A stretch of 64,000 nt of DNA from contig CAMIXG010000005.1 of the NCBI GenBank assembly GCA_946402705.1, positions 31,506 to 95,505 of the forward strand. Reading direction: 5' to 3'. Of this stretch, positions 1 to 64,000 are shown in pieces. Numbering within the stretch: the first letter of the stretch is position 1; every line of letters starts with the position of its first letter. The stretch comes from an uncultured Tissierellia bacterium (lineage in GTDB: Bacteria; Bacillota; Clostridia; Tissierellales; Tissierellaceae). A program made the position numbers and the translations under genes. The notes under the pieces were generated by a model. The model was not told the origin of the DNA. It worked only from the letters and a program-made list of their open reading frames with translations, and made no database searches.

Positions 1-1
1 A

Positions 2-526
2 GATATAAATCTTAAAATATCGGAGAAACCTGATAGTGAAGAAATTTGCTTTATACCCCATGAAGACCATGCAAGATTTATAAGGGAAGATTTACATGAA
101 GAATCTTTACCAGGAGATTTTGTAGATACTGATGGAAATATAATTGGAAGGCATAAGGGACTAATACACTATACAATAGGACAAAGAAAAGGGCTTGGTA
201 TTGCAGTTGGAAGAAGAATCTATGTAGTTGATATTCTGCCAGAGAAAAATCAAGTCGTAATAGGGGATGAACCAGATATATTTAAGTCCAAATTATATGC
301 TACAGATATAAATCTTATATCTATAGATACTTTACCAGAAAAACTAGAAGTAAAGGCAAAAATAAGATCAACTGCCAAGGAAGATGATGTAATAGTTACT
401 CCTTATAAAGATGGAATGCTTGTAGAGTTTTTAAAACCACAAAGAGCAATTACAAAAGGACAGGCAGTAGTTTTATATGATGGTGATATTATAGTAGGTG
501 GAGGAATAATAGAAACTGTATATTAG
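2..526 (+). CDS. mnmA: tRNA 2-thiouridine(34) synthase MnmA, C-terminal part (5' end lies outside the window)
   Basis: Frame 2 is open from the window edge to TAG 524-526. The translation (..EEICFIPHEDHARFI..GLIHYTIGQRKGLGIA..GQAVVLYDGDIIVGGGII) matches conserved MnmA motifs. It is absent from the ORF track because it has no start in the window. Confidence 0.85.
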   Translation, partial: DINLKISEKPDSEEICFIPHEDHARFIREDLHEESLPGDFVDTDGNIIGRHKGLIHYTIGQRKGLGIAVGRRIYVVDILPEKNQVVIGDEPDIFKSKLYATDINLISIDTLPEKLEVKAKIRSTAKEDDVIVTPYKDGMLVEFLKPQRAITKGQAVVLYDGDIIVGGGIIETVY

Positions 527-577
527 TAGAAAAATCAGAAAATCAAGAGAAAAACTCAATAATAGAAGGCATATGTC

Positions 578-620
578 AAATACCCTTAACACTTTAAATA
601 TAGGTGTTAGGGGTATTTTT
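578..620 (+). terminator. Rho-independent terminator after mnmA
   Basis: The stem aaatacccttaacac / gtgttaggggtattt (one G-U pair) is followed by a T-run. Confidence 0.75.
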
Positions 621-804
621 ACCATAAAATAAAAAATGAAAACTACATATGTAAACCAATCGATGAAACCTTTAGAATTTACCCGTTTGTCAATAAAGTT
701 TTATAATAGTCATTAAAAAAGCATAAAAAAATGGCGAATATCCTTATAGAAAATTTGATAAACAGACAAAAGCTATAGTAATATAGACCTAGGAGGGGTA
801 GGTT

Positions 805-1824
805 ATGGATATTCAAAGAGAGATTGAAAAAAAACACTACTACAATCGAGAAAATAAAATTGACTTCTTATTAAACTTAGACGATACTGAATTTACAATT
901 GATAAAAAAGCATATGCACTTCAAAAAGTTAGTAAGATAGAAGATGAACTAAACAAAGATATAATGGACTTTACTTATGATGAAATTGAATATACTATGA
1001 AACATTTGGAGTATAGACATATAATGAATTTAAATTTAGCTTTAGAAACATTTGTTGAGTATGTTGATTATTTGGGAAAAAGTAAAAATAATTTATATAG
1101 AAAGTATAAGAGGAAAAATGGTGAAAGTTTACAAAAATATGTTGTGGACTTAAAACTAGAAAAATATTTTTCAGAAGATAAGTTGGATAAACTATTAAAT
1201 GAAATAGAAACTAACAGAGAAAAGGGTCTAATACTTGCACTATATGAAGGTATAAGAGGAAAACATTTATATGAGCTTAGAACCTTAAAAGTTGAAAATA
1301 TAGATGAAATCAATAAGATGGTCAAGGTTATGGATTATGATAAAACTGAAAGATATGTTGAGATATCTGATAAATTAATAGAATTATTATTTTTGATAGA
1401 TAAGGAAGAATCAGTTGTACTTAAAGATGACAAAAGATATAGGGAAAGATATTTTGAAACAACACCATATGTATTTAGAAGTGCAGAGTACTTAAGTGTA
1501 GTTAGAAATATAGATGGAGAAGATATAGTTAGTAATCATACTATAAATAGTATCTTTAAATCCATACAGAAAACCTATCAAGATTGCAAATACTTAACAC
1601 CAGTATCACTTGTAAATAGTGGTATATATAATAGAATATTGAAAGAATACTCCATGGGTAAAATTGATTTAAACTATAGGGGTATACAAAAAGTTTTAGA
1701 GGAATATGGATTTAGTAAAAGTGGAGTTTATGGATGGATTAGAAAAGTTAATGACCTATTAGAAAGACTAGGCAGTTTAAAAGTCATGGAAGAAGATTCG
1801 TTCAAAGAACTATTACTAAACTAG
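805..1824 (+). CDS. Hypothetical protein with a degenerate tyrosine-recombinase (integrase)-like core
   Basis: The ORF has RBS aggagggg 6 nt upstream and is flanked by terminators on both sides. ILALYEGIRGKHLYELRTLKVENID resembles recombinase box I (catalytic Arg). DKTERYVEISDKLIELL resembles the Lys beta-hairpin. The expected HxxR and His positions read LTPVSLVNSGIY and YGF. Confidence 0.5.
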   Translation: MDIQREIEKKHYYNRENKIDFLLNLDDTEFTIDKKAYALQKVSKIEDELNKDIMDFTYDEIEYTMKHLEYRHIMNLNLALETFVEYVDYLGKSKNNLYRKYKRKNGESLQKYVVDLKLEKYFSEDKLDKLLNEIETNREKGLILALYEGIRGKHLYELRTLKVENIDEINKMVKVMDYDKTERYVEISDKLIELLFLIDKEESVVLKDDKRYRERYFETTPYVFRSAEYLSVVRNIDGEDIVSNHTINSIFKSIQKTYQDCKYLTPVSLVNSGIYNRILKEYSMGKIDLNYRGIQKVLEEYGFSKSGVYGWIRKVNDLLERLGSLKVMEEDSFKELLLN

Positions 1825-1853
1825 TAGGAGTTACTTGGAGAAAAAATAATAGT

Positions 1854-1891
1854 AAAACAGCTTATATTTTTAAATTATAGGCTGTTTTTTT
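1854..1891 (+). terminator. Rho-independent terminator
   Basis: The stem aaaacagcttata / tataggctgtttt is followed by a T-run. Confidence 0.75.
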
Positions 1892-1962
1892 CTATATAAA
1901 ACATAATAAAAGATATTTTTTAAACTAATTCATAATTATTGTAAATAGTGGCCTTTGCTTAA

Positions 1963-1990
1963 TTGACAAGAATTTAATGAATGTTATAAT
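1963..1990 (+). promoter_or_regulatory. SigA-type promoter upstream of tig-clpP-clpX
   Basis: TTGACA (1963-1968), a 16-nt spacer, then extended -10 TGtTATAAT (1982-1990). This implies a leader of about 165 nt. Confidence 0.55.
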
Positions 1991-2156
1991 TAATATTGTG
2001 AAAATAAATGAGAACAAATTACGAAATTAGATGGAGAAAGATAAGTTTAATTCATTAGAAATTAATGCGTAAAGTTGTGTAAATACTTACTTATGTGCTA
2101 TACTTATAGGATATGGAAACAAGTAAAAAAGAAAACAAATTTAGGGGGAAGTATAA

Positions 2157-3446
2157 ATGGCAGTTATAGAAAAAAAAGAAAATAATAGAGTGGAAATGAG
2201 TTTTGAAATATCATCAGATGAGTTTAAAAAAGCTTTAAATGAAGCATATATAAAAAATAGAAAATATTTTGCAATTCCAGGATTCAGAAAAGGAAAAGCA
2301 CCTAGACAAATAATTGAAATGAATTATGGAAAAGATGTATTTTTTGAAGATGCTGTAAATATAGCATTACCAGATGCTTATGTAGCAGCTATAGAAGAAT
2401 TAGAAATTGAACCAGTTGATCAACCAACTGTAGATATACCAGGAGAAATAGAATTAGGTAAAGATATTTTAGTTAAAATTTCAGTAGATGTAAAACCAGA
2501 AGTTAAACTTGGCGATTATACAGCACTTGAAATAGAAAAAGCTGATAGAGAAGTAAGCGAAGATATGATAGATGCTAAACTTCAATCAGTACAAAATATG
2601 AATGCAAGACTTATAAATGCTAATGATAAAGAAGTTGAAAAAGGACATGTTCTAACAATAGACTTCTCAGGATCAGTAGATGGAGAAAAATTTGAAGGTG
2701 GAACTGCTGAAGGATATGAATTAGAAATTGGTTCTGGATCTTTTATACCAGGTTTCGAAGATCAATTAGTGGGTAAAAAAGTTGAGGAAGAAGTAGAAGT
2801 AAAAGTAACTTTCCCAGAAGAATACCATGAAGAATCATTAGCTGGTAAAGATGCAATATTTGAAGTAAAGGTAAATGAAATAAAAGCTAAAGAACTACCA
2901 GTATTAGATGACGAATTTGCTAAAGATGTTAGTGAATTTGACACATTGGAAGAATACAAAAATAGCATTAGAGAAGAACTTGTAGAAAATGCAAACAAAA
3001 ATGCTGATGCAGAAGAAGAAAATAAGATGGTAGAAGCTATAGTAAAAGTATCAGAAGTAGAAATTCCAAACGGAATGATAGAATCTCAAATTGATACAGA
3101 AGTTAGAGAATTTGCTCAAAAAATGCAAATGCAAGGACTTTCTATAGATCAATACTATGAATTTACAGGAACAACAGAAGAAATGTTAAGAGAACAAATG
3201 AAAGAAGCTGCTAGTGAAAGAGTTAAAGGTGATTTAGTTCTTGAAGCAATAGCAAAAGCTGAAAATATAGAAGTAACTGAAGAAGATAAAATCGAAGAAC
3301 TTAAAGAGATAGCTAAAATCTACAAACAAGAAGATGAAGAAAAATTTGTAGAAGATATGAAAAAGGGAGACTTATCTTTCCTAGATCAAGCTCTAACTAA
3401 TCAAAAAGTTATAGACTTCTTAAAAGGAAAGGTAACAATTAAATAG
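2157..3446 (+). CDS. tig: Trigger factor (ribosome-associated PPIase chaperone)
   Basis: 429 aa with the N-terminal GFRKGKAP ribosome-binding signature, a central FKBP-like GFEDQLVG segment, and the conserved tig-clpP-clpX context. Confidence 0.95.
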   Translation: MAVIEKKENNRVEMSFEISSDEFKKALNEAYIKNRKYFAIPGFRKGKAPRQIIEMNYGKDVFFEDAVNIALPDAYVAAIEELEIEPVDQPTVDIPGEIELGKDILVKISVDVKPEVKLGDYTALEIEKADREVSEDMIDAKLQSVQNMNARLINANDKEVEKGHVLTIDFSGSVDGEKFEGGTAEGYELEIGSGSFIPGFEDQLVGKKVEEEVEVKVTFPEEYHEESLAGKDAIFEVKVNEIKAKELPVLDDEFAKDVSEFDTLEEYKNSIREELVENANKNADAEEENKMVEAIVKVSEVEIPNGMIESQIDTEVREFAQKMQMQGLSIDQYYEFTGTTEEMLREQMKEAASERVKGDLVLEAIAKAENIEVTEEDKIEELKEIAKIYKQEDEEKFVEDMKKGDLSFLDQALTNQKVIDFLKGKVTIK

Positions 3447-3458
3447 GAGGGATTGACT

Positions 3459-4040
3459 ATGTTAGTACCTATGGTCGTTGAACAAACTAGTAGAGGTGAA
3501 AGATCTTATGATATATATTCTAGATTATTAAAAGAAAGAATAATATTTTTAGGATCAGAGGTAAATGATGTAACTGCTAATTTAATAGTAGCACAACTTT
3601 TATTTCTAGAAGGAGAAGATCCTGATAAGGATATTCAATTATATATAAATAGTCCTGGTGGATCTATAACAGCTGGATATGCTATATATGATACAATGCA
3701 GTATATAAAAGCAGATGTATCCACTATATGTGTAGGACTCGCAGCTAGTATGGGAGCATTTTTATTGGCAGCGGGAGCAAAGGGTAAAAGATTTGCACTT
3801 CCAAATGCTGATGTAATGATTCATCAACCTTTAGGTGGAGCACAAGGGCAAGCCGAAGATATAAGAAGACAGGCAGAAAGAATTATTAAAATGAAAGAAA
3901 AAATAAATGTAATATTATCAGAAAGAACAGGTCAACCTTTAGAAAAAATAGTCCAAGATACTGATAGAGATTATTTTATGTCGGCAGAAGAAGCTAAAAT
4001 TTATGGAATCATAGATGATGTAATCCAGTCCAAAAAATAA
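3459..4040 (+). CDS. clpP: ATP-dependent Clp protease proteolytic subunit
   Basis: [27 protein letters not shown], active-site [11 protein letters not shown] and MIHQPLGG motifs. ATG 3459 is preferred over the track's TTG 3453 because RBS aggagg (3445-3450) sits 8 nt upstream. Confidence 0.95.
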
Positions 4041-4058
4041 ATTAAGTGAGGTGTAACA

Positions 4059-5321
4059 TTGGGCAAATATGAAGAGAGACAGTTACGATGTTCTTTTTGC
4101 GGGAAACCACAAGATCAAGTTAAGAGACTTATTGCAGGCCCCAATGTATATATATGTAACGAATGTATAGAATTATGTAAAGAAATAATAGACGAAGAAT
4201 TTGTAGATGAACTAGACTATGATGTAGAAGATTTACCAAAACCAGATGAAATAAAGGAAACTTTAGATGAATACGTAATTCAACAAGATAGAGCAAAAAG
4301 AGCTTTAGCAGTGGCTGTTTATAACCATTATAAGAGAATAAACAATCAGTCGGAAAACGATAGCAATGTAGAACTACAAAAAAGTAATATAGTTATGCTA
4401 GGACCTACAGGATCTGGTAAAACTTTATTAGCACAAACCTTAGCTAAAATATTAAATATACCATTTACTATAGCTGATGCAACATCTCTTACAGAGGCAG
4501 GATATGTTGGTGAAGATGTTGAAAATATTATATTAAAGCTTATACAAGCTGCTGATTATGATATTGAAAGAGCAGAAAAAGGTATAATATATATAGATGA
4601 AGTAGATAAGGTTGCAAAAAAAGGAGAAAACCCTTCTATAACGAGAGATGTTAGTGGTGAGGGTGTTCAGCAAGCACTTTTAAAAATACTTGAAGGAACA
4701 GTTGCAAATGTTCCACCACAAGGTGGAAGAAAGCATCCACATCAAGAATTTTTACAAATAGATACTACTAATATACTGTTTATAGTTGGTGGAGCTTTTG
4801 ATGGTATTGAATCTATAATCCAAAATAGAATAGGTAAAAAATCTATGGGATTTGGTGCAGATGTTAAGTCAGAAGCAGACTACAAAAAGATGGACTTATT
4901 AAAAGACTTACAACCAGAAGATTTATTAAAATATGGTTTAATTCCAGAATTTGTAGGTAGACTTCCAATACAAGTAACATTAGAAAAATTAGATGAAGAT
5001 GCACTTGTTGAAATATTAAGTAAACCTAAAAATGCATTGGTAAAACAATATAAAGAGCTTTTAGCAATGGATAATGTAGAATTGATATTTGAAGATGATG
5101 CATTAAAGGCCATAGCACAAAAAGCCATAGAGAGAAAAACAGGAGCTAGGGGTTTAAGAAGCATAATAGAAGAAACAATGTTAGATATTATGTATGAGAT
5201 ACCTTCTAGAAATGATGTAAAGCAATGTATTATAACTAAGGAAACTGTTGAGGAACATAAAGAGCCTAAATTAGTTCTAAAAACAGAAGAAGAACTTAAA
5301 GATAGCGAATCAGCATCTTAA
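4059..5321 (+). CDS. clpX: ATP-dependent Clp protease ATP-binding subunit ClpX
   Basis: N-terminal zinc ribbon CSFCGK..CNEC, Walker A GPTGSGKT, Walker [10 protein letters not shown], and sensor GARGLRSI. The start codon is TTG. Confidence 0.95.
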
Positions 5322-5323
5322 TA

Positions 5324-5349
5324 AAAAGCTCACTTATGTGGGCTTTTTA
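5324..5349 (+). terminator. Rho-independent terminator after clpX
   Basis: The stem aaaagctcac / gtgggctttt has a ttat loop and a T-run. It overlaps the track's upstream extension of lon. Confidence 0.7.
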
Positions 5350-5379
5350 TTTACAAAAAATATAGTGGTGGGTGATATC

Positions 5380-7716
5380 ATGAATAAATATTACAATACA
5401 AATGAAAGAGAAATAGCATTCATTCCACTAAGAGGACTTACTATATTTCCAAATATGGTAGTGCACTTTGATGTGGGAAGGGAAAAATCAGTAAAAGCTC
5501 TTGAATATGCTTCTATATCAAATTCAGAAATATTCTTATGTAGTCAGATAGATCCAAAGGTGGAAAATCCAAATAAAGATGAATATTATCATACTGGTAT
5601 AGTGGCAATTATCAAGCAGATGATAAAGATGCCTGGAGGTACACTTAGGGTTTTAGTAGAGGGTATAAGAAGGGCAGAAATAGTAGATATAATAGAGGAT
5701 GAAGAAGTATTAAGAGCCAATATAAAAGAATATGTTTATTTACCAGAGAAAATGGAGATAACTCCAGAGATGGAAGCATCTATGAGATTGGTTGAGGAAA
5801 GTTTTGGTGAGTATGTAAGATTAAATGAAAAAATACTTCCAGAAGAATTAGTTACTATAAAAGAAATAGAAGAACCTAATAAATTATCTGATTTAGTAGC
5901 ATCTCTTATGGATTTAAAAACTGAACAATCACAACAAATCTTAGAAGAATTAGATGTACTAGATAGGATGGAATTAATATCTGCTATTTTAGAAGAAGAA
6001 ATTGAAATACTTGAAATAGAAGAAACAATTAACAATAGAGTTAGAAGTAGAATGAATAAAATTCAAAAGGAATATTATTTAAAAGAACAAATAAAAGCAA
6101 TTCATACAGAACTTGGTGAAGAAGAAGATGTTCTTTCAGAAGTTGATGAATATATAGAAAAAATAAAGGCCTTAAAATTAGACAAGGATTCAGAAGAAAA
6201 GGTTATAAAAGAAGCAGAGAGATTATTAAAACTTTCATCTCAATCAGCAGAAACAGGAGTTATAAGAACATATTTGGATTGGATAGTTGGGCTTCCTTGG
6301 AATACAGAAAAAAAGGAAAAATTAGACCTAGCTTTTTCTGAAAAAGTCCTAAATGAAGATCATTATGGTTTAGAGGATGTTAAAGAAAGAATACTAGAAT
6401 TTATAGCTATTAGAAAACTTACTAAAACTATAAATGGACCAATAATCTGTTTAGTTGGACCTCCTGGAGTTGGTAAGACATCAATAGCAAAATCTGTAGC
6501 TAGAGCCCTTAATAGGGATTTTGTAAGAATGTCTCTAGGTGGTATGAGGGATGAAGCAGAAATAAGGGGACATAGAAGAACTTATGTTGGAGCTATGCCA
6601 GGGAAGATAATATCTTCTATAAATAAATCAAAGTCAAAAAATCCAGTATTCTTATTAGATGAAATAGATAAAATTGGAAATGACTTTAGAGGAGATCCAG
6701 CAAGTGCTTTGCTAGAAGTATTAGACCCAGAACAAAATTCTACTTTTGCAGACCACTTTCTAGAAATTCCATTTGACTTATCAAAGGTTTTATTTATAAC
6801 TACAGCAAATACCACATCAACTATTCCAAGACCTTTATTGGATAGGATGGAATTAATACCAATTAGCAGTTATACAACAGAAGAGAAAAAAGAGATAGCT
6901 AAGGATTATTTAATTCCAAAACAAATAAAGAAACATGGCTTAAAGGAAAAAAATCTAAAAATATCAGATGAAGCTTTATCTGACCTTATAGCAGGTTATA
7001 CAAGAGAAGCTGGTGTGAGAAGTTTAGAAAGAGAAATAGCTAATCTATGTAGAAAAGTGGCTAAAAAAATAGTAGAAGAAAAATTAGAAATTGTTAGGAT
7101 AACTGTTTCAAACCTAGAAAAATATTTAGGAATGAAAAAGTTTAGACAGGATAAATTAAATGAAGAAAGTCAAGTGGGACTTGTAAATGGATTAGCCTGG
7201 ACAGCGGTAGGAGGAACAACCTTATCTGTAGAGGTAAATGTTATGAAGGGAAATGGTAAGCTTCAGCTTACAGGGCAACTTGGTAATGTTATGAAAGAAT
7301 CTGCAGCAGCAGGAGTTTCTTATATAAGGAGCAACATGGATAAACTAGGCATAGAAAATGATTTTTATGAAAAAAAGGATATGCATATTCATGTGCCAGA
7401 AGGAGCCATACCAAAAGATGGACCATCGGCAGGTGTAACAATGGCAACATCTCTTATATCAGCCTTAACTAACAAGCCAGTTAGAAATGATGTAGCTATG
7501 ACTGGAGAGATAACTTTAAGAGGCAGGGTCTTACCAGTAGGTGGTATAAAGGAAAAAGTATTAGCAGCATATAGACTAGGTGTTAAAACTATTATTCTTC
7601 CAAAGGATAATGAAAGAGATTTAGAAGATATACCAAGCAAAATCAGAAAAGAAATAGAATTTGTTTTTGCAGAAACTATGGAAGATGTAATAGCAGTAGC
7701 ATTTGTGAAAGAGTGA
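5380..7716 (+). CDS. lon: Endopeptidase La (Lon protease)
   Basis: LON N-domain, Walker A GPPGVGKTS, Walker B FLLDEIDK, and proteolytic PKDGPSAGV serine motif. ATG 5380 is preferred because the track start at 5338 lies inside the clpX terminator. Confidence 0.95.
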   Translation: MNKYYNTNEREIAFIPLRGLTIFPNMVVHFDVGREKSVKALEYASISNSEIFLCSQIDPKVENPNKDEYYHTGIVAIIKQMIKMPGGTLRVLVEGIRRAEIVDIIEDEEVLRANIKEYVYLPEKMEITPEMEASMRLVEESFGEYVRLNEKILPEELVTIKEIEEPNKLSDLVASLMDLKTEQSQQILEELDVLDRMELISAILEEEIEILEIEETINNRVRSRMNKIQKEYYLKEQIKAIHTELGEEEDVLSEVDEYIEKIKALKLDKDSEEKVIKEAERLLKLSSQSAETGVIRTYLDWIVGLPWNTEKKEKLDLAFSEKVLNEDHYGLEDVKERILEFIAIRKLTKTINGPIICLVGPPGVGKTSIAKSVARALNRDFVRMSLGGMRDEAEIRGHRRTYVGAMPGKIISSINKSKSKNPVFLLDEIDKIGNDFRGDPASALLEVLDPEQNSTFADHFLEIPFDLSKVLFITTANTTSTIPRPLLDRMELIPISSYTTEEKKEIAKDYLIPKQIKKHGLKEKNLKISDEALSDLIAGYTREAGVRSLEREIANLCRKVAKKIVEEKLEIVRITVSNLEKYLGMKKFRQDKLNEESQVGLVNGLAWTAVGGTTLSVEVNVMKGNGKLQLTGQLGNVMKESAAAGVSYIRSNMDKLGIENDFYEKKDMHIHVPEGAIPKDGPSAGVTMATSLISALTNKPVRNDVAMTGEITLRGRVLPVGGIKEKVLAAYRLGVKTIILPKDNERDLEDIPSKIRKEIEFVFAETMEDVIAVAFVKE

Positions 7717-7720
7717 TTAA

Positions 7721-8308
7721 ATGAAAATAATAAGTTCGGATTTAGATAGAATAGCAGTTATGAAGAGCCAATACCCTTCAGAAGATGTAGCAGAGATAGC
7801 CTTTGCTGGAAGGTCAAATGTAGGGAAGTCTTCATTTATAAATTCTATGTTAAATAGAAAAAATTTAGCAAGAACATCATCAAAACCAGGAAAAACTAGA
7901 ACTATAAATTTTTATATTGTAAATGATGAATTTAGGTTAGTGGATTTGCCAGGTTATGGTTATGCTCAAGTGTCTAAAGTTGAAAAAGAAAAATGGGGTC
8001 ACATAATAGAAGAATATTTGACTCAAAGGGAAAATTTAAAAGAAGTAGTTTTAGTAGTAGATATAAGACATGCACCATCAAAAGATGATGTTACAATGTA
8101 TAATTGGATAAAACATTTTGGATATGGTAATTTTATAATAGCTACTAAGGCAGATAAGATAAAGAAAAATCAAATTCCAAAACATTTAAAGGTCATTAAA
8201 GAGACCTTAGGTGTAGATGATATAAATAAGATAATCCCATACTCATCTGAAAAAATTAAAATGGATCCAGAGATGTGGAAAAAGATGGAGAAGATTTTAG
8301 AACAATAA
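7721..8308 (+). CDS. engB: Ribosome biogenesis GTP-binding protein YsxC/EngB
   Basis: G1 motif GRSNVGKSS and G3 motif DLPGYG. It sits in the conserved position downstream of lon. Confidence 0.9.
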   Translation: MKIISSDLDRIAVMKSQYPSEDVAEIAFAGRSNVGKSSFINSMLNRKNLARTSSKPGKTRTINFYIVNDEFRLVDLPGYGYAQVSKVEKEKWGHIIEEYLTQRENLKEVVLVVDIRHAPSKDDVTMYNWIKHFGYGNFIIATKADKIKKNQIPKHLKVIKETLGVDDINKIIPYSSEKIKMDPEMWKKMEKILEQ

Positions 8309-8338
8309 AAAAACCGACGAAAGTCGGTTTATTTTTTT
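8305..8338. terminator. Bidirectional terminator shared by engB (+) and rubredoxin (-)
   Basis: The stem aaaccgac / gtcggttt has a gaaa loop. An A-run lies on the 5' side and a T-run on the 3' side. Confidence 0.8.
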
Positions 8339-8352
8339 GATGTAAATTATAA

Positions 8353-8514
8353 TTACTCAACTTTAGAGAAATCATCTTTTGTTGCTCCACATACTGGACA
8401 TTCGAAATCAGCTGGTAAATCTTCAAATGCTGTACCTGGTGCTATACCTGCTTCAGGCATACCTTCAGCTGGATCATAAACCCATCCGCATAGATCGCAT
8501 ACATATTTATCCAT
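8353..8514 (-). CDS. Rubredoxin (53 aa)
   Basis: Hand translation of the minus strand gives [53 protein letters not shown]. It carries both CxxCG knuckles and has RBS gaggagga upstream. It falls below the ORF-track length cutoff. Confidence 0.92.
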
Positions 8515-8723
8515 GGTAGTTCCTCCTCTCATTGATTAGTAACAGTATTATACCCAACTATTTCTAAGAAAATCATATGAAAAATCTCTAGCTTTACTTA
8601 AAAAATATATGTTTTTTTAGGTTATTATACATATATTCTGGGTATATTACAAAATAGATTATAGTCTAATCTTAAAATGATAAGTCTATTATAACATAGA
8701 AATATTTAATTTAATAACATAAA

Positions 8724-9128
8724 ATGGAAGTGGGGATTAAATTGTATAAGTATTCAGGGGAAGTAGTCAGTGATTTGAAAATGATAAAATCATTTCTAGA
8801 AAATATCATTGAAGACATTGGTAATTTAATTGAAAATCAGGACACAATGTTTGAAATTAGATTGATATTAAACGAACTTGTAATAAATAGTGCCATTCAT
8901 GGAAACAACATGGAGGTAGATAAACTTATAAACTTAAATATATTATTAGAAAATAATATGTTTGAGGCTTTTGTTGAGGATCAAGGAGAGGGAATAGAAT
9001 TTGATTGTGATAGCTATAATGCAGATGACTTAAAGTGTTGTGGTAGGGGTCTAGTTATAGTTAGTAAATTAACTGATGAGATGAATATATATAAAAATAA
9101 GATAGAAATAAGGAAGCAATTAGTATAG
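8724..9128 (+). CDS. Stand-alone GHKL/HATPase_c protein, SpoIIAB/RsbW-like anti-sigma serine-kinase fold
   Basis: N-box ELVINSAIHG, G1 box DQGEGI and G2 box GRGLVIV. The start is ambiguous: TTG near 8743, downstream of a gtgggga RBS-like sequence, is an alternative. Confidence 0.65.
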   Translation: MEVGIKLYKYSGEVVSDLKMIKSFLENIIEDIGNLIENQDTMFEIRLILNELVINSAIHGNNMEVDKLINLNILLENNMFEAFVEDQGEGIEFDCDSYNADDLKCCGRGLVIVSKLTDEMNIYKNKIEIRKQLV

Positions 9129-9213
9129 AGTATAAAAATGGTTGTAAAATTTAATAACTTTTATCCATAATAATTATGTTAATATAGATATTAAAGCAAA
9201 ATTTGGAGGCAAG

Positions 9214-10995
9214 ATGAAGACATTAAAGGCAAAAATTAGTATGAGCTTTTTAGCTGTAATAATAATACTGACGACAGCAGGGCTACTTGTAACACAAATT
9301 ATCACTAGTAAGGTTAAGGATAGTTTTATGGAGGAGTATTCAAACGCTCTATATTCAAGCTATGATGATATGATAAAAAATGAAGTCGAAACTGGAGTTA
9401 GTATAGTAGAAGATTACCATAAAAGGTATGAAAGTGGTGAATTAACAGAGATAGAAGCTAAAGAGATGGCAAAAGACAGTATCAAGGCCATGAGATATGG
9501 AGAAGGCGGTTATCTTTGGATAGATTCAAAAGACTATATTTTACTAGCTCACCCTATGTTACCAGAACAAGAAGGTAATACAAGGGAAGGAATGAAGGAT
9601 GCAGATGGAAATAATTTCTTAAAAATCCTAATAGATAGTGGTTATAAAGAAAAATCAGGTGCCTATACAAGTTATCTGTGGGAAAAACCAGAAGATGTTG
9701 GAAGTGGAAAACTTACAGAGAAAAAGGCCTATTCAAAGGGTTTTGAACCATGGGGATGGGTTGTGAGTACTGGAAATTATGTGGATCACTTAGATGAAGA
9801 AGTGGGAGTAAAAACAGATTTATTAAATAGAAATATTGGGAAGATGAAACTAGTAACATCAATAATATTTATAATCCCAGGACTTATAGCTTTTGTTTTT
9901 TCGTTTTACTTAAGTAAGAAAATAACTAGGCCAGTGGATATACTATCATCATCAGTAGTTGAAAATAGTGATGGTACTTTATCTATAAATCAAGTTGATA
10001 TAGATTCAGAAGATGAGATAGGAAGTTTAGGTAAAAAGCTTGGGCTACTTGTTAATGAACTAAAAAAACAGTTGGATGAAACTAAAAATATATCTTCTGA
10101 TGTTAGAAGTATGTCAGATAAAAGTAGGGCAGAATTAGAAATGACACAGGCTACTTTGGAAGAACTACTTTTAGCAACGGAATCCATAGCACATGGGGCA
10201 GTTAATCAGGCTATGAAGACAGAAGAGGGAGCAGGTTCAGCCATAGAGCTTGGTGAGAGATTAAATAGACAGCAAGAAGATGTTACCTTGGTTATAAAGA
10301 GAATCAAAGAGATAGAAGCAACTAAGGATGAAGCTACAGCGGAAATGGAAGAATTAGAAAATAAAATGGAAACTACTAAGCATTATTCTCAAGAGGTAAG
10401 TAAGGCTGCCATGCTGACAAAAGAATTTACAGAAGATATAGAAGAAGCAAGTTCAGTTATCCATGGTCTAGCTAAGCAAACAAATCTACTAGCTTTAAAT
10501 GCTAGTATAGAAGCTGCAAGAGCAGGAGAAAATGGAAAGGGTTTTGCAGTTGTAGCTGAAGAGATTAGAAAACTTGCAGAGGAATCATCAGGATTTACAA
10601 ATAAGATTGATGAAGATTTAAAGAATCTTCAAATTCAAGTTGAAAAGTCTCTAAATATAAGTGAAGAAAATAATAAGGTAATAAATGAACAATTATTAGC
10701 AGTTGAAAATTCTGCAAAAAGTTTTGAAAAAATAGCAAAAGAAGTAGTTATAGTTACAAAACTTGTAAATAGAATAGAAAGTTCTAGTGATGCAGTTGAA
10801 AAAATGAAGGATGAGATAATGTATGTACTTGAAGAGCTTACAGCAACAGCTCAAGAAAACTCAAGTGCTACTGAAGAGCTTACAGCTAGTCTTTCAGAAC
10901 AGGCCAGAGTAGTTGAACAAGTTAAGGGCAATAGTATAGAATTATCTGGTTTATCAAAAGAATTAAATGAAAACATAGAAAAAATAAAAATATGA
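9214..10995 (+). CDS. Methyl-accepting chemotaxis protein with an extracellular single-Cache-type sensor
   Basis: N-terminal TM segment, a Cache-like [27 protein letters not shown] region, a second TM segment with HAMP, and the signalling hairpin [34 protein letters not shown]. Confidence 0.9.
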
Positions 10996-11025
10996 TGATA
11001 TAATACCTTAATGATATTATCTGAT

Positions 11026-11057
11026 ATAACCACTCTTGATGAGTGGTTATGTTTTTT
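11026..11057 (+). terminator. Rho-independent terminator after the MCP gene
   Basis: The stem ataaccactc / gagtggttat is followed by gtttttt. Confidence 0.8.
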
Positions 11058-11187
11058 CTATATTTGTGGAGATGTGATATAATTTATATTAGTTTTTTAA
11101 TATAGATATGGCAGAGCAATAATTTTCACTTTTTAATACATTGTGTTAAAATGTTTAGTGGAATTAAATTAAGAGAGAAGGTAAAAA

Positions 11188-12999
11188 ATGGTTAAATTAA
11201 GAGAAGATGTTAGAAATGTTGCTATAGTAGCCCATGTTGATCATGGTAAAACTACTTTAGTAGATAGTATGTTAAGAGGTTCAGGGGTATTTAGGGAAAA
11301 TCAAGCAGTTAAAGATAGAGTTATGGATTCTAATGATATAGAAAAAGAAAGAGGAATTACAATACTTTCTAAAAATACTGCAATTAACTATGATGGAGTT
11401 AAAATAAATGTAATAGATACACCAGGACATGCGGATTTTGGTGGAGAAGTTGAACGTGTTTTAAAGATGGTTAACGGTGTAGTTTTAGTAGTAGATGCTT
11501 TTGAAGGACCAATGCCACAAACAAAGTTTGTACTTAGAAAAGCGTTTGATTTAAATTTACCTGTAATAGTTTGTCTAAATAAAATGGATAGACCAGGAGC
11601 TAGACCAGATGAAGTAATAGATGAAGTTTTAGAATTATTTATAGAACTTGGTGCAGATGAATCTATATTAGAATGTCCATTTGTATTTGCAGCAGCTAGA
11701 GATGGAAAAGCTGGACTTGATAAAGATAACTTAAAAGATAATATGAATGATTTATTTGAAACTATAATAGGTAATATACCAGCTCCAGAAGGAGATGTAG
11801 ATTCAGATTTACAAATATTAATATCTACAATAGATTACAATGAGTATGTAGGTAGAATTGGTGTAGGTAAAGTAGAAAAAGGTGTTATAAAAGTAGGGCA
11901 AGAGGCTATACTTGTAAACAAGGAAGATGAAAATAAAAAACAAAAATTTAGAGTAACTAAATTATTTGAATTTGAAGGTCTAGAAAGAATAGAAGTTCAA
12001 GAATCTAAAGCAGGAAGTATAGTTGCTATATCAGGTGTTGAAAACATTAATATAGGAGATACTATATGTGGAAATGTTTCAGACCCTGTCGCTCTTCCAT
12101 TTGTAAAAATATCAGAACCAACACTATCAATGACTTTCTCAGTAAATAACAGTCCATTAGCTGGACAAGAGGGAGAATTTGTAACATCTAGACAAATAAA
12201 AGCTAGATTATTCCACGAATTACAAACAGATGTTGGACTTAGAGTAGAAGAAACAGATGCAACAGATGCATTTAAGGTATCTGGACGTGGAGAGCTTCAC
12301 TTATCTGTATTAATAGAAAATATGAGAAGAGAAGGATTTGAGTTCCAAGTTTCTAAACCAGAAGTTTTAATAAAAACTATAGATGGTAAGAAGATGGAAC
12401 CTATGGAAGATGTATCTATAGATGTATCTAGTGAATTCTCTGGTACAGTAATAGAAAAGTTAGGTAGAAGAAAAGGTGAACTTGTATCTATGGGTGAATC
12501 TAAAGGTGGATACTCAAGACTTGTATTCCAAATACCAGCAAGAGGTCTTATAGGGTACAGACAAGAGTTTTTAACTGATACTAAGGGTAATGGTATACTA
12601 AACTCTGTATTCGCAGGATATGAGCCTTTTAAAGGAGAGATACCAAGAAGAAAAACTGGTTCATTAATATCATTTGAAACAGGCGAATCTACTGCATATG
12701 GTTTACATGGTGTGCAAGATAGAGGAGTTTTATTTATAGAGCCAGGTGAAAAAGTATATACAGGTATGATTGTTGGAGCTAATCCAAAGGGAATGGACGT
12801 AGATATAAACATCTGTAGGAAAAAGAAACAAACAAATGTTAGGGCTTCTGGTACAGATGATTCACTAAGTCTTTCTCCTGTAAAGAAATTATCACTAGAA
12901 GAATCTTTAGAGTTTATAGAAAGCGATGAGCTAATAGAAGTAACACCTAAAAACTTTAGATTAAGAAAGAAAATATTAACAGGAAAACGTTATAAATAA
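11188..12999 (+). CDS. typA: Translational GTPase TypA/BipA
   Basis: G1 motif AHVDHGKTT, G3 motif DTPGHADFGGEVER, NKMDR, and an EF-G-like C-terminal organisation. Confidence 0.95.
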   Translation: MVKLREDVRNVAIVAHVDHGKTTLVDSMLRGSGVFRENQAVKDRVMDSNDIEKERGITILSKNTAINYDGVKINVIDTPGHADFGGEVERVLKMVNGVVLVVDAFEGPMPQTKFVLRKAFDLNLPVIVCLNKMDRPGARPDEVIDEVLELFIELGADESILECPFVFAAARDGKAGLDKDNLKDNMNDLFETIIGNIPAPEGDVDSDLQILISTIDYNEYVGRIGVGKVEKGVIKVGQEAILVNKEDENKKQKFRVTKLFEFEGLERIEVQESKAGSIVAISGVENINIGDTICGNVSDPVALPFVKISEPTLSMTFSVNNSPLAGQEGEFVTSRQIKARLFHELQTDVGLRVEETDATDAFKVSGRGELHLSVLIENMRREGFEFQVSKPEVLIKTIDGKKMEPMEDVSIDVSSEFSGTVIEKLGRRKGELVSMGESKGGYSRLVFQIPARGLIGYRQEFLTDTKGNGILNSVFAGYEPFKGEIPRRKTGSLISFETGESTAYGLHGVQDRGVLFIEPGEKVYTGMIVGANPKGMDVDINICRKKKQTNVRASGTDDSLSLSPVKKLSLEESLEFIESDELIEVTPKNFRLRKKILTGKRYK

Positions 13000-13015
13000 G
13001 TAATAGAAAGGTGAG

Positions 13016-14491
13016 GTGATCTTTTTGAATACAGTTATAAATGGAGTGGCATGGTTTTCCAAAAATATAATTTGGATGAATATAATATTTGGATGTATTA
13101 TTGTATTTTTTGAGAGGAGAAATGCTAAGACAACTTGGCTATGGCTAATGGTATTAACTTTTATACCGGGTTTAGGATTTATTCTATATCTTGTTTTTGG
13201 GCAGGATTTTTCAAAAGAGAAAAAATTTCATGGAAAACTTATTGATGACTTACAAAAAGATCACATCGCACATACACAATTAAAGTCAATAAGAAGTGGA
13301 AAATATAAATTTAATGATGAAGAGTACTACAAGCATTTGGATTTTATTAATATGAACTTAAATAGTTCTCAAGCTGTGTTGACTGAAGATAATGATATAA
13401 AATTATATTTCAAAGGTGTAGACAAATTTAAGGCCTTAATAGAAGAAATAAATAAGGCTCAAGAGTATGTCTTATTACAATATTATATAATCAAGTCTGA
13501 TAGTTTAGGGATGTCAGTTATAGATGCCCTATGTGAAAAGGCTAGAGAAGGTAAGGACGTTAAGGTACTATATGATGGTATGGGTGGTAGAGGATTATCA
13601 AAGGAAGCAGTGGAGAAAATGCATAAAGCAGGAGTTAAAACTGCAGAATTTTTCCCTCCTTTTGGTAAAAAACTAGCCATAAGAATTAATTATAGAAACC
13701 ATAGAAAAATTTGTGTAATAGATGGTAGAGTAGGTTTTGTTGGCGGATTTAACATAGGTGACGAATATGTAGGTTTAAGCAAGAAATTTGGAGACTGGAG
13801 AGATACTCATACAAAAATTGAAGGCTCAGCAGTTAGATGGTTACAGTGGAGATTTTTACTTGATTGGAGATTCTCTAACAAGGGAAAAGATTTTGACCAA
13901 CAAATTTATAGAACTAGCATACTAGAATCTGAAAAAAAAGGTACATCTGGAATACAGATAGTTACTTCAGGACCCGATTCAAAGTGGCCTAGTATAAGAG
14001 ATAGTTATCTTAGGATGATATCCAATGCGAAGGACAAAGTATATATAGAATCACCTTACTTTATACCAGATGATGCCCTACAAGAAGCACTTAGGACAGC
14101 ATCTCTTTCAGGTATAGATGTTAGAATTATGATACCAGATAGACCAGACCATCCTTTTGTATATTGGGCTTCACTTAGTTATATAGGAGCACTTATAAAA
14201 TCAGGAGTAAAATGTTATACTTATGGTAGAGGTTTTTTACATTCAAAAGTAGTTATTATGGATGACTTTATATCTTCAGTTGGAACAGCCAATATGGATA
14301 TAAGAAGTTTTGAGCTAAATTTTGAGGTAAATGCCTTTATATATGATAAGGAAATCAATAGGGAATTAACAGAGAAATTTATAAATGATATAGAATATTG
14401 TAAGGAAATTACATTGGAAGATTATAAAAATAGATCTAAAATAGTTAGGATAAAAGAATCAGTATCTAGATTATTATCTCCAATCTTATAG
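13016..14491 (+). CDS. cls: Cardiolipin synthase
   Basis: Two N-terminal TM helices and two HKD motifs (HRKICVIDGRVGFVGGFNIGDEY and LHSKVVIMDDFISSVGTANMD). The start is ambiguous between GTG 13016 and TTG 13025. Confidence 0.9.
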   Translation: MIFLNTVINGVAWFSKNIIWMNIIFGCIIVFFERRNAKTTWLWLMVLTFIPGLGFILYLVFGQDFSKEKKFHGKLIDDLQKDHIAHTQLKSIRSGKYKFNDEEYYKHLDFINMNLNSSQAVLTEDNDIKLYFKGVDKFKALIEEINKAQEYVLLQYYIIKSDSLGMSVIDALCEKAREGKDVKVLYDGMGGRGLSKEAVEKMHKAGVKTAEFFPPFGKKLAIRINYRNHRKICVIDGRVGFVGGFNIGDEYVGLSKKFGDWRDTHTKIEGSAVRWLQWRFLLDWRFSNKGKDFDQQIYRTSILESEKKGTSGIQIVTSGPDSKWPSIRDSYLRMISNAKDKVYIESPYFIPDDALQEALRTASLSGIDVRIMIPDRPDHPFVYWASLSYIGALIKSGVKCYTYGRGFLHSKVVIMDDFISSVGTANMDIRSFELNFEVNAFIYDKEINRELTEKFINDIEYCKEITLEDYKNRSKIVRIKESVSRLLSPIL

Positions 14492-14503
14492 GAGTGTGAA
14501 CAA

Positions 14504-15367
14504 ATGAGTTTGAAAATAGTAACAGATAGTGCTTGTGACTTACCAAGAGATATAATAGATGAACTAGAAATATTAACAATTCCATTAAATCTAATAACTA
14601 GTGAAGATGAGTATAGGGATAAGGAAACAATAATGCCCTCGGAATTATATAATAAAATGAGAAGTGGAATTGAATTTACTACATCACAATCAACTCCAGA
14701 GTTAGTCTATGAAAGATTTGAAAAAGAGTTGGATAAGGGAAATGATTTACTTTATATATGTTTTTCATCAGGGCTTTCAGGGCAATATCAAATGGCAAAG
14801 ATGATTGTGGATGATTTAAAAGATAGATATAAAGATAGAGAAATATATATAATAGATTCAAAGGCAGCTTGTACTGGCATGGGACTTATGGTTAAGTATG
14901 CTGGTGAAATGCAAAGAGATGGAAAAACTGCAGAAGAAATAATCTCAGCAGTAGAGTACTACTCTAAAAATATAAATCATATAATCTTAATAGATGATAT
15001 GCAGTACTTGTACAAGGGTGGACGAATAACAACAGCTCAAGTTGTAACAGGTGGACTTTTAAATATAAAACCTATAATAACTATGGATACAGAAGGAAAG
15101 CTTAAGTTTACAGAAAAAGCTAGGGGTAGAAAAAAACTACTAAAAAAGACAGAAGAACTAATTTTGGAATATAATTGTGGAGATATATCAAATCAGGTAG
15201 TTGGTATAGTTTATGGTGATAATAGAGAAATGGCAGAAGAAATAAGAGAGCTTTTAATGGAAAAATTTCAGCCAAAGGAAATAATCATAGAAAACATAGG
15301 ACCTACAATTGCAGTTCATACTGGTCCTGATGTAATTGGAATAACTTTTTTAAATAAAAAACTGTAA
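14504..15367 (+). CDS. DegV family fatty-acid-binding protein
   Basis: KIVTDSACDLP N-terminus, TSQSTP motif, the typical length of about 285 aa, and a C-terminal HTGPDVIG motif. Confidence 0.88.
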   Translation: MSLKIVTDSACDLPRDIIDELEILTIPLNLITSEDEYRDKETIMPSELYNKMRSGIEFTTSQSTPELVYERFEKELDKGNDLLYICFSSGLSGQYQMAKMIVDDLKDRYKDREIYIIDSKAACTGMGLMVKYAGEMQRDGKTAEEIISAVEYYSKNINHIILIDDMQYLYKGGRITTAQVVTGGLLNIKPIITMDTEGKLKFTEKARGRKKLLKKTEELILEYNCGDISNQVVGIVYGDNREMAEEIRELLMEKFQPKEIIIENIGPTIAVHTGPDVIGITFLNKKL

Positions 15368-15386
15368 CTAAAATAGGGGGGATTGT

Positions 15387-16112
15387 ATGAAAAATGTAGT
15401 AGCATTTTTTGATATAGATGGAACTATATTTAGAAATTCTTTGATGATAGAACATTTTAAGAAATTGATTAAATATGAGGTAATAGACCCTGCATTATGG
15501 TATGGACAAATAAAAGATGTATATAAAGTATGGTATTCAAGGTTTGGAGAGTATGAAGAATATCTTGAATTACTTGCAAAAGTGTACTTAGAAGAATTAA
15601 AGGGCGTAAATAAAATGCAAATAGATTTTATAGCTAGCCAGGTAATAAATGTTGAGGGAGATATGGTATATAAGTATTCCAGAGACCAGATACAATGGCA
15701 TTTAAACCAAGGACACAAGGTTATATTCATATCAGGAAGTCCAGATTTTCTAGTTGAAAAGATGGCTCAAAAATACAATGCCACAGATTTTAGAGGTACA
15801 CAGTATATAGTAGATGAAAACAATCAATTTACAGGAGAGTTAGTTAGGATGTGGGATTCTGTAAGTAAACAAGAGGCTCTTGATGAGCTTATAGATAAGT
15901 ATCAGGTAGACCTAGGAAATAGTTATGCTTATGGAGATACAACAGGAGATTTTTCAATGCTTAAAATGGTTGGAAATCCAGTGGCAATAAATCCTAATAA
16001 GCCCTTACTATTGGAAATAAAGGCTGATGACTATCTTAGTGAAAAGGCAAAGATAATCATTGAAAGAAAAGATGTAATCTATACATTAGATTCAAAAGTA
16101 GATATATTATAA
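15387..16112 (+). CDS. HAD-IB family hydrolase (SerB-like fold)
   Basis: Motif I FFDIDGT, motif II ISGSP, and motif IV YGDTTGDFSML. Confidence 0.8.
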   Translation: MKNVVAFFDIDGTIFRNSLMIEHFKKLIKYEVIDPALWYGQIKDVYKVWYSRFGEYEEYLELLAKVYLEELKGVNKMQIDFIASQVINVEGDMVYKYSRDQIQWHLNQGHKVIFISGSPDFLVEKMAQKYNATDFRGTQYIVDENNQFTGELVRMWDSVSKQEALDELIDKYQVDLGNSYAYGDTTGDFSMLKMVGNPVAINPNKPLLLEIKADDYLSEKAKIIIERKDVIYTLDSKVDIL

Positions 16113-16216
16113 TAGGTAGATAGCTAAAGTGCATTCTAAAATGTCCTATATTATGTGGGCATAAAGGTGCATTTTTATATTACAAAAAAATAGATAGAGT
16201 TAAAGTGGAGGTAAAT

Positions 16217-16576
16217 ATGAAATTTTCTTGGGTAACAATATATGTAAAGGATTTAGAGAAATCTTTAGATTTTTATAATGGAATATTTGGTCTTAGAATC
16301 AGTAGTTTAACTGAGGAAATAAAAATGGCTATGTTGGGAGAAGATGATGAACCAAAGCTTGAAATATTACAAACAGAAGAAGATATAGATACAAGTGCAA
16401 ATTTAGGATTTTGTATTGGACTCGAAGTAGAGTCTCTTGAAGAAACTAAAAAAGTTTTAGAAGAAAATAATATTGAGCTTTTAAGAGATGTAGTTTCTCC
16501 AGCACCTTATATTAAGTTTATGTTTGTAAAAGATCCAGATGGTTACGAAGTACAGTTAATAGAATTTATAAAATAA
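16217..16576 (+). CDS. VOC/glyoxalase family protein
   Basis: The segments SWVTIYVKDLEKSLDFYNGIFGL and FVKDPDGYEVQLIE are typical of glyoxalase-fold proteins. ATG 16217 is preferred because RBS ggagg lies 7 nt upstream. Confidence 0.8.
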   Translation: MKFSWVTIYVKDLEKSLDFYNGIFGLRISSLTEEIKMAMLGEDDEPKLEILQTEEDIDTSANLGFCIGLEVESLEETKKVLEENNIELLRDVVSPAPYIKFMFVKDPDGYEVQLIEFIK

Positions 16577-16580
16577 AAAA

Positions 16581-16610
16581 ATGACAAAATCTCATTTGAG
16601 ATTTTGTCAT
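16581..16610. terminator. Bidirectional terminator between the convergent VOC and helicase genes
   Basis: A perfect 14-bp stem atgacaaaatctca / tgagattttgtcat is flanked by an A-run and a T-run. Confidence 0.85.
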
Positions 16611-16612
16611 TT

Positions 16613-18451
16613 TTATTTTTTAGTTATATCAGAAATAAATCTGGAAGAATGAACTGATGATGAGTCTACCATATCGATTGAAAACATTGTTAGATTATGT
16701 TTTGCCCTAGTCATAGCAACATAAAATAGTCTTCGTTCTTCTTCTATAAGTTTAAAATCATCTTTATTATCAGCTTCATCTATACTAGTTGAGGATGGAA
16801 AATCTCCCTCAACTAAATCAATCATATAGACATTTTCAAATTCTAGACCTTTGGCAGAGTGAATAGTGCTAAGCTTTACATTGGTATCATTAGAATTTAA
16901 ACATTTATACTTGAGATAGTCTAATTTTTTGAAAAAATCATGGTGGGTCTTACACTCACTAGATATAAGCTCTAAAAATTTTATAATCAAAGATAGATTA
17001 GAAAAACTATAGCCAAATTTATCACTAAATTCTTTTAGATAATCAAGATATTTTAAATCATACTTTATATATCTAATTGCCTCCTGAGGGGAAAGCTTGT
17101 TTATTAAATCAAAATCAGCCTCCAACTCATTTAAGGTTTTTATATAGAATAATTTTATGTCAGGAAAGGATTTTATTCTAGTAAAAACTGAAGAGTTAGA
17201 ATCTAATTTCTTGGCATATTCTATGTGTTTTTTTGAAATATAACCCTTTTTCTTATAGTATATTTTTTCATAGATGGAGATGTTATTTGTATCAGCTGCA
17301 AAGAAAATAAAGTTTCTTATGTCTTCTAAAATCCAGTGATTAAAAAACTTAAGGTTTTTGTCTTTTACAGTAAAACCAAGGTTATTTTTATCCAGCTCAT
17401 TGATTAAACCTATTGCGGAAATATTATTTCTATATAAAACTGCATATTCCTTTTCAGGATTATTTTTTATATCATCAATTATATACTTGTATTGATCTTC
17501 AAGTTTATCTAATTTAATAAGCCTAACAGGACTTTGAAAATTATTAGAAGTAAAAATATCTTTCTTAAATCTTTTAATATTATTTGATATTAAAGAATTA
17601 GAAGCTGATACAATATTTTCTGTAGACCTAAAATTTTCTTCCATTAGGAAGATTTTTGCATCCTTATACATATCTGAGAATTTAAGGAGAGCATCTGGAT
17701 AAGCTCCACGAAAACCATAGATTGACTGGTCATCATCTGCCACTACAAAGATATTATTATTATTTTGTGAAAGCAGTCTTATAATTTCCATTTGTATAAG
17801 AGAAGTATCTTGGGCCTCATCTACTTGTATAAAGTCATATAGCTTTTGATATCTACTTAGAGTAGTAGGATTATCCAATAATATTTTATAGCTAAGAGAA
17901 AGCATATCATCAAAATCCATGTAATTATTTTCTATTTTTATTCGTTCATATTCATAGTAAATTTCACTAAAGTTTGGTATATCCTTGGGATTTATCTTGT
18001 CTGGTGAAATCATCATATTTTTTACATAACCTACATGATTGAGTAGGTTTTCCATAGCATCTTCAGTAATAAAGGCATTATTTAACTTTAAAAATATATC
18101 TTTTAATAGGAAATATTTATTTATCTGATTTCGGCTATCTTCAATTAAGGTATAGGTAATCCTATTTTCCCTAGCATAATTTAAAATTAAAGAAAAACAA
18201 AAACTGTGGATAGTAGAAAATTTTACACCATTTATATTATCAAAAACACTAGTGAATCTTTTTCTCATGTCTTCAGCAGATGCCTTACTAAAAGTTATGG
18301 AAAGTATTTTTCTTGGATCAACCTTATATTTATTTATTAAATTGGCAGTTCTGTGGATTAAAACTGTAGTTTTACCAGCACCTGGTACAGCTAAAATTAA
18401 AGCTGGTCCTAGATAATGGTTAACTGCTAAGTTTTGTTGATTAGTTAGCAA
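16613..18451 (-). CDS. UvrD/Rep-family ATP-dependent DNA helicase (short, 612 aa)
   Basis: Walker A AVPGAGKTT, motif II VDEAQDTS, motif III SIYGFRGA, and C-terminal TIHSAKGLEF and YVAMTRAK motifs. Confidence 0.88.
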   Translation of the reverse strand: MLTNQQNLAVNHYLGPALILAVPGAGKTTVLIHRTANLINKYKVDPRKILSITFSKASAEDMRKRFTSVFDNINGVKFSTIHSFCFSLILNYARENRITYTLIEDSRNQINKYFLLKDIFLKLNNAFITEDAMENLLNHVGYVKNMMISPDKINPKDIPNFSEIYYEYERIKIENNYMDFDDMLSLSYKILLDNPTTLSRYQKLYDFIQVDEAQDTSLIQMEIIRLLSQNNNNIFVVADDDQSIYGFRGAYPDALLKFSDMYKDAKIFLMEENFRSTENIVSASNSLISNNIKRFKKDIFTSNNFQSPVRLIKLDKLEDQYKYIIDDIKNNPEKEYAVLYRNNISAIGLINELDKNNLGFTVKDKNLKFFNHWILEDIRNFIFFAADTNNISIYEKIYYKKKGYISKKHIEYAKKLDSNSSVFTRIKSFPDIKLFYIKTLNELEADFDLINKLSPQEAIRYIKYDLKYLDYLKEFSDKFGYSFSNLSLIIKFLELISSECKTHHDFFKKLDYLKYKCLNSNDTNVKLSTIHSAKGLEFENVYMIDLVEGDFPSSTSIDEADNKDDFKLIEEERRLFYVAMTRAKHNLTMFSIDMVDSSSVHSSRFISDITKK

Positions 18452-18559
18452 TGATTAACACCTCTTCATTAATATATATTTACTATAATATCATAATTTG
18501 GTAAAAATACATTAACTATATGGTATAATATAGGTAGTAAAACTTAGGGAGGTATGTAT

Positions 18560-19354
18560 ATGTCAATGTCTAGTTTTTTATTAAACAGAGAATCGACTAG
18601 AGAATTTAAAAACAAAAGTATAAAAGAGGGAATTTTAGACTTAGTTGAAAATGCTATCTTAGATCTTAGATCTGAAAATGATGGAAGATATAATGTAGAT
18701 TTCAAACTAATAAAAAATGGTAGCAATTTATATGAAGAATTAAAAAATGTTGGTGGATATGCAGGAGTAATGATTGAAAGCCCAAGTTACATAGCTTTAT
18801 CTGCAAAAGAAGATGTTAAAGACCAGTTATATGCTGCTTATTCAATGGAAAAATTAATAAGTAAATTAAATGGACTAAACTTAGGTTCTTGCTGGGTTTC
18901 ATTAGCTGGAGTACCAGCAGATGTTAAAGAAAAATTATTGGGATCAGATGTAGATTTTTTACTTGCAATTGGTGAGAAAAAATTAAAAAATCCTTTTTTA
19001 AGAGAAGTATTTAGTGAGAGAAAAGAAATAAAAGAAATAGTATATGCAGAAGAATTTGGTAAAGAAATAGATTTAGATGAATTAGAAGGAAAAGGTTTAC
19101 TAGACTTATTCTACTATATAAGATTTGCTCCTTCTACTAAAAACCTTCAACCATGGAGATTTGTGGTAAGCAATAAGAAAGTTGTTCTTTATTTAGATAA
19201 AGAAGTAGTAGAAACTTATGGTGTAGCAGATGCTGGTATAGTAATGTACTATTTTGAAGAACTAGCTAAAATGATTAACTTAAATACAGAGTGGTCATTA
19301 TTAGGATTTGAAGAGAAAAATGGATATATAGAAGTAGCAGAAATTGAATTATAA
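18560..19354 (+). CDS. Nitroreductase-family protein
   Basis: The SPSYIAL, GSCWV and PSTKNLQPWRF segments resemble the nitroreductase fold. ATG 18560 is preferred because RBS agggagg lies 7 nt upstream. Confidence 0.65.
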   Translation: MSMSSFLLNRESTREFKNKSIKEGILDLVENAILDLRSENDGRYNVDFKLIKNGSNLYEELKNVGGYAGVMIESPSYIALSAKEDVKDQLYAAYSMEKLISKLNGLNLGSCWVSLAGVPADVKEKLLGSDVDFLLAIGEKKLKNPFLREVFSERKEIKEIVYAEEFGKEIDLDELEGKGLLDLFYYIRFAPSTKNLQPWRFVVSNKKVVLYLDKEVVETYGVADAGIVMYYFEELAKMINLNTEWSLLGFEEKNGYIEVAEIEL

Positions 19355-19368
19355 AATATCTTAATAGG

Positions 19369-19402
19369 AAAGATACTATCAAATATGGTAGTATCTTTTT
19401 TT
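19369..19402 (+). terminator. Rho-independent terminator
   Basis: The stem aaagatactatc / ggtagtatcttt is followed by a T-run. Confidence 0.8.
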
Positions 19403-19495
19403 ATTTTAAAAATCAATATATAAGCGTGAACGAAAGACTATATAAAATATATTGGATTATTTCTAAAAATATGAAATAAAATCTATAAACAAACC

Positions 19496-19524
19496 TTGAC
19501 AATAGTATACATAGAAACTATACT
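19496..19524 (+). promoter_or_regulatory. SigA-type promoter of the P1B ATPase gene
   Basis: TTGACA (19496-19501), a 17-nt spacer, and TATACT (19519-19524). Confidence 0.65.
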
Positions 19525-19532
19525 ATAATTAA

Positions 19533-19556
19533 ACATATGAACAAACGCTCATATGA
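19533..19556 (+). promoter_or_regulatory. ArsR/SmtB (CzrA-type)-like operator inverted repeat
   Basis: ACATATGAacaaacgcTCATATGA lies immediately downstream of the -10 element. The half-sites resemble the ATATGAAC..GTTCATAT motif reported for Zn/Cd-sensing ArsR-family repressors. Confidence 0.5.
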
Positions 19557-19574
19557 AGAGGGGAGGAAATAATT

Positions 19575-20570
19575 ATGATATTGAAGTTAGAAGGACTAAA
19601 CTGCAGCAATTGTGCAGAAAAAATAAAAGATTTATCCAGTAAAATAGATGGAGTAAAATCCAATAGTTTTAATTTTGTTACTAATAAACTAAATATAGAA
19701 TTAGAAAATAGTACTTATTATGACTCTGTAAAAGATGAAGTTGTATCAATAGTAAACAAGCTTGAACCAGATGTTGAGGTAAAAGAAGTTGATAGTGCTA
19801 AAATGACTGTTAAGAGGGGAAAAACAGCGGTGGTTGCCAGCAAAAATGAAGAGTTTGTAAATAGTAGTAAAGAAATCAACCTTGAACTTAATGGTTTAAA
19901 TTGCACAAATTGTGCAGAAAAAATAAAATCCATGTCAGCTAAACTAGAAGGTGTAGAGTCTAGTGATTTGAATTTTATAACAAAGAAACTTAAGTTAGTT
20001 TTGAAAGATGAAACTAGATATGATGGAGTAAAATCAGAGATTATAGCAATAGTAAATAAACTTGAACCAGATGTGGAAGTTATTGCTTTAGATGATGCTA
20101 AGACATCTTTAAATAAAATAGACTTAGAATTAAATGGACTTACTTGTACTGATTGTGCAGGTAAGATAGAAAAAATGACAAGTGAGTTTAAGGGTGTAAC
20201 TGATGCAAAGTTTAATTTTGTTACTAAAAAATTCACAGTAGGTCTTGAGAATCCTAATTTAAGTGATGAGGTTTATGAAAATATAGTACAGTTAGTAAAC
20301 AAACTTGAACCAGATGTTGAAATAATAGATTTAAGAGATAATAAAGCCACAAATATTTTAAAATTAGAATTGGAAAACTTAAATTGTAGTGATTGTGCAG
20401 GTAAGATAGAGAACTTTGTCAAGGCTCTAAAGGGTGTAGAAGGTGCAAAAATCAATTTGATGAACAAGGTTTTAGAAGTTGAGTATAGAAGAGGTACAAG
20501 CCTTGGAGAACTAAAAGATGGCATAAAAGACATTATTTTGACATTGGAACCTGATATAAAGATAAATGAT
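19575..20570 (+). repeat. Four tandem HMA-domain coding repeats (units of about 240-300 bp)
   Basis: The block GL(N/T)C(S/T)(N/D)CA(E/G)KI ... NF(V/I)T(N/K)KL ... VNKLEPDVE recurs, with CxxC codons near 19600, 19900, 20140 and 20385. Confidence 0.85.
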
Positions 20571-22469
20571 ATTCGAAAATCTAAAAACAGAGAAAAAACT
20601 GCCAAAAAGAGCATGTGGCAGAGTGTTGATAAAAATCAACTTACAAAAATATTAGTTTCCACTATACTATTATTTTTACCTAGGTTTATAAGTTTTTCTC
20701 AGCCTGTAAGCTTTGGTATATATTTAGTAGCTTATTTACTAATCGGATTTAAGATAATAAAACAAGCCTTTATAAATACAAGGGCAGGAATACCATTTGA
20801 TGAAAACTTCTTGATGACAATAGCTACTGTTGGAGCTTTTGCAATAGGAGAGTATCCAGAAGCCATAATGGTAATGCTTTTATACCAAATAGGTGAAACA
20901 ATGCAAGGTATAGCAGTAAATCATTCTAGAGATTCAATAACATCACTTATGGATATTAGACCAGACTATGCAAATTTGCTAGTAAATGATGAGGAAATGG
21001 AAGTTGATCCAAATGAAGTAGCAATAGGAGATATAATCCTTGTAAAACCAGGTGAAAGAGTTCCATTAGATGGTGTTGTAATAGAAGGTAAATCTTCTTT
21101 GGATACATCCAGTATAACTGGTGAGTCTGTACCAAGAGGAATATCAGTTGGAGATGAGATTGTATCAGGTGTAGTAAATATACAAGGACTATTAAAGGTA
21201 AAGGTTAATAGGGTTTTTGGGGAATCAACAATATCAAAAATACTCGACTTAGTTGAAAATGCTTCAAGTAAAAAAGCTGAAACTGAAAACTTTATAACAA
21301 AATTTTCAAGATATTATACACCAGTAGTTGTAATAGTTGCAGCACTTTTAGCCATAGTTCCACCAATAATTGGTATGGGAAGCTTTGCAAACTGGTTTTA
21401 TAGGGCAACAGTATTTTTAGTAATATCTTGTCCATGTGCTTTAGTTATATCCGTACCATTGGGCTTCTTTGGAGGTCTAGGTGGAGCATCTAAAGAGGGG
21501 ATTTTGATAAAGGGTAGTAACTATCTAGAAGGTTTAGCTGATTTAAATACAATAGTATTTGACAAGACGGGTACTCTTACGGAAGGAGTATTTGAAGTAA
21601 CAGAGATAAAATCATACACAGAACTATCTCAAGAGGAAGTATTAAAAATAGCTGCTTATGGTGAAAGATATTCTAACCATCCAATCGGTAAGTCAGTAAT
21701 ACAAAAATTTGATAGAGAGATAGATGAAGGTAAGATATCTGATTATGAAGAGATAGCAGGACAAGGTATAAGAGTAAAAATAGAAGATAAGATATATTTA
21801 CTTGGTAATAAAAAATTATTAGATAATAATAAGATAAAGGTAAATGATATTGATACAATTGGTACAATTATATATATTGGAAAAGATAACAAGCATATAG
21901 GAACAATAATTGTATCTGATAGAATAAAAGAAAGTGCTAGTGAAGATTTGAAAAAACTTAAAGAGGTTGGAATAGAACAACTAGTAATGTTATCAGGAGA
22001 TAATCAAAAGACAGTTGATAAGGTTTCAAATATACTAGGACTTGATAAGGCCTATGGAGGATTATTACCACAAGATAAGGTGGAAATATTTGAAAAAATA
22101 ATAACAGGAGCAACAGGTAAAAACAAGGTAGCCTTTGTTGGAGATGGAGTAAATGATGCACCAGTATTAGCCAGAGCTGATGTTGGTATAGCTATGGGTG
22201 GTCTTGGATCAGATGCAGCAATAGAAGCTTCAGATGTAGTTATTATGACAGATGATATTGGAAAATTATCAAAGGGTATAAAAATAGGAAGAAAGACAAG
22301 AAGAATAGTAATGGAAAATATAGTCTTAGCTTTAGGAATCAAACTTATAGTTTTATCACTAGGAGCTTTTGGACAAGCAAATATGATACAGGCAGTGTTT
22401 GCTGATGTAGGAGTATCTATAATAGCCATACTAAATTCTATAAGAGCCTTAAATACTAAAAATTTATAA
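19575..22469 (+). CDS. Heavy-metal-translocating P1B-type ATPase, Zn/Cd/Pb subtype, with four N-terminal HMA domains
   Basis: Four GLxCxxCAxKIE metal-binding domains, TM6 SCPCAL, phosphorylation site DKTGTLT, and hinge GDGVNDAP. TM7 GIKL and TM8 FADVGVS match the Lys/Asp pattern of ZntA/CadA-type pumps. Confidence 0.9.
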   Translation: MILKLEGLNCSNCAEKIKDLSSKIDGVKSNSFNFVTNKLNIELENSTYYDSVKDEVVSIVNKLEPDVEVKEVDSAKMTVKRGKTAVVASKNEEFVNSSKEINLELNGLNCTNCAEKIKSMSAKLEGVESSDLNFITKKLKLVLKDETRYDGVKSEIIAIVNKLEPDVEVIALDDAKTSLNKIDLELNGLTCTDCAGKIEKMTSEFKGVTDAKFNFVTKKFTVGLENPNLSDEVYENIVQLVNKLEPDVEIIDLRDNKATNILKLELENLNCSDCAGKIENFVKALKGVEGAKINLMNKVLEVEYRRGTSLGELKDGIKDIILTLEPDIKINDIRKSKNREKTAKKSMWQSVDKNQLTKILVSTILLFLPRFISFSQPVSFGIYLVAYLLIGFKIIKQAFINTRAGIPFDENFLMTIATVGAFAIGEYPEAIMVMLLYQIGETMQGIAVNHSRDSITSLMDIRPDYANLLVNDEEMEVDPNEVAIGDIILVKPGERVPLDGVVIEGKSSLDTSSITGESVPRGISVGDEIVSGVVNIQGLLKVKVNRVFGESTISKILDLVENASSKKAETENFITKFSRYYTPVVVIVAALLAIVPPIIGMGSFANWFYRATVFLVISCPCALVISVPLGFFGGLGGASKEGILIKGSNYLEGLADLNTIVFDKTGTLTEGVFEVTEIKSYTELSQEEVLKIAAYGERYSNHPIGKSVIQKFDREIDEGKISDYEEIAGQGIRVKIEDKIYLLGNKKLLDNNKIKVNDIDTIGTIIYIGKDNKHIGTIIVSDRIKESASEDLKKLKEVGIEQLVMLSGDNQKTVDKVSNILGLDKAYGGLLPQDKVEIFEKIITGATGKNKVAFVGDGVNDAPVLARADVGIAMGGLGSDAAIEASDVVIMTDDIGKLSKGIKIGRKTRRIVMENIVLALGIKLIVLSLGAFGQANMIQAVFADVGVSIIAILNSIRALNTKNL

Positions 22470-22479
22470 GAAAATACTT

Positions 22480-22511
22480 AAAGAGGATAAATCAAAAGAT
22501 TTGTCCTCTTT
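22480..22511 (+). terminator. Stem-loop after the ATPase gene (probable terminator, weak T-tail)
   Basis: The 14-bp stem aaagaggataaatc / gatttgtcctcttt has one G-U pair. Only the ttt inside the stem precedes aaaatg. Confidence 0.55.
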
Positions 22512-22688
22512 AAAATGTAAATAGATATGGAAAAAAATTTGTAATGCCACTAAATCTGGGTTATCCAATAGAGAAACTCTAGCTATATGATAAAGCAAAT
22601 AATATAAAAAATAAAAATTCAAATTTTATAAACTTATATTAGAGAAAGTTAGCCAGTATATGTTATTATATATGTGGAGTGATAATAG

Positions 22689-23606
22689 ATGGATTCAAAG
22701 ACAAGAATGAACAATTATATAATCATGGCTGAAAATTTTAGTGCTGATGGGGACAATATGGAAGCTGCTAAATGCTATGAGAAATCACTTCATTATACTA
22801 AGAATGTGGAAGATCTAAAGGCTACTTATTATAAGATAGCAGTTTTATTAGATGAGATAGGTTTGTATAGTGATGCGATAGAAAACTATGATAGTATAAT
22901 AAAATTAGATGAAACAGAGTATGTTGCCTACTATGGAAAGGCTATAGCATATGAAGATTTATACAATTATAAAGAAGCGGAAAAAAATTATAAATTAGCA
23001 ATAAGTTATAATGAAAATTATAATAAGGCATATTATTATCTAGCTACATTATATGATAAGATGGATGAAATAGATTTAGCTATAGAAAACTATATAAAAG
23101 CGGTTGAATCAGATGATCAGGATTATACTGCCTATAATGACTTAGCAAGTGCCTATGAGGAAGTTGGTCAATATGACAAGGCTTATGAAATGGTGGAAAA
23201 ATCAGTTGAGATAAACCCAGATAACTATAAGGGCCAGTACAATATGGGAGTTATACTAGGAAGATTAGAAAAATTTGATGAAGCCATAGTTTGCTACGAA
23301 AAGGCTATAGAACTTAAGCCTAGCTTTGGCTATAGTTTTTTAAATATTTCTGCCATATATTTAGACAGAAATCAATATAAGGAAACTATAGAGCTACTTA
23401 CAAGGGGAATAGCTTATAATAAAGAAGATACAAATCTTTACTATAACAGAGCCTGCGCCTATGCCCTTTTAAATAGAGATAAAGAGGCTATAATAGATAT
23501 GAACAAATCCATTGAACTATATCCAGTTCAAAGAGAATATGCAATGAAAGATGATGACTTAAAAAGATTCTTTAAGGAGTGTAAAAATGATAGTAGTAAA
23601 AACTAA
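22689..23606 (+). CDS. Tetratricopeptide-repeat protein
   Basis: About 8 successive 34-aa units with an A..Y......Y..A...Y..A periodicity (for example AYNDLASAYEEVGQYDKAYEMVEKSVEINPDN). Confidence 0.8.
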   Translation: MDSKTRMNNYIIMAENFSADGDNMEAAKCYEKSLHYTKNVEDLKATYYKIAVLLDEIGLYSDAIENYDSIIKLDETEYVAYYGKAIAYEDLYNYKEAEKNYKLAISYNENYNKAYYYLATLYDKMDEIDLAIENYIKAVESDDQDYTAYNDLASAYEEVGQYDKAYEMVEKSVEINPDNYKGQYNMGVILGRLEKFDEAIVCYEKAIELKPSFGYSFLNISAIYLDRNQYKETIELLTRGIAYNKEDTNLYYNRACAYALLNRDKEAIIDMNKSIELYPVQREYAMKDDDLKRFFKECKNDSSKN

Positions 23607-24345
23607 AGAAGAAATAGAAAAAATGCAGATATCAGCCGATATGCTTGTGAACATTCACAAGGGTATTAAGGAGATGATAAAACCGGGAATAACCACTATG
23701 GAAATAGAAGACTTTGTTAATTCTTACTTAAAAGAAAGAGGAGGAGTAGCAGAGCAGATAGGGTACCATGGCTATGAATATGCAATATGTGCATCAGTAA
23801 ATGATGAAATATGTCATGGATTTCCAAGAAATGAACCTTTAAAAAATGGTGATTTAGTAACTATAGATATGGTAGTAAGCTTAGACGGTTGGATGGCAGA
23901 TTCAGCTTGGAGCTACGCTGTAGGAGAAGTATCAGATGAAGTTAAAAAACTTATGGAAGTTACTAAAAAATCCCTATATTTAGGAATAGAACAAGCTCAA
24001 GTTGGAAATAGACTTGGAGATATAGGACATGCAATACAGTCCTATGTTGAGGGACAAGGATATTCAGTAGTTAGGGACTTTGTGGGACATGGTATAGGTA
24101 GAGATATGCATGAAGATCCACAAGTACTACACTATGGAACACCAGGAAGAGGGCTTAGACTAGAAGAAGGCATGACTCTTACAATAGAGCCTATGGTAAA
24201 TGTTGGAGACTATAAGTTAACTATAGATGAAGATGGATGGACAGCTAGAACTATAGATGGAAGTTTATCTTGTCAGTATGAACATACATTAGCAATAACA
24301 AAAGATGGTCCAGTCGTATTAACAGAACAAGGCGAGGGATATTAA
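23587..24345 (+). CDS. map: Type I methionine aminopeptidase
   Basis: Metal ligands lie in VNDEICHGFP, DMVVSLDGWMADSA, VGHGIG, LTIEP and YEHT. The start overlaps the TPR gene by 20 nt, with RBS aaggag. Confidence 0.93.
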   Translation: MIVVKTKEEIEKMQISADMLVNIHKGIKEMIKPGITTMEIEDFVNSYLKERGGVAEQIGYHGYEYAICASVNDEICHGFPRNEPLKNGDLVTIDMVVSLDGWMADSAWSYAVGEVSDEVKKLMEVTKKSLYLGIEQAQVGNRLGDIGHAIQSYVEGQGYSVVRDFVGHGIGRDMHEDPQVLHYGTPGRGLRLEEGMTLTIEPMVNVGDYKLTIDEDGWTARTIDGSLSCQYEHTLAITKDGPVVLTEQGEGY

Positions 24346-24472
24346 GAGATGACGCAAGTTGTCTCTTTTAATTTGCCTAGATAAATAAAATTATAACTAT
24401 TTATTTGATAGACTTTAAAGTAAAATTATGTTAATTTATCTTATAGATTAAAATAAAAATAGGGGGATGCTC

Positions 24473-25831
24473 ATGAGAGGAAGAGATTTGACAGAAGGAG
24501 AAATAATACCTTCATTGGTAAAGTTAGCCATCCCAATAATGGCCACTTCACTTATAAATATGCTATATAACCTAACTGATATGATGTGGCTTGGGCAGTA
24601 TAGTAAACTTGCAGTAGCTGCTGCTGGGACGGTTGCCTATTTTACATCCTTGGCAGTTGGGATAATACTCATAGTTCAAACTGGGACTAGTATAGGTGTA
24701 GCTCAAGCTTATGGTAGAAAGGACTATGAGTCAGTTGGGGAATATATTTCAAATGGATTAAAGCTAAATTTGATTTTTGCACTAATCTATTGTTTAGGAC
24801 TCTTTGTATTTAGAAATCAGTTAATAGGATTTTATAAAATAGAGAACCCAACAGTTACTAAGTATGCAGTAGATTATTTAGGAATAATAGCAATAGGACT
24901 TATATTTCAGTTTTTTAATCCAGTTTTTTCATCTATATTTAATGCTATGGGAAATAGTGTTACACCGTTTAGGGTAAACTCCATAGGACTTATAACAAAT
25001 ATAATCCTAGATCCAATCTTAATATTTGGTATAGGACCTTTTCCAGAAATGGGAATAAAGGGAGCTGCTATAGCCACTTCTTTGGCTCAAATAGTAGTAC
25101 TTGCATTATTTGTATATGAGTTTAAAAAATCAGATATAAGAATTGGAAAACTAAATTTTAAGGAAAAATTTGATAGAATAATAATAAAAAATACAGTAGC
25201 CATAGGACTTCCAAGATTTTTAGAGGCTACACTTAGAACCTTAATAGCCATGAGTATGCTTAAGATATTGGCTACTTGGGGAGAAAATGCCATAGCAGTA
25301 TTGTCTATAGGTGTTCAAGTAGAGTCCTTATCTTGGATGACGGCAACAGGGTTTTCAACTGCCCTATCATCATTTTCAGGTCAGAATTATGGTGTTGGAA
25401 ATATAGACAGAGTCAGGGAAGGTTATAAGGCAGGACTTAAACTTGTAACTGTCATAGGAGTTATAGCCACCATAATATTTGCAGTATTTGGGAGTGCTAT
25501 ATTTAGTATCTTTATACCAGGAGATCCAGAGGCCATAGCTATGGGGGCAAATTATTTGAAAATACTTGCCTACTCACAAATATTTATGTGCTTAGAAATA
25601 GCAACGATGGGTGCCTTTAATGGAGTTGGAAAATCAGTTACACCATCAGTTATATCAGTTGGATTTAATGTAACAAGGATACCTATATCCCTAGTATTAT
25701 CAAAAACAGCTATGGGACTTGACGGTATTTGGTGGAGTATGAGTGGAACAAGTATTTGCAAGGGGATACTAACAGTTCCTTTGTTTATGAGAACTTTAAA
25801 TAAGTTAGAGGTAAAAACAAAAAAAATCTAG
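24473..25831 (+). CDS. MATE-family efflux transporter, paralog 1
   Basis: 12-TM profile with an N-terminal LAIPIMATSLINMLYNLTDMMWLGQ motif. ATG 24473 is preferred on RBS spacing and on alignment with paralog 2. Confidence 0.88.
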   Translation: MRGRDLTEGEIIPSLVKLAIPIMATSLINMLYNLTDMMWLGQYSKLAVAAAGTVAYFTSLAVGIILIVQTGTSIGVAQAYGRKDYESVGEYISNGLKLNLIFALIYCLGLFVFRNQLIGFYKIENPTVTKYAVDYLGIIAIGLIFQFFNPVFSSIFNAMGNSVTPFRVNSIGLITNIILDPILIFGIGPFPEMGIKGAAIATSLAQIVVLALFVYEFKKSDIRIGKLNFKEKFDRIIIKNTVAIGLPRFLEATLRTLIAMSMLKILATWGENAIAVLSIGVQVESLSWMTATGFSTALSSFSGQNYGVGNIDRVREGYKAGLKLVTVIGVIATIIFAVFGSAIFSIFIPGDPEAIAMGANYLKILAYSQIFMCLEIATMGAFNGVGKSVTPSVISVGFNVTRIPISLVLSKTAMGLDGIWWSMSGTSICKGILTVPLFMRTLNKLEVKTKKI

Positions 25832-25863
25832 TGAAATTACCTTAAATATTAAAGGAGCTGCTT

Positions 25864-27228
25864 ATGAGAGGGAAGAATTTAACAGAAGGAGATATAATTC
25901 CATCTTTGATAAGATTAGCCATTCCAATAATGGCTACTTCGCTTATAAATATGTTGTATAATTTGACAGATATGATGTGGCTTGGTCAGTATAGTAAACT
26001 TGCAGTGGCAGCTGCTGGAACAGTTGCCTTTTTCTCATCACTTGCAGTTGGAATAATATCCATAGTCCAAACTGGAACTAGTGTTGGTGTAGCTCAGTCT
26101 TATGGAAGAAGAGACTACTCATCAGTGGGAGAATACATTTCAAATGGATTAAAGCTAAATCTGATTTTTGCAGTAAGCTATTGCTTAGGACTTTTTATAT
26201 TTAGAAATCAATTAATAGATTTTTATAAAATAGGAAATCCTCTAGTTGTAAAACAGGCTGTTGACTATTTGAAGATAATTTCTATAGGGCTTTTGTTTCA
26301 GTTTTTTAATCCGGTTTTTTCTTCCATATTTAATGCTATGGGAAATAGTATTAGCCCTTTTAGGGTCAATGCCCTTGGACTTGTTACAAATATAATCTTA
26401 GATCCAATTTTAATATTTGGATTAGGACCTTTTCCTGAACTTGGTATAAAAGGGGCTGCTATAGCCACTTCACTGGCTCAGATAGTAGTTTTTATATTAT
26501 TTATATATGAATTTAAAAAATCTGATATAGGAATTGGAAAATTAAACTTTAAAGAAAAATTTGATAGGATAATTATAAAAACAACTTTTATAATAGGCCT
26601 TCCAAGATTTTTAGAGGCCACACTTAGAACCTTAATAGCTATGGGAATGCATAAAATTTTAGCTATTTGGGGAGAAAATGCTCTAGCAGTTTCATCTATA
26701 GGAATTCAAATAGAATCCTTATCTTGGATGACTGCCCTTGGTTTTTCAACAGCCCTATCATCTTTTGCGGGGCAAAACTATGGTGTGGGAAATATTGAGA
26801 GAGTGAGAGAGGGTTATAAGGCAGGGCTTAAGATAGTTACTGTTATAGGACTCTTAGCTACTTTGATATTTGCTTTTTTAGGAGAGCCAATATTTAGTAT
26901 TTTCATACCAGGAGATACAGAGGCAATAGCCATGGGGGCAAACTATTTGAGGATACTTGCCTACATTCAAATTTTTATGTGTTATGAAATAGTGACAATG
27001 GGTGCCTTCAATGGGATTGGTAAATCAGCCATACCAGCAGTTATATCTGTTGGATTTAATTTGACTAGGATACCAATAGCTCTTATTTTATCAAATACAG
27101 CCATGGGATTAGATGGAATTTGGTGGAGTATGACTAGTACTGGAATTTGTAAGGGGATAACAACTGTACCCCTATTTTTAAAAACTTTAAATAAATTAGA
27201 AGAAAAACAGAAAAAAAGTATTCCCTAG
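25864..27228 (+). CDS. MATE-family efflux transporter, paralog 2
   Basis: It is collinear with paralog 1 and mostly identical over the full length when aligned by eye. Confidence 0.88.
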   Translation: MRGKNLTEGDIIPSLIRLAIPIMATSLINMLYNLTDMMWLGQYSKLAVAAAGTVAFFSSLAVGIISIVQTGTSVGVAQSYGRRDYSSVGEYISNGLKLNLIFAVSYCLGLFIFRNQLIDFYKIGNPLVVKQAVDYLKIISIGLLFQFFNPVFSSIFNAMGNSISPFRVNALGLVTNIILDPILIFGLGPFPELGIKGAAIATSLAQIVVFILFIYEFKKSDIGIGKLNFKEKFDRIIIKTTFIIGLPRFLEATLRTLIAMGMHKILAIWGENALAVSSIGIQIESLSWMTALGFSTALSSFAGQNYGVGNIERVREGYKAGLKIVTVIGLLATLIFAFLGEPIFSIFIPGDTEAIAMGANYLRILAYIQIFMCYEIVTMGAFNGIGKSAIPAVISVGFNLTRIPIALILSNTAMGLDGIWWSMTSTGICKGITTVPLFLKTLNKLEEKQKKSIP

Positions 27229-27260
27229 AGGAATACTTTTATAATGACAGGAGGAATTTA

Positions 27261-28610
27261 ATGGCTAAGAAAATAAGAGACTTAACACAGGGAGAAATAG
27301 TACCAACATTAGTAAAACTAGCACTACCAATAATGGGAACAGGGCTGTTAAATATGCTCTACAGTTTAGTAGACATAATGTGGCTGGGAAGACTTAGTCG
27401 TGAGTCTTTAGCGGCAGCTGGAACAGCAGGATATTTTGTATGGTTTGCATCTGGAATAATTTTAATCTCTCAAGTAGGAGTTGGGATAGGTGTATCTCAA
27501 TCAGTTGGAAGAGAAGATAGGGAGGGGCTTAGACTCTACATATCAAATGCCTTGAAGCTGAATTTAACTTTGGCAATAATTTATTCCACATTTTTATTTA
27601 CTTTTAGGCATAAATTAATATCATTTTTTAATATAGCAGATGAGGCGGTTGTAACTCAAGCAGTTATCTACCTTCAAATAATAGCATTTGGGCTTTTATT
27701 TCAGTTTTTCAATCCTGTTATATCAGCTATATTTAATGCAACAGGAAACAGTGTAACACCATTTTTGATAAATGGAGTGGGGCTTGTTACTAACTTAGTT
27801 CTTGACCCAATTTTAATATTTGGACTTGGACCTTTTCCTGCAATGGGAATAAAGGGGGCAGCAATAGCTACTTCATTTGCCCAATTTACAGTGCTTAGTT
27901 TATTTATAGTTATGATATTTAGAAATAAAGAGCTTTTTAGAGGGGTAAAAATATTTGAAAAACCAGATATGACTTATATAAAAAAGGTTGCTAAACTTGG
28001 AGTACCAGGATTTTTACAAAATTCTATGCACTCAGGGATAAGCATGATTATAATAAAGATTTTAGCGACTTGGGGCTCAGCAGCTATAGCAGTTCAAACT
28101 TCAGGAGCTCAAGTGGAATCCATATCTTGGATGACAGCAGAAGGATTTTCATCAGCCCTTGCTGCCTTTGTAGGACAAAACTATGGTGCTAGAAATTATG
28201 ACAGGGTTAGAGAAGGCTTTAAGAAAGGTCTTGTAGTAGTTTCTACAATAGGATTATTTTCAATGCTACTATTTATATTTTTCGGAGAGGCTATATTTGG
28301 AATGTTTATTCCAGGGGATACAGAAGCCATAACTCTAGGAGGGCAATACCTAAAAATATTTGGAGTATCACAGATATTCTTGTGTATGGAAATTGCATCT
28401 ATGGGTGCATTTAATGGTATAGGAAGGCCAATAATACCAGCTACTACTGGTACAATCTTAAATATAGCTAGGATACCAATGGCTCTTATTTTATCAAAAA
28501 CATCATTAGGAGTTTATGGTATCTGGGTAGCAGTTAGTGGATCAGTTATATTAAAAGGACTTATAGGAGCACCACTTTGCATGTATTCTTTAAACCAATT
28601 AAAAGATTAA
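27261..28610 (+). CDS. MATE-family efflux transporter, paralog 3 (more diverged)
   Basis: Same architecture and shared blocks (FQFFNPV, GIKGAAIATS, QNYGA), but clearly more divergent than paralogs 1 and 2. Confidence 0.88.
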   Translation: MAKKIRDLTQGEIVPTLVKLALPIMGTGLLNMLYSLVDIMWLGRLSRESLAAAGTAGYFVWFASGIILISQVGVGIGVSQSVGREDREGLRLYISNALKLNLTLAIIYSTFLFTFRHKLISFFNIADEAVVTQAVIYLQIIAFGLLFQFFNPVISAIFNATGNSVTPFLINGVGLVTNLVLDPILIFGLGPFPAMGIKGAAIATSFAQFTVLSLFIVMIFRNKELFRGVKIFEKPDMTYIKKVAKLGVPGFLQNSMHSGISMIIIKILATWGSAAIAVQTSGAQVESISWMTAEGFSSALAAFVGQNYGARNYDRVREGFKKGLVVVSTIGLFSMLLFIFFGEAIFGMFIPGDTEAITLGGQYLKIFGVSQIFLCMEIASMGAFNGIGRPIIPATTGTILNIARIPMALILSKTSLGVYGIWVAVSGSVILKGLIGAPLCMYSLNQLKD

Positions 28611-28648
28611 GAATTAATGGTATAATATAAGTAGCTTGGGGGTGAATT

Positions 28649-29335
28649 ATGTTAAGTAATAAAGTTATAATATATAGATTGTTTCTAGCATCTATTCTGG
28701 GCGGTCTAATAGGAGCAGAGAGAGAAATGAGCAGAAGGCCTGCAGGGCTTAGAACTCATATTTTAGTAACTCTAGGTTCTTGCTTAATCATGGTAGTTTC
28801 AGTTGGAAATACATCTGGAGATGAGTATAGAATGGCAGCTCAGGTAGTAAGTGGTATAGGTTTTTTAGGTGCTGGTACAATTATGCAGAAAAAAAATGAG
28901 GTTGGCGGACTTACAACAGCAGCTAGTGTATGGATAGCAGGAGGTATAGGCCTTGCAGTAGGAGATGGATATTATCTACCATCAATTGTAACTACCTTAA
29001 TAGTTTTATTCACTCTAGTTAGTTTAGCCCTATATGAAAAATCTTATTGGGGCAAGGGCTATAGATTAGTTGAGATAAGATATGACAATGAGTATGGTAT
29101 GTTTGAATCTCTAGCTAAGGTACTTAGAGAGTCAGGTGTTAGGGTAAAAGGTATGTACTTTTTTGGAAACTTTGATATACAAGATGGAGAAAGAGTAGTA
29201 AAATATAAGGTGAAAAATTTAAATCGTACTAATGAAACAGAAGTGAGAGAATCAATAATGCATATAAAGGGTGTCAAAGATGTAGCCTTTGTTGAATGTA
29301 CTATGGATAAGGTTAGACAGGAAGAATTTTATTAA
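28649..29335 (+). CDS. MgtC/SapB family membrane protein
   Basis: The signature RLFLASILGGLIGAEREMSRRPAGLRTHILV, 4-5 TM helices, and a soluble C-terminal domain. Confidence 0.88.
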   Translation: MLSNKVIIYRLFLASILGGLIGAEREMSRRPAGLRTHILVTLGSCLIMVVSVGNTSGDEYRMAAQVVSGIGFLGAGTIMQKKNEVGGLTTAASVWIAGGIGLAVGDGYYLPSIVTTLIVLFTLVSLALYEKSYWGKGYRLVEIRYDNEYGMFESLAKVLRESGVRVKGMYFFGNFDIQDGERVVKYKVKNLNRTNETEVRESIMHIKGVKDVAFVECTMDKVRQEEFY

Positions 29336-29348
29336 AGGAGTGTTATAG

Positions 29349-29960
29349 ATGAATCAATTACAAAAACCAGTAGCAGGAGAAGAGATAGCAATAATTAAAA
29401 CAAATATGGGTGATATGAAGGTTAGACTATTTGAAGAAATAGCTCCTAAGGCAGTGGAAAATTTTAAAACACATAGTAAAAATGGTTATTATGATGGAAT
29501 TATATTTCATAGAATTATAAAAGACTTTATGATACAAGGTGGAGACCCACAAGGTAGTGGAATGGGAGGAGAAAGTATTTGGGGAAAGGCATTTGAAGAT
29601 GAGTTCCATCCAGAATATAGAAACTTCAAGGGCTCTTTATCTATGGCAAATTCTGGACCAAATACAAATGGTAGCCAGTTTTTCATAGTTCAAGCAGGTC
29701 AATTTCCAGATAACTTTTTAGAAAGAATAGAAGGTCAAAATCAAATGGAAGGTGTAGATGCTCATTTTACAGATGAAGTTAAGGCTGCCTATAAAGAGAA
29801 TGGTGGAACACCTTGGTTGGATTATAAACATACAGTGTTTGGACAAGTATATGAAGGCTTAGATATAGTTGAAGAAATAGCAAATGTAAAAGTTGGAATG
29901 ATGGATAGACCAGCTTATGATGTAGTTATAGAAACAGTTGAAATAGCTACAGTAGATTAG
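29349..29960 (+). CDS. Peptidyl-prolyl cis-trans isomerase, cyclophilin type
   Basis: [31 protein letters not shown] and HTVFGQV motifs. Confidence 0.92.
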
Positions 29961-29970
29961 GAGGACTTAG

Positions 29971-30537
29971 ATGCATCAATATAAGGGGAAATTAATAGTT
30001 CATACAGGCTCTATGTTTTCAGGAAAAACATCAAGTTTAGAAAAAGATGTCAGTAGATTTAAAATAGCCGGATATAGGGTTATGGCTTTTAAACCAGTTG
30101 TAGATGATAGGTACTCTAAGACAAATATCGTAACTCATAATAATACTAATATAGAGGCAGTAGCAATCGAAACAGTAGATGATATCATAAGCTATTGTAG
30201 GAGGGAAAATCCTCAAGTTATAGCTATTGATGAAGTTCAGTTTTTAAAGGGGAAGCTAAGTATTATTTTAGAAAACTTAAACACCCTTTTAAATGAAGGA
30301 AAAACTATAGTTGTTGCAGGGCTAGACATGGATTTTTCAGGTAAACCCTTTGAAATAGTTAAAGAATTGATGCCTATATCTGACTATTTACACAAGCACC
30401 ATGCAGTTTGTGTAAACTGTGGTACAGATGCCTGGATAAGTAATAGAAAGGTAAAACAAGAGGAAAGAATAGTTATAGGTACCTTAAATGAGTATGAACC
30501 ATTATGTAGAAAGTGTTTTTTAGAAAAGGTAAAATAG
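29971..30537 (+). CDS. tdk: Thymidine kinase
   Basis: P-loop GSMFSGKT, IAIDEVQF, and a C-terminal zinc motif CVNCG..C..C. Confidence 0.92.
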   Translation: MHQYKGKLIVHTGSMFSGKTSSLEKDVSRFKIAGYRVMAFKPVVDDRYSKTNIVTHNNTNIEAVAIETVDDIISYCRRENPQVIAIDEVQFLKGKLSIILENLNTLLNEGKTIVVAGLDMDFSGKPFEIVKELMPISDYLHKHHAVCVNCGTDAWISNRKVKQEERIVIGTLNEYEPLCRKCFLEKVK

Positions 30538-30550
30538 AAAGGATTTTATT

Positions 30551-31381
30551 ATGGATTATGTAAAATTTGAACCAGCTAAGGTGGAACTTTGTGAGAAAAG
30601 TGAAAGGGATGAATTTTACCTATTTAATAATCAATATATCCTACTTAGTAACAAGGATGGATATATTTTGCCAACTAGAAAAGATGTAGAAAAATATGGT
30701 ATAGATATAACTACTATGGATTGTATAGCTAGTTATAAAAATAGAAATTGTTATACTGGCAAGGTAGCTGAAAATGTGGAAAATGATGAATTAAAATTTG
30801 TTCATCTAAGGGAATATGTAGAAAATGTAAAAGATGAAAATAGATTTCAGCTTGCATCTAGAGCATCTATGTTAAAGGATTTTAGAGATAAAAATCAGGT
30901 TTGTAGTAGATGTGGTTCAGAAGTTGCATTCCCTCTAAATAGAAATGATAGGGTTATAAAATGTACAAATTGTAATCAGGCGATTTGGCCCACAAATTCA
31001 CCAGCAGTTATAGTAGCTGTCATAAGGGTTGATAAACTACTCTTAGTTAAAGACAAATATAATAACAGTGGAGAATTTGGAGTTATATCTGGATTTTTAG
31101 ACTTGGGAGAAACCTTTGAAGATGCTGTTAGAAGGGAAGTCTTAGAGGAAACTGGAATTAAGATAAAAAATATAAAATATTTTGGATCTCAGCCTTGGGC
31201 TTTTCCAAATTCTATGATGACAGGATTTGTTGCAGAATACTTAAGTGGAGAACTAAGGGCTGATGGTAGTGAAATCTTAGAGGCAAAATGGTTTACCAAG
31301 ATGGAGGTACTAGAGGACTATAGGGTTTCAAGAAGTATAGGAACAAAGTTAATAGATTATTTTCTAGAAAATAATATTTAA
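30551..31381 (+). CDS. nudC: NAD(+) diphosphatase NudC (NUDIX with zinc ribbon)
   Basis: Zinc ribbon CSRCG..CTNC, then Nudix box GFLDLGETFEDAVRREVLEETG, with the typical SQPWAFPNS motif downstream. Confidence 0.85.
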   Translation: MDYVKFEPAKVELCEKSERDEFYLFNNQYILLSNKDGYILPTRKDVEKYGIDITTMDCIASYKNRNCYTGKVAENVENDELKFVHLREYVENVKDENRFQLASRASMLKDFRDKNQVCSRCGSEVAFPLNRNDRVIKCTNCNQAIWPTNSPAVIVAVIRVDKLLLVKDKYNNSGEFGVISGFLDLGETFEDAVRREVLEETGIKIKNIKYFGSQPWAFPNSMMTGFVAEYLSGELRADGSEILEAKWFTKMEVLEDYRVSRSIGTKLIDYFLENNI

Positions 31382-31405
31382 ACAAGAGCCTAGCTCTTGT
31401 TTTTT
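31381..31405 (+). terminator. Rho-independent terminator after nudC
   Basis: The stem aacaagagc / gctcttgtt is followed by tttt. Confidence 0.7.
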
Positions 31406-31488
31406 CTAGTCTACATATAAGGATAAAAGGGTATAATAAAATTAGCAAAAATTTAAGAATGATTTTAACAGATATGGAGAGTGGCAAA

Positions 31489-31869
31489 ATGGACGTAAAA
31501 GAATTTTATAATGGAAAACCTTTGTTTCATATTCTTGAAAAAGAGCCTGTGATATCTCACTATAGATATGATAGAGGTAAGGAAAATGAAAATGAAAAAT
31601 ATAGGGAAATAACATATTTTTTAACAGATATACATTTGATAAGAGTAACTGCCCAGCATCATAAAATAAAGGTTGAGAAGTGGAGAATTGATGATTTTAA
31701 GAAGATAGAAAAAGAGTATGAGATAAGAATGTTTAACACAATTGAGTCCTTATATTCAACTCAAGTCAATATAACTACATCTAAAGAAATCATAACTATT
31801 CCAATACCAGATGAGCTTACAAGAAGAGAACAAATGAATAATTTTATAGAACTTATAAAACACTTATAA
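31489..31869 (+). CDS. Hypothetical protein (about 126 aa)
   Basis: An ORF with RBS ggagag 8 nt upstream of ATG 31489 (the track start is 31459). No recognisable motif. Confidence 0.5.
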   Translation: MDVKEFYNGKPLFHILEKEPVISHYRYDRGKENENEKYREITYFLTDIHLIRVTAQHHKIKVEKWRIDDFKKIEKEYEIRMFNTIESLYSTQVNITTSKEIITIPIPDELTRREQMNNFIELIKHL

Positions 31870-31870
31870 T

Positions 31871-31909
31871 ATAAAGGGTTAGATTATATTTCATAATCTA
31901 ACCCTTTAT
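31871..31909. terminator. Bidirectional terminator between convergent genes
   Basis: A perfect 17-bp stem ataaagggttagattat / ataatctaaccctttat with an atttc loop. Confidence 0.8.
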
Positions 31910-31910
31910 A

Positions 31911-32828
31911 TTATTTTATACTTTCTGCAACTTTGATTACTTCTGTTTTATTGAGTGCCTTTTGACCTAAAATACTTAAAATAGTATCATCTATTTCCAT
32001 ATCTATATTTCTATTATTGCTTAAAATCGCTTTATTACCATTAAGATTAATCTCTTCTACATTAAACCCACCAGATTCAAAAGAATTTTTATCAGATGCT
32101 AATCTCTCAGAGATGGAAAATTCATCCTTACCATTAGTGTATTCAAGACTACAATACTCAGAACTAATATCACCGTTTTTATCCTTAAAAAGAACTACTC
32201 TTTTCAAATTATAGCCATCAGGTAGATAAGATGGAATTTTCAAATCAAATATCAATTTGGATTTAGCAAAATTTAAATCATCTGTATAGTAAAAGTCATC
32301 TTCAGAAGTATCATCTGACTTTTCCAAATTTATAGTTTGTCCATTTAAGTTTATAGTTTTTAACAAGTTACCATCTTTATCATAGATGTCGCTATTTGGG
32401 TAGATAAACTTAAGTTCATGTCCATCTTTATCAAATAAAGTACCAGCCAAGTCATCAGGAACCCTATTATCGAAATCTTCTTCTTCAACAGTTACATAGT
32501 TTAGTGAGAAAACTTGTTTGATTTTAGTATATACATTTTGGGCGAAGCCTGTTTGTATACTTGTAATACCAATTAGTGTAGCTAGACCAATACCAGCAAT
32601 TTTTTTATTAAGTTTCATATCTATATTCTCCTTATTTTTAGTATTAAATAATTTATTATAAGAAGCTTCTTTGTTTCCAATTTTAATATTTTTGTTAGAG
32701 TCGACTATATTTTTACTAAAATGGAAAAGTTCTAATTCTTCATCATCTAATTCTTCAGTTAAATAAGTGTTATTATCATCTTCCATATATTTATCTAAGA
32801 GATTAAAAAACTTTTTATTATCTTTCAT
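31911..32828 (-). CDS. Membrane anti-sigma factor with a DUF4367-like extracytoplasmic domain
   Basis: It overlaps and follows the ECF sigma gene. It has a single TM segment (IAGIGLATLIGITSI) and a C-terminal PSYLPDGYNLKRV..EINLNGNKAIL pattern typical of DUF4367. ATG 32828 is preferred over the track's GTG 32837. Confidence 0.7.
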   Translation of the reverse strand: MKDNKKFFNLLDKYMEDDNNTYLTEELDDEELELFHFSKNIVDSNKNIKIGNKEASYNKLFNTKNKENIDMKLNKKIAGIGLATLIGITSIQTGFAQNVYTKIKQVFSLNYVTVEEEDFDNRVPDDLAGTLFDKDGHELKFIYPNSDIYDKDGNLLKTINLNGQTINLEKSDDTSEDDFYYTDDLNFAKSKLIFDLKIPSYLPDGYNLKRVVLFKDKNGDISSEYCSLEYTNGKDEFSISERLASDKNSFESGGFNVEEINLNGNKAILSNNRNIDMEIDDTILSILGQKALNKTEVIKVAESIK

Positions 32829-33384
32829 ATTTATCACTCTCCATTATAGTTTTTAACTTTTTTATAGATCTATATAATATAGTTCCTACATTGGTTTCTG
32901 ATAGCTTTAGAATCTGAGCAATTTCTTTATTTTTAAGTTCAGCACCAAATTTATAGGATACTATATTTTGTTCAATAGGATTTAGTTTATTCAGTGCCTT
33001 AAGTAAGGCTTGGTTGTCTTCACAAGAAAGCATGTGATTTTCAACATCAGATTTAGACACAAGTATATTATCAAAATCATCTATATCTAAGAAAGTTTTA
33101 TTTTTTCTAGATTTAAAATAATCATAAAGGCAATTACGCGAAATGGTAAATATCCATGGTTCTATTGAGGAGGATTTATCGTAAGAATCAATATTTATAA
33201 TTATTTTTTCAAATACCATAGATGATAGTTCTTCTGATAGATATACATTATTAGTTCTATATAGAAAAAATCTATAGATCCTATCATAATATTTTTCAAA
33301 AATTTGATTTAAAAGTTTTTCCTTTTTTTTCTCTTCCTTTTTCTTTATAAAGGAAAGGGAAAAGTTTAAAACGTTATTATACAT
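32818..33384 (-). CDS. ECF-type RNA polymerase sigma-70 family factor
   Basis: Region 2 (YDRIYRFFLYRT..SEELSSMVFEKI, EPWIFTISRNCLYDYF) and a region 4 helix-turn-helix (NKEIAQILKLSETNVGTILYRSIKKL). ATG 33384 is preferred because RBS ggagg lies 5 nt upstream. Confidence 0.88.
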   Translation of the reverse strand: MYNNVLNFSLSFIKKKEEKKKEKLLNQIFEKYYDRIYRFFLYRTNNVYLSEELSSMVFEKIIINIDSYDKSSSIEPWIFTISRNCLYDYFKSRKNKTFLDIDDFDNILVSKSDVENHMLSCEDNQALLKALNKLNPIEQNIVSYKFGAELKNKEIAQILKLSETNVGTILYRSIKKLKTIMESDKYER

Positions 33385-33453
33385 TATTACCTCCAAAACC
33401 TAGCTAAGTTTCTCTCCTCATTAGTTAATACGATTGAAATTAGATTTCATCAC

Positions 33454-33490
33454 AAAAAAAGACAAAGTTTTTTTAATAAAAACTTTGTCT
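33454..33490 (-). terminator. Rho-independent terminator after rodA/ftsW (minus strand)
   Basis: The stem agacaaagttttt / aaaaactttgtct carries a T-run on the minus strand (A-run 33454-33460 on the plus strand). Confidence 0.8.
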
Positions 33491-33495
33491 GATAT

Positions 33496-34605
33496 TTAAA
33501 ATCTTAAATTTTCTCTATGAACTGCTACACTAAGTGCGATACCTACAGATACTAGATTTACAAGTTGGAAGGTACCACCATGACTTATAAATGGTAAAGG
33601 TATACCAGTTATAGGCATTACACCTATGGTCATACCTATGTTTTCAAATATATGGAAAACTAGTATGGCTGCAAATCCAATTACCATTAGGGAACCAAAT
33701 AAATCTGTACTCTCCCTAGCTATTTCTATCAATCGTTTTAAAAACAGAAAATATAAAACGATTAGAAAAAATCCACCAACAAATCCAAGCTCTTCTCCAA
33801 TAACTGAGAAAATAAAGTCATCTTGTTTTTGTGGTATATAATCATATTGGGTTTGGACTCCTTTAAATAACCCCCTACCCCAAAACTTTCCAGAACCTAT
33901 AGCTATTCTACCCTGCATAGCTTGATAACCAGTGTTAGAAGCATCTCTAGCTGGATCTAAAAAGTTAAAAATCCTATCTTTTTGATACTTATCTAGCCTA
34001 AGCCATAAAACTGGAAGGGATAAAACTCCTGCTAGGGCAGCATATCCAATGTACTTCCAGTCTAAACCTGCTGCAAATAACATAGCAGCTATGAAAAAGA
34101 CAAATACCATTGCAGTACCAGCATCTGGTTGTAATAAGATAAGTAGAACTGGTAAAAATGCAAAACCTAATATTTTAAGTAAGGTAAAGGGTTCATTTAA
34201 ACTTTCCTTATTCATATCTATAAATTTAGCCAGTGAAATTATTAGACCTATCTTTACAAACTCTGATGGCTGAAAGGTAACTGGACCAAGTTTTAACCAG
34301 GATCTAGCTCCCCAACTCTCAGCTCCAATACCAAAAAATAGAACTAAGACTAATAAGATGTTAGAAGCTATATAAATAGGAAGATAGAAATCTCCTAAAA
34401 TTTGATAGTCAAAAAACATTAAAACAAATATAATACCAAAACCCAGTATGGTAGATATAAGTTGTGTTTTTACAATTTTTATTCCATTGTCAAGACTAAG
34501 GGTAGCGCTATAAAGCATTAATAAACCAAATAGACATAGGGCTAAGGTTGTAAAAAATAATTTATAGTCAAAACGCTTTTCAAGTTTATTTTTTAAGTTA
34601 ATCAT
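33496..34605 (-). CDS. SEDS-family peptidoglycan glycosyltransferase (RodA/FtsW/SpoVE)
   Basis: About 10 TM helices and the conserved blocks QPSEFVKI, LQPDAGTA, DDFIFSVIGEELGF and PITGIPLPFISHGG. Confidence 0.9.
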   Translation of the reverse strand: MINLKNKLEKRFDYKLFFTTLALCLFGLLMLYSATLSLDNGIKIVKTQLISTILGFGIIFVLMFFDYQILGDFYLPIYIASNILLVLVLFFGIGAESWGARSWLKLGPVTFQPSEFVKIGLIISLAKFIDMNKESLNEPFTLLKILGFAFLPVLLILLQPDAGTAMVFVFFIAAMLFAAGLDWKYIGYAALAGVLSLPVLWLRLDKYQKDRIFNFLDPARDASNTGYQAMQGRIAIGSGKFWGRGLFKGVQTQYDYIPQKQDDFIFSVIGEELGFVGGFFLIVLYFLFLKRLIEIARESTDLFGSLMVIGFAAILVFHIFENIGMTIGVMPITGIPLPFISHGGTFQLVNLVSVGIALSVAVHRENLRF

Positions 34606-34716
34606 AAGACTCTCCTTTGTTAAATTCTAGAGTAATTATATCATATAATATTAAATAGTATCATTAAATCTTAAAAATAATATGTTATTATAGATATATA
34701 GACGGAAGGTGGTTTT

Positions 34717-35547
34717 ATGTTGAATATAGGTTGTCATATGTCTATTTCAAATGGTATGGATAAGGCAGCAATTGAAATTATGGAAATGGGTGGAAATACC
34801 TTTCAATTTTTCACTAGAAATCCTAGAGGTGGAAGGGCAAGAGAATTAAAGGAAAAAGAACTGGAAAAGTTAAAAACCTTTACTAAGGAAAATAGTTTTG
34901 CAGGATTATTAGCCCATAGTGCCTATACGATGAATCGGTGTTCAGACAAAGAAGAGGTTAGAGAATTTGCAAAAAACCTTTTAGCAGATGATATAAGAAA
35001 GCTAAATCAAATAGAGATAGCAAATTTAGTATTTCACCCAGGGTCCCATGTGGGACAAGGTACTAGTAAAGGTATAGAATATATAGTTGATGGTTTAAAT
35101 CAGGTTATAGATAAAGATACAAAGGCTACTATACTTTTAGAGACCATGTCTGGAAAGGGAACAGAGATAGGTAGAAGCTTTGAAGAGTTAAGAAGCATAA
35201 TAGCTGGAGTTAAATACAATGAAAATTTAGGAATATGCTTGGATACCTGTCATGCATACTCAGCAGGATACGATATTGTAAATGATCTAGATGGGGTTTT
35301 AAAAAAATTCGATAAGATTATAGGCTTGGAAAAACTTAAGGCCATACATTTAAATGATAGTATGACAGAGTTTGCTTCTAATAAGGATAGGCATGCTAAA
35401 ATAGGAGAAGGCAGTTTGGGATTAGATGCCTTTATCAGGATTATAAATCATCCAGCCTTAAAAAATTTACCCTATAGTTTGGAAACACCAAATGATAAAG
35501 AGGGATACATGGAAGAAATTAAGCTGTTAAAATCAAATTTTAAGTAG
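34717..35547 (+). CDS. nfo: Deoxyribonuclease IV (endonuclease IV)
   Basis: TIM-barrel AP endonuclease 2 motifs: FHPGSH, LETMSGKG, CLDTCH and HLNDS..GSNKDRH-like. Confidence 0.9.
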   Translation: MLNIGCHMSISNGMDKAAIEIMEMGGNTFQFFTRNPRGGRARELKEKELEKLKTFTKENSFAGLLAHSAYTMNRCSDKEEVREFAKNLLADDIRKLNQIEIANLVFHPGSHVGQGTSKGIEYIVDGLNQVIDKDTKATILLETMSGKGTEIGRSFEELRSIIAGVKYNENLGICLDTCHAYSAGYDIVNDLDGVLKKFDKIIGLEKLKAIHLNDSMTEFASNKDRHAKIGEGSLGLDAFIRIINHPALKNLPYSLETPNDKEGYMEEIKLLKSNFK

Positions 35548-35554
35548 GTAGAAT

Positions 35555-36571
35555 ATGGATTTAAATAAAGTAGTAAAAAATATATGCAGGGAAATAGGTG
35601 TGGAAATTTGTGGCATTACAAATTATGAAAGTGTAGATAAAACAAGGTTAGACTGGTTAGAGACTAGAAAAACTTTAGGGTATGATACTGAGTTTGAAGA
35701 AGATGATTTAAAAAGAAGGCTGGATAAAAATGCAGTTTTAGAAAATGCTAACTCTATAATAGTGATTGGATTACCCTATAACACAGGTGAGTATGATTTG
35801 GATATTTATCCAAGGGGGAAGCTATCTAGATCATCATATGGAGAAGATTATCATATAGTTGTGAAAGAGAGACTTGAAAAATTAAAGGATGAACTTTTAA
35901 AATTTGTAGAATTTGATTATAAAATATATGCTGACACAGGACCACTAATAGATAGAGAATTAGCCTATCAGGCAGGACTTGGGTACTATGGAAAGAATTG
36001 TTCAATAATAAATGAAGAGTATGGTTCATTTATATTTATTGGATACATGCTTACAAATTTAAATATAAGAGAAGATGAGCAAGTGGATAACCAGTGTGGG
36101 TCATGCACCTTATGTTTAGAGGCTTGTCCTACTAAGGCCTTATATGAACCATATAGGGTAAATGCCAAAAAATGTGTATCCTATCTAACACAGTCAAAAG
36201 AGATAGATGAAAACCTAATAGAAAAAATAGGCTCCAGAGTTTATGGCTGTGATACTTGCCAAGATATATGCCCTAAAAATAGGTATGCCAAAAAATCTAA
36301 GGAAAAAAGTTTTATACCAGTAAAGACAAGGGGCTATATAGATATAGTAGAGTTTTTAAAATTTAGTAATAAAGAATTTAAAGAAAAATATGGAAGTATG
36401 GCAGGAAGCTGGAGGGGAAAAAATACCTTAAAAAGAAATTGTATAATAGTCCTTGAAAATTTAAAAGATGATAAGTTTCTTGATTTAATAGATAAGGAAA
36501 CTAAAAATGAAAGTGATTTAATATCTAAAAGAGCCAAGAAGGCAATTGAAAAAATAGAAGGTGAGATATGA
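35555..36571 (+). CDS. queG: tRNA epoxyqueuosine reductase QueG (cobalamin- and 4Fe-4S-dependent)
   Basis: GLGYYGKNCSIINEEYGSFIF plus two ferredoxin clusters, CGSCTLCLEACP and CDTCQDICP, and C-terminal HEAT-like repeats. Confidence 0.88.
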   Translation: MDLNKVVKNICREIGVEICGITNYESVDKTRLDWLETRKTLGYDTEFEEDDLKRRLDKNAVLENANSIIVIGLPYNTGEYDLDIYPRGKLSRSSYGEDYHIVVKERLEKLKDELLKFVEFDYKIYADTGPLIDRELAYQAGLGYYGKNCSIINEEYGSFIFIGYMLTNLNIREDEQVDNQCGSCTLCLEACPTKALYEPYRVNAKKCVSYLTQSKEIDENLIEKIGSRVYGCDTCQDICPKNRYAKKSKEKSFIPVKTRGYIDIVEFLKFSNKEFKEKYGSMAGSWRGKNTLKRNCIIVLENLKDDKFLDLIDKETKNESDLISKRAKKAIEKIEGEI

Positions 36572-36849
36572 TAGTTGGAATAGTTGAGATGGAAATATAT
36601 ATTTATGAGGTAAATTCATTAAAAGAAAAAAGACAGGTAGTAAAAAGTTTAATAGAGAGACTTAAAAACAAACATAATATTTCAATTGCAGAAATAGGAG
36701 ATTTGGAGCTTTGGAATAAATTAGTTTTGGGAATTAGTGTAGTTAGTAACAGTAAACTTATTGTAGAAAAGAGTATAGAAAGCATAAGAAGTTTTGTAGA
36801 AAATGATCATAGAGTTGAAATTGTAAATACCATAGTAGATATAGCATAG
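36568..36849 (+). CDS. DUF503 (YlxP-like) family protein
   Basis: 93 aa starting with an ATGA overlap on queG. The SLKEKRQVVKSLIERLKNK pattern is typical of DUF503. Confidence 0.7.
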   Translation: MIVGIVEMEIYIYEVNSLKEKRQVVKSLIERLKNKHNISIAEIGDLELWNKLVLGISVVSNSKLIVEKSIESIRSFVENDHRVEIVNTIVDIA

Positions 36850-36859
36850 GAGGAAAAAA

Positions 36860-37501
36860 GTGGCGAAAATGCTAAGTAAGAAAAAGATAAGTGAAGTACT
36901 AGACCTATTAGAAGAAAGGTTTCCAGATGCAAAAGCAGAGCTTGATCATAAAAATCCATTTGAACTTTTAATAGCGACAATATTATCAGCACAATGTACA
37001 GATGTTAGAGTAAACAAGGTTACAAAGGATTTATTTGATGAACTAAAGACTCCAGAAGATTATTTGGAGTTATCTCAAGAGGAGCTAGGACTTAAAATAA
37101 AGTCATGTGGTTTTTATAATATGAAGAGTAAAAACATTTTGGGAGCATGTGAGCTTTTGGTTAGAGAATTTAATTCTAAGGTACCAGAAACCATAGAAGA
37201 ACTAGAAACACTACCAGGAGTTGGAAGAAAAACTGCAAATGTTGTAGCTAGTGTAGCCTTTGGAGTACCAGCAATAGCTGTAGATACACATGTCTTTAGG
37301 GTCTCAAATAGAATAGGACTGGCAAATGCTAAAAATGTTGAACAAACAGAAGTTCAGCTTATGAAAAATATAGATAAGGGAAGATGGACTAAAGCACATC
37401 ATCTATTAATTTTTCAAGGCAGAAGAGTTTGTAAATCACAAAGACCACTTTGTGAAGAGTGTGATGTAAAGGAATTTTGTAATTTTTATAATAAAAAATA
37501 G
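36860..37501 (+). CDS. nth: Endonuclease III
   Basis: HhH-GPD motif LPGVGRKTANVV, catalytic VDTHV, and a C-terminal 4Fe-4S loop CxxxxxxCxxCxxxxxC. Confidence 0.92.
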   Translation: MAKMLSKKKISEVLDLLEERFPDAKAELDHKNPFELLIATILSAQCTDVRVNKVTKDLFDELKTPEDYLELSQEELGLKIKSCGFYNMKSKNILGACELLVREFNSKVPETIEELETLPGVGRKTANVVASVAFGVPAIAVDTHVFRVSNRIGLANAKNVEQTEVQLMKNIDKGRWTKAHHLLIFQGRRVCKSQRPLCEECDVKEFCNFYNKK

Positions 37502-37510
37502 GGGGATTGT

Positions 37511-38416
37511 ATGCTGAAAAAGAGTAAGATTTTAGTAGTTTTAATGTTAGGCTTAGTTTTCTTAACATCCTGTGGAAATAATAAGGGTGGGGTTAGTCAA
37601 AACAAGGAAATAAAAATTGTAGATGATTTTGGAAATAAAGTAGCCCTAGATAAAGAAGTAAAAAAAATAGTTTCACTTAGCCCTAGCACTACAGAGGTTT
37701 TGTTTGCCCTAGGCTTAGATGAGAAAATAGTAGGGGTATCAGACTACTGTGATTATCCAGCAAAGGCACTTGAAAAAGAAAAAATAGGTGGGTTTGCAGA
37801 TGCAAACTTAGAAAAAATAATAGGACTTTCACCAGACTTGGTAGTAAGTGCAGGTGGTGAAAAAAAAGAGGCAAATGAAATCCTAAAAAATGCAAATATA
37901 GAAGTTGCAGTTTTTGACTCTGGCACAATAGAAGAAGTTTATTCTCAAATTGAAAGAATTGGAATACTTACAGGTAGGGAAGATGCAGCTGAAAAGTTAG
38001 TAGGAGATATGAAGAAAAAAGAAGCAGATATAGTTACTAGAGCTAAGGAAATAAAAAACAAGGAAAAAGTATTTTATGAGATTTGGCATGATCCTCTTAC
38101 AACAGCAGGTAAAGGCTCTTTTATGGATGAATTAATCACCTTATCAGGTGGAATCAATATAGCTGGGGATATGGATAAACCATATCCAGAAATAAGTGTT
38201 GAAAAATTAATTGAAGAAAATCCATCTATCTACCTAACAACAGATGGAGGAGTTGGAAAAACTGTAGAGACTATAAAAACTAGGGAAGGCTATGCAAATA
38301 TAGAAGCTGTAAAAAATGATAGAGTATATATATTAGATGCTAATATAGTCTCAAGACCAGGACCAAGAATAGTGGATGCACTTGAGATCGTATATGAGAT
38401 TATAAGTGAAAAGTAG
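37511..38416 (+). CDS. BtuF-like (Peripla_BP_2) ABC substrate-binding lipoprotein, cobalamin/iron-siderophore class, with no adjacent permease or ATPase
   Basis: Lipobox LTSCG, KIVSLSPSTTEVLFALGLDEKIVGVSDYCDYP and NPSIYL..RPGPRIVDAL motifs typical of BtuF-type proteins. The start lies 9 nt after nth. Confidence 0.75.
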   Translation: MLKKSKILVVLMLGLVFLTSCGNNKGGVSQNKEIKIVDDFGNKVALDKEVKKIVSLSPSTTEVLFALGLDEKIVGVSDYCDYPAKALEKEKIGGFADANLEKIIGLSPDLVVSAGGEKKEANEILKNANIEVAVFDSGTIEEVYSQIERIGILTGREDAAEKLVGDMKKKEADIVTRAKEIKNKEKVFYEIWHDPLTTAGKGSFMDELITLSGGINIAGDMDKPYPEISVEKLIEENPSIYLTTDGGVGKTVETIKTREGYANIEAVKNDRVYILDANIVSRPGPRIVDALEIVYEIISEK

Positions 38417-38477
38417 GAAAATTACATTGACTTAGGGGTTAAAAATGTAGTAGACTATTTACTTGGAAGGAGACAAT

Positions 38478-39287
38478 ATGGGATATAGATTAATAGCTAC
38501 AGATATGGATGGAACATTACTAGATAGTAATGGATTAATACCAGAAAAAAACTTTGAAGTTTTAAAACGAGCAGAAGAAAAAGGTATAATAGTAGTATTA
38601 TCTACAGGGAGACCATATATGTCTGCTAATTATCATGCGCAAAAATTAGGGCTTAAAAGTCCCATTATAAGTAGTAATGGAGCTGTAGTCCATGATATAG
38701 ATAGGAATATAGTATATGAAAGAACACTTTTAGATGATGTAATAATTAAAGTTTTAGATATATTAGAGCAAGAGGATATATATTATCATTTATATACTAT
38801 AAATGGGGTCTACTCAAAGACTATAAATAAAGAGATATTTACAAAATATTATGGCGACGAAAATGGCAATTTAGTAATTGAAACATTTAAATTTAATAAT
38901 TATAAAGATATATTATTTAAGGGCAAAAAGTTCAATAAAATTATTACCATAACTAATGACAATAATAAATTAAAGAACTTAAGGGCAAGATTAAGTGAAA
39001 TTAATGAAATAGAGGTAACAAGCTCTTTAAAAGATAATGTTGAAATTATGAGTAAACAAGTTTCAAAGAAGAATGCGTTAGAATATTTGTGCAGTGAACT
39101 TGAAATAAAATCTGATGAAATTTTAGCCATTGGAGACAATGGAAATGATTTAGATATGTTACTATATGCAGGGTGTAGTATAGCTATGGGAAATGCTATA
39201 GACATAGTAAAGGAAAAAGCAGATTATATAACTGATACAAATGATAATGACGGTTGGGCAAAGGCCATTGAGAAATTTATATTATAG
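38478..39287 (+). CDS. Cof-type HAD-IIB hydrolase
   Basis: IATDMDGTLL motif I, STGRP motif II, and GDNGNDLDML motif IV. ATG 38478 is preferred on RBS spacing. Confidence 0.85.
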   Translation: MGYRLIATDMDGTLLDSNGLIPEKNFEVLKRAEEKGIIVVLSTGRPYMSANYHAQKLGLKSPIISSNGAVVHDIDRNIVYERTLLDDVIIKVLDILEQEDIYYHLYTINGVYSKTINKEIFTKYYGDENGNLVIETFKFNNYKDILFKGKKFNKIITITNDNNKLKNLRARLSEINEIEVTSSLKDNVEIMSKQVSKKNALEYLCSELEIKSDEILAIGDNGNDLDMLLYAGCSIAMGNAIDIVKEKADYITDTNDNDGWAKAIEKFIL

Positions 39288-39299
39288 GAGTTGGAAGTA

Positions 39300-39767
39300 A
39301 TGGCATTAAATATAGTTATGGTTGAACCAGAGATACCGCACAATACAGGAAGTATAGCAAGAACTTGTGCTTTAACTGATACGGTATTACATCTAGTGAG
39401 GCCACTAGGGTTTTCTGTAGATGACAAACATTTAAAAAGGGCAGGATTAGATTATTGGCATTTAGTTGATATAAGGTATTATGATAGCTTTTTTGAGTTA
39501 TTGGATAAATATCCAGAATCTAATTTTTATTATGCTACAACTAAGGCTGAAAAACTATATACAGAGCCAGAATATAAAGAAGGCGATTTTATTGTATTTG
39601 GAAAAGAAACAAAGGGATTAAGCAAAGAAATTCTCGAAGGAAATGATGAGACTATGATAAAAATACCTATGAGAAGTGATGTTGCAAGGTCTTTAAATTT
39701 ATCCAATGCAGCAAATATAATAATATTTGAAGCTTATAGGCAAATTGGATTTCCATTTGAAAAATAA
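39300..39767 (+). CDS. trmL: tRNA (cytidine(34)-2'-O)-methyltransferase TrmL (SpoU/TrmH family)
   Basis: About 155 aa with the motifs VMVEPEIPHNTGSIARTC, VFGKETKGL and RSLNLSNAA. Confidence 0.85.
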   Translation: MALNIVMVEPEIPHNTGSIARTCALTDTVLHLVRPLGFSVDDKHLKRAGLDYWHLVDIRYYDSFFELLDKYPESNFYYATTKAEKLYTEPEYKEGDFIVFGKETKGLSKEILEGNDETMIKIPMRSDVARSLNLSNAANIIIFEAYRQIGFPFEK

Positions 39768-39785
39768 TAAAACAGGAGGGTGTAT

Positions 39786-41381
39786 ATGGGAATAGCAATA
39801 CCCGTATTTGGAGGCTTGGGTCTATTTTTGTATGGTATGAATCTTATGGGTTCTGGATTACAACAAGCAGCTGGAGAAAGGTTAAAAAAAATAATTGAAG
39901 TACTAACTAACAACCGTTTAATGGGAGTTTTAGTAGGTGCTGTAGTTACAATGATTATACAAAGTAGTTCGGCTACAACAGTAATGGTTGTAGGATTTGT
40001 AAATGCAGGCATAATGACCTTGCCACAAGCAGTAGGAGTTATAATGGGGGCAAATATTGGTACAACTGTTACAGCACAGTTGATAGCCTTTAATTTAACA
40101 GATTATGCACCAATTACTATAGTGATTGGTATGTTAATATCTCTTCTAATATCAGATAAAAAGGGTAAGGATATTGGAGATATTTTAATAGGGTTTGGTA
40201 TCTTATTTATTGGTATGGACATGATGAGTAATGGTCTAGCACCACTTGCTAAATCGCCAATGTTTACAAATATGATATTAAAATTAAACAATGTATACCT
40301 AGCAGCAATAGTTGGTATGATACTTACTACAGTACTTCAAAGTAGTAGTGCATCCATAGGACTTTTACAAGCCCTAGCAAGTCAAGGACTTATAACAATA
40401 AATATAGCTTTTCCAATATTATTTGGAGAGAACATTGGTACAACAACAACAGCATTAATATCCTCTATAGGAGCTAACAAAACAGCTAAGAGAGCAGCAC
40501 TTATACATTTTCTATTTAACTTAATAGGAACAATTATATTTATAACGATACTTAGAACTCCAATACAAACCTTAGTGATGAAAATTTCACCAGGAAATGT
40601 TACTAGGCAAATAGCCAACGCACATACTTTATTTAACTTAATAAATGTTGCTATACAATTCCCGTTTGCTGGATTTTTAGTAAAAGCTGTTGAAAAAATT
40701 ATACCAGGAGATATAGAAGAAGATTCGGGAGAGGCAAAATTCTTAGATGATAGAATTTTGGAAACACCTTCAATAGCCCTTGGTTTTGCAGTTAAAGAGA
40801 CAATTAGAATGGCAGAAATAGTTGAAGAAAACTTGGTAACTGTAAAAGATGTATTTATAAATGATGAGTTTGATAAGACAAAGAGTATCTTTGAGAAAGA
40901 ACAGGTTATAGATGAACTTGAAAAGGAAATAACTAACTATGTCTTAAAACTTACAAAAAGAGAATTAACTCCAGCTCAAAGAGAGCTAATCAATAAACTG
41001 ATATATATGACAAATGATTTAGAGAGAATAGGAGATCATGTTGAAAACTTGGCAGAGCTATCTCAATCTAAACAGGAAAATGGACTTTTCTTCTCAGAAG
41101 ATGCAACAATTGGAATAACTAAAATGTTTGATACTGCTAATTTAGCTTATACAAAGGCAGTTGAAGCATTTGAAAAAGGTTCTAAGTCTTTAGCAGAAGA
41201 AACAATGAAACTTGAAGTACAGGTTAATGAGCTTGAAATTACAAATAAAAATGCACATATAGAAAGATTAAATAATGGACTATGTACTACAGAAACAGGC
41301 ATTGTTTATCTAGATGCACTTAGTAATTTAGAAAGAGTTTCAGACCATGCTACCAACATAGCAAAATTAGTATTAGAATAA
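39786..41381 (+). CDS. Na/Pi cotransporter family protein with a C-terminal PhoU-like domain
   Basis: Duplicated QSSSAT/QSSSAS repeats and GANIGTT/GENIGTTT motifs, plus two C-terminal ERIGDH/ERVSDHA PhoU repeats. Confidence 0.88.
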   Translation: MGIAIPVFGGLGLFLYGMNLMGSGLQQAAGERLKKIIEVLTNNRLMGVLVGAVVTMIIQSSSATTVMVVGFVNAGIMTLPQAVGVIMGANIGTTVTAQLIAFNLTDYAPITIVIGMLISLLISDKKGKDIGDILIGFGILFIGMDMMSNGLAPLAKSPMFTNMILKLNNVYLAAIVGMILTTVLQSSSASIGLLQALASQGLITINIAFPILFGENIGTTTTALISSIGANKTAKRAALIHFLFNLIGTIIFITILRTPIQTLVMKISPGNVTRQIANAHTLFNLINVAIQFPFAGFLVKAVEKIIPGDIEEDSGEAKFLDDRILETPSIALGFAVKETIRMAEIVEENLVTVKDVFINDEFDKTKSIFEKEQVIDELEKEITNYVLKLTKRELTPAQRELINKLIYMTNDLERIGDHVENLAELSQSKQENGLFFSEDATIGITKMFDTANLAYTKAVEAFEKGSKSLAEETMKLEVQVNELEITNKNAHIERLNNGLCTTETGIVYLDALSNLERVSDHATNIAKLVLE

Positions 41382-41383
41382 AA

Positions 41384-41419
41384 AGCAGGCTAGGATAGTT
41401 ACTATCTTAGCCTGTTTTT
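41384..41419 (+). terminator. Rho-independent terminator
   Basis: The stem agcaggctaggatag / tatcttagcctgtt is followed by ttt. Confidence 0.7.
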
Positions 41420-41480
41420 AAATCTACAAATTGAGTATATATAAAATGTAGATTAGATTTGAAAAATAGGAGGAAATAGT

Positions 41481-42416
41481 ATGAATATTTATGATGTAGT
41501 TATAATTGGTGGTGGACCAGCAGGCTTATCAGCAGGGCTATATGCATCAAGAGGAACACTAAATACCCTTATAATAGAGAGAGAAGCAACTGGTGGAAAA
41601 ATAAAAGATACAAATGAAGTGGCAAATTATCCAGGTTCTGAAAAAGATATAGATGGTATGAGGCTTGGAGAGAGAATGCTAGAACAAGCAAAAGAATTTG
41701 GTGCTAAGGTAGTCTTTGATGAAATTACAGAGGTTGATTTTTCGGACAAGGTGAAAAAAATAGTTGGGAAAAATGAAACTTATGAAGCTAAGTCAGTAAT
41801 AATTGCAACAGGTGCAAATCCAAAACTTTTAGGTGTGGATAGAGAGTTAGAATTTAGTGGTAAGGGAGTATCATATTGTGTAACTTGTGATGGACCATTT
41901 TTTCAAGATTTGATAACTTTTGTTGTAGGTGGTGGAGATGCAGCAGTGGAAGAAGCTATGCAACTTGCAAAATTTTCTAAAAAAGTATACCTAGTTCATA
42001 GAAGAGATGAACTAAGAGCTGCAAAATCCATTCAGGAAAAAGTATTTAAAAATGAAAAAGTTGAAATACTATGGGACTCAGTAGTAAAAGAATTAGAAGG
42101 GGACAAGATGTTATCAGGAGTTGTTATTGAGAACTTAAAAACTGGTAAAATTACAGAATACAAGGCAACAGAAGAAGAAATGCTAATGGGAGTTTTCCCT
42201 TATGTAGGCTTTATTCCAGCTACTGAATTATTTGAAGGAAAAATAAATATGGAAAAGGGTTATATATTAACAGATGAAAATATGAAAACTAATGTAGAAG
42301 GAGTATTTGCAGCAGGAGATAATAGGGTTAAGCTTTTAAGACAGGTAGTTACAGCTACTTCTGATGGGGCGATAGCAGCTATTGAAGCTGAAAAATATAT
42401 AGAAGATAATTTTTAA
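41481..42416 (+). CDS. trxB: Thioredoxin-disulfide reductase
   Basis: FAD motif IIGGGPAG, redox-active CVTCDG, NADPH motif VVGGGDAAVEEA, and AAGD. Confidence 0.92.
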   Translation: MNIYDVVIIGGGPAGLSAGLYASRGTLNTLIIEREATGGKIKDTNEVANYPGSEKDIDGMRLGERMLEQAKEFGAKVVFDEITEVDFSDKVKKIVGKNETYEAKSVIIATGANPKLLGVDRELEFSGKGVSYCVTCDGPFFQDLITFVVGGGDAAVEEAMQLAKFSKKVYLVHRRDELRAAKSIQEKVFKNEKVEILWDSVVKELEGDKMLSGVVIENLKTGKITEYKATEEEMLMGVFPYVGFIPATELFEGKINMEKGYILTDENMKTNVEGVFAAGDNRVKLLRQVVTATSDGAIAAIEAEKYIEDNF

Positions 42417-42434
42417 TATTCAATAATAATAAAG

Positions 42435-42478
42435 CTAAATTATACTGGAAATTTCTTTGGATTTCCAGTATAATTTAG
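42435..42478. repeat. Perfect 18-bp inverted repeat (stem-loop) between trxB and the nucleoside ABC operon
   Basis: ctaaattatactggaaat / atttccagtataatttag with an 8-nt loop. There is no clear T-tail. Confidence 0.8.
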
Positions 42479-42535
42479 TTAGGGCAATCCTAGCAAAATC
42501 AATAATATTTATTGAAATTTAAGGAGGAGTTTTAA

Positions 42536-43624
42536 TTGAAAAAAAGAATGTCGATTTTAGCATTAATGATGGCATTAATGCTAACACTTGTGGCTTGTGG
42601 TGGAAAAAAAGGTGAACCAACACCACCAGCAGAAGGAAATGAAAAAGTAGAAGATATCAAAGTAGGAATGGTAACAGATGAAGGTGGAGTAAATGACCAA
42701 TCATTTAACCAATCAGCTTGGGAAGGACTACAAAGAGCTAGTAAAGAATTAGGAGTAGAAGCTAAATATCAAGAATCTGAACAAGAATCTGATTACGCAC
42801 CTAATTTCGAAACTCTATTAGATGCAGACTTTGACATGATGTGGGGAGTTGGATACAAATTAGCAGGAGCAGCTTATGAAGCAGCTTTAAACAATCCAGA
42901 TAAATCATATGGTGTTATAGACTATTCATATGATGGAAATGACGACTTTCCAGAAGGAACTCCAGAAAATATGGTAGGAGTAATATTCCATGACGAACAA
43001 TCCTCATTTTTAGCAGGATATGTTGCGGGATATACAACAAAAACTAATAAAGTTGGTTTTGTAGGTGGAATCGAAGGAGCAGTAATACACAAATTTGAAT
43101 ATGGATATACTGCAGGAGTAGACTATGCAGCTAAAGAACAAGGAAAACAAATTGAAGTTATAAGACAATATGCTGACTCTTTTGGAGATGCAGCTAAGGG
43201 TAAATCAATAGCTAATAGTATGTTCCAAAAAGGTGCAGATATAGTATTCCATGCAGCAGGTGGAGTAGGCGATGGTGTTATAGAAGCAGCTAAAGAACAA
43301 GACAAATGGGCTATAGGTGTTGATAGAGATCAAAACTACCTAGCACCAGATAATGTTTTAACTTCAGTAATCAAAAGAGTAGACGAATCAATTTTCAAAC
43401 AAGTTGAAAGCTTTAAAGATGGAAAATTTGAAGGTGGAAAAACAGTTCTTATAGGTTTACAAGAAGGTAACTTCGTAGGACTTGCAGATTCATCAAGCAA
43501 AAATGTAGATGGAGAAGTTTTAAAAGCTACAGATAAAATTAAAGAAAAAATAATAGCAGGTGAAATAGTACCACCAACAGATAGTCAAAAATATGAAGAG
43601 TTTGTTAAAGCTTTAAACAAATAA
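42536..43624 (+). CDS. BMP-family (PnrA/Med-like) ABC substrate-binding lipoprotein, probably for nucleosides
   Basis: Lipobox LVACGG, with the motifs VTDEGGVNDQSFNQSAWEG, FVGG and AIGVDRDQ. The start codon is TTG, with a strong RBS. Confidence 0.88.
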   Translation: MKKRMSILALMMALMLTLVACGGKKGEPTPPAEGNEKVEDIKVGMVTDEGGVNDQSFNQSAWEGLQRASKELGVEAKYQESEQESDYAPNFETLLDADFDMMWGVGYKLAGAAYEAALNNPDKSYGVIDYSYDGNDDFPEGTPENMVGVIFHDEQSSFLAGYVAGYTTKTNKVGFVGGIEGAVIHKFEYGYTAGVDYAAKEQGKQIEVIRQYADSFGDAAKGKSIANSMFQKGADIVFHAAGGVGDGVIEAAKEQDKWAIGVDRDQNYLAPDNVLTSVIKRVDESIFKQVESFKDGKFEGGKTVLIGLQEGNFVGLADSSSKNVDGEVLKATDKIKEKIIAGEIVPPTDSQKYEEFVKALNK

Positions 43625-43632
43625 ATATAAAT

Positions 43633-43657
43633 AAGCTCAGACTTTTGTCTGGGCTTT
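43633..43657 (+). other. Intra-operon stem-loop after the binding-protein gene
   Basis: The stem aagctcagac / gtctgggctt has a tttt loop and only a short T-tail. It sits 21 nt upstream of the ATPase start. Confidence 0.6.
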
Positions 43658-43678
43658 AATTATAAAGGAGGAAATAGC

Positions 43679-45220
43679 TTGTCCAAAGAAGAACATAAAC
43701 TTATTGAGATGAAAAATATTACTAAAAAGTTTGGCGATTTTACAGCAAATGATAATATAAATCTAAGTGTAGCTAAGGGCGAAATCCATGCTTTACTTGG
43801 AGAAAATGGAGCTGGAAAATCTACTTTAATGAATGTATTATATGGGCTACATATGCCAACATCTGGAGAAATTTATATAGATGGACAATTGGTTAATATA
43901 AGCAACCCAAATGTAGCAATTAAACATGGGATTGGGATGGTTCACCAACATTTTATGTTGGTTGATACATTTACTGTTGTTGAAAATATAATACTTGGTT
44001 TAGAAACTATGAAGGGGCCAGTTCTGGATATAAAAAAGGCTAAAAAAGAAGTAGAAGAAATCTCAAAAAAGTATGGATTATATGTAGAACCTGATTCTAA
44101 GGTACAAGATATCTCTGTGGGAATGCAGCAAAGAGTAGAAATTTTGAAGGCCTTATATAGAGGGGCAGATATTTTAATACTAGATGAACCAACAGCAGTA
44201 TTAACCCCTCAAGAAATTGAAGAGCTTATAGAAATTATAAGAGCCTTATCTGAACAAGGAAAAACCATAATAATCATTACACATAAACTAAAAGAAATAA
44301 AGGCAGCAGCAGATTATTGTACTATTATAAGAAGAGGGAAAAAGATAGATACAGTTAAGGTAGCCGATGTTACTGAAAATGATTTAGCTGAAATGATGGT
44401 TGGTAGAGAGGTTACTTTTAAGGTTGATAAAAAAGAGCAAAAAGCAGGTAGTACAGTTTTAGAAATTCAAAACCTTAGAGTAAAAGATAATAGAAAACTA
44501 GATATTGTTAATAACCTAAATTTAGAAGTTAAATCAGGAGAGATATTAGGTATAGCAGGAATAGATGGAAATGGTCAATCTGAGTTGATAGAGGGGATAA
44601 CAGGACTTAGAAAGTCAGAAAATGGGTCTATAAAAGTGCATGGTATGGAGATTGCAAATAAAACTCCATTTGAAGTTATAAATTCAGGCATAAGTACAAT
44701 ACCTGAAGATAGACAAAGAAGAGGACTGGTACTAGACTATACTATTGCAGAAAATATGATACTTGAAAACTATTATAAGCCAGAGTTTTCTAAGGGCGGA
44801 AAATTGAAACACAAGGCCATAAAAGAACATGCAAAGAAACTTATAGAAAAATTTGATGTTAGGCCGGATGATCCTGAATATTTAGCAGGTGGATTATCAG
44901 GAGGGAATCAACAAAAAGTTATAATAGCTAGGGAAATTGACAATGACCCAGAACTATTAATAGCAGCCCAGCCTACAAGAGGGCTTGATGTTGGAGCTAT
45001 AGAGTTTGTTCATAAATATCTAGTGGAACAAAGAGACAAGGGCAAGGCTGTACTTTTAATATCTTTTGAGCTAGATGAAGTTATGAATTTATCAGATAGA
45101 ATAGCAGTAATCTATGAAGGTGAAATAGTTGCAGTAATGGATGCGAAAGATGCAGATGAGAATAAACTTGGATTATTAATGGCAGGAGGAGGTGTTAGCA
45201 ATGGAGAAGAAGAAAAATAG
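43679..45220 (+). CDS. ABC transporter ATP-binding protein (tandem ATPase, CUT2/nucleoside type)
   Basis: Two nucleotide-binding domains. The first has GENGAGKST, the signature-like VGMQQRVEI and LILDEPT. The second has a degenerate Walker A and LSGGNQQK. Confidence 0.9.
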   Translation: MSKEEHKLIEMKNITKKFGDFTANDNINLSVAKGEIHALLGENGAGKSTLMNVLYGLHMPTSGEIYIDGQLVNISNPNVAIKHGIGMVHQHFMLVDTFTVVENIILGLETMKGPVLDIKKAKKEVEEISKKYGLYVEPDSKVQDISVGMQQRVEILKALYRGADILILDEPTAVLTPQEIEELIEIIRALSEQGKTIIIITHKLKEIKAAADYCTIIRRGKKIDTVKVADVTENDLAEMMVGREVTFKVDKKEQKAGSTVLEIQNLRVKDNRKLDIVNNLNLEVKSGEILGIAGIDGNGQSELIEGITGLRKSENGSIKVHGMEIANKTPFEVINSGISTIPEDRQRRGLVLDYTIAENMILENYYKPEFSKGGKLKHKAIKEHAKKLIEKFDVRPDDPEYLAGGLSGGNQQKVIIAREIDNDPELLIAAQPTRGLDVGAIEFVHKYLVEQRDKGKAVLLISFELDEVMNLSDRIAVIYEGEIVAVMDAKDADENKLGLLMAGGGVSNGEEEK

Positions 45221-46337
45221 ATTTGTTATGACTGTATTATCAATTATACTTGGACTTTTATTTGGAGCAATAGCTCTTAAGGTATCTGGTTATAGTCCTA
45301 TAGAAGCCTATAAGGTTATATGGCTTGGGATATTTGAAAAACCAAAATACGTAGTATATACAATAATTCGTGCTACACCAATAATAATAACTGGCATATC
45401 TGTGGCTTTTGCCTTTAGAACTGGATTATTTAATATAGGAGCAGAAGGACAATTTTTAGTTGGTTCTTTAGCTGCAACTCTAGCAGGAGTTTATATAACA
45501 TTTTTACCACCAGTTATACATGCAGTAGTATGTATATTAGTAGCAGCTTTAGCGGCTGGTATATGGGGAGGAATAGTTGGACTTTTAAAGGCAAAAAGAG
45601 GAGTTAATGAAGTTATTTCTTCTATAATGCTAAACTGGATAGCACTATACCTAAGTAACACAATGCTTACAGTTAGTTCATTTGGATTTAAAAGAGCGAA
45701 TTCAGATTCATCACATAAAATACTTGAATCTGCTAAAATAAATTTATTTCAAAATTGGAAAGTATCTGAAGCAGGTAGGGCTGCTTTGGCAAATAACAAA
45801 TTGCTTAAGGATGTACTAACACCACCAGTAAATGCAGGTATTATAATAGCCATAGTACTGGCTATAGTAGTGTGGTATATACTTAAACATACAACACTTG
45901 GTTATCAGTTAAAGGCAGTAGGATACAATAAGGATGCTGCAGAATATGCAGGTATAGATATAAAGAAAAACATTACAAAATCAATGTTTATAGCAGGGGC
46001 TATAGCAGGTATAGCAGGAGCTACTCAAGTTCTTGGTGTAAATCATCAAATAAGTATACTGGGTGCTTCAGAAGGATATGGGTTTGATGGAATGGCAGTA
46101 GCTTTAATTGCAGGAAATAATCCACTTGCCACTATACCAGCAGGACTTTTATTTGGTGGGCTAAAATATGGTGGGGCAAAATTAAATTCATCATCACTTG
46201 GAGCGCCATCAGAGATTATAAATATAGTTATTGGTGTGATTGTATTATTTGTAGCCATGCCAAAATTATATGATAAAATTTTTAGTGGAATTAAGAAAAT
46301 AATGAGTAAGAAAGATAGAGGTGAGCAAAATGTATAA
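45201..46337 (+). CDS. ABC transporter permease (BPD_transp_2 type)
   Basis: Polytopic membrane protein with a FNIGAEGQ motif, positioned as expected in a BMP-type operon. ATG 45201 is preferred on RBS spacing. Confidence 0.85.
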   Translation: MEKKKNRFVMTVLSIILGLLFGAIALKVSGYSPIEAYKVIWLGIFEKPKYVVYTIIRATPIIITGISVAFAFRTGLFNIGAEGQFLVGSLAATLAGVYITFLPPVIHAVVCILVAALAAGIWGGIVGLLKAKRGVNEVISSIMLNWIALYLSNTMLTVSSFGFKRANSDSSHKILESAKINLFQNWKVSEAGRAALANNKLLKDVLTPPVNAGIIIAIVLAIVVWYILKHTTLGYQLKAVGYNKDAAEYAGIDIKKNITKSMFIAGAIAGIAGATQVLGVNHQISILGASEGYGFDGMAVALIAGNNPLATIPAGLLFGGLKYGGAKLNSSSLGAPSEIINIVIGVIVLFVAMPKLYDKIFSGIKKIMSKKDRGEQNV

Positions 46338-47256
46338 TATAGCAATTATATTAGGTATAACCTTAATGTACTCTGCACCTCTTATTTATACAGCACTTGG
46401 TGGAGTTATATCTGAAAACTCAGGAGTTGTGAATATAGGACTTGAAGGTATGATGACAGTTGGTGCTTTTGCAGCAGCTACTGTAGGATACTATACTGGA
46501 AATCCTTGGCTGGCTTTTTTAGCAGGGGGAATAGCAGGAGGACTTGTTGCACTTATGCATGGTATAGCCTGTATATCTTTCTATGCTGATCATATAATAT
46601 CAGGTATTGCCATAAACTTTATTGGACCAGGTCTTGCCTTGTTTTTAAGTAGACTATTTTTTGATGGAGCTACTATGACAAAACCTATACCAATAGAAAA
46701 TAAAATACCTAGAAGTTTAAATGGAGTATTTGCAAAAAATAGTGTTTTAGATGTAATATTCAATCAATATGATACAGTTTTTCTAGCTTTTATATTAACA
46801 GCAGTAGTTTGGTTTGTTCTTTATAAAACTAAATTAGGTCTTAGAATAAGAGCCATTGGAGAACATCCAGAAGCAGCAGATAGTTTGGGGATAAATGTAT
46901 ATAAGGTTAAATATATTGCAGTAATATTGTCTGGGATATTTGCAGGTTTTGGAGGAGCAGCTATGAGTATAGCAGTAGTTGCAAACTTTAGACAAAGTTT
47001 AATATCAGGACAAGGATATATAGCACTTGCAGCTATGATATTTGGTAAGTGGAAACCACAAGGGGCAATGCTTGCTTGTTTATTATTTGGTGCAGCACAA
47101 GGTTTAGCTGTTTACCTAGGAGGAACAAGTATAGAAGTTCCATCTACAGTGCTAAATATGTTACCTTATATAATCACTTTACTAACTCTAGTAATATTTG
47201 TAGGAGAAGGTGGAAGTGGACCAGCTGCAAATGGAGAACCATTTGAAAAAAATTAA
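46330..47256 (+). CDS. ABC transporter permease (second subunit)
   Basis: Polytopic membrane protein with a VNIGLEGMM motif. ATG 46330 is preferred because RBS agaggtga lies upstream. Confidence 0.85.
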   Translation: MYNIAIILGITLMYSAPLIYTALGGVISENSGVVNIGLEGMMTVGAFAAATVGYYTGNPWLAFLAGGIAGGLVALMHGIACISFYADHIISGIAINFIGPGLALFLSRLFFDGATMTKPIPIENKIPRSLNGVFAKNSVLDVIFNQYDTVFLAFILTAVVWFVLYKTKLGLRIRAIGEHPEAADSLGINVYKVKYIAVILSGIFAGFGGAAMSIAVVANFRQSLISGQGYIALAAMIFGKWKPQGAMLACLLFGAAQGLAVYLGGTSIEVPSTVLNMLPYIITLLTLVIFVGEGGSGPAANGEPFEKN

Positions 47257-47309
47257 AATTATTAGTTCTAAATGTAGATAAAATTAAGTGACATTAAAGG
47301 AGCGATTAA

Positions 47310-48671
47310 ATGAAGTTAGGATTTGATTTAAAACTTGAGCAATCGCAGAAGCTAATAATGACACCAGAGTTAAGACAAGCCATAGAACTATTACAACTTA
47401 ACACAATAGAACTAGATCAATATATAAATAAGGAACTTGAAGAAAATCCTATGTTAGAATCAACAGAAGTCTTGGATAAGGAAGAGAGTTTAGAACAACA
47501 TTCTGATGTTGAAATAGATTGGTCTGAGTATTTTGAAAAGGGTAATAGCTATGAATATAAAAATGAAATAGATAAAAATATTGAACAAATAAATTTTGAA
47601 TCATTTATAAAATATGAGCAAAATTTAAATGAATATTTATTAACTCAACTAAATTTGTTAAAAATAGATAAAGTAGAAAAAGAGATAGGTATATATATAT
47701 TAGAAAATTTAGATGATGATGGTTATTTAACTAAGAGTGTTGCTCAAATTTCCACTGATTTAAAAAAGAGTAAAGTCATAGTGGAAAAAGTGTTAGATGA
47801 AATACAAAAATTTGATCCAAAGGGTATAGCAGCCAGAAATCTAGAAGAATCCCTACTAAATCAAGTTGAAGTTCAAGATGATAATATTGAAAAAATAATA
47901 AAATATCATCTTGAAGACATAGCCTATAATAGGGTTGATAAAATAGGAAAATCATTAGGCATAACAAGTGAATTAGTTTTAGAGTATTTGGACTATATAA
48001 AAAGCCTAGAACCTAAACCAGGAAGATATTTATCAGATGATAATGCATCTATAAAATATATAACACCAGATGCAGAGATAAAGCTTATAGATGGAGAGTT
48101 TAAGGTTATATTAAATGAGGTAACAGGACCTAGATTAAATATAAGTAGTTTTTATAAGAGTATGATAAAAACTGATAGTGATAAGGATACGAAAAACTTT
48201 TTAAATGATAGATTAAATAGGGCACTTTGGATAATACAGGCCATAGAACAAAGGCGAAACACCATAAAAAAGGTGCTGGAATCCATAGTAAAGTTTCAGG
48301 CAGAGTTTTTACTCGAGGGGGAAAAATTTTTAAAACCAATGACAATGAAGGATGTGGCAGAAGACATAGATATGCACGAATCAACTGTGTCCAGAGCTAC
48401 AACTGGAAAGTATGTTCAAACACCTCAGGGAATTTTTGAACTTAAGTATTTCTTTACAACGGGACTTTTGGGTATAAATGGTGATGTATCTTCTATAAGT
48501 ATTAAATCTGCGATAAAAGATTTAGTGGAAAATGAAGATGGTAAAAAACCATTAAGTGATCAACGAATATCTGATATACTAAAAGAGAATGGTACAAGAG
48601 TATCAAGAAGAACAGTTGCTAAGTATAGGACTGAATTAAATATACTATCTTCTTCAATGAGAAAAAGATAA
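47310..48671 (+). CDS. rpoN: RNA polymerase sigma-54 factor
   Basis: Region I LKLEQSQKLIMTPELRQAIELLQL, a helix-turn-helix HESTVSRAT, and the C-terminal RpoN box RRTVAKYR. Confidence 0.93.
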   Translation: MKLGFDLKLEQSQKLIMTPELRQAIELLQLNTIELDQYINKELEENPMLESTEVLDKEESLEQHSDVEIDWSEYFEKGNSYEYKNEIDKNIEQINFESFIKYEQNLNEYLLTQLNLLKIDKVEKEIGIYILENLDDDGYLTKSVAQISTDLKKSKVIVEKVLDEIQKFDPKGIAARNLEESLLNQVEVQDDNIEKIIKYHLEDIAYNRVDKIGKSLGITSELVLEYLDYIKSLEPKPGRYLSDDNASIKYITPDAEIKLIDGEFKVILNEVTGPRLNISSFYKSMIKTDSDKDTKNFLNDRLNRALWIIQAIEQRRNTIKKVLESIVKFQAEFLLEGEKFLKPMTMKDVAEDIDMHESTVSRATTGKYVQTPQGIFELKYFFTTGLLGINGDVSSISIKSAIKDLVENEDGKKPLSDQRISDILKENGTRVSRRTVAKYRTELNILSSSMRKR

Positions 48672-48701
48672 TGATATAAAATTAAAAGGAGAGTGTCTAG
48701 T

Positions 48702-49712
48702 ATGAAAATTAAAGTAGGTTTAAACGGATTAGGTAGAATTGGTAAAAATGTTATGAGAATTTTAACAGAAGAAGGCAGAAACTATGAAAATATTGAAATA
48801 GTTGCACTAAATGCATCAGGAGATTTAAACACACTTGCTCATATATTTAAACATGATACACTATATGGAAAATTCAATGGAGATGTTGAAGTAGTAGAAG
48901 ATGGATTTGTTTTTAATGGACACAAAATAAAAGTTACACAAGAAAGAGACCCAGAAAATATACCTTGGGGTGAAATGGGAGTAGACTTAGTAATAGATTC
49001 TACTGGAGCATTTAAAGATAGAGAAGGTTTATCTAAACATATAAAAGCAGGAGCTAAAAAAGTTATAATAACTGCACCAGCTAAAGATGAAGATATAACT
49101 ATAGTTATGGGAGTAAATGAAGATAAATATGATAAGGATAATCATCATATAATATCTAATGCTTCTTGTACAACAAACTGTTTAGCACCAGTTGCTAAAG
49201 TTTTATCAGATAAATTTGGTATAGAAGAAGGTCTTATGACTACAGTTCATGCTTATACTGGAGACCAAAGATTATTAGATAAGAGACATTCTGATTTAAG
49301 AAGGGCAAGAGCAGCAGCAGAAAATATAGTACCAACAACTACTGGAGCAGCTAAGGCAGTAGCTTTAGTATTACCAGAATTAAAGGGTAAATTAAATGGA
49401 TTTGCGATGAGAGTTCCAGTTCCAACAGTATCTCTAGTAGACTTAGTTGTTAAGTTAGAAAAAGATGCAACAGTTGAAGAAGTAAATGCAGCTATTAAGG
49501 CAGCTTCTCAAAATGAATTAAAAGGAATTTTAGGATATGCAGAAGAAGAGTTAGTTTCTTCTGATTATATTGGAGATAATAGATCTTCTATATTTGATCC
49601 ATTCTTAACTATGAAGGTTGGAGATATGATCAAGGTTGTATCTTGGTATGATAATGAATGGGGCTATTCTGAAAGAGTAGTAGATTTAGCAAACTATATA
49701 TCAGGAAAATAA
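48702..49712 (+). CDS. gap: Type I glyceraldehyde-3-phosphate dehydrogenase
   Basis: NGLGRIGK Rossmann motif, active site [12 protein letters not shown], and [12 protein letters not shown] 48702 is preferred on RBS spacing. Confidence 0.95.
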
Positions 49713-49733
49713 TTAATTAAATAAAATAAAATA

Positions 49734-49759
49734 TTAGTCGAGTCTTAGGGCTCGACTAA
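49734..49759 (+). other. Stem-loop between gap and pgk (possible mRNA processing, stability or partial termination element)
   Basis: ttagtcgag / ctcgactaa stem with an 8-nt loop. It is not followed by a T-run. Confidence 0.55.
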
Positions 49760-49780
49760 AAATTATGTAGGGGTGTAAAT

Positions 49781-50968
49781 ATGAAAAAAACGGTAAAAGA
49801 TTATAATTATGATGGCAAAACAGTTATTGTAAGATGTGACTTTAATGTGCCAATGGATGAAAATCAAAATATAACAGATGACATAAGAATAAAATCATCA
49901 CTACAAACTATTAACTATTTATTGGATGAGGGAGCTAGGGTAGTCTTAATGTCCCATTTGGGTAGACCAAAGGGAGAGGCAAAGCCGGAATTTTCTTTGG
50001 CACCAGTGGCTAAAAGATTATCAGAATTATTAAATAAACCAGTTAAATTCTTAGATGATGATATGGTTGTATCAGAAGATGTAAAATCAGAAGTTAAGGA
50101 TATGAAGGCTGGAGAAGTAGCTCTTTTACAAAATACAAGATATAGAAAAGAAGAAGAAAAAAATGAAGAAAACTTTGCCAAAGATTTATCATCTTTAGCG
50201 GATATATATATAAATGATGCTTTTGGAACTTCCCATAGAGCTCATGCTTCAAATGTAGGTGTATCTAGCTTTATTCCTTCAGGATTAGGATTTTTAGTAG
50301 AAAAAGAAGTTGAAATAATAGGAAAAGCATTAGAAAATCCAAAAAGACCTTTTGTTGCAATTTTAGGAGGAGCTAAGGTATCTGATAAAATTGGTGTAAT
50401 TGAAAATCTATTAAACATAGTAGATACAATTATAATTGGTGGAGGTATGGCTTATACTTTCTTTAAGGCTAAGGGCTATGAAATAGGAACATCTTTATTG
50501 GAAGAAGATAAGGTGGACTTAGCAAAGACTCTAATTGAAAAAGCTAAAGATAAAAATGTAGATTTCCTACTTCCGCAAGATATTGTTGTGGCAAAAGAAT
50601 TTAAAAATGATACAGAAATACAAACAGTAGATGCAGATAAGATGCCATCAGATATGATGGGTCTTGATATAGGACCAAAAACTATAGACCTGTTTTCTGA
50701 AAAAATTAAGATAGCAGAAACAGTTATCTGGAATGGACCAGTAGGAGTATTTGAAATGGAAAACTTTGCAAAAGGTACAAATTCCATAGCTAAGGCTCTT
50801 GCAGATTCAAAAGCTATTACAATTGTAGGTGGTGGAGATTCAGCTTCAGCAGTGGAAAAAGCAGGTTTTGCAGATGCAATAACACATATTTCCACAGGTG
50901 GAGGAGCATCACTTGAATTGATGGAAGGAAAAATATTACCAGGTATAGCTGCAGTTACTGAAAAATAA
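49781..50968 (+). CDS. pgk: Phosphoglycerate kinase
   Basis: [27 protein letters not shown] and STGGGASLE motifs. Confidence 0.95.
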
Positions 50969-50978
50969 GGAGGATTCT

Positions 50979-51725
50979 ATGAGAAAGCCTATTATAGCAG
51001 GAAATTGGAAGATGAATAATACTATTAGAGAAGGACTTGAATTAATAAATGATCTTAAGGCTAGAAGTCTAGATGAAGATGTTGAGGCAGTTGTATGTGT
51101 TCCCTTTACTTTTTTGTCAGAGGCTAGAAAAGTTTTAAGAGATACAGGTATAAAACTAGCTGCTCAAAATATGTATCATGAAGAGTCAGGTGCCTTTACA
51201 GGAGAAGTATCTCCAATTATGTTAAAAGAATTAGAAGTGGACTATGTTATACTTGGTCATTCTGAAAGAAGACAAATTTTTGGAGAGACAGATGAAATGG
51301 TAAATGCCAAAGTAAAATCTGCCTTGAGACATGGGATAAAACCTATAATTTGTGTTGGAGAAACATTAGAAGAAAGAGAAAATAATAAGGAAGTTGAGAT
51401 AGTAACTACTCAGGTTGAGAAGTCATTGAAAGAAATTGACATAAGGTATATAGAAGATCTTGTGATAGCCTATGAACCAATTTGGGCAATAGGAACTGGA
51501 AAAACTGCATCTTCAGAAGATGCTAATAGTATGCTTTCCAGTATAAGAGAAAAAATCACTGAACTTTATGGAAAAGAAAGTAGTGAAATAATAAGACTTC
51601 AATATGGAGGCAGTGTTAAACCAGAAACTATAAAAGAACTTATGGAAAAAGAAAATGTTGATGGTGCCTTAGTAGGTGGAGCTAGTTTAAAAGCCAATGA
51701 CTTTACACAACTAGTTAATTTTTAG
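50979..51725 (+). CDS. tpiA: Triose-phosphate isomerase
   Basis: AGNWKMN, GHSERR, AYEPIWAIGTG and YGGSV motifs. Confidence 0.95.
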   Translation: MRKPIIAGNWKMNNTIREGLELINDLKARSLDEDVEAVVCVPFTFLSEARKVLRDTGIKLAAQNMYHEESGAFTGEVSPIMLKELEVDYVILGHSERRQIFGETDEMVNAKVKSALRHGIKPIICVGETLEERENNKEVEIVTTQVEKSLKEIDIRYIEDLVIAYEPIWAIGTGKTASSEDANSMLSSIREKITELYGKESSEIIRLQYGGSVKPETIKELMEKENVDGALVGGASLKANDFTQLVNF

Positions 51726-51735
51726 GAGGTAAAGT

Positions 51736-54577
<2,842 letters not shown>

Positions 54578-54580
54578 TAA

Positions 54581-54616
54581 AAAAGACCTTGATGTTAAAT
54601 CAGGGTCTTTTTTTAT
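54581..54616 (+). terminator. Rho-independent terminator after eno
   Basis: The stem aaaagaccttga / tcagggtctttt is followed by a T-run. Confidence 0.85.
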
Positions 54617-54643
54617 AAAAATGATTATAAATCTGTTAATTAA

Positions 54644-54671
54644 TTGACAAAATTCTAAAAGATGATATAAT
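54644..54671 (+). promoter_or_regulatory. Strong SigA-type promoter driving the riboswitch leader
   Basis: TTGACA (54644-54649), a 16-nt spacer, and extended -10 TGaTATAAT (54663-54671). Confidence 0.7.
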
Positions 54672-54714
54672 TTCCTTGTAATAAAACTTAATAAGTATTT
54701 TGGTTTCTTTTAAA

Positions 54715-54850
54715 ACTAAGAATTAAAAGAGAATTGTGTTAGAATCACAAACGGACCGGCCACTGTATTTGGTTAGGACTTTTCATTACCACTGGGAAAC
54801 TGGGAAGGGAAAAGTATTTAAGCCATAAGTCAGGAGAACTGCCAAGATAT
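54715..54850 (+). promoter_or_regulatory. Cobalamin (B12) riboswitch aptamer
   Basis: The conserved core is readable directly: AGAGAAttGtGttaGAATCacaaaCGGacCGGCCACTGTA (54727-54767), a second ACCACTGGGAAacTGGGAAGG (54788-54808), and the B12 box AGTCAGGAGAACTGCC (54828-54843). The boundaries are approximate. Confidence 0.85.
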
Positions 54851-54944
54851 ATTTTAAATTACCTTCCAGGATAGAGGTCAATATTATGTGATTAAATATT
54901 TTTGAGTATCATTATGTATTAATAATGCTCTTTTATAATACATA

Positions 54945-54977
54945 AGCACCTACCTGAGAAGGTAGGTGCTTTTTTTT
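54945..54977 (+). terminator. Riboswitch expression-platform terminator
   Basis: A perfect 10-bp GC-rich stem agcacctacc / ggtaggtgct with a tgagaa loop and a T7 run, 25 nt upstream of the giant ORF start. A candidate antiterminator strand lies at 54859-54870. Confidence 0.85.
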
Positions 54978-55002
54978 GTAAAAAATAGAGGGAGATGACA
55001 AA

Positions 55003-55095
55003 ATGAGAGATAGGTTAAAGAGGGTACTAAGCCTAGTTTTAGTATTTGCAATTATTACAGGAAACTTATTATCTTTGCAAAATATATCGTTTGCA
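55003..55095 (+). other. Sec (type I) signal peptide of the giant protein
   Basis: MRDRLKRVLSLVLVFAIITGNLLSLQNISFA|KE: a basic n-region, a hydrophobic core and an SFA cleavage motif. There is no lipobox Cys. Confidence 0.8.
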
Positions 55096-58000
55096 AAAGA
55101 GAATATAGTTTTAAGTCAAGGTGAGGAGGGTTTTATATTTGATAAATCTGATAATAGAATTATTGGATATAGTGGTGAGATTCCTTCAAAGCTGGAAATA
55201 CCAAGTGAAATTGATGGAGTGAGTGTAAAACATATTGGTGAAGAAGATAAACTAGACCAAGATTTTATACAAAAAGGTATAGAAGAATTAGTTTTACCAG
55301 AAGGCATTGAATCAATTGAGCAAAGAGTATTTTTTGGTAATAAAATAGAAAAATTAGAATTACCAAAAACTTTAAAGTTAATAAGAGGAGGAGCTTTTAA
55401 AAATAATCTTATAAGGGAAGTAAACTTTCCAGAAGATATAGAAGAAATAAGGGCTGCTGCTTTTGAAAATAATAAAATAGATACTTTAAACATACCATCA
55501 AATATTGAGAAAATAGGAGATGATGCTTTTAAGGATAATTTTTTAGAAGACATAGTAATACCTAATAATATAAGAGAAATAGGTGGGGGAGCTTTTGCCT
55601 TAAATCCTATAAATACAGTTGACTTAGGTAGGGTGGAAATAATAGGAGGAAGTGCATTTCACACAACTAATTTAAAAGAAATCAGTCTTCCAGATACTCT
55701 AAAAGAGATAGGTATATCTGCCTTTGGAAACACAAGGATAGAAGAATGCATAATACCTAAAAATGTTGAAAAATTAGGAAAAGATGCATTTTTTAGCAAG
55801 GATATAGATGTTTATACAAAAATATACTTAGAAGATGAAAAAAATGAACATAGATTGACATCAGGTGTTGGAACTGTTTTAAATCCAGTTGAAGTTGAAG
55901 TTATAAATACTTCAGTTGATGGGGAGCTTAGCAGGGAAAAAATTGTTGGACAAAAATCAGATGGAAGTTATATAACTGATTATAATAGAAAAAATAAAGA
56001 GTTTGACTTTTTTAGTAAAGAAGCCGAAGTTGGTATAAAACCAAAAGTTATAGAAGGTTTTTTAACACCTAGATCAAAAACTCTAAAATTAGTTAATAGC
56101 ACAGAAACTATAGAGTTTAAATATGAAAAAGGGCAAGAAGTAGAAGAAAAAGAAATAGAAGTGCTTTTAATAGACCACGATTATAAAAACTTTATAAAGG
56201 TTGGAGATGTCTATAAGTTAACTTTAAAAGATAAAAATCCTGTTATCTTAGATGTATTAAAAGAATTAGAAGAAAAACATAATGTGAGAATAAAAACAGA
56301 AGAAGGAAGTTATGGAGAATATATAACACAAATAGGAGATTTAAAGGCTTCTAAGGCAAAATCTGTTATGTATAATATAAATGATGAAAAAGCAGGTCTT
56401 GGAGCTTCTTCTCAGGATGTCCATGATGGAGATAAGATACTGTTCTTTATGGGAAACTCCATGAATGGATATAATGGTCCAAAATGGGAAGAATTCACAG
56501 AAGAAGAAAATAATGAATTAGATCTAAGTAAACTAATAGATGAGGCATTGACATGGTCATTAGTTAACAATAGTAAATTTGAATTTTCAGGAGCAACATC
56601 TTTAATGGTTGCAGGTAAAGACCTAAAAGAAATGCCAGAAAGAATTGAAACTCATTTTGCTTTTACTTATAAGGCTAAACCATTAAATACTATAAGAAAT
56701 TATCTTTTAGGAAATAACATGGAATACCTAGAAGAAGTTAAAAAATATGATTTCAATCAAAAATTAAATAATATAAATGCAATAGAACCACATATATATT
56801 CTATGATAGCCCTTAATATGATAGGTGAAGATTATGATAAGCAACTTGCTAGTGATAATCTAGTTAAGTATATATTAAGTGGAGATATAAAAGATAATAA
56901 TATGGGAGATGCCATAGCAGCAATAGTTGATAGTGGGGCTGAAGTAAATAAAAAAGAGTTATTAGATAATGTAAATAAAAGATTGTCTAATCCACCAGCT
57001 AATATTAGATACTATTCATCACTTTTAGAGGCCTTAATCAATCTAGGGGAAAAAGTAGATGCTTCAAGTATTGAAAAACTTTCAGAATATAAAAAAGATG
57101 GTGGATATGCAACTACACCACTTATGGGTTATAAAAAAGATGGAGAAGAATTAATAGCCCTAAAGTTATTCTTAACAGTTGATAATAAGGAAAACACTTT
57201 TAGGACTGCTGGAAAGAAAGTTAATGAAGGTCCATCAGAAAAAAATGACTATAAAATTGAAATAGATAAATCAAAATTTGAATTTAAAGAATTTGATGAA
57301 ATAAAAATAGCTGCAAAAACTTATTTAAATGGACAGGAAAAAGATTTACCTTATGATCTAGTATCAGAAAATGCAAAAATTGTATCCATAGCTAGGGATA
57401 ATAAGTTAGTAGTTAATTCTCATGGAACAGTTACTATAAAGGCTATCTTAAAAGAAGATAAGAGTGCTTTTGATGAAATAGAACTAGTGATTGAAAAAGT
57501 TGAGGCAAAAGCAGGCCAAGGAAATATAAATGATTTTATAGATGCCATATCAATCTACTATAATAGGGAACACTTTAAGAACAATGGCGGTAAGTTAAAT
57601 GCCTTTGAATATGCAACATTTGAAAAAGTTGGATTATCATCAAGTAGATGGGAAGTTGAAAAAGATTATAAACCTAGCTATGATGAGAACTTAAAGTATG
57701 TTGGAAATAAGGCAAGACAAGTAGAGGTAATGCTTGCAACAGGAAGAAACCCAAGAGATTATAAGGGTAGAGACCTAATAGAAGAAATAACAACAGTAAT
57801 AAATACTGGAAAATCAGATGGTAGAGATTTTGATTTTGCTGCGTATCCTTATTTACTAGGAGTAGTAGCAGTGAATAACTACAATGAAATATATCCTTCT
57901 AATAAGGCTAATTACAATAATGAATTTGTGCTTAATATGATAAGAAAAGCCCAACAAGAAAATGGCGGCTTAATAGAAAGAAGTATAGAAAATGGAATAG

Positions 58001-61000
58001 CACCTAGAAATACAGCCTTAGCCTTAGAAGTTGTGGCTAAAGTAAATGGCGGAGATGATATCAAAACCAAAATATTGTCATACTTTGAGTCGATACAAGA
58101 GGATAATGGTGGCTTCTTTGAAAAAGCTTATATAACAAATTATAATGCTGATATAGTTAAAGCTCTTGCTATAGCAGGTGAAGACTTAACTAGTTCAAAA
58201 TGGACTAAGGGAGAATATAATCCTATAGAATCTATATTCTATCTATATAGAAATAATAATTCATTTAAAGATTTTGTTGGAGAAGATATGTCTACTCTAA
58301 ACAATCCAAATGAGAGAGATTTAGATTGTAAAGTTGCTACACAAGCAGCACTAGAAGCTCTAATTGAAATAAGAAAAAATAATGGAGACTATCTAGTTAA
58401 AACTGCTAAAATATCAGAAACAAAAGAGATAGTAGAACAAGAAGTAGAAATAAATACATCAATTATTGTCCTAGATAAAGAAGGCAAATTTGAAGTAAAA
58501 AATATTCCTTCAAAATTAAAAGTGAATAATAAGAAGCAAACAGCAGGATTGACAGCACTTGGAGCGCTTCAAGCAACAACAAATAATATAAAAATGAACT
58601 ATGGATTTGTTGAAGAAATAGAAGGTATAAGAAACTCTGGAAATAGTGGATGGATGTATAGCATAAATGGTGAAATACCAAGACTTGCTGCAGCTTATAC
58701 AGAGGTAAAAGAAGATGATAATATACTATGGTTCTATGTTCCAGAAGAATTATTAAAAGATAAAACATTAGAAGAAATAATGCCTAAATGGGAGGAATTA
58801 ACTGGAGATAATAGTAGTGAAATCCTTGAAGAGATTGCAAAATCTATACCAAGAAATCTAAAACAACCAATGGATTCTGATGTAGATAAAAATGTGTTAG
58901 AAGTTTTAGATAAAATAATAAAAGATAAGGGATATTCTAATATAGAATTAAAATTAGTGTCAGTAGATAAAAATGATGAGTTTGCATCTATTGATGAAGT
59001 AACAGGAGATATTAAATATTTCTATAAACACCCAAGTGAAGTAAAGGGATTATATAATCAACAAAGACAATGTAAAATAGAGCTAAAACTTGGTAATGCT
59101 ACTAAGATAATAGATGCAAATCCAAGTATTCTTTGGGACAAGGCAAAGCTTAGAAAAGTTATAGATGAAGAAATCATGGAAGATTTAGATTCTATGATAA
59201 AAGGAGAAAATATTTCTCTAAGTCAGTTTAAAGTTGATTCAGAAGTTAAGGATAAGATTGGTTCTAAGGGTTATGATTATTTAGAAATCCAATATAAATT
59301 AGAAGAAAATGCAGGATTAAAATTTAAAAAAGGCGGCTACGAGTATATAAATGGAAAAATGGTATTAACTCCAAATAAATTAGTAGTTAAAGATGTAAAA
59401 GAGCCAATAAGTACAAAACTAAAAGTGGTACTTTCTACAGTACAAGGTAGCATAGAAGTAGATACTAAGGAATATAATATAACTGTTGTTCCTAAGGACT
59501 ATGCTGGTAAAACTTTGGAAGAAGAGATGAAAGAAAAACTGGAAAAACATTACACAGAAGATAAGTTTAAATCAGCAGTAGATGGTAGTGAAATAGATTT
59601 AGATAATATATCTGATGATATAAAAATACCAACTCCAAAAGAAACTGAAATAGAAGACTATGATAACTATAAATACTTTATGACAAGTAGTGATAATGGT
59701 TTAATAAAACCATTTGAAACTAAGAATGCTGGAAAAGTAGTTGTTTATAGACCACTTCCAGGAGAGTCAGCTGGAAAGGCAACTCTTACTATAAATATGG
59801 AAGATAAGAAAACTGGAACAGTAGTTAGTAAAAATTTAAAAGAGATAACAGTACTTCCATTAACTCAAGAAGAGATAGATAAAGAAATAGAATTGATGGA
59901 GAAAGTAAAATCTAGTTATTTTGATTTGATAAAGGGTGAAAATATATCAAAAGATGAAATAACTAAAGATTTGAAATGGTTTAGAGAAGTAAATCTTGGT
60001 AAAGATGGACTTACTTGGAATACTCATATAAAAGATGATGTGAATATGGGAATAACACCAGATGCTTTAGAAGGCTGGTATGATACAGAACAATGGAGAT
60101 TGTTTAGAGCTAGTAATCCAGAGATAATAACTCATGAAAATTTACTAGTAACTAGACCAGAAAAAGATACAAAAGTTAAAATAGATAGTATCTTAACATC
60201 AGTTATATATGGAAAATATGCAGAAAAATATCCTAATAATGAAGATTTTAAAAAGCTTTATAAACAAGCTGTTGAAGTTGAAGTTACTGTATTGGGAACA
60301 GAAGCAAACAGTTCTAAAATAGATTTAGATAAGGAAATAAACTTCCTAAAATCTGTATTTGAAGCCTATATGGAAGAAGACAGTAATGGAAATACAGGAA
60401 ATGCTAAGCTTTCCTTAACTGGAACTGGTGCAGCAAAACTTGCAGGCATGGATATGAATAAGATACAAAAAAATATTTATATAGACAAGGATAATAAAAC
60501 TTCTTATCAATTATCTCAATCTATAATCACCCTAATAGGTGCAGATTTAGATCCTACTAATTATCAAACTAGAAACTTAGTAGAAGAACTTATAAAATCT
60601 CAGCAACTAGAAGGTGATGAAAAAGGAGCCTTTATAACCGACTTTAGAGGTATTGGAGATGACTTAAATAGCATAGAAGTTCAAATAAGAAGTATAATAG
60701 CTCTTGATATGGCAGGTGCAAACTATAATAAGCAAGCAGCTGTAGAGAAATTGATAGCTATGTATGAAAACAAGGAAGATAATAAAACTTATAAAGAAAT
60801 AGAAACAGAAGGATATATGATTCTTGCTCTATCTAAACATAAAGAGCTTGGACAAACTACTATAGATTCCATAGTAAATAACCTATCATCTCTTCAAAAA
60901 GATAATGGTGGTTACCTTGTAAAGGGTATAGGTGATGGCGCTACTGTAGGAATGTCAAGAGTTGTTCAAGGTTTAGTGGCAAATGGTATAAATCCTTTGA

Positions 61001-63216
61001 CAGATGAAAGATTTATAAAAAATGAAAATACTATAGTTGATGCAATTTTGAGAAATAAAGTTGAAAAACCTGAACTTAAAAAATCAGGTTATGCTAAAAA
61101 AGCCAATGATAACTTTAATTTAGCAGCAGGAACACACATAGTATTTGGTGCTTTAATGGATGTAAAAAATGAAGAGTCAATGTTCCACAAACTATCTAAC
61201 AAAGAAGAAACTAGCACACTGAAAGTAAATATGTCAGTTGTGAAGTTTAATCTTGATGGAAAATATGAAATAGTATCTAATCCTATGGAAATCGAATTAG
61301 ATCAAAATAAATTCGCTAATAAGGCAACAGTTTTAGATGCCTTAAAAGTAAATGGATTAGATTATGAGTTAAAAGGTAATATGGTTACTAAAATAGCTGG
61401 AATTGGTGAAACTGAAGAGGAAGGTTTTAAGTGGTCAGGTTGGATGTATAACTTAAATGGACAAGCTCCAGAAAAAGATGGCTTACAACTTATGGCAGAC
61501 CAAGCTTTATTAAAAGATGGAGACAATATAGTTTGGGGTAGAATATTCGAGTTTGGCAGGGATACACTTCCAACTATGAATGAAATAAAATCACAAGAAA
61601 AAGAAAAACTTATAAGTTTAAATATTTCATCAAAATTAGAATTAAATAAAGAATTTGAAATTGTAGCAAGGGATGAAAATGGAAATATAATAGATAATAG
61701 TGAAGTATTATATTTAATATCTGATGCACAAGTAGCTGAAATCAAAGATAATAAACTTTTAACTAAAAAGGCTGGAGAATTTACTTTAACAGCTAGTTTA
61801 AAATCAGATAAAAATATTAAAACAAGTTTAAAAATACAAGTAGAAGAAGCAAATAGTGAAAAAGAAAATCTAAAAGAATATGTAGCTAGTATGAGAGCTG
61901 CATATACAAACAAAGATAAATTTACTTTTAGAGAAGCAATGGGTTATAGATATACTAGTGAGAATTTAGAAAAAGATTTAAAAATAATTTCTAATAAAAT
62001 AGAACTTAGAGAAGCAGAAAGTGCAAATAATATGGCTACTAACATAATCTCTATAATTGCAGCAGGCGAAAACCCATATAATTATAAGGGTGTTAATTAT
62101 GTAGATATGCTACAAAAAACTCAAAAGGATAATGGTAAGTTTATTTTCAGTAATGATGATGACTATGCTACAACTCAAGCTTTTGCAGTTATGGCACTTG
62201 ATATGGCAAAGGCTGAATATAAAGAAAATACAATTGAAATGTTATTAGCTTATCAAAACCAAGATGGAAGTTTTTCAAGTTGGAAAGATATAGATACAGT
62301 AGCAATGACATTAACAGCTTTTGCAAACCATTTAAATAATGAAAAAGTACAGGAGAAAATGGTAAAATCTATAGAGTTTTTAGAAAACAAAAATAAGCTA
62401 GAGGCTGATAATCCATATACATTATCCGCACTTGTTCAAGGTTTAATAGCAGTTGAAGAAGATCTTGATGCTGGAAAGTGGGATAAAGATGGAAAAAAAT
62501 TAGTTGATAGATTAATCTTTAGTCATAAGGAAACTTTAGCTACTATGGTTAAACCAGAGAATGCCTTAATGGTAAATGAACAAGTATTCATAGCCTTAAC
62601 AGATGCTGAAAAAGGAAAATCTATGTTTAAAGAAATAAAAGTAAACAACAATGCAATAACAGAAATCCAAATTAAAGATTTAAATATTGGAAAATTAGTA
62701 GAAGGTGAAGAAGTACAATTAGAGGCTATAGCCAAAGACTCTAAAGGAAATCTTGTTACAGGAGCAGAGTTTATTTGGGAAGTCTTAAATGGAGATATTG
62801 CAAGTATTGATTCAAATGGAAAACTATTTGCTAAAAAATCAGGTGAAGTAAATGTTATTGTTAAGTTAAAAGATAGCGATATGAAAGCTGAGAAACTTAT
62901 AGAGATAGGTAAAAAAGAGTTTGATGTTGAAGTTACAAAACCAGTATTAAACTTAAATCAAGAAGCTAAAGCCATCGCTAAGGTGAAAAACTTAACTAAT
63001 CAGAAAAAAGAAGTAACTTTGATAATTGCTTTAGTAAATACAGATACAGATGAAATAGTTAGTTATTCAAAAGTTAGAAAAGTATTAAAAGCAGGAGAAG
63101 TAACAGAGTTAGAATCAGGATTATTGGTTCCTAAGACTGGTAAATATCAAATAAAGACTTTCTTATGGGATAGTTTAGAAAATAGAAATCCTATTAAAGT
63201 AAATAAGGCAGCATAA
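55003..63216 (+). CDS. Giant secreted multidomain protein (2,737 aa): BspA-type LRR, three DUF4430 (transcobalamin beta-like) domains, three or four prenyltransferase-like alpha/alpha toroids and three Big_2 domains. Putative extracellular corrinoid-binding protein.
   Basis: A single uninterrupted ORF with RBS gagggag 8 nt upstream of the ATG and a Sec signal peptide. Domain motifs are listed in the sub-features. A cobalamin riboswitch lies directly upstream. Confidence 0.9.
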   Translation: MRDRLKRVLSLVLVFAIITGNLLSLQNISFAKENIVLSQGEEGFIFDKSDNRIIGYSGEIPSKLEIPSEIDGVSVKHIGEEDKLDQDFIQKGIEELVLPEGIESIEQRVFFGNKIEKLELPKTLKLIRGGAFKNNLIREVNFPEDIEEIRAAAFENNKIDTLNIPSNIEKIGDDAFKDNFLEDIVIPNNIREIGGGAFALNPINTVDLGRVEIIGGSAFHTTNLKEISLPDTLKEIGISAFGNTRIEECIIPKNVEKLGKDAFFSKDIDVYTKIYLEDEKNEHRLTSGVGTVLNPVEVEVINTSVDGELSREKIVGQKSDGSYITDYNRKNKEFDFFSKEAEVGIKPKVIEGFLTPRSKTLKLVNSTETIEFKYEKGQEVEEKEIEVLLIDHDYKNFIKVGDVYKLTLKDKNPVILDVLKELEEKHNVRIKTEEGSYGEYITQIGDLKASKAKSVMYNINDEKAGLGASSQDVHDGDKILFFMGNSMNGYNGPKWEEFTEEENNELDLSKLIDEALTWSLVNNSKFEFSGATSLMVAGKDLKEMPERIETHFAFTYKAKPLNTIRNYLLGNNMEYLEEVKKYDFNQKLNNINAIEPHIYSMIALNMIGEDYDKQLASDNLVKYILSGDIKDNNMGDAIAAIVDSGAEVNKKELLDNVNKRLSNPPANIRYYSSLLEALINLGEKVDASSIEKLSEYKKDGGYATTPLMGYKKDGEELIALKLFLTVDNKENTFRTAGKKVNEGPSEKNDYKIEIDKSKFEFKEFDEIKIAAKTYLNGQEKDLPYDLVSENAKIVSIARDNKLVVNSHGTVTIKAILKEDKSAFDEIELVIEKVEAKAGQGNINDFIDAISIYYNREHFKNNGGKLNAFEYATFEKVGLSSSRWEVEKDYKPSYDENLKYVGNKARQVEVMLATGRNPRDYKGRDLIEEITTVINTGKSDGRDFDFAAYPYLLGVVAVNNYNEIYPSNKANYNNEFVLNMIRKAQQENGGLIERSIENGIAPRNTALALEVVAKVNGGDDIKTKILSYFESIQEDNGGFFEKAYITNYNADIVKALAIAGEDLTSSKWTKGEYNPIESIFYLYRNNNSFKDFVGEDMSTLNNPNERDLDCKVATQAALEALIEIRKNNGDYLVKTAKISETKEIVEQEVEINTSIIVLDKEGKFEVKNIPSKLKVNNKKQTAGLTALGALQATTNNIKMNYGFVEEIEGIRNSGNSGWMYSINGEIPRLAAAYTEVKEDDNILWFYVPEELLKDKTLEEIMPKWEELTGDNSSEILEEIAKSIPRNLKQPMDSDVDKNVLEVLDKIIKDKGYSNIELKLVSVDKNDEFASIDEVTGDIKYFYKHPSEVKGLYNQQRQCKIELKLGNATKIIDANPSILWDKAKLRKVIDEEIMEDLDSMIKGENISLSQFKVDSEVKDKIGSKGYDYLEIQYKLEENAGLKFKKGGYEYINGKMVLTPNKLVVKDVKEPISTKLKVVLSTVQGSIEVDTKEYNITVVPKDYAGKTLEEEMKEKLEKHYTEDKFKSAVDGSEIDLDNISDDIKIPTPKETEIEDYDNYKYFMTSSDNGLIKPFETKNAGKVVVYRPLPGESAGKATLTINMEDKKTGTVVSKNLKEITVLPLTQEEIDKEIELMEKVKSSYFDLIKGENISKDEITKDLKWFREVNLGKDGLTWNTHIKDDVNMGITPDALEGWYDTEQWRLFRASNPEIITHENLLVTRPEKDTKVKIDSILTSVIYGKYAEKYPNNEDFKKLYKQAVEVEVTVLGTEANSSKIDLDKEINFLKSVFEAYMEEDSNGNTGNAKLSLTGTGAAKLAGMDMNKIQKNIYIDKDNKTSYQLSQSIITLIGADLDPTNYQTRNLVEELIKSQQLEGDEKGAFITDFRGIGDDLNSIEVQIRSIIALDMAGANYNKQAAVEKLIAMYENKEDNKTYKEIETEGYMILALSKHKELGQTTIDSIVNNLSSLQKDNGGYLVKGIGDGATVGMSRVVQGLVANGINPLTDERFIKNENTIVDAILRNKVEKPELKKSGYAKKANDNFNLAAGTHIVFGALMDVKNEESMFHKLSNKEETSTLKVNMSVVKFNLDGKYEIVSNPMEIELDQNKFANKATVLDALKVNGLDYELKGNMVTKIAGIGETEEEGFKWSGWMYNLNGQAPEKDGLQLMADQALLKDGDNIVWGRIFEFGRDTLPTMNEIKSQEKEKLISLNISSKLELNKEFEIVARDENGNIIDNSEVLYLISDAQVAEIKDNKLLTKKAGEFTLTASLKSDKNIKTSLKIQVEEANSEKENLKEYVASMRAAYTNKDKFTFREAMGYRYTSENLEKDLKIISNKIELREAESANNMATNIISIIAAGENPYNYKGVNYVDMLQKTQKDNGKFIFSNDDDYATTQAFAVMALDMAKAEYKENTIEMLLAYQNQDGSFSSWKDIDTVAMTLTAFANHLNNEKVQEKMVKSIEFLENKNKLEADNPYTLSALVQGLIAVEEDLDAGKWDKDGKKLVDRLIFSHKETLATMVKPENALMVNEQVFIALTDAEKGKSMFKEIKVNNNAITEIQIKDLNIGKLVEGEEVQLEAIAKDSKGNLVTGAEFIWEVLNGDIASIDSNGKLFAKKSGEVNVIVKLKDSDMKAEKLIEIGKKEFDVEVTKPVLNLNQEAKAIAKVKNLTNQKKEVTLIIALVNTDTDEIVSYSKVRKVLKAGEVTELESGLLVPKTGKYQIKTFLWDSLENRNPIKVNKAA
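55120..55800 (+). other. BspA-type leucine-rich repeat (LRR_5-like) region, about 9 repeats
   Basis: Repeating units of about 23 aa of the form L.IP..I..IG..AF.(N/D)..I, for example LNIPSNIEKIGDDAFKDNFLEDIVIPNNIREIGGGAFALN. Confidence 0.8.
56152..56451 (+). other. DUF4430-like domain 1 (degenerate)
   Basis: EIEVLLID..VILDVLKELEEKHNVRI..GEYITQIG..SVMYNINDEKAGLGASSQDVHDGDKILFFM follows the DUF4430 pattern, but the GW of the GWMY motif is replaced by SV. Confidence 0.6.
56515..57180 (+). other. Helical region, possible partial alpha/alpha toroid
   Basis: It is predicted helix-rich by eye, with one KKDGGYA motif resembling a toroid repeat. It is shorter than the other toroids. Confidence 0.35.
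57250..57501 (+). other. Big_2 (bacterial Ig-like group 2) domain 1
   Basis: The pattern ..IKIAAKTYLNG....YDLVSENAKIVSIARDNKLVVNSHGTVTIKAILKED..FDEIELVI matches the Big_2 consensus (S.n..vatV...G.v.a...G.a.i.a). Confidence 0.7.
57514..58392 (+). other. Alpha/alpha toroid 1 (prenyltransferase/terpene-cyclase-like, 6-hairpin clan)
   Basis: Repeated Q..NGG motifs (QQENGGLIE, QEDNGGFFE) spaced about 45-50 aa apart in a helix-rich segment of about 290 aa. Confidence 0.6.
58444..58740 (+). other. DUF4430 domain 2
   Basis: TAGLTALGALQATTNNIKMNYGFVEEIEGIRNSGNSGWMYSINGEIPRLAAAYTEVKEDDNILWFYV carries the canonical GWMY.(I/V)NG ... D.I.W signature. Confidence 0.8.
58741..60297 (+). other. Central region of about four helix-plus-Ig-like units of unknown family
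   Basis: The recurrent unit is a short acidic helix followed by a beta-rich segment ending in motifs such as KEYNITVVP, LKEITVLP and AVEVEVTVLG. The last unit (ITKDLKW..ASNPEIITHENLLVTRPEKDTKVKIDSIL) resembles surface-protein Ig-like spacer domains. Confidence 0.4.
60310..61185 (+). other. Alpha/alpha toroid 2
   Basis: A helix-rich segment of about 290 aa containing LQKDNGGYLV and paired helical hairpins. It is organised like toroid 1 and is followed directly by a DUF4430 domain. Confidence 0.55.
61216..61548 (+). other. DUF4430 domain 3
   Basis: ATVLDALKVNGLDYELKGNMVTKIAGIGE..GFKWSGWMYNLNGQAPEKDGLQLMADQALLKDGDNIVWGRIF carries the canonical signature. Confidence 0.8.
61609..61848 (+). other. 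Big_2 domain 2
   Basis: EFEIVARDENGNIIDNSEVLYLISDAQVAEIKDNKLLTKKAGEFTLTASLKSD..TSLKIQV. Confidence 0.7.
61861..62628 (+). other. Alpha/alpha toroid 3 (no DUF4430 partner in cis)
   Basis: TQKDNGKFIF and YQNQDGSFSS repeats within a helix-rich segment of about 255 aa. Confidence 0.55.
62656..62910 (+). other. Big_2 domain 3
   Basis: EEVQLEAIAKDSKGNLVTGAEFIWEVLNGDIASIDSNGKLFAKKSGEVNVIVKLKD. Confidence 0.7.
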
Positions 63217-63224
63217 GAAATATT

Positions 63225-63260
63225 AGTATAAACCTTTTCTGTAAAGTTAAGGTTTATACT
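63225..63260 (+). other. Perfect 12-bp stem-loop between the giant gene and the next gene (no T-tail)
   Basis: agtataaacctt / aaggtttatact with a 12-nt loop, followed by ctaattat. It is probably an mRNA-stabilising or partial-termination element rather than a full terminator. Confidence 0.6.
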
Positions 63261-63291
63261 CTAATTATACTAAATAGGAGGAAATGAAATT

Positions 63292-64000
63292 ATGAGAAAG
63301 TTAAATAAAAATAAAATATTAGTACTAGCCCTATCTTTCATTATGATATTTTCTAACTTAGTTGGTGCTGCAAGTGCCATAAGTGGTAGAAATATTATTA
63401 AGGTTAAGGTTGAGAAAAAAGATCCTGTAACTCTAATGGTGGAAAGTGGAAATAGAATTGTAGCCATAGACGAACAAATACCAGATGATAGTGGTTATGT
63501 AAAGTTTAGAGTAAATCTTCCAAATGAAATAAGTTTAGATGATGTTAAAATAAAAACCACAGATGGAAGAATAGATAGTTCAAAAATAGAAGTGGAGAAA
63601 ATAAAAGATGATGAAGAAAAACCAGTAGATCCAGATCCAGAGCCAAAAGAGAAAACAGTTAGCCTAAATATAGATGGATATAAGGGCACAATATTAAGCA
63701 AGAGAAATATAGAAGTAAAGGCAGGAGAATCTGTTTTGGATGTAACACTTAGATTATTAGATGCCAATGGTATTAAGTATCAGGTGAAAAATGGATATGT
63801 TGTAAGTATAGATGGACAGGCAGAATTTGATAAGGGTAGTGGTAGTGGCTGGATGTATTCTGTAGACGGGCAATATCCTAACAAGGGAGCAGATTATTTA
63901 AGAGCCAAAGACTATAAGCGAATTGACTGGAAATATACTTATGATTTAGGTAAGGACATAGGTGCTGGAAGTAGCTGGAAAAAAATAGATGATAAATCTG
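63292..64000 (+). CDS. Secreted DUF4430-domain protein, N-terminal 236 aa (3' end lies outside the window)
   Basis: Hand translation from ATG 63292 (RBS aggagga 9 nt upstream) gives MRKLNKNKILVLALSFIMIFSNLVGAASA|ISG... The frame stays open to the window end. A DUF4430 domain lies at 63652-63942 (..GESVLDVTLRLLDANGIKYQVKNGYVVSIDGQAEFDKGSGSGWMYSVDGQ..RIDWKYTY). It is absent from the ORF track because it has no stop in the window. Confidence 0.85.
   Translation, partial: MRKLNKNKILVLALSFIMIFSNLVGAASAISGRNIIKVKVEKKDPVTLMVESGNRIVAIDEQIPDDSGYVKFRVNLPNEISLDDVKIKTTDGRIDSSKIEVEKIKDDEEKPVDPDPEPKEKTVSLNIDGYKGTILSKRNIEVKAGESVLDVTLRLLDANGIKYQVKNGYVVSIDGQAEFDKGSGSGWMYSVDGQYPNKGADYLRAKDYKRIDWKYTYDLGKDIGAGSSWKKIDDKS

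Follow-up and report, generated by a model that had tools for sequence, protein, structure and literature searches.

The window analysed in the present study is a stretch of 64,000 nucleotides from an uncultured Tissierellia bacterium, in which a cobalamin riboswitch, the gene for a giant secreted protein and the beginning of a second secreted protein gene (ORF2) follow the glycolysis operon gap-pgk-tpi-gpmI-eno. The regulatory elements and genes of the locus are the following:

54644..54671, + strand: sigma-70 promoter, TTGACA-16 nt-TATAAT with extended -10 TG (12/12 matches, the best site of the region)
54684..54860, + strand: cobalamin riboswitch aptamer, Rfam RF00174 (93.9 bits, E 4.7e-22, model positions 1-189 of 189)
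54860..54870, + strand: candidate antiterminator segment UACCUUCCAGG, complementary to the terminator loop and 3' arm, as read from the sequence
54944..54978, + strand: intrinsic terminator within the expression platform of the riboswitch (12-bp stem with a 4-nt loop, then a T run)
55003..63216, + strand: gene encoding the secreted multi-module protein (2,737 aa), an uninterrupted ORF
55003..55095, + strand: its signal peptide, aa 1-31, with cleavage after SFA (between SFA and KEN), as read from the sequence
63226..63259, + strand: perfect 11-bp inverted repeat GTATAAACCTT ... AAGGTTTATAC between both genes, without a T run, as read from the sequence
63292..64000, + strand: ORF2, a secreted DUF4430 protein with a signal peptide, running past the window end at aa 236
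63724-63939, + strand: DUF4430 domain of ORF2, aa 145-216 (E 1.7e-17)

A preliminary description of this DNA had placed a promoter and a cobalamin riboswitch with its own terminator directly upstream of an intact ORF for a 2,737-aa product with a Sec signal peptide, with no B12 gene intervening and a second secreted DUF4430 protein behind it, and each of these elements was recovered. The aptamer exceeds the RF00174 gathering score (31.5 bits) over the whole model and is the sole Rfam match within the window. The terminator hairpin (54944-54971) starts 84 nt past the aptamer, has six GC pairs in its 12 bp and lies at a local fold z-score of -5.0; two related loci (L001 and L003) carry a hairpin and T run at the equivalent position. 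The riboswitch, driven by a strong promoter, is of the class-I type, its expression platform ending in this intrinsic terminator, which points to OFF logic. The post-aptamer segment ACCTTCCAGG is invariant across the window, L001 and L003, and the segment at 54860..54870 may serve as the antiterminator. A ribosome binding site, GAGGGAG, is located ~8 nt 5' of the ATG at 55003.

No gene for an ECF, BtuCD or other B12 importer was found in the 55 kb upstream or elsewhere in the window, nor any cob/cbi gene in the 64 kb. The window does encode QueG, a cobalamin-dependent enzyme, indicating that the organism uses B12.

A protein identical to the giant ORF product is on record in NCBI/ENA and a 2,723-aa homologue with 67% identity occurs in other samples, from which we conclude that the ORF is a real gene under selection. 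Its sole strongly hydrophobic segment, aa 5-30, fits a Sec signal peptide, and a C-terminal TM segment or LPXTG motif was looked for in the protein and not found. Pfam domains comprise three copies of DUF4430 (whole-protein E 5.6e-31), LRR_5 (E 2e-47) and Big_2. Cysteine is rare, with three residues in 2,737 aa and one across the four toroid regions. The domains were mapped as follows:

55120..55872, + strand: BspA-type leucine-rich repeats (LRR_5), aa ~40-290 (E 2.2e-47; PDB LRR surface proteins E 3e-21)
56248..56445, + strand: DUF4430 no. 1, aa 416-481, divergent (E 9e-10; Val in place of the conserved GW(M/I)Y Trp)
56485..57237, + strand: T1, degenerate helical domain resembling a toroid and lacking Q..DGG repeats, aa 495-745 (hhalign alignment to the M2 profile)
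57238..57507, + strand: probable Ig-like spacer, aa 746-835 (kept in proteins P0009, P0010 and P0013; weakly like the protein's own Big_1 region)
57514..58452, + strand: M2 alpha/alpha toroid, aa 838-1150, two Q..NGG repeats (all-helical AF2 model, Foldseek)
58546..58737, + strand: M2 DUF4430 / SLBB beta-grasp, aa 1182-1245, GWMYSING motif (E 1.5e-13, AF2 model, Foldseek)
58750..59499, + strand: U1, conserved region, aa 1250-1499 (homologues within the giant-protein family alone; no Pfam match)
59500..60312, + strand: U2, tandem Ig/cadherin-like beta-sandwich spacer, aa 1500-1770 (AF2 pLDDT 82)
60313..61257, + strand: M3 alpha/alpha toroid, aa 1771-2085 (phmmer M2 vs M3 i-E 3.6e-10, end to end)
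61324..61536, + strand: M3 DUF4430, aa 2108-2178, GWMYNLNG motif (E 6.7e-10)
61651..61860, + strand: Ig-like domain (Big_1-like), aa 2217-2286 (matches under the Pfam threshold)
61900..62637, + strand: T4, fourth toroid, aa 2300-2545, with DUF4430 absent behind it (Pfam and phmmer)
62695..62880, + strand: Big_2 Ig-like domain, aa 2565-2626 (30 bits, above the cut-off of 22.8)
62920..63213, + strand: conserved C-terminal beta domain, aa 2640-2737 (common to 32 family proteins; no LPXTG or TM)

Self-BLAST of the giant protein saw no internal repeats at E 1e-3, so phmmer and hhalign were needed to establish the kinship of the modules. T1 aligned to the M2 profile with 90% probability (hhalign, E 1.5e-6, 169 columns), M3 is matched by 96 family proteins, and T4 matched M3 (i-E 3e-8) as well as Pfam Cobalamin_bind PF01122 (E 2e-4) and Prenyltrans (E 5e-3). 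The DUF4430 copies score 39.3, 51.4 and 39.7 bits and that of ORF2 64.1 bits, against a cut-off of 23.8 for Pfam PF14478. The core motif GW(M/I)Y.(V/I/L)N is present in the second and third copies, with ORF2 reading GWMYSVDG, and is absent from the first, which reads SVMYNIND. The Ig-like label of aa 746-835 is tentative because its Pfam Ig-like matches are sub-threshold (E 0.05-0.06). A hidden enzyme in U2, such as a protease or a corrinoid-remodelling domain, was considered and rejected, the Foldseek matches of its AF2 model being cadherin EC1-2, an arabinanase Ig domain and a nuclear-pore Ig domain, with no enzyme fold. Repeated toroids had been described with a DUF4430 domain behind each; the repetition stands, but with four toroids and three DUF4430 copies the toroid-then-DUF4430 order occurs in M2 (aa 838-1245) and M3 (aa 1771-2178) alone, and the first DUF4430 precedes the degenerate T1 in reversed order. 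The giant protein is composed of two complete toroid and DUF4430 modules, one degenerate reversed module, one extra toroid, Ig-like spacers and an N-terminal LRR region.

Vertebrate TCN proteins have DUF4430 as their C-terminal part (PMC4350170, PMC1796856), and a likeness of the modules to transcobalamin, proposed at the outset, was borne out by structure comparison. The AF2 model of module 2 (aa 830-1250; pLDDT 87.8, pTM 0.77) returned haptocorrin, transcobalamin and intrinsic factor for all of the 15 top-ranking Foldseek matches in the PDB (E 1e-9 to 3e-7), over 440-470 alignment columns, followed by prenyltransferases and squalene cyclases at E 1.8e-4 or weaker and by epimerases and phosphorylases at E ~1e-3. 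The agreement lies in domain types and their order and, on the evidence of the model, not in relative orientation or details, with global TM-scores of 0.29-0.38, rmsd of 12-14 A and identities of 10-14% to the eukaryotic carriers. These carriers (PF01122 and PF14478; PDB 2BB5, 2PMV and 4KKI) are secreted and have, like module 2, an alpha/alpha toroid with a DUF4430 beta-grasp domain behind it, whereas the bacterial giant is multi-module, contains LRR and Ig spacers and is controlled by a riboswitch. All of the solved structures among the Foldseek matches that pair a toroid with a following DUF4430 bind complete cobalamin.

The kinship to transcobalamin was reached by structure comparison alone, since a sequence-profile search of the PDB with the module found squalene-hopene cyclase (toroid E 1e-5) and prenyltransferase repeats and not transcobalamin. 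PF01122, with a cut-off of 25 bits, likewise gave its best score in the giant protein at T4 (20.8 bits) and no match to M2 or M3; protein 3 of related locus L005 reaches 26.3 bits. The toroids of squalene-hopene cyclase and of the protein prenyltransferase beta subunit (PF13243, PF00432), the closest PDB sequences to the giant protein's toroid by profile, belong to the same alpha/alpha superfamily and share its Q..(D/N)GG(F/W) inter-helix repeats. Unlike those enzymes, the giant protein is extracellular, fused to DUF4430, situated in a B12 regulon and devoid of DxDD or zinc-ligand motifs.

Homologues of the giant protein were nearly invisible to word-indexed searches (5, 3 and 1 matches), and an exhaustive HMMER search yielded 436 matches at E <=1e-3, including 19 at <=1e-30. 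A survey of homologous loci for co-occurrence of the riboswitch with toroid and DUF4430 genes, as the preliminary description had suggested, was positive: cobalamin riboswitches precede such genes in 8-9 related loci from different organisms or samples. RF00174 was found before toroid/DUF4430 genes in L003, L004 (twice), L005 (twice), L006, L009, L010 and L011 (four times), and L001 has its 3' part. L004 is syntenic with the window (eno, riboswitch, giant gene; enolase 79% identical). Genes for ECF T, fused A-A' and S components lie in the toroid/DUF4430 clusters of L009, L010, L011 and L012, and no transporter gene is present in the stretch available for L003 or L004. In Clostridium aestuarii (L009), a CbrT homologue, ECF T and a fused ATPase share one riboswitch-controlled operon with a giant toroid/DUF4430 protein; the S component of this locus, the only relative tested, has 6FNP_A as its sole PDB sequence match (E 2e-10). 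The 6FNP structure is ECF-CbrT of Lactobacillus delbrueckii, for which import of cobalamin and cobinamide has been demonstrated (PMC5997447).

Wall-binding domains, SLH or CWB2, are found on partner genes in L003, L004, L005, L006 and L010. At the equivalent operon position in L004, a 734-aa protein with DUF4430 and three SLH repeats (from ~aa 554) is 38.5% identical to ORF2 over aa 1-241 (E 5e-40), and by analogy to it ORF2 is probably a wall tether. No SLH domain was found in the 471 aa visible of the ORF2 counterpart in L001, and SLH is also missing from P0158, the closest ORF2 relative in L006, where a separate downstream gene carries it. A protein search with ORF2 returned a single relative, at 56%; searches with ORF2 of GTDB species genomes and JGI metagenomes, and with the M2 alignment of JGI metagenomes, returned no match.

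The computational checks proposed in the preliminary description all favoured its interpretation. Taken together, the locus is likely to be an operon, repressed by corrinoid, that serves to capture B12 outside the cell, and the giant protein very probably a cell-surface B12-capture device, a reading that is well supported and that we infer throughout from sequence and modelled structure. When corrinoid is bound, the terminator would form and transcription would stop; when it is scarce, the conserved ACCUUCCAGG segment would pair with the terminator arm, allowing read-through of the genes. The exported modules could then clamp the corrinoid between the toroid and the beta-grasp domain, like the eukaryotic carriers, while the small ORF2 protein is probably the wall anchor of the system, its L004 counterpart having three SLH domains at its end. 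Captured corrinoid would be handed to a membrane importer, which in the Clostridium relatives could be the CbrT-type ECF of the same riboswitch-controlled operon and in this genome would be encoded outside the window. We further propose, on a balance tipped only slightly in its favour, that Tissierellales and Clostridium-type anaerobes make multivalent, wall-tethered, transcobalamin-like ‘fishing lines’ solely when starved of corrinoid, with 2-4 corrinoid-clamping toroid/beta-grasp modules on each feeding CbrT-type ECF or other importers, and that these are the Gram-positive counterpart of BtuG/BtuH and relatives of transcobalamin's proposed bacterial source. As a bolder extension, the modules may bind tightly enough for a dedicated protease to be required for release, for example the product of the caspase-like gene of L003.

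BtuG and BtuH are Bacteroides lipoproteins of riboswitch-controlled B12 uptake loci, which capture corrinoids with high affinity at the cell surface and feed a membrane transporter; to our knowledge they are the only well-studied surface B12-capture proteins. They are lipid-anchored on the outer membrane, consist of a single module each and work with the TonB-dependent BtuB; BtuG is a beta-propeller. Their relation to the giant protein is one of functional analogy alone, the folds being unrelated. The Isd/NEAT systems of Gram-positive cocci, wall-anchored multi-domain receptors that are induced by scarcity and pass haem inward to an ABC importer, are alike in concept and differ in NEAT fold, haem, Fur and sortase anchoring. 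The characterised B12 uptake systems BtuCDF, ECF-CbrT and BacA are membrane transporters (PMC5997447 among other sources); ECF-CbrT, which is absent from the window, is not a capture protein, and that of L. delbrueckii was characterised without an extracellular partner.

The claim that such a protein was new was overstated. Burroughs, Balaji, Iyer and Aravind (Biol Direct 2:4, 2007; PMC1796856) predicted in silico a class of secreted SLBB and toroid proteins in low-GC Gram-positives, with CbiO/CbiQ operons and a second paralogous extracellular SLBB gene, and proposed that the class scavenges B12 or B12 precursors. The present locus shares with that class the signal peptide, a toroid fused N- or C-terminally to SLBB, Ig-type surface domains, low-GC Gram-positive occurrence and, in ORF2, the second paralogous gene; the CbiO/CbiQ-type transporter genes are not in this window and are present in relatives L009 to L012. 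The giant protein is a new, unusually large member of the predicted class, being much larger, with four toroids, three DUF4430 copies and an N-terminal BspA LRR region, and encoded directly behind eno in a visible locus without a transporter gene. Riboswitch control, documented here for the 8-9 related loci, has no mention in PMC1796856. The literature searched contained no experimental characterisation of the 2007 class, nor any bacterial DUF4430 or toroid protein with corrinoid binding shown by experiment. Little is known of how Gram-positive anaerobes compete outside the membrane for scarce corrinoids, and if the modules bind corrinoids they would provide the first bacterial homologues of human B12 carriers that are open to experiment, would allow a test of the 2007 proposal that animals obtained transcobalamin from Firmicutes and would explain a recurrent unannotated part of the B12 riboswitch regulon. 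At ~420 aa and with confident folding, the isolated modules can serve directly as constructs for binding assays and structural studies.

Four other readings of the locus were weighed. That the modules sequester or steal corrinoids, hoarding them with multivalent, very high affinity at the surface, denying them to competitors or stripping them from host or microbial carriers, with release by proteolysis, is possible but unlikely. Four toroids and three DUF4430 copies on one chain without an importer gene in the locus would suit such a role, as would the practically zero off-rates of human carriers, from which release needs proteolysis (PMC5997447, discussion), and the BspA-type LRR region, which suggests attachment to other cells or surfaces. 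The caspase-like Peptidase_C14 gene, which lies among the DUF4430 genes of the L003 operon, also fits, but a protease gene occurs in that one locus only, and delivery to uptake is argued by the relatives' operons, which join the same proteins with a CbrT-type ECF importer. Sequestration overlaps with capture for uptake and differs from it only in the purpose of capture.

That the ligand is something other than complete cobamides (cobinamide or incomplete corrinoids, cobalt chelates or another tetrapyrrole), with the riboswitch linking precursor supply to B12 status, appears improbable. Burroughs et al. did not decide on a ligand beyond ‘B12 or its precursors’ and drew attention to the link with CbiO/CbiQ (PMC1796856), CbrT also carries cobinamide (PMC5997447), and in Clostridium sp. 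MSJ-11 the genes for CbiK and two CobA/BtuR adenosyltransferases adjoin the operon, a hint of salvage. Set against this, the S components of the related operons are CbrT-like and of the vitamin type rather than CbiM/N metal subunits, hemin is no competitor for ECF-CbrT (PMC5997447), and the solved proteins with the toroid-then-DUF4430 pair, as noted above, all bind complete cobalamin.

We regard as very improbable a mainly adhesive or structural envelope protein whose toroids bind protein or glycan, or are thioester-like, and whose B12 regulation is incidental. The LRR_5 (BspA type) and several Ig-like domains, the SLH and CWB2 partners typical of envelope proteins, and the toroids of complement and alpha-2-macroglobulin thioester domains, of the same superfamily and among the weak matches, are in keeping with it, yet it leaves unexplained the cobalamin riboswitches before such genes in 8-9 loci, the DUF4430 fusion and the co-operonic CbrT-type ECF transporters, and the scarcity of Cys (a single residue across four toroids) speaks against it. 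Finally, extracellular enzymes, either terpenoid cyclase/prenyltransferase-like or of the six-hairpin glycosidase/lyase type, to which the profile matches to squalene-hopene cyclase and geranylgeranyl-transferase beta repeats and the epimerases and phosphorylases in the Foldseek results might point, were rejected for want of catalytic motifs, as none of the four toroids has DxDD, a zinc site is unlikely given how few Cys and His they contain (0-1 and 1-3 per toroid, respectively), the profile matches are limited to the structural Q..DGG repeat, the riboswitch and ECF context points elsewhere and the best structural matches are non-enzymatic B12 carriers.

The giant gene, an uninterrupted ORF for a 2,737-aa protein, lies between an enolase gene and a second gene, ORF2. 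The features of the locus, in window coordinates, are the following:

53288-54577, enolase gene (eno), the final gene of a gap-pgk-tpi-gpmI-eno operon, ahead of the leader
54644-54671, sigma-70 promoter, a perfect TTGACA-16-TATAAT site with an extended -10 TG
54684-54860, full-length cobalamin riboswitch aptamer (Rfam, 93.9 bits, E 4.7e-22)
54944-54978, terminator, a 12-bp GC-rich hairpin with a T run (local fold z-score -5.0)
before the ATG at 55003, ribosome-binding site GAGGGAG
55003-63216, ORF of the giant protein
63292 to past the window end, ORF2, after a 75-nt spacer

The promoter, cobalamin riboswitch and terminator that the preliminary description had placed directly upstream of the giant ORF were all recovered, the riboswitch against a gathering score of 31.5 bits and as the sole Rfam family detected across the 64-kb window. 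Corrinoid on the aptamer would favour the terminator; without corrinoid, a conserved ACCUUCCAGG segment would pair with the 3' arm of the terminator and the operon would be transcribed. An identical protein sequence is recorded in NCBI/ENA and a 67%-identical homologue of 2,723 aa is known from other samples, indicating that the giant gene is real and conserved. The 75-nt spacer contains a perfect 11-bp inverted repeat at 63226-63259 (GTATAAACCTT, 12 nt, AAGGTTTATAC) without a T run. The repeat may form a hairpin that stabilises the mRNA or directs its processing, or act as a weak attenuator governing the ratio of giant protein to ORF2.

The only strongly hydrophobic stretch of the giant protein is aa 5-30, followed by SFA/KEN, in agreement with the Sec-type signal first described. 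A sequence scan found neither a C-terminal membrane segment nor an LPXTG motif, and the protein is therefore considered exported and neither covalently nor membrane anchored. Pfam matched Big_2 and the domains listed below, with Big_1, Prenyltrans and Cobalamin_bind (PF01122) below threshold.

aa about 40-290, BspA-type LRR_5 (E 2e-47)
aa 416-481, first DUF4430 domain (PF14478, the SLBB domain of transcobalamin C-terminal type)
aa 1182-1245, second DUF4430 domain
aa 2108-2178, third DUF4430 domain

Internal repeats were not found by BLAST and were revealed by more sensitive methods. The segments aa 830-1250 (module M2) and 1765-2190 (module M3) are homologous end to end (phmmer, i-E 3.6e-10), aa 2328-2543 (T4) matches the M3 toroid (phmmer, i-E 3e-8) and aa 495-745 (T1) matches the M2 toroid (hhalign, 90% probability, E 1.5e-6). 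Together with the Pfam matches, these homologies give the giant protein four toroid regions and three DUF4430 domains. The architecture had been described as repeated toroids each followed by DUF4430, which holds for two modules only, M2 (aa 838-1245) and M3 (aa 1771-2178); T4 stands alone, and the module at aa 416-745 (window 56248-57237) is reversed. The latter looks degenerate, since in its DUF4430 domain Val replaces the Trp that is otherwise family-invariant in the GW(M/I)Y motif, and a motif check found no Q..DGG repeats in the toroid-like T1; judged from these residues, it may be a non-binding, structural relic.

The strongly conserved aa 1500-1770 region was modelled as tandem Ig/cadherin-like sandwiches (pLDDT 82, with structure comparison), ruling out an enzyme here and identifying a spacer. 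The preceding conserved segment, aa 1250-1499 (window 58750-59499), gave no Pfam match and has homologues confined to the giant-protein family. A C-terminal beta domain of ~100 aa (aa 2640-2737, window 62920-63213), with a weak DUF7490 match alone, recurs in 32 family proteins, the Clostridium giants P0003 and P0004 among them, and could serve to attach these proteins, which are otherwise unanchored, or to bind a partner.

With M2 as query, exhaustive HMMER searching returned 436 representatives at E <= 1e-3, including 19 whole-module matches at E <= 1e-30, all within proteins of 500-2,800 aa. Based on an alignment of 18 of these 19, AlphaFold2 produced a confident two-domain model (pLDDT 87.8, pTM 0.77) in which a helical toroid leads into a beta-rich domain. 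Residues Q77, Q155, E231, W238, Y301, W388 and N393 (numbering of the aa 830-1250 segment) are invariant in the family alignment. The transcobalamin-like fold proposed for these modules was borne out by Foldseek comparison of the M2 model with the PDB, in which haptocorrin, transcobalamin and intrinsic factor occupied ranks 1-15 (E 1e-9 to 3e-7, 440-470 aligned columns), at global TM-scores of just 0.29-0.38 and 10-14% identity. Prenyltransferases and squalene-hopene cyclases entered the ranking from E 1.8e-4. In a sequence-profile search of the PDB with M2 the only matches were repeats of squalene cyclases and prenyltransferases, and a motif check found the catalytic motifs of enzymatic toroids to be absent from the toroids of the giant protein. 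The eukaryotic carriers and M2/M3 share DUF4430, as well as the domain pair and its order. The carriers belong to PF01122; the modules fall outside it by Pfam's own threshold, the best PF01122 score in the giant protein being that of T4 (20.8 versus 25 bits; one relative scored above). We therefore regard the modules as a carrier-type domain pair and not as PF01122 members.

The preliminary description proposed a survey of homologous loci for riboswitches occurring with toroid/DUF4430 genes. This association is consistent across nine related loci from other organisms and samples, the riboswitch preceding such genes in every relative of the window lineage retrieved; the exception, L012, has an ECF/DUF4430/toroid cluster, and no cobalamin riboswitch was found in the retrieved stretch. 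The locus of the 67% homologue retains the aptamer 3' end, an identical ACCTTCCAGG segment and the terminator. L004 has the same order of eno, riboswitch and giant gene, with an enolase 79% identical to that of the window, and encodes a 1,545-aa protein, a 2,037-aa LRR_5-bearing protein and a 734-aa DUF4430 protein with three SLH domains, after which comes a second riboswitch. This 33% GC record (CABMKH010000004.1, 235358-256551) is titled Varibaculum timonense, an actinobacterium; probably the record is mislabelled or the contig is a contaminant. ORF2, confirmed as a second secreted DUF4430 protein (signal peptide and one DUF4430 domain, Pfam E 1.7e-17), aligns over its full visible length with the N-terminus of the L004 DUF4430/SLH protein (38.5% identity, E 5e-40) and is, on this homology, probably a wall-tethered partner of the giant protein.

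Two riboswitches were found in Clostridium lundense (L005), and in L006 the riboswitch is followed by genes for a 1,885-aa protein, a DUF4430 protein and an SLH protein. The B12 regulon island in L011 is unusually dense, with four full-length cobalamin riboswitches in 28 kb (2780-23113), each heading a separate ECF-transporter or secreted-DUF4430 unit. In Clostridium aestuarii (L009) and Clostridium sp. MSJ-11 (L010) a single riboswitch precedes genes for two DUF4430 proteins, CbiQ, a fused ABC ATPase, an ECF S component and a giant toroid/DUF4430 protein. The sole match of the L009 S component among PDB sequences was 6FNP chain A (E 2e-10), from ECF-CbrT, a biochemically demonstrated importer of cobalamin and cobinamide (PMC5997447). 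Adjoining the L010 operon are CbiK and two tandem CobA/BtuR adenosyltransferase genes (532-2798), a neighbourhood that fits corrinoid salvage. In L003, a Tissierellales MAG, the riboswitch is followed by five genes encoding a 1,454-aa protein, a caspase-like protein, two DUF4430 proteins and an SLH-toroid protein. The caspase-like Peptidase_C14 gene (4669-5844, E 3.8e-22) is of interest as a candidate dedicated protease, since human carriers of this fold free B12 only after proteolysis (PMC5997447).

The leader elements, signal peptides, fold and gene neighbourhoods described above are shown for the locus, and we consider corrinoid capture its probable function; the main uncertainty is its purpose, whether the captured corrinoid feeds uptake or serves competitive hoarding and piracy. 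The exported modules would hold corrinoids clamped by the toroid on one side and the beta-grasp domain on the other. The Ig-like spacers and LRR would keep these modules off the wall, ORF2 and/or other partners would tether the assembly, and for delivery the ligand would be handed to an importer encoded outside the window.

The SLBB superfamily was defined from the transcobalamin C-terminal domain by Burroughs, Balaji, Iyer and Aravind in 2007, who described secreted SLBB domains fused to alpha/alpha toroids in low-GC Gram-positives, often accompanied by Ig-type domains and by operon partners, namely a second paralogous SLBB gene and CbiO/CbiQ genes (PMC1796856). They predicted a role in scavenging B12 or its precursors, proposed such bacteria as the source from which animal transcobalamin was acquired, and made no mention of riboswitches (PMC1796856). 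The idea set out in the preliminary description thus rediscovers a prediction already in print, and its claim of novelty is overstated; no experimental study of any bacterial secreted SLBB/toroid protein was found in the literature searched. The giant protein is a further member of this known, predicted-only class, unusually large with its four toroids and three DUF4430 domains, in a visible locus without a transporter. To the 2007 prediction are added model-based fold-level confirmation for one module, the riboswitch association at related loci and a link to a CbrT homologue. The concept will not surprise a specialist, and the case is now specific enough for direct testing of single modules.

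Elsewhere in the 64-kb window no ECF T or S gene was found. The cobalamin-dependent enzyme QueG (epoxyqueuosine reductase) is encoded at 35555-36568 (TIGR00276, 316.6 bits versus a cut-off of 200). An orphan class-III binding protein (Peripla_BP_2, 37511-38416), encoded two genes downstream with an endonuclease III gene in between, scored 118 bits on the BtuF model, under its 234-bit cut-off. Rfam detected no riboswitch before either gene, and both are 17-19 kb upstream of the riboswitch locus. These two genes establish B12 use by the organism, and the BtuF-like protein is, from sequence, a possible acceptor for captured corrinoid. The window also encodes a tandem array of three MatE-family efflux paralogues (454, 454 and 449 aa; 24467-28610).
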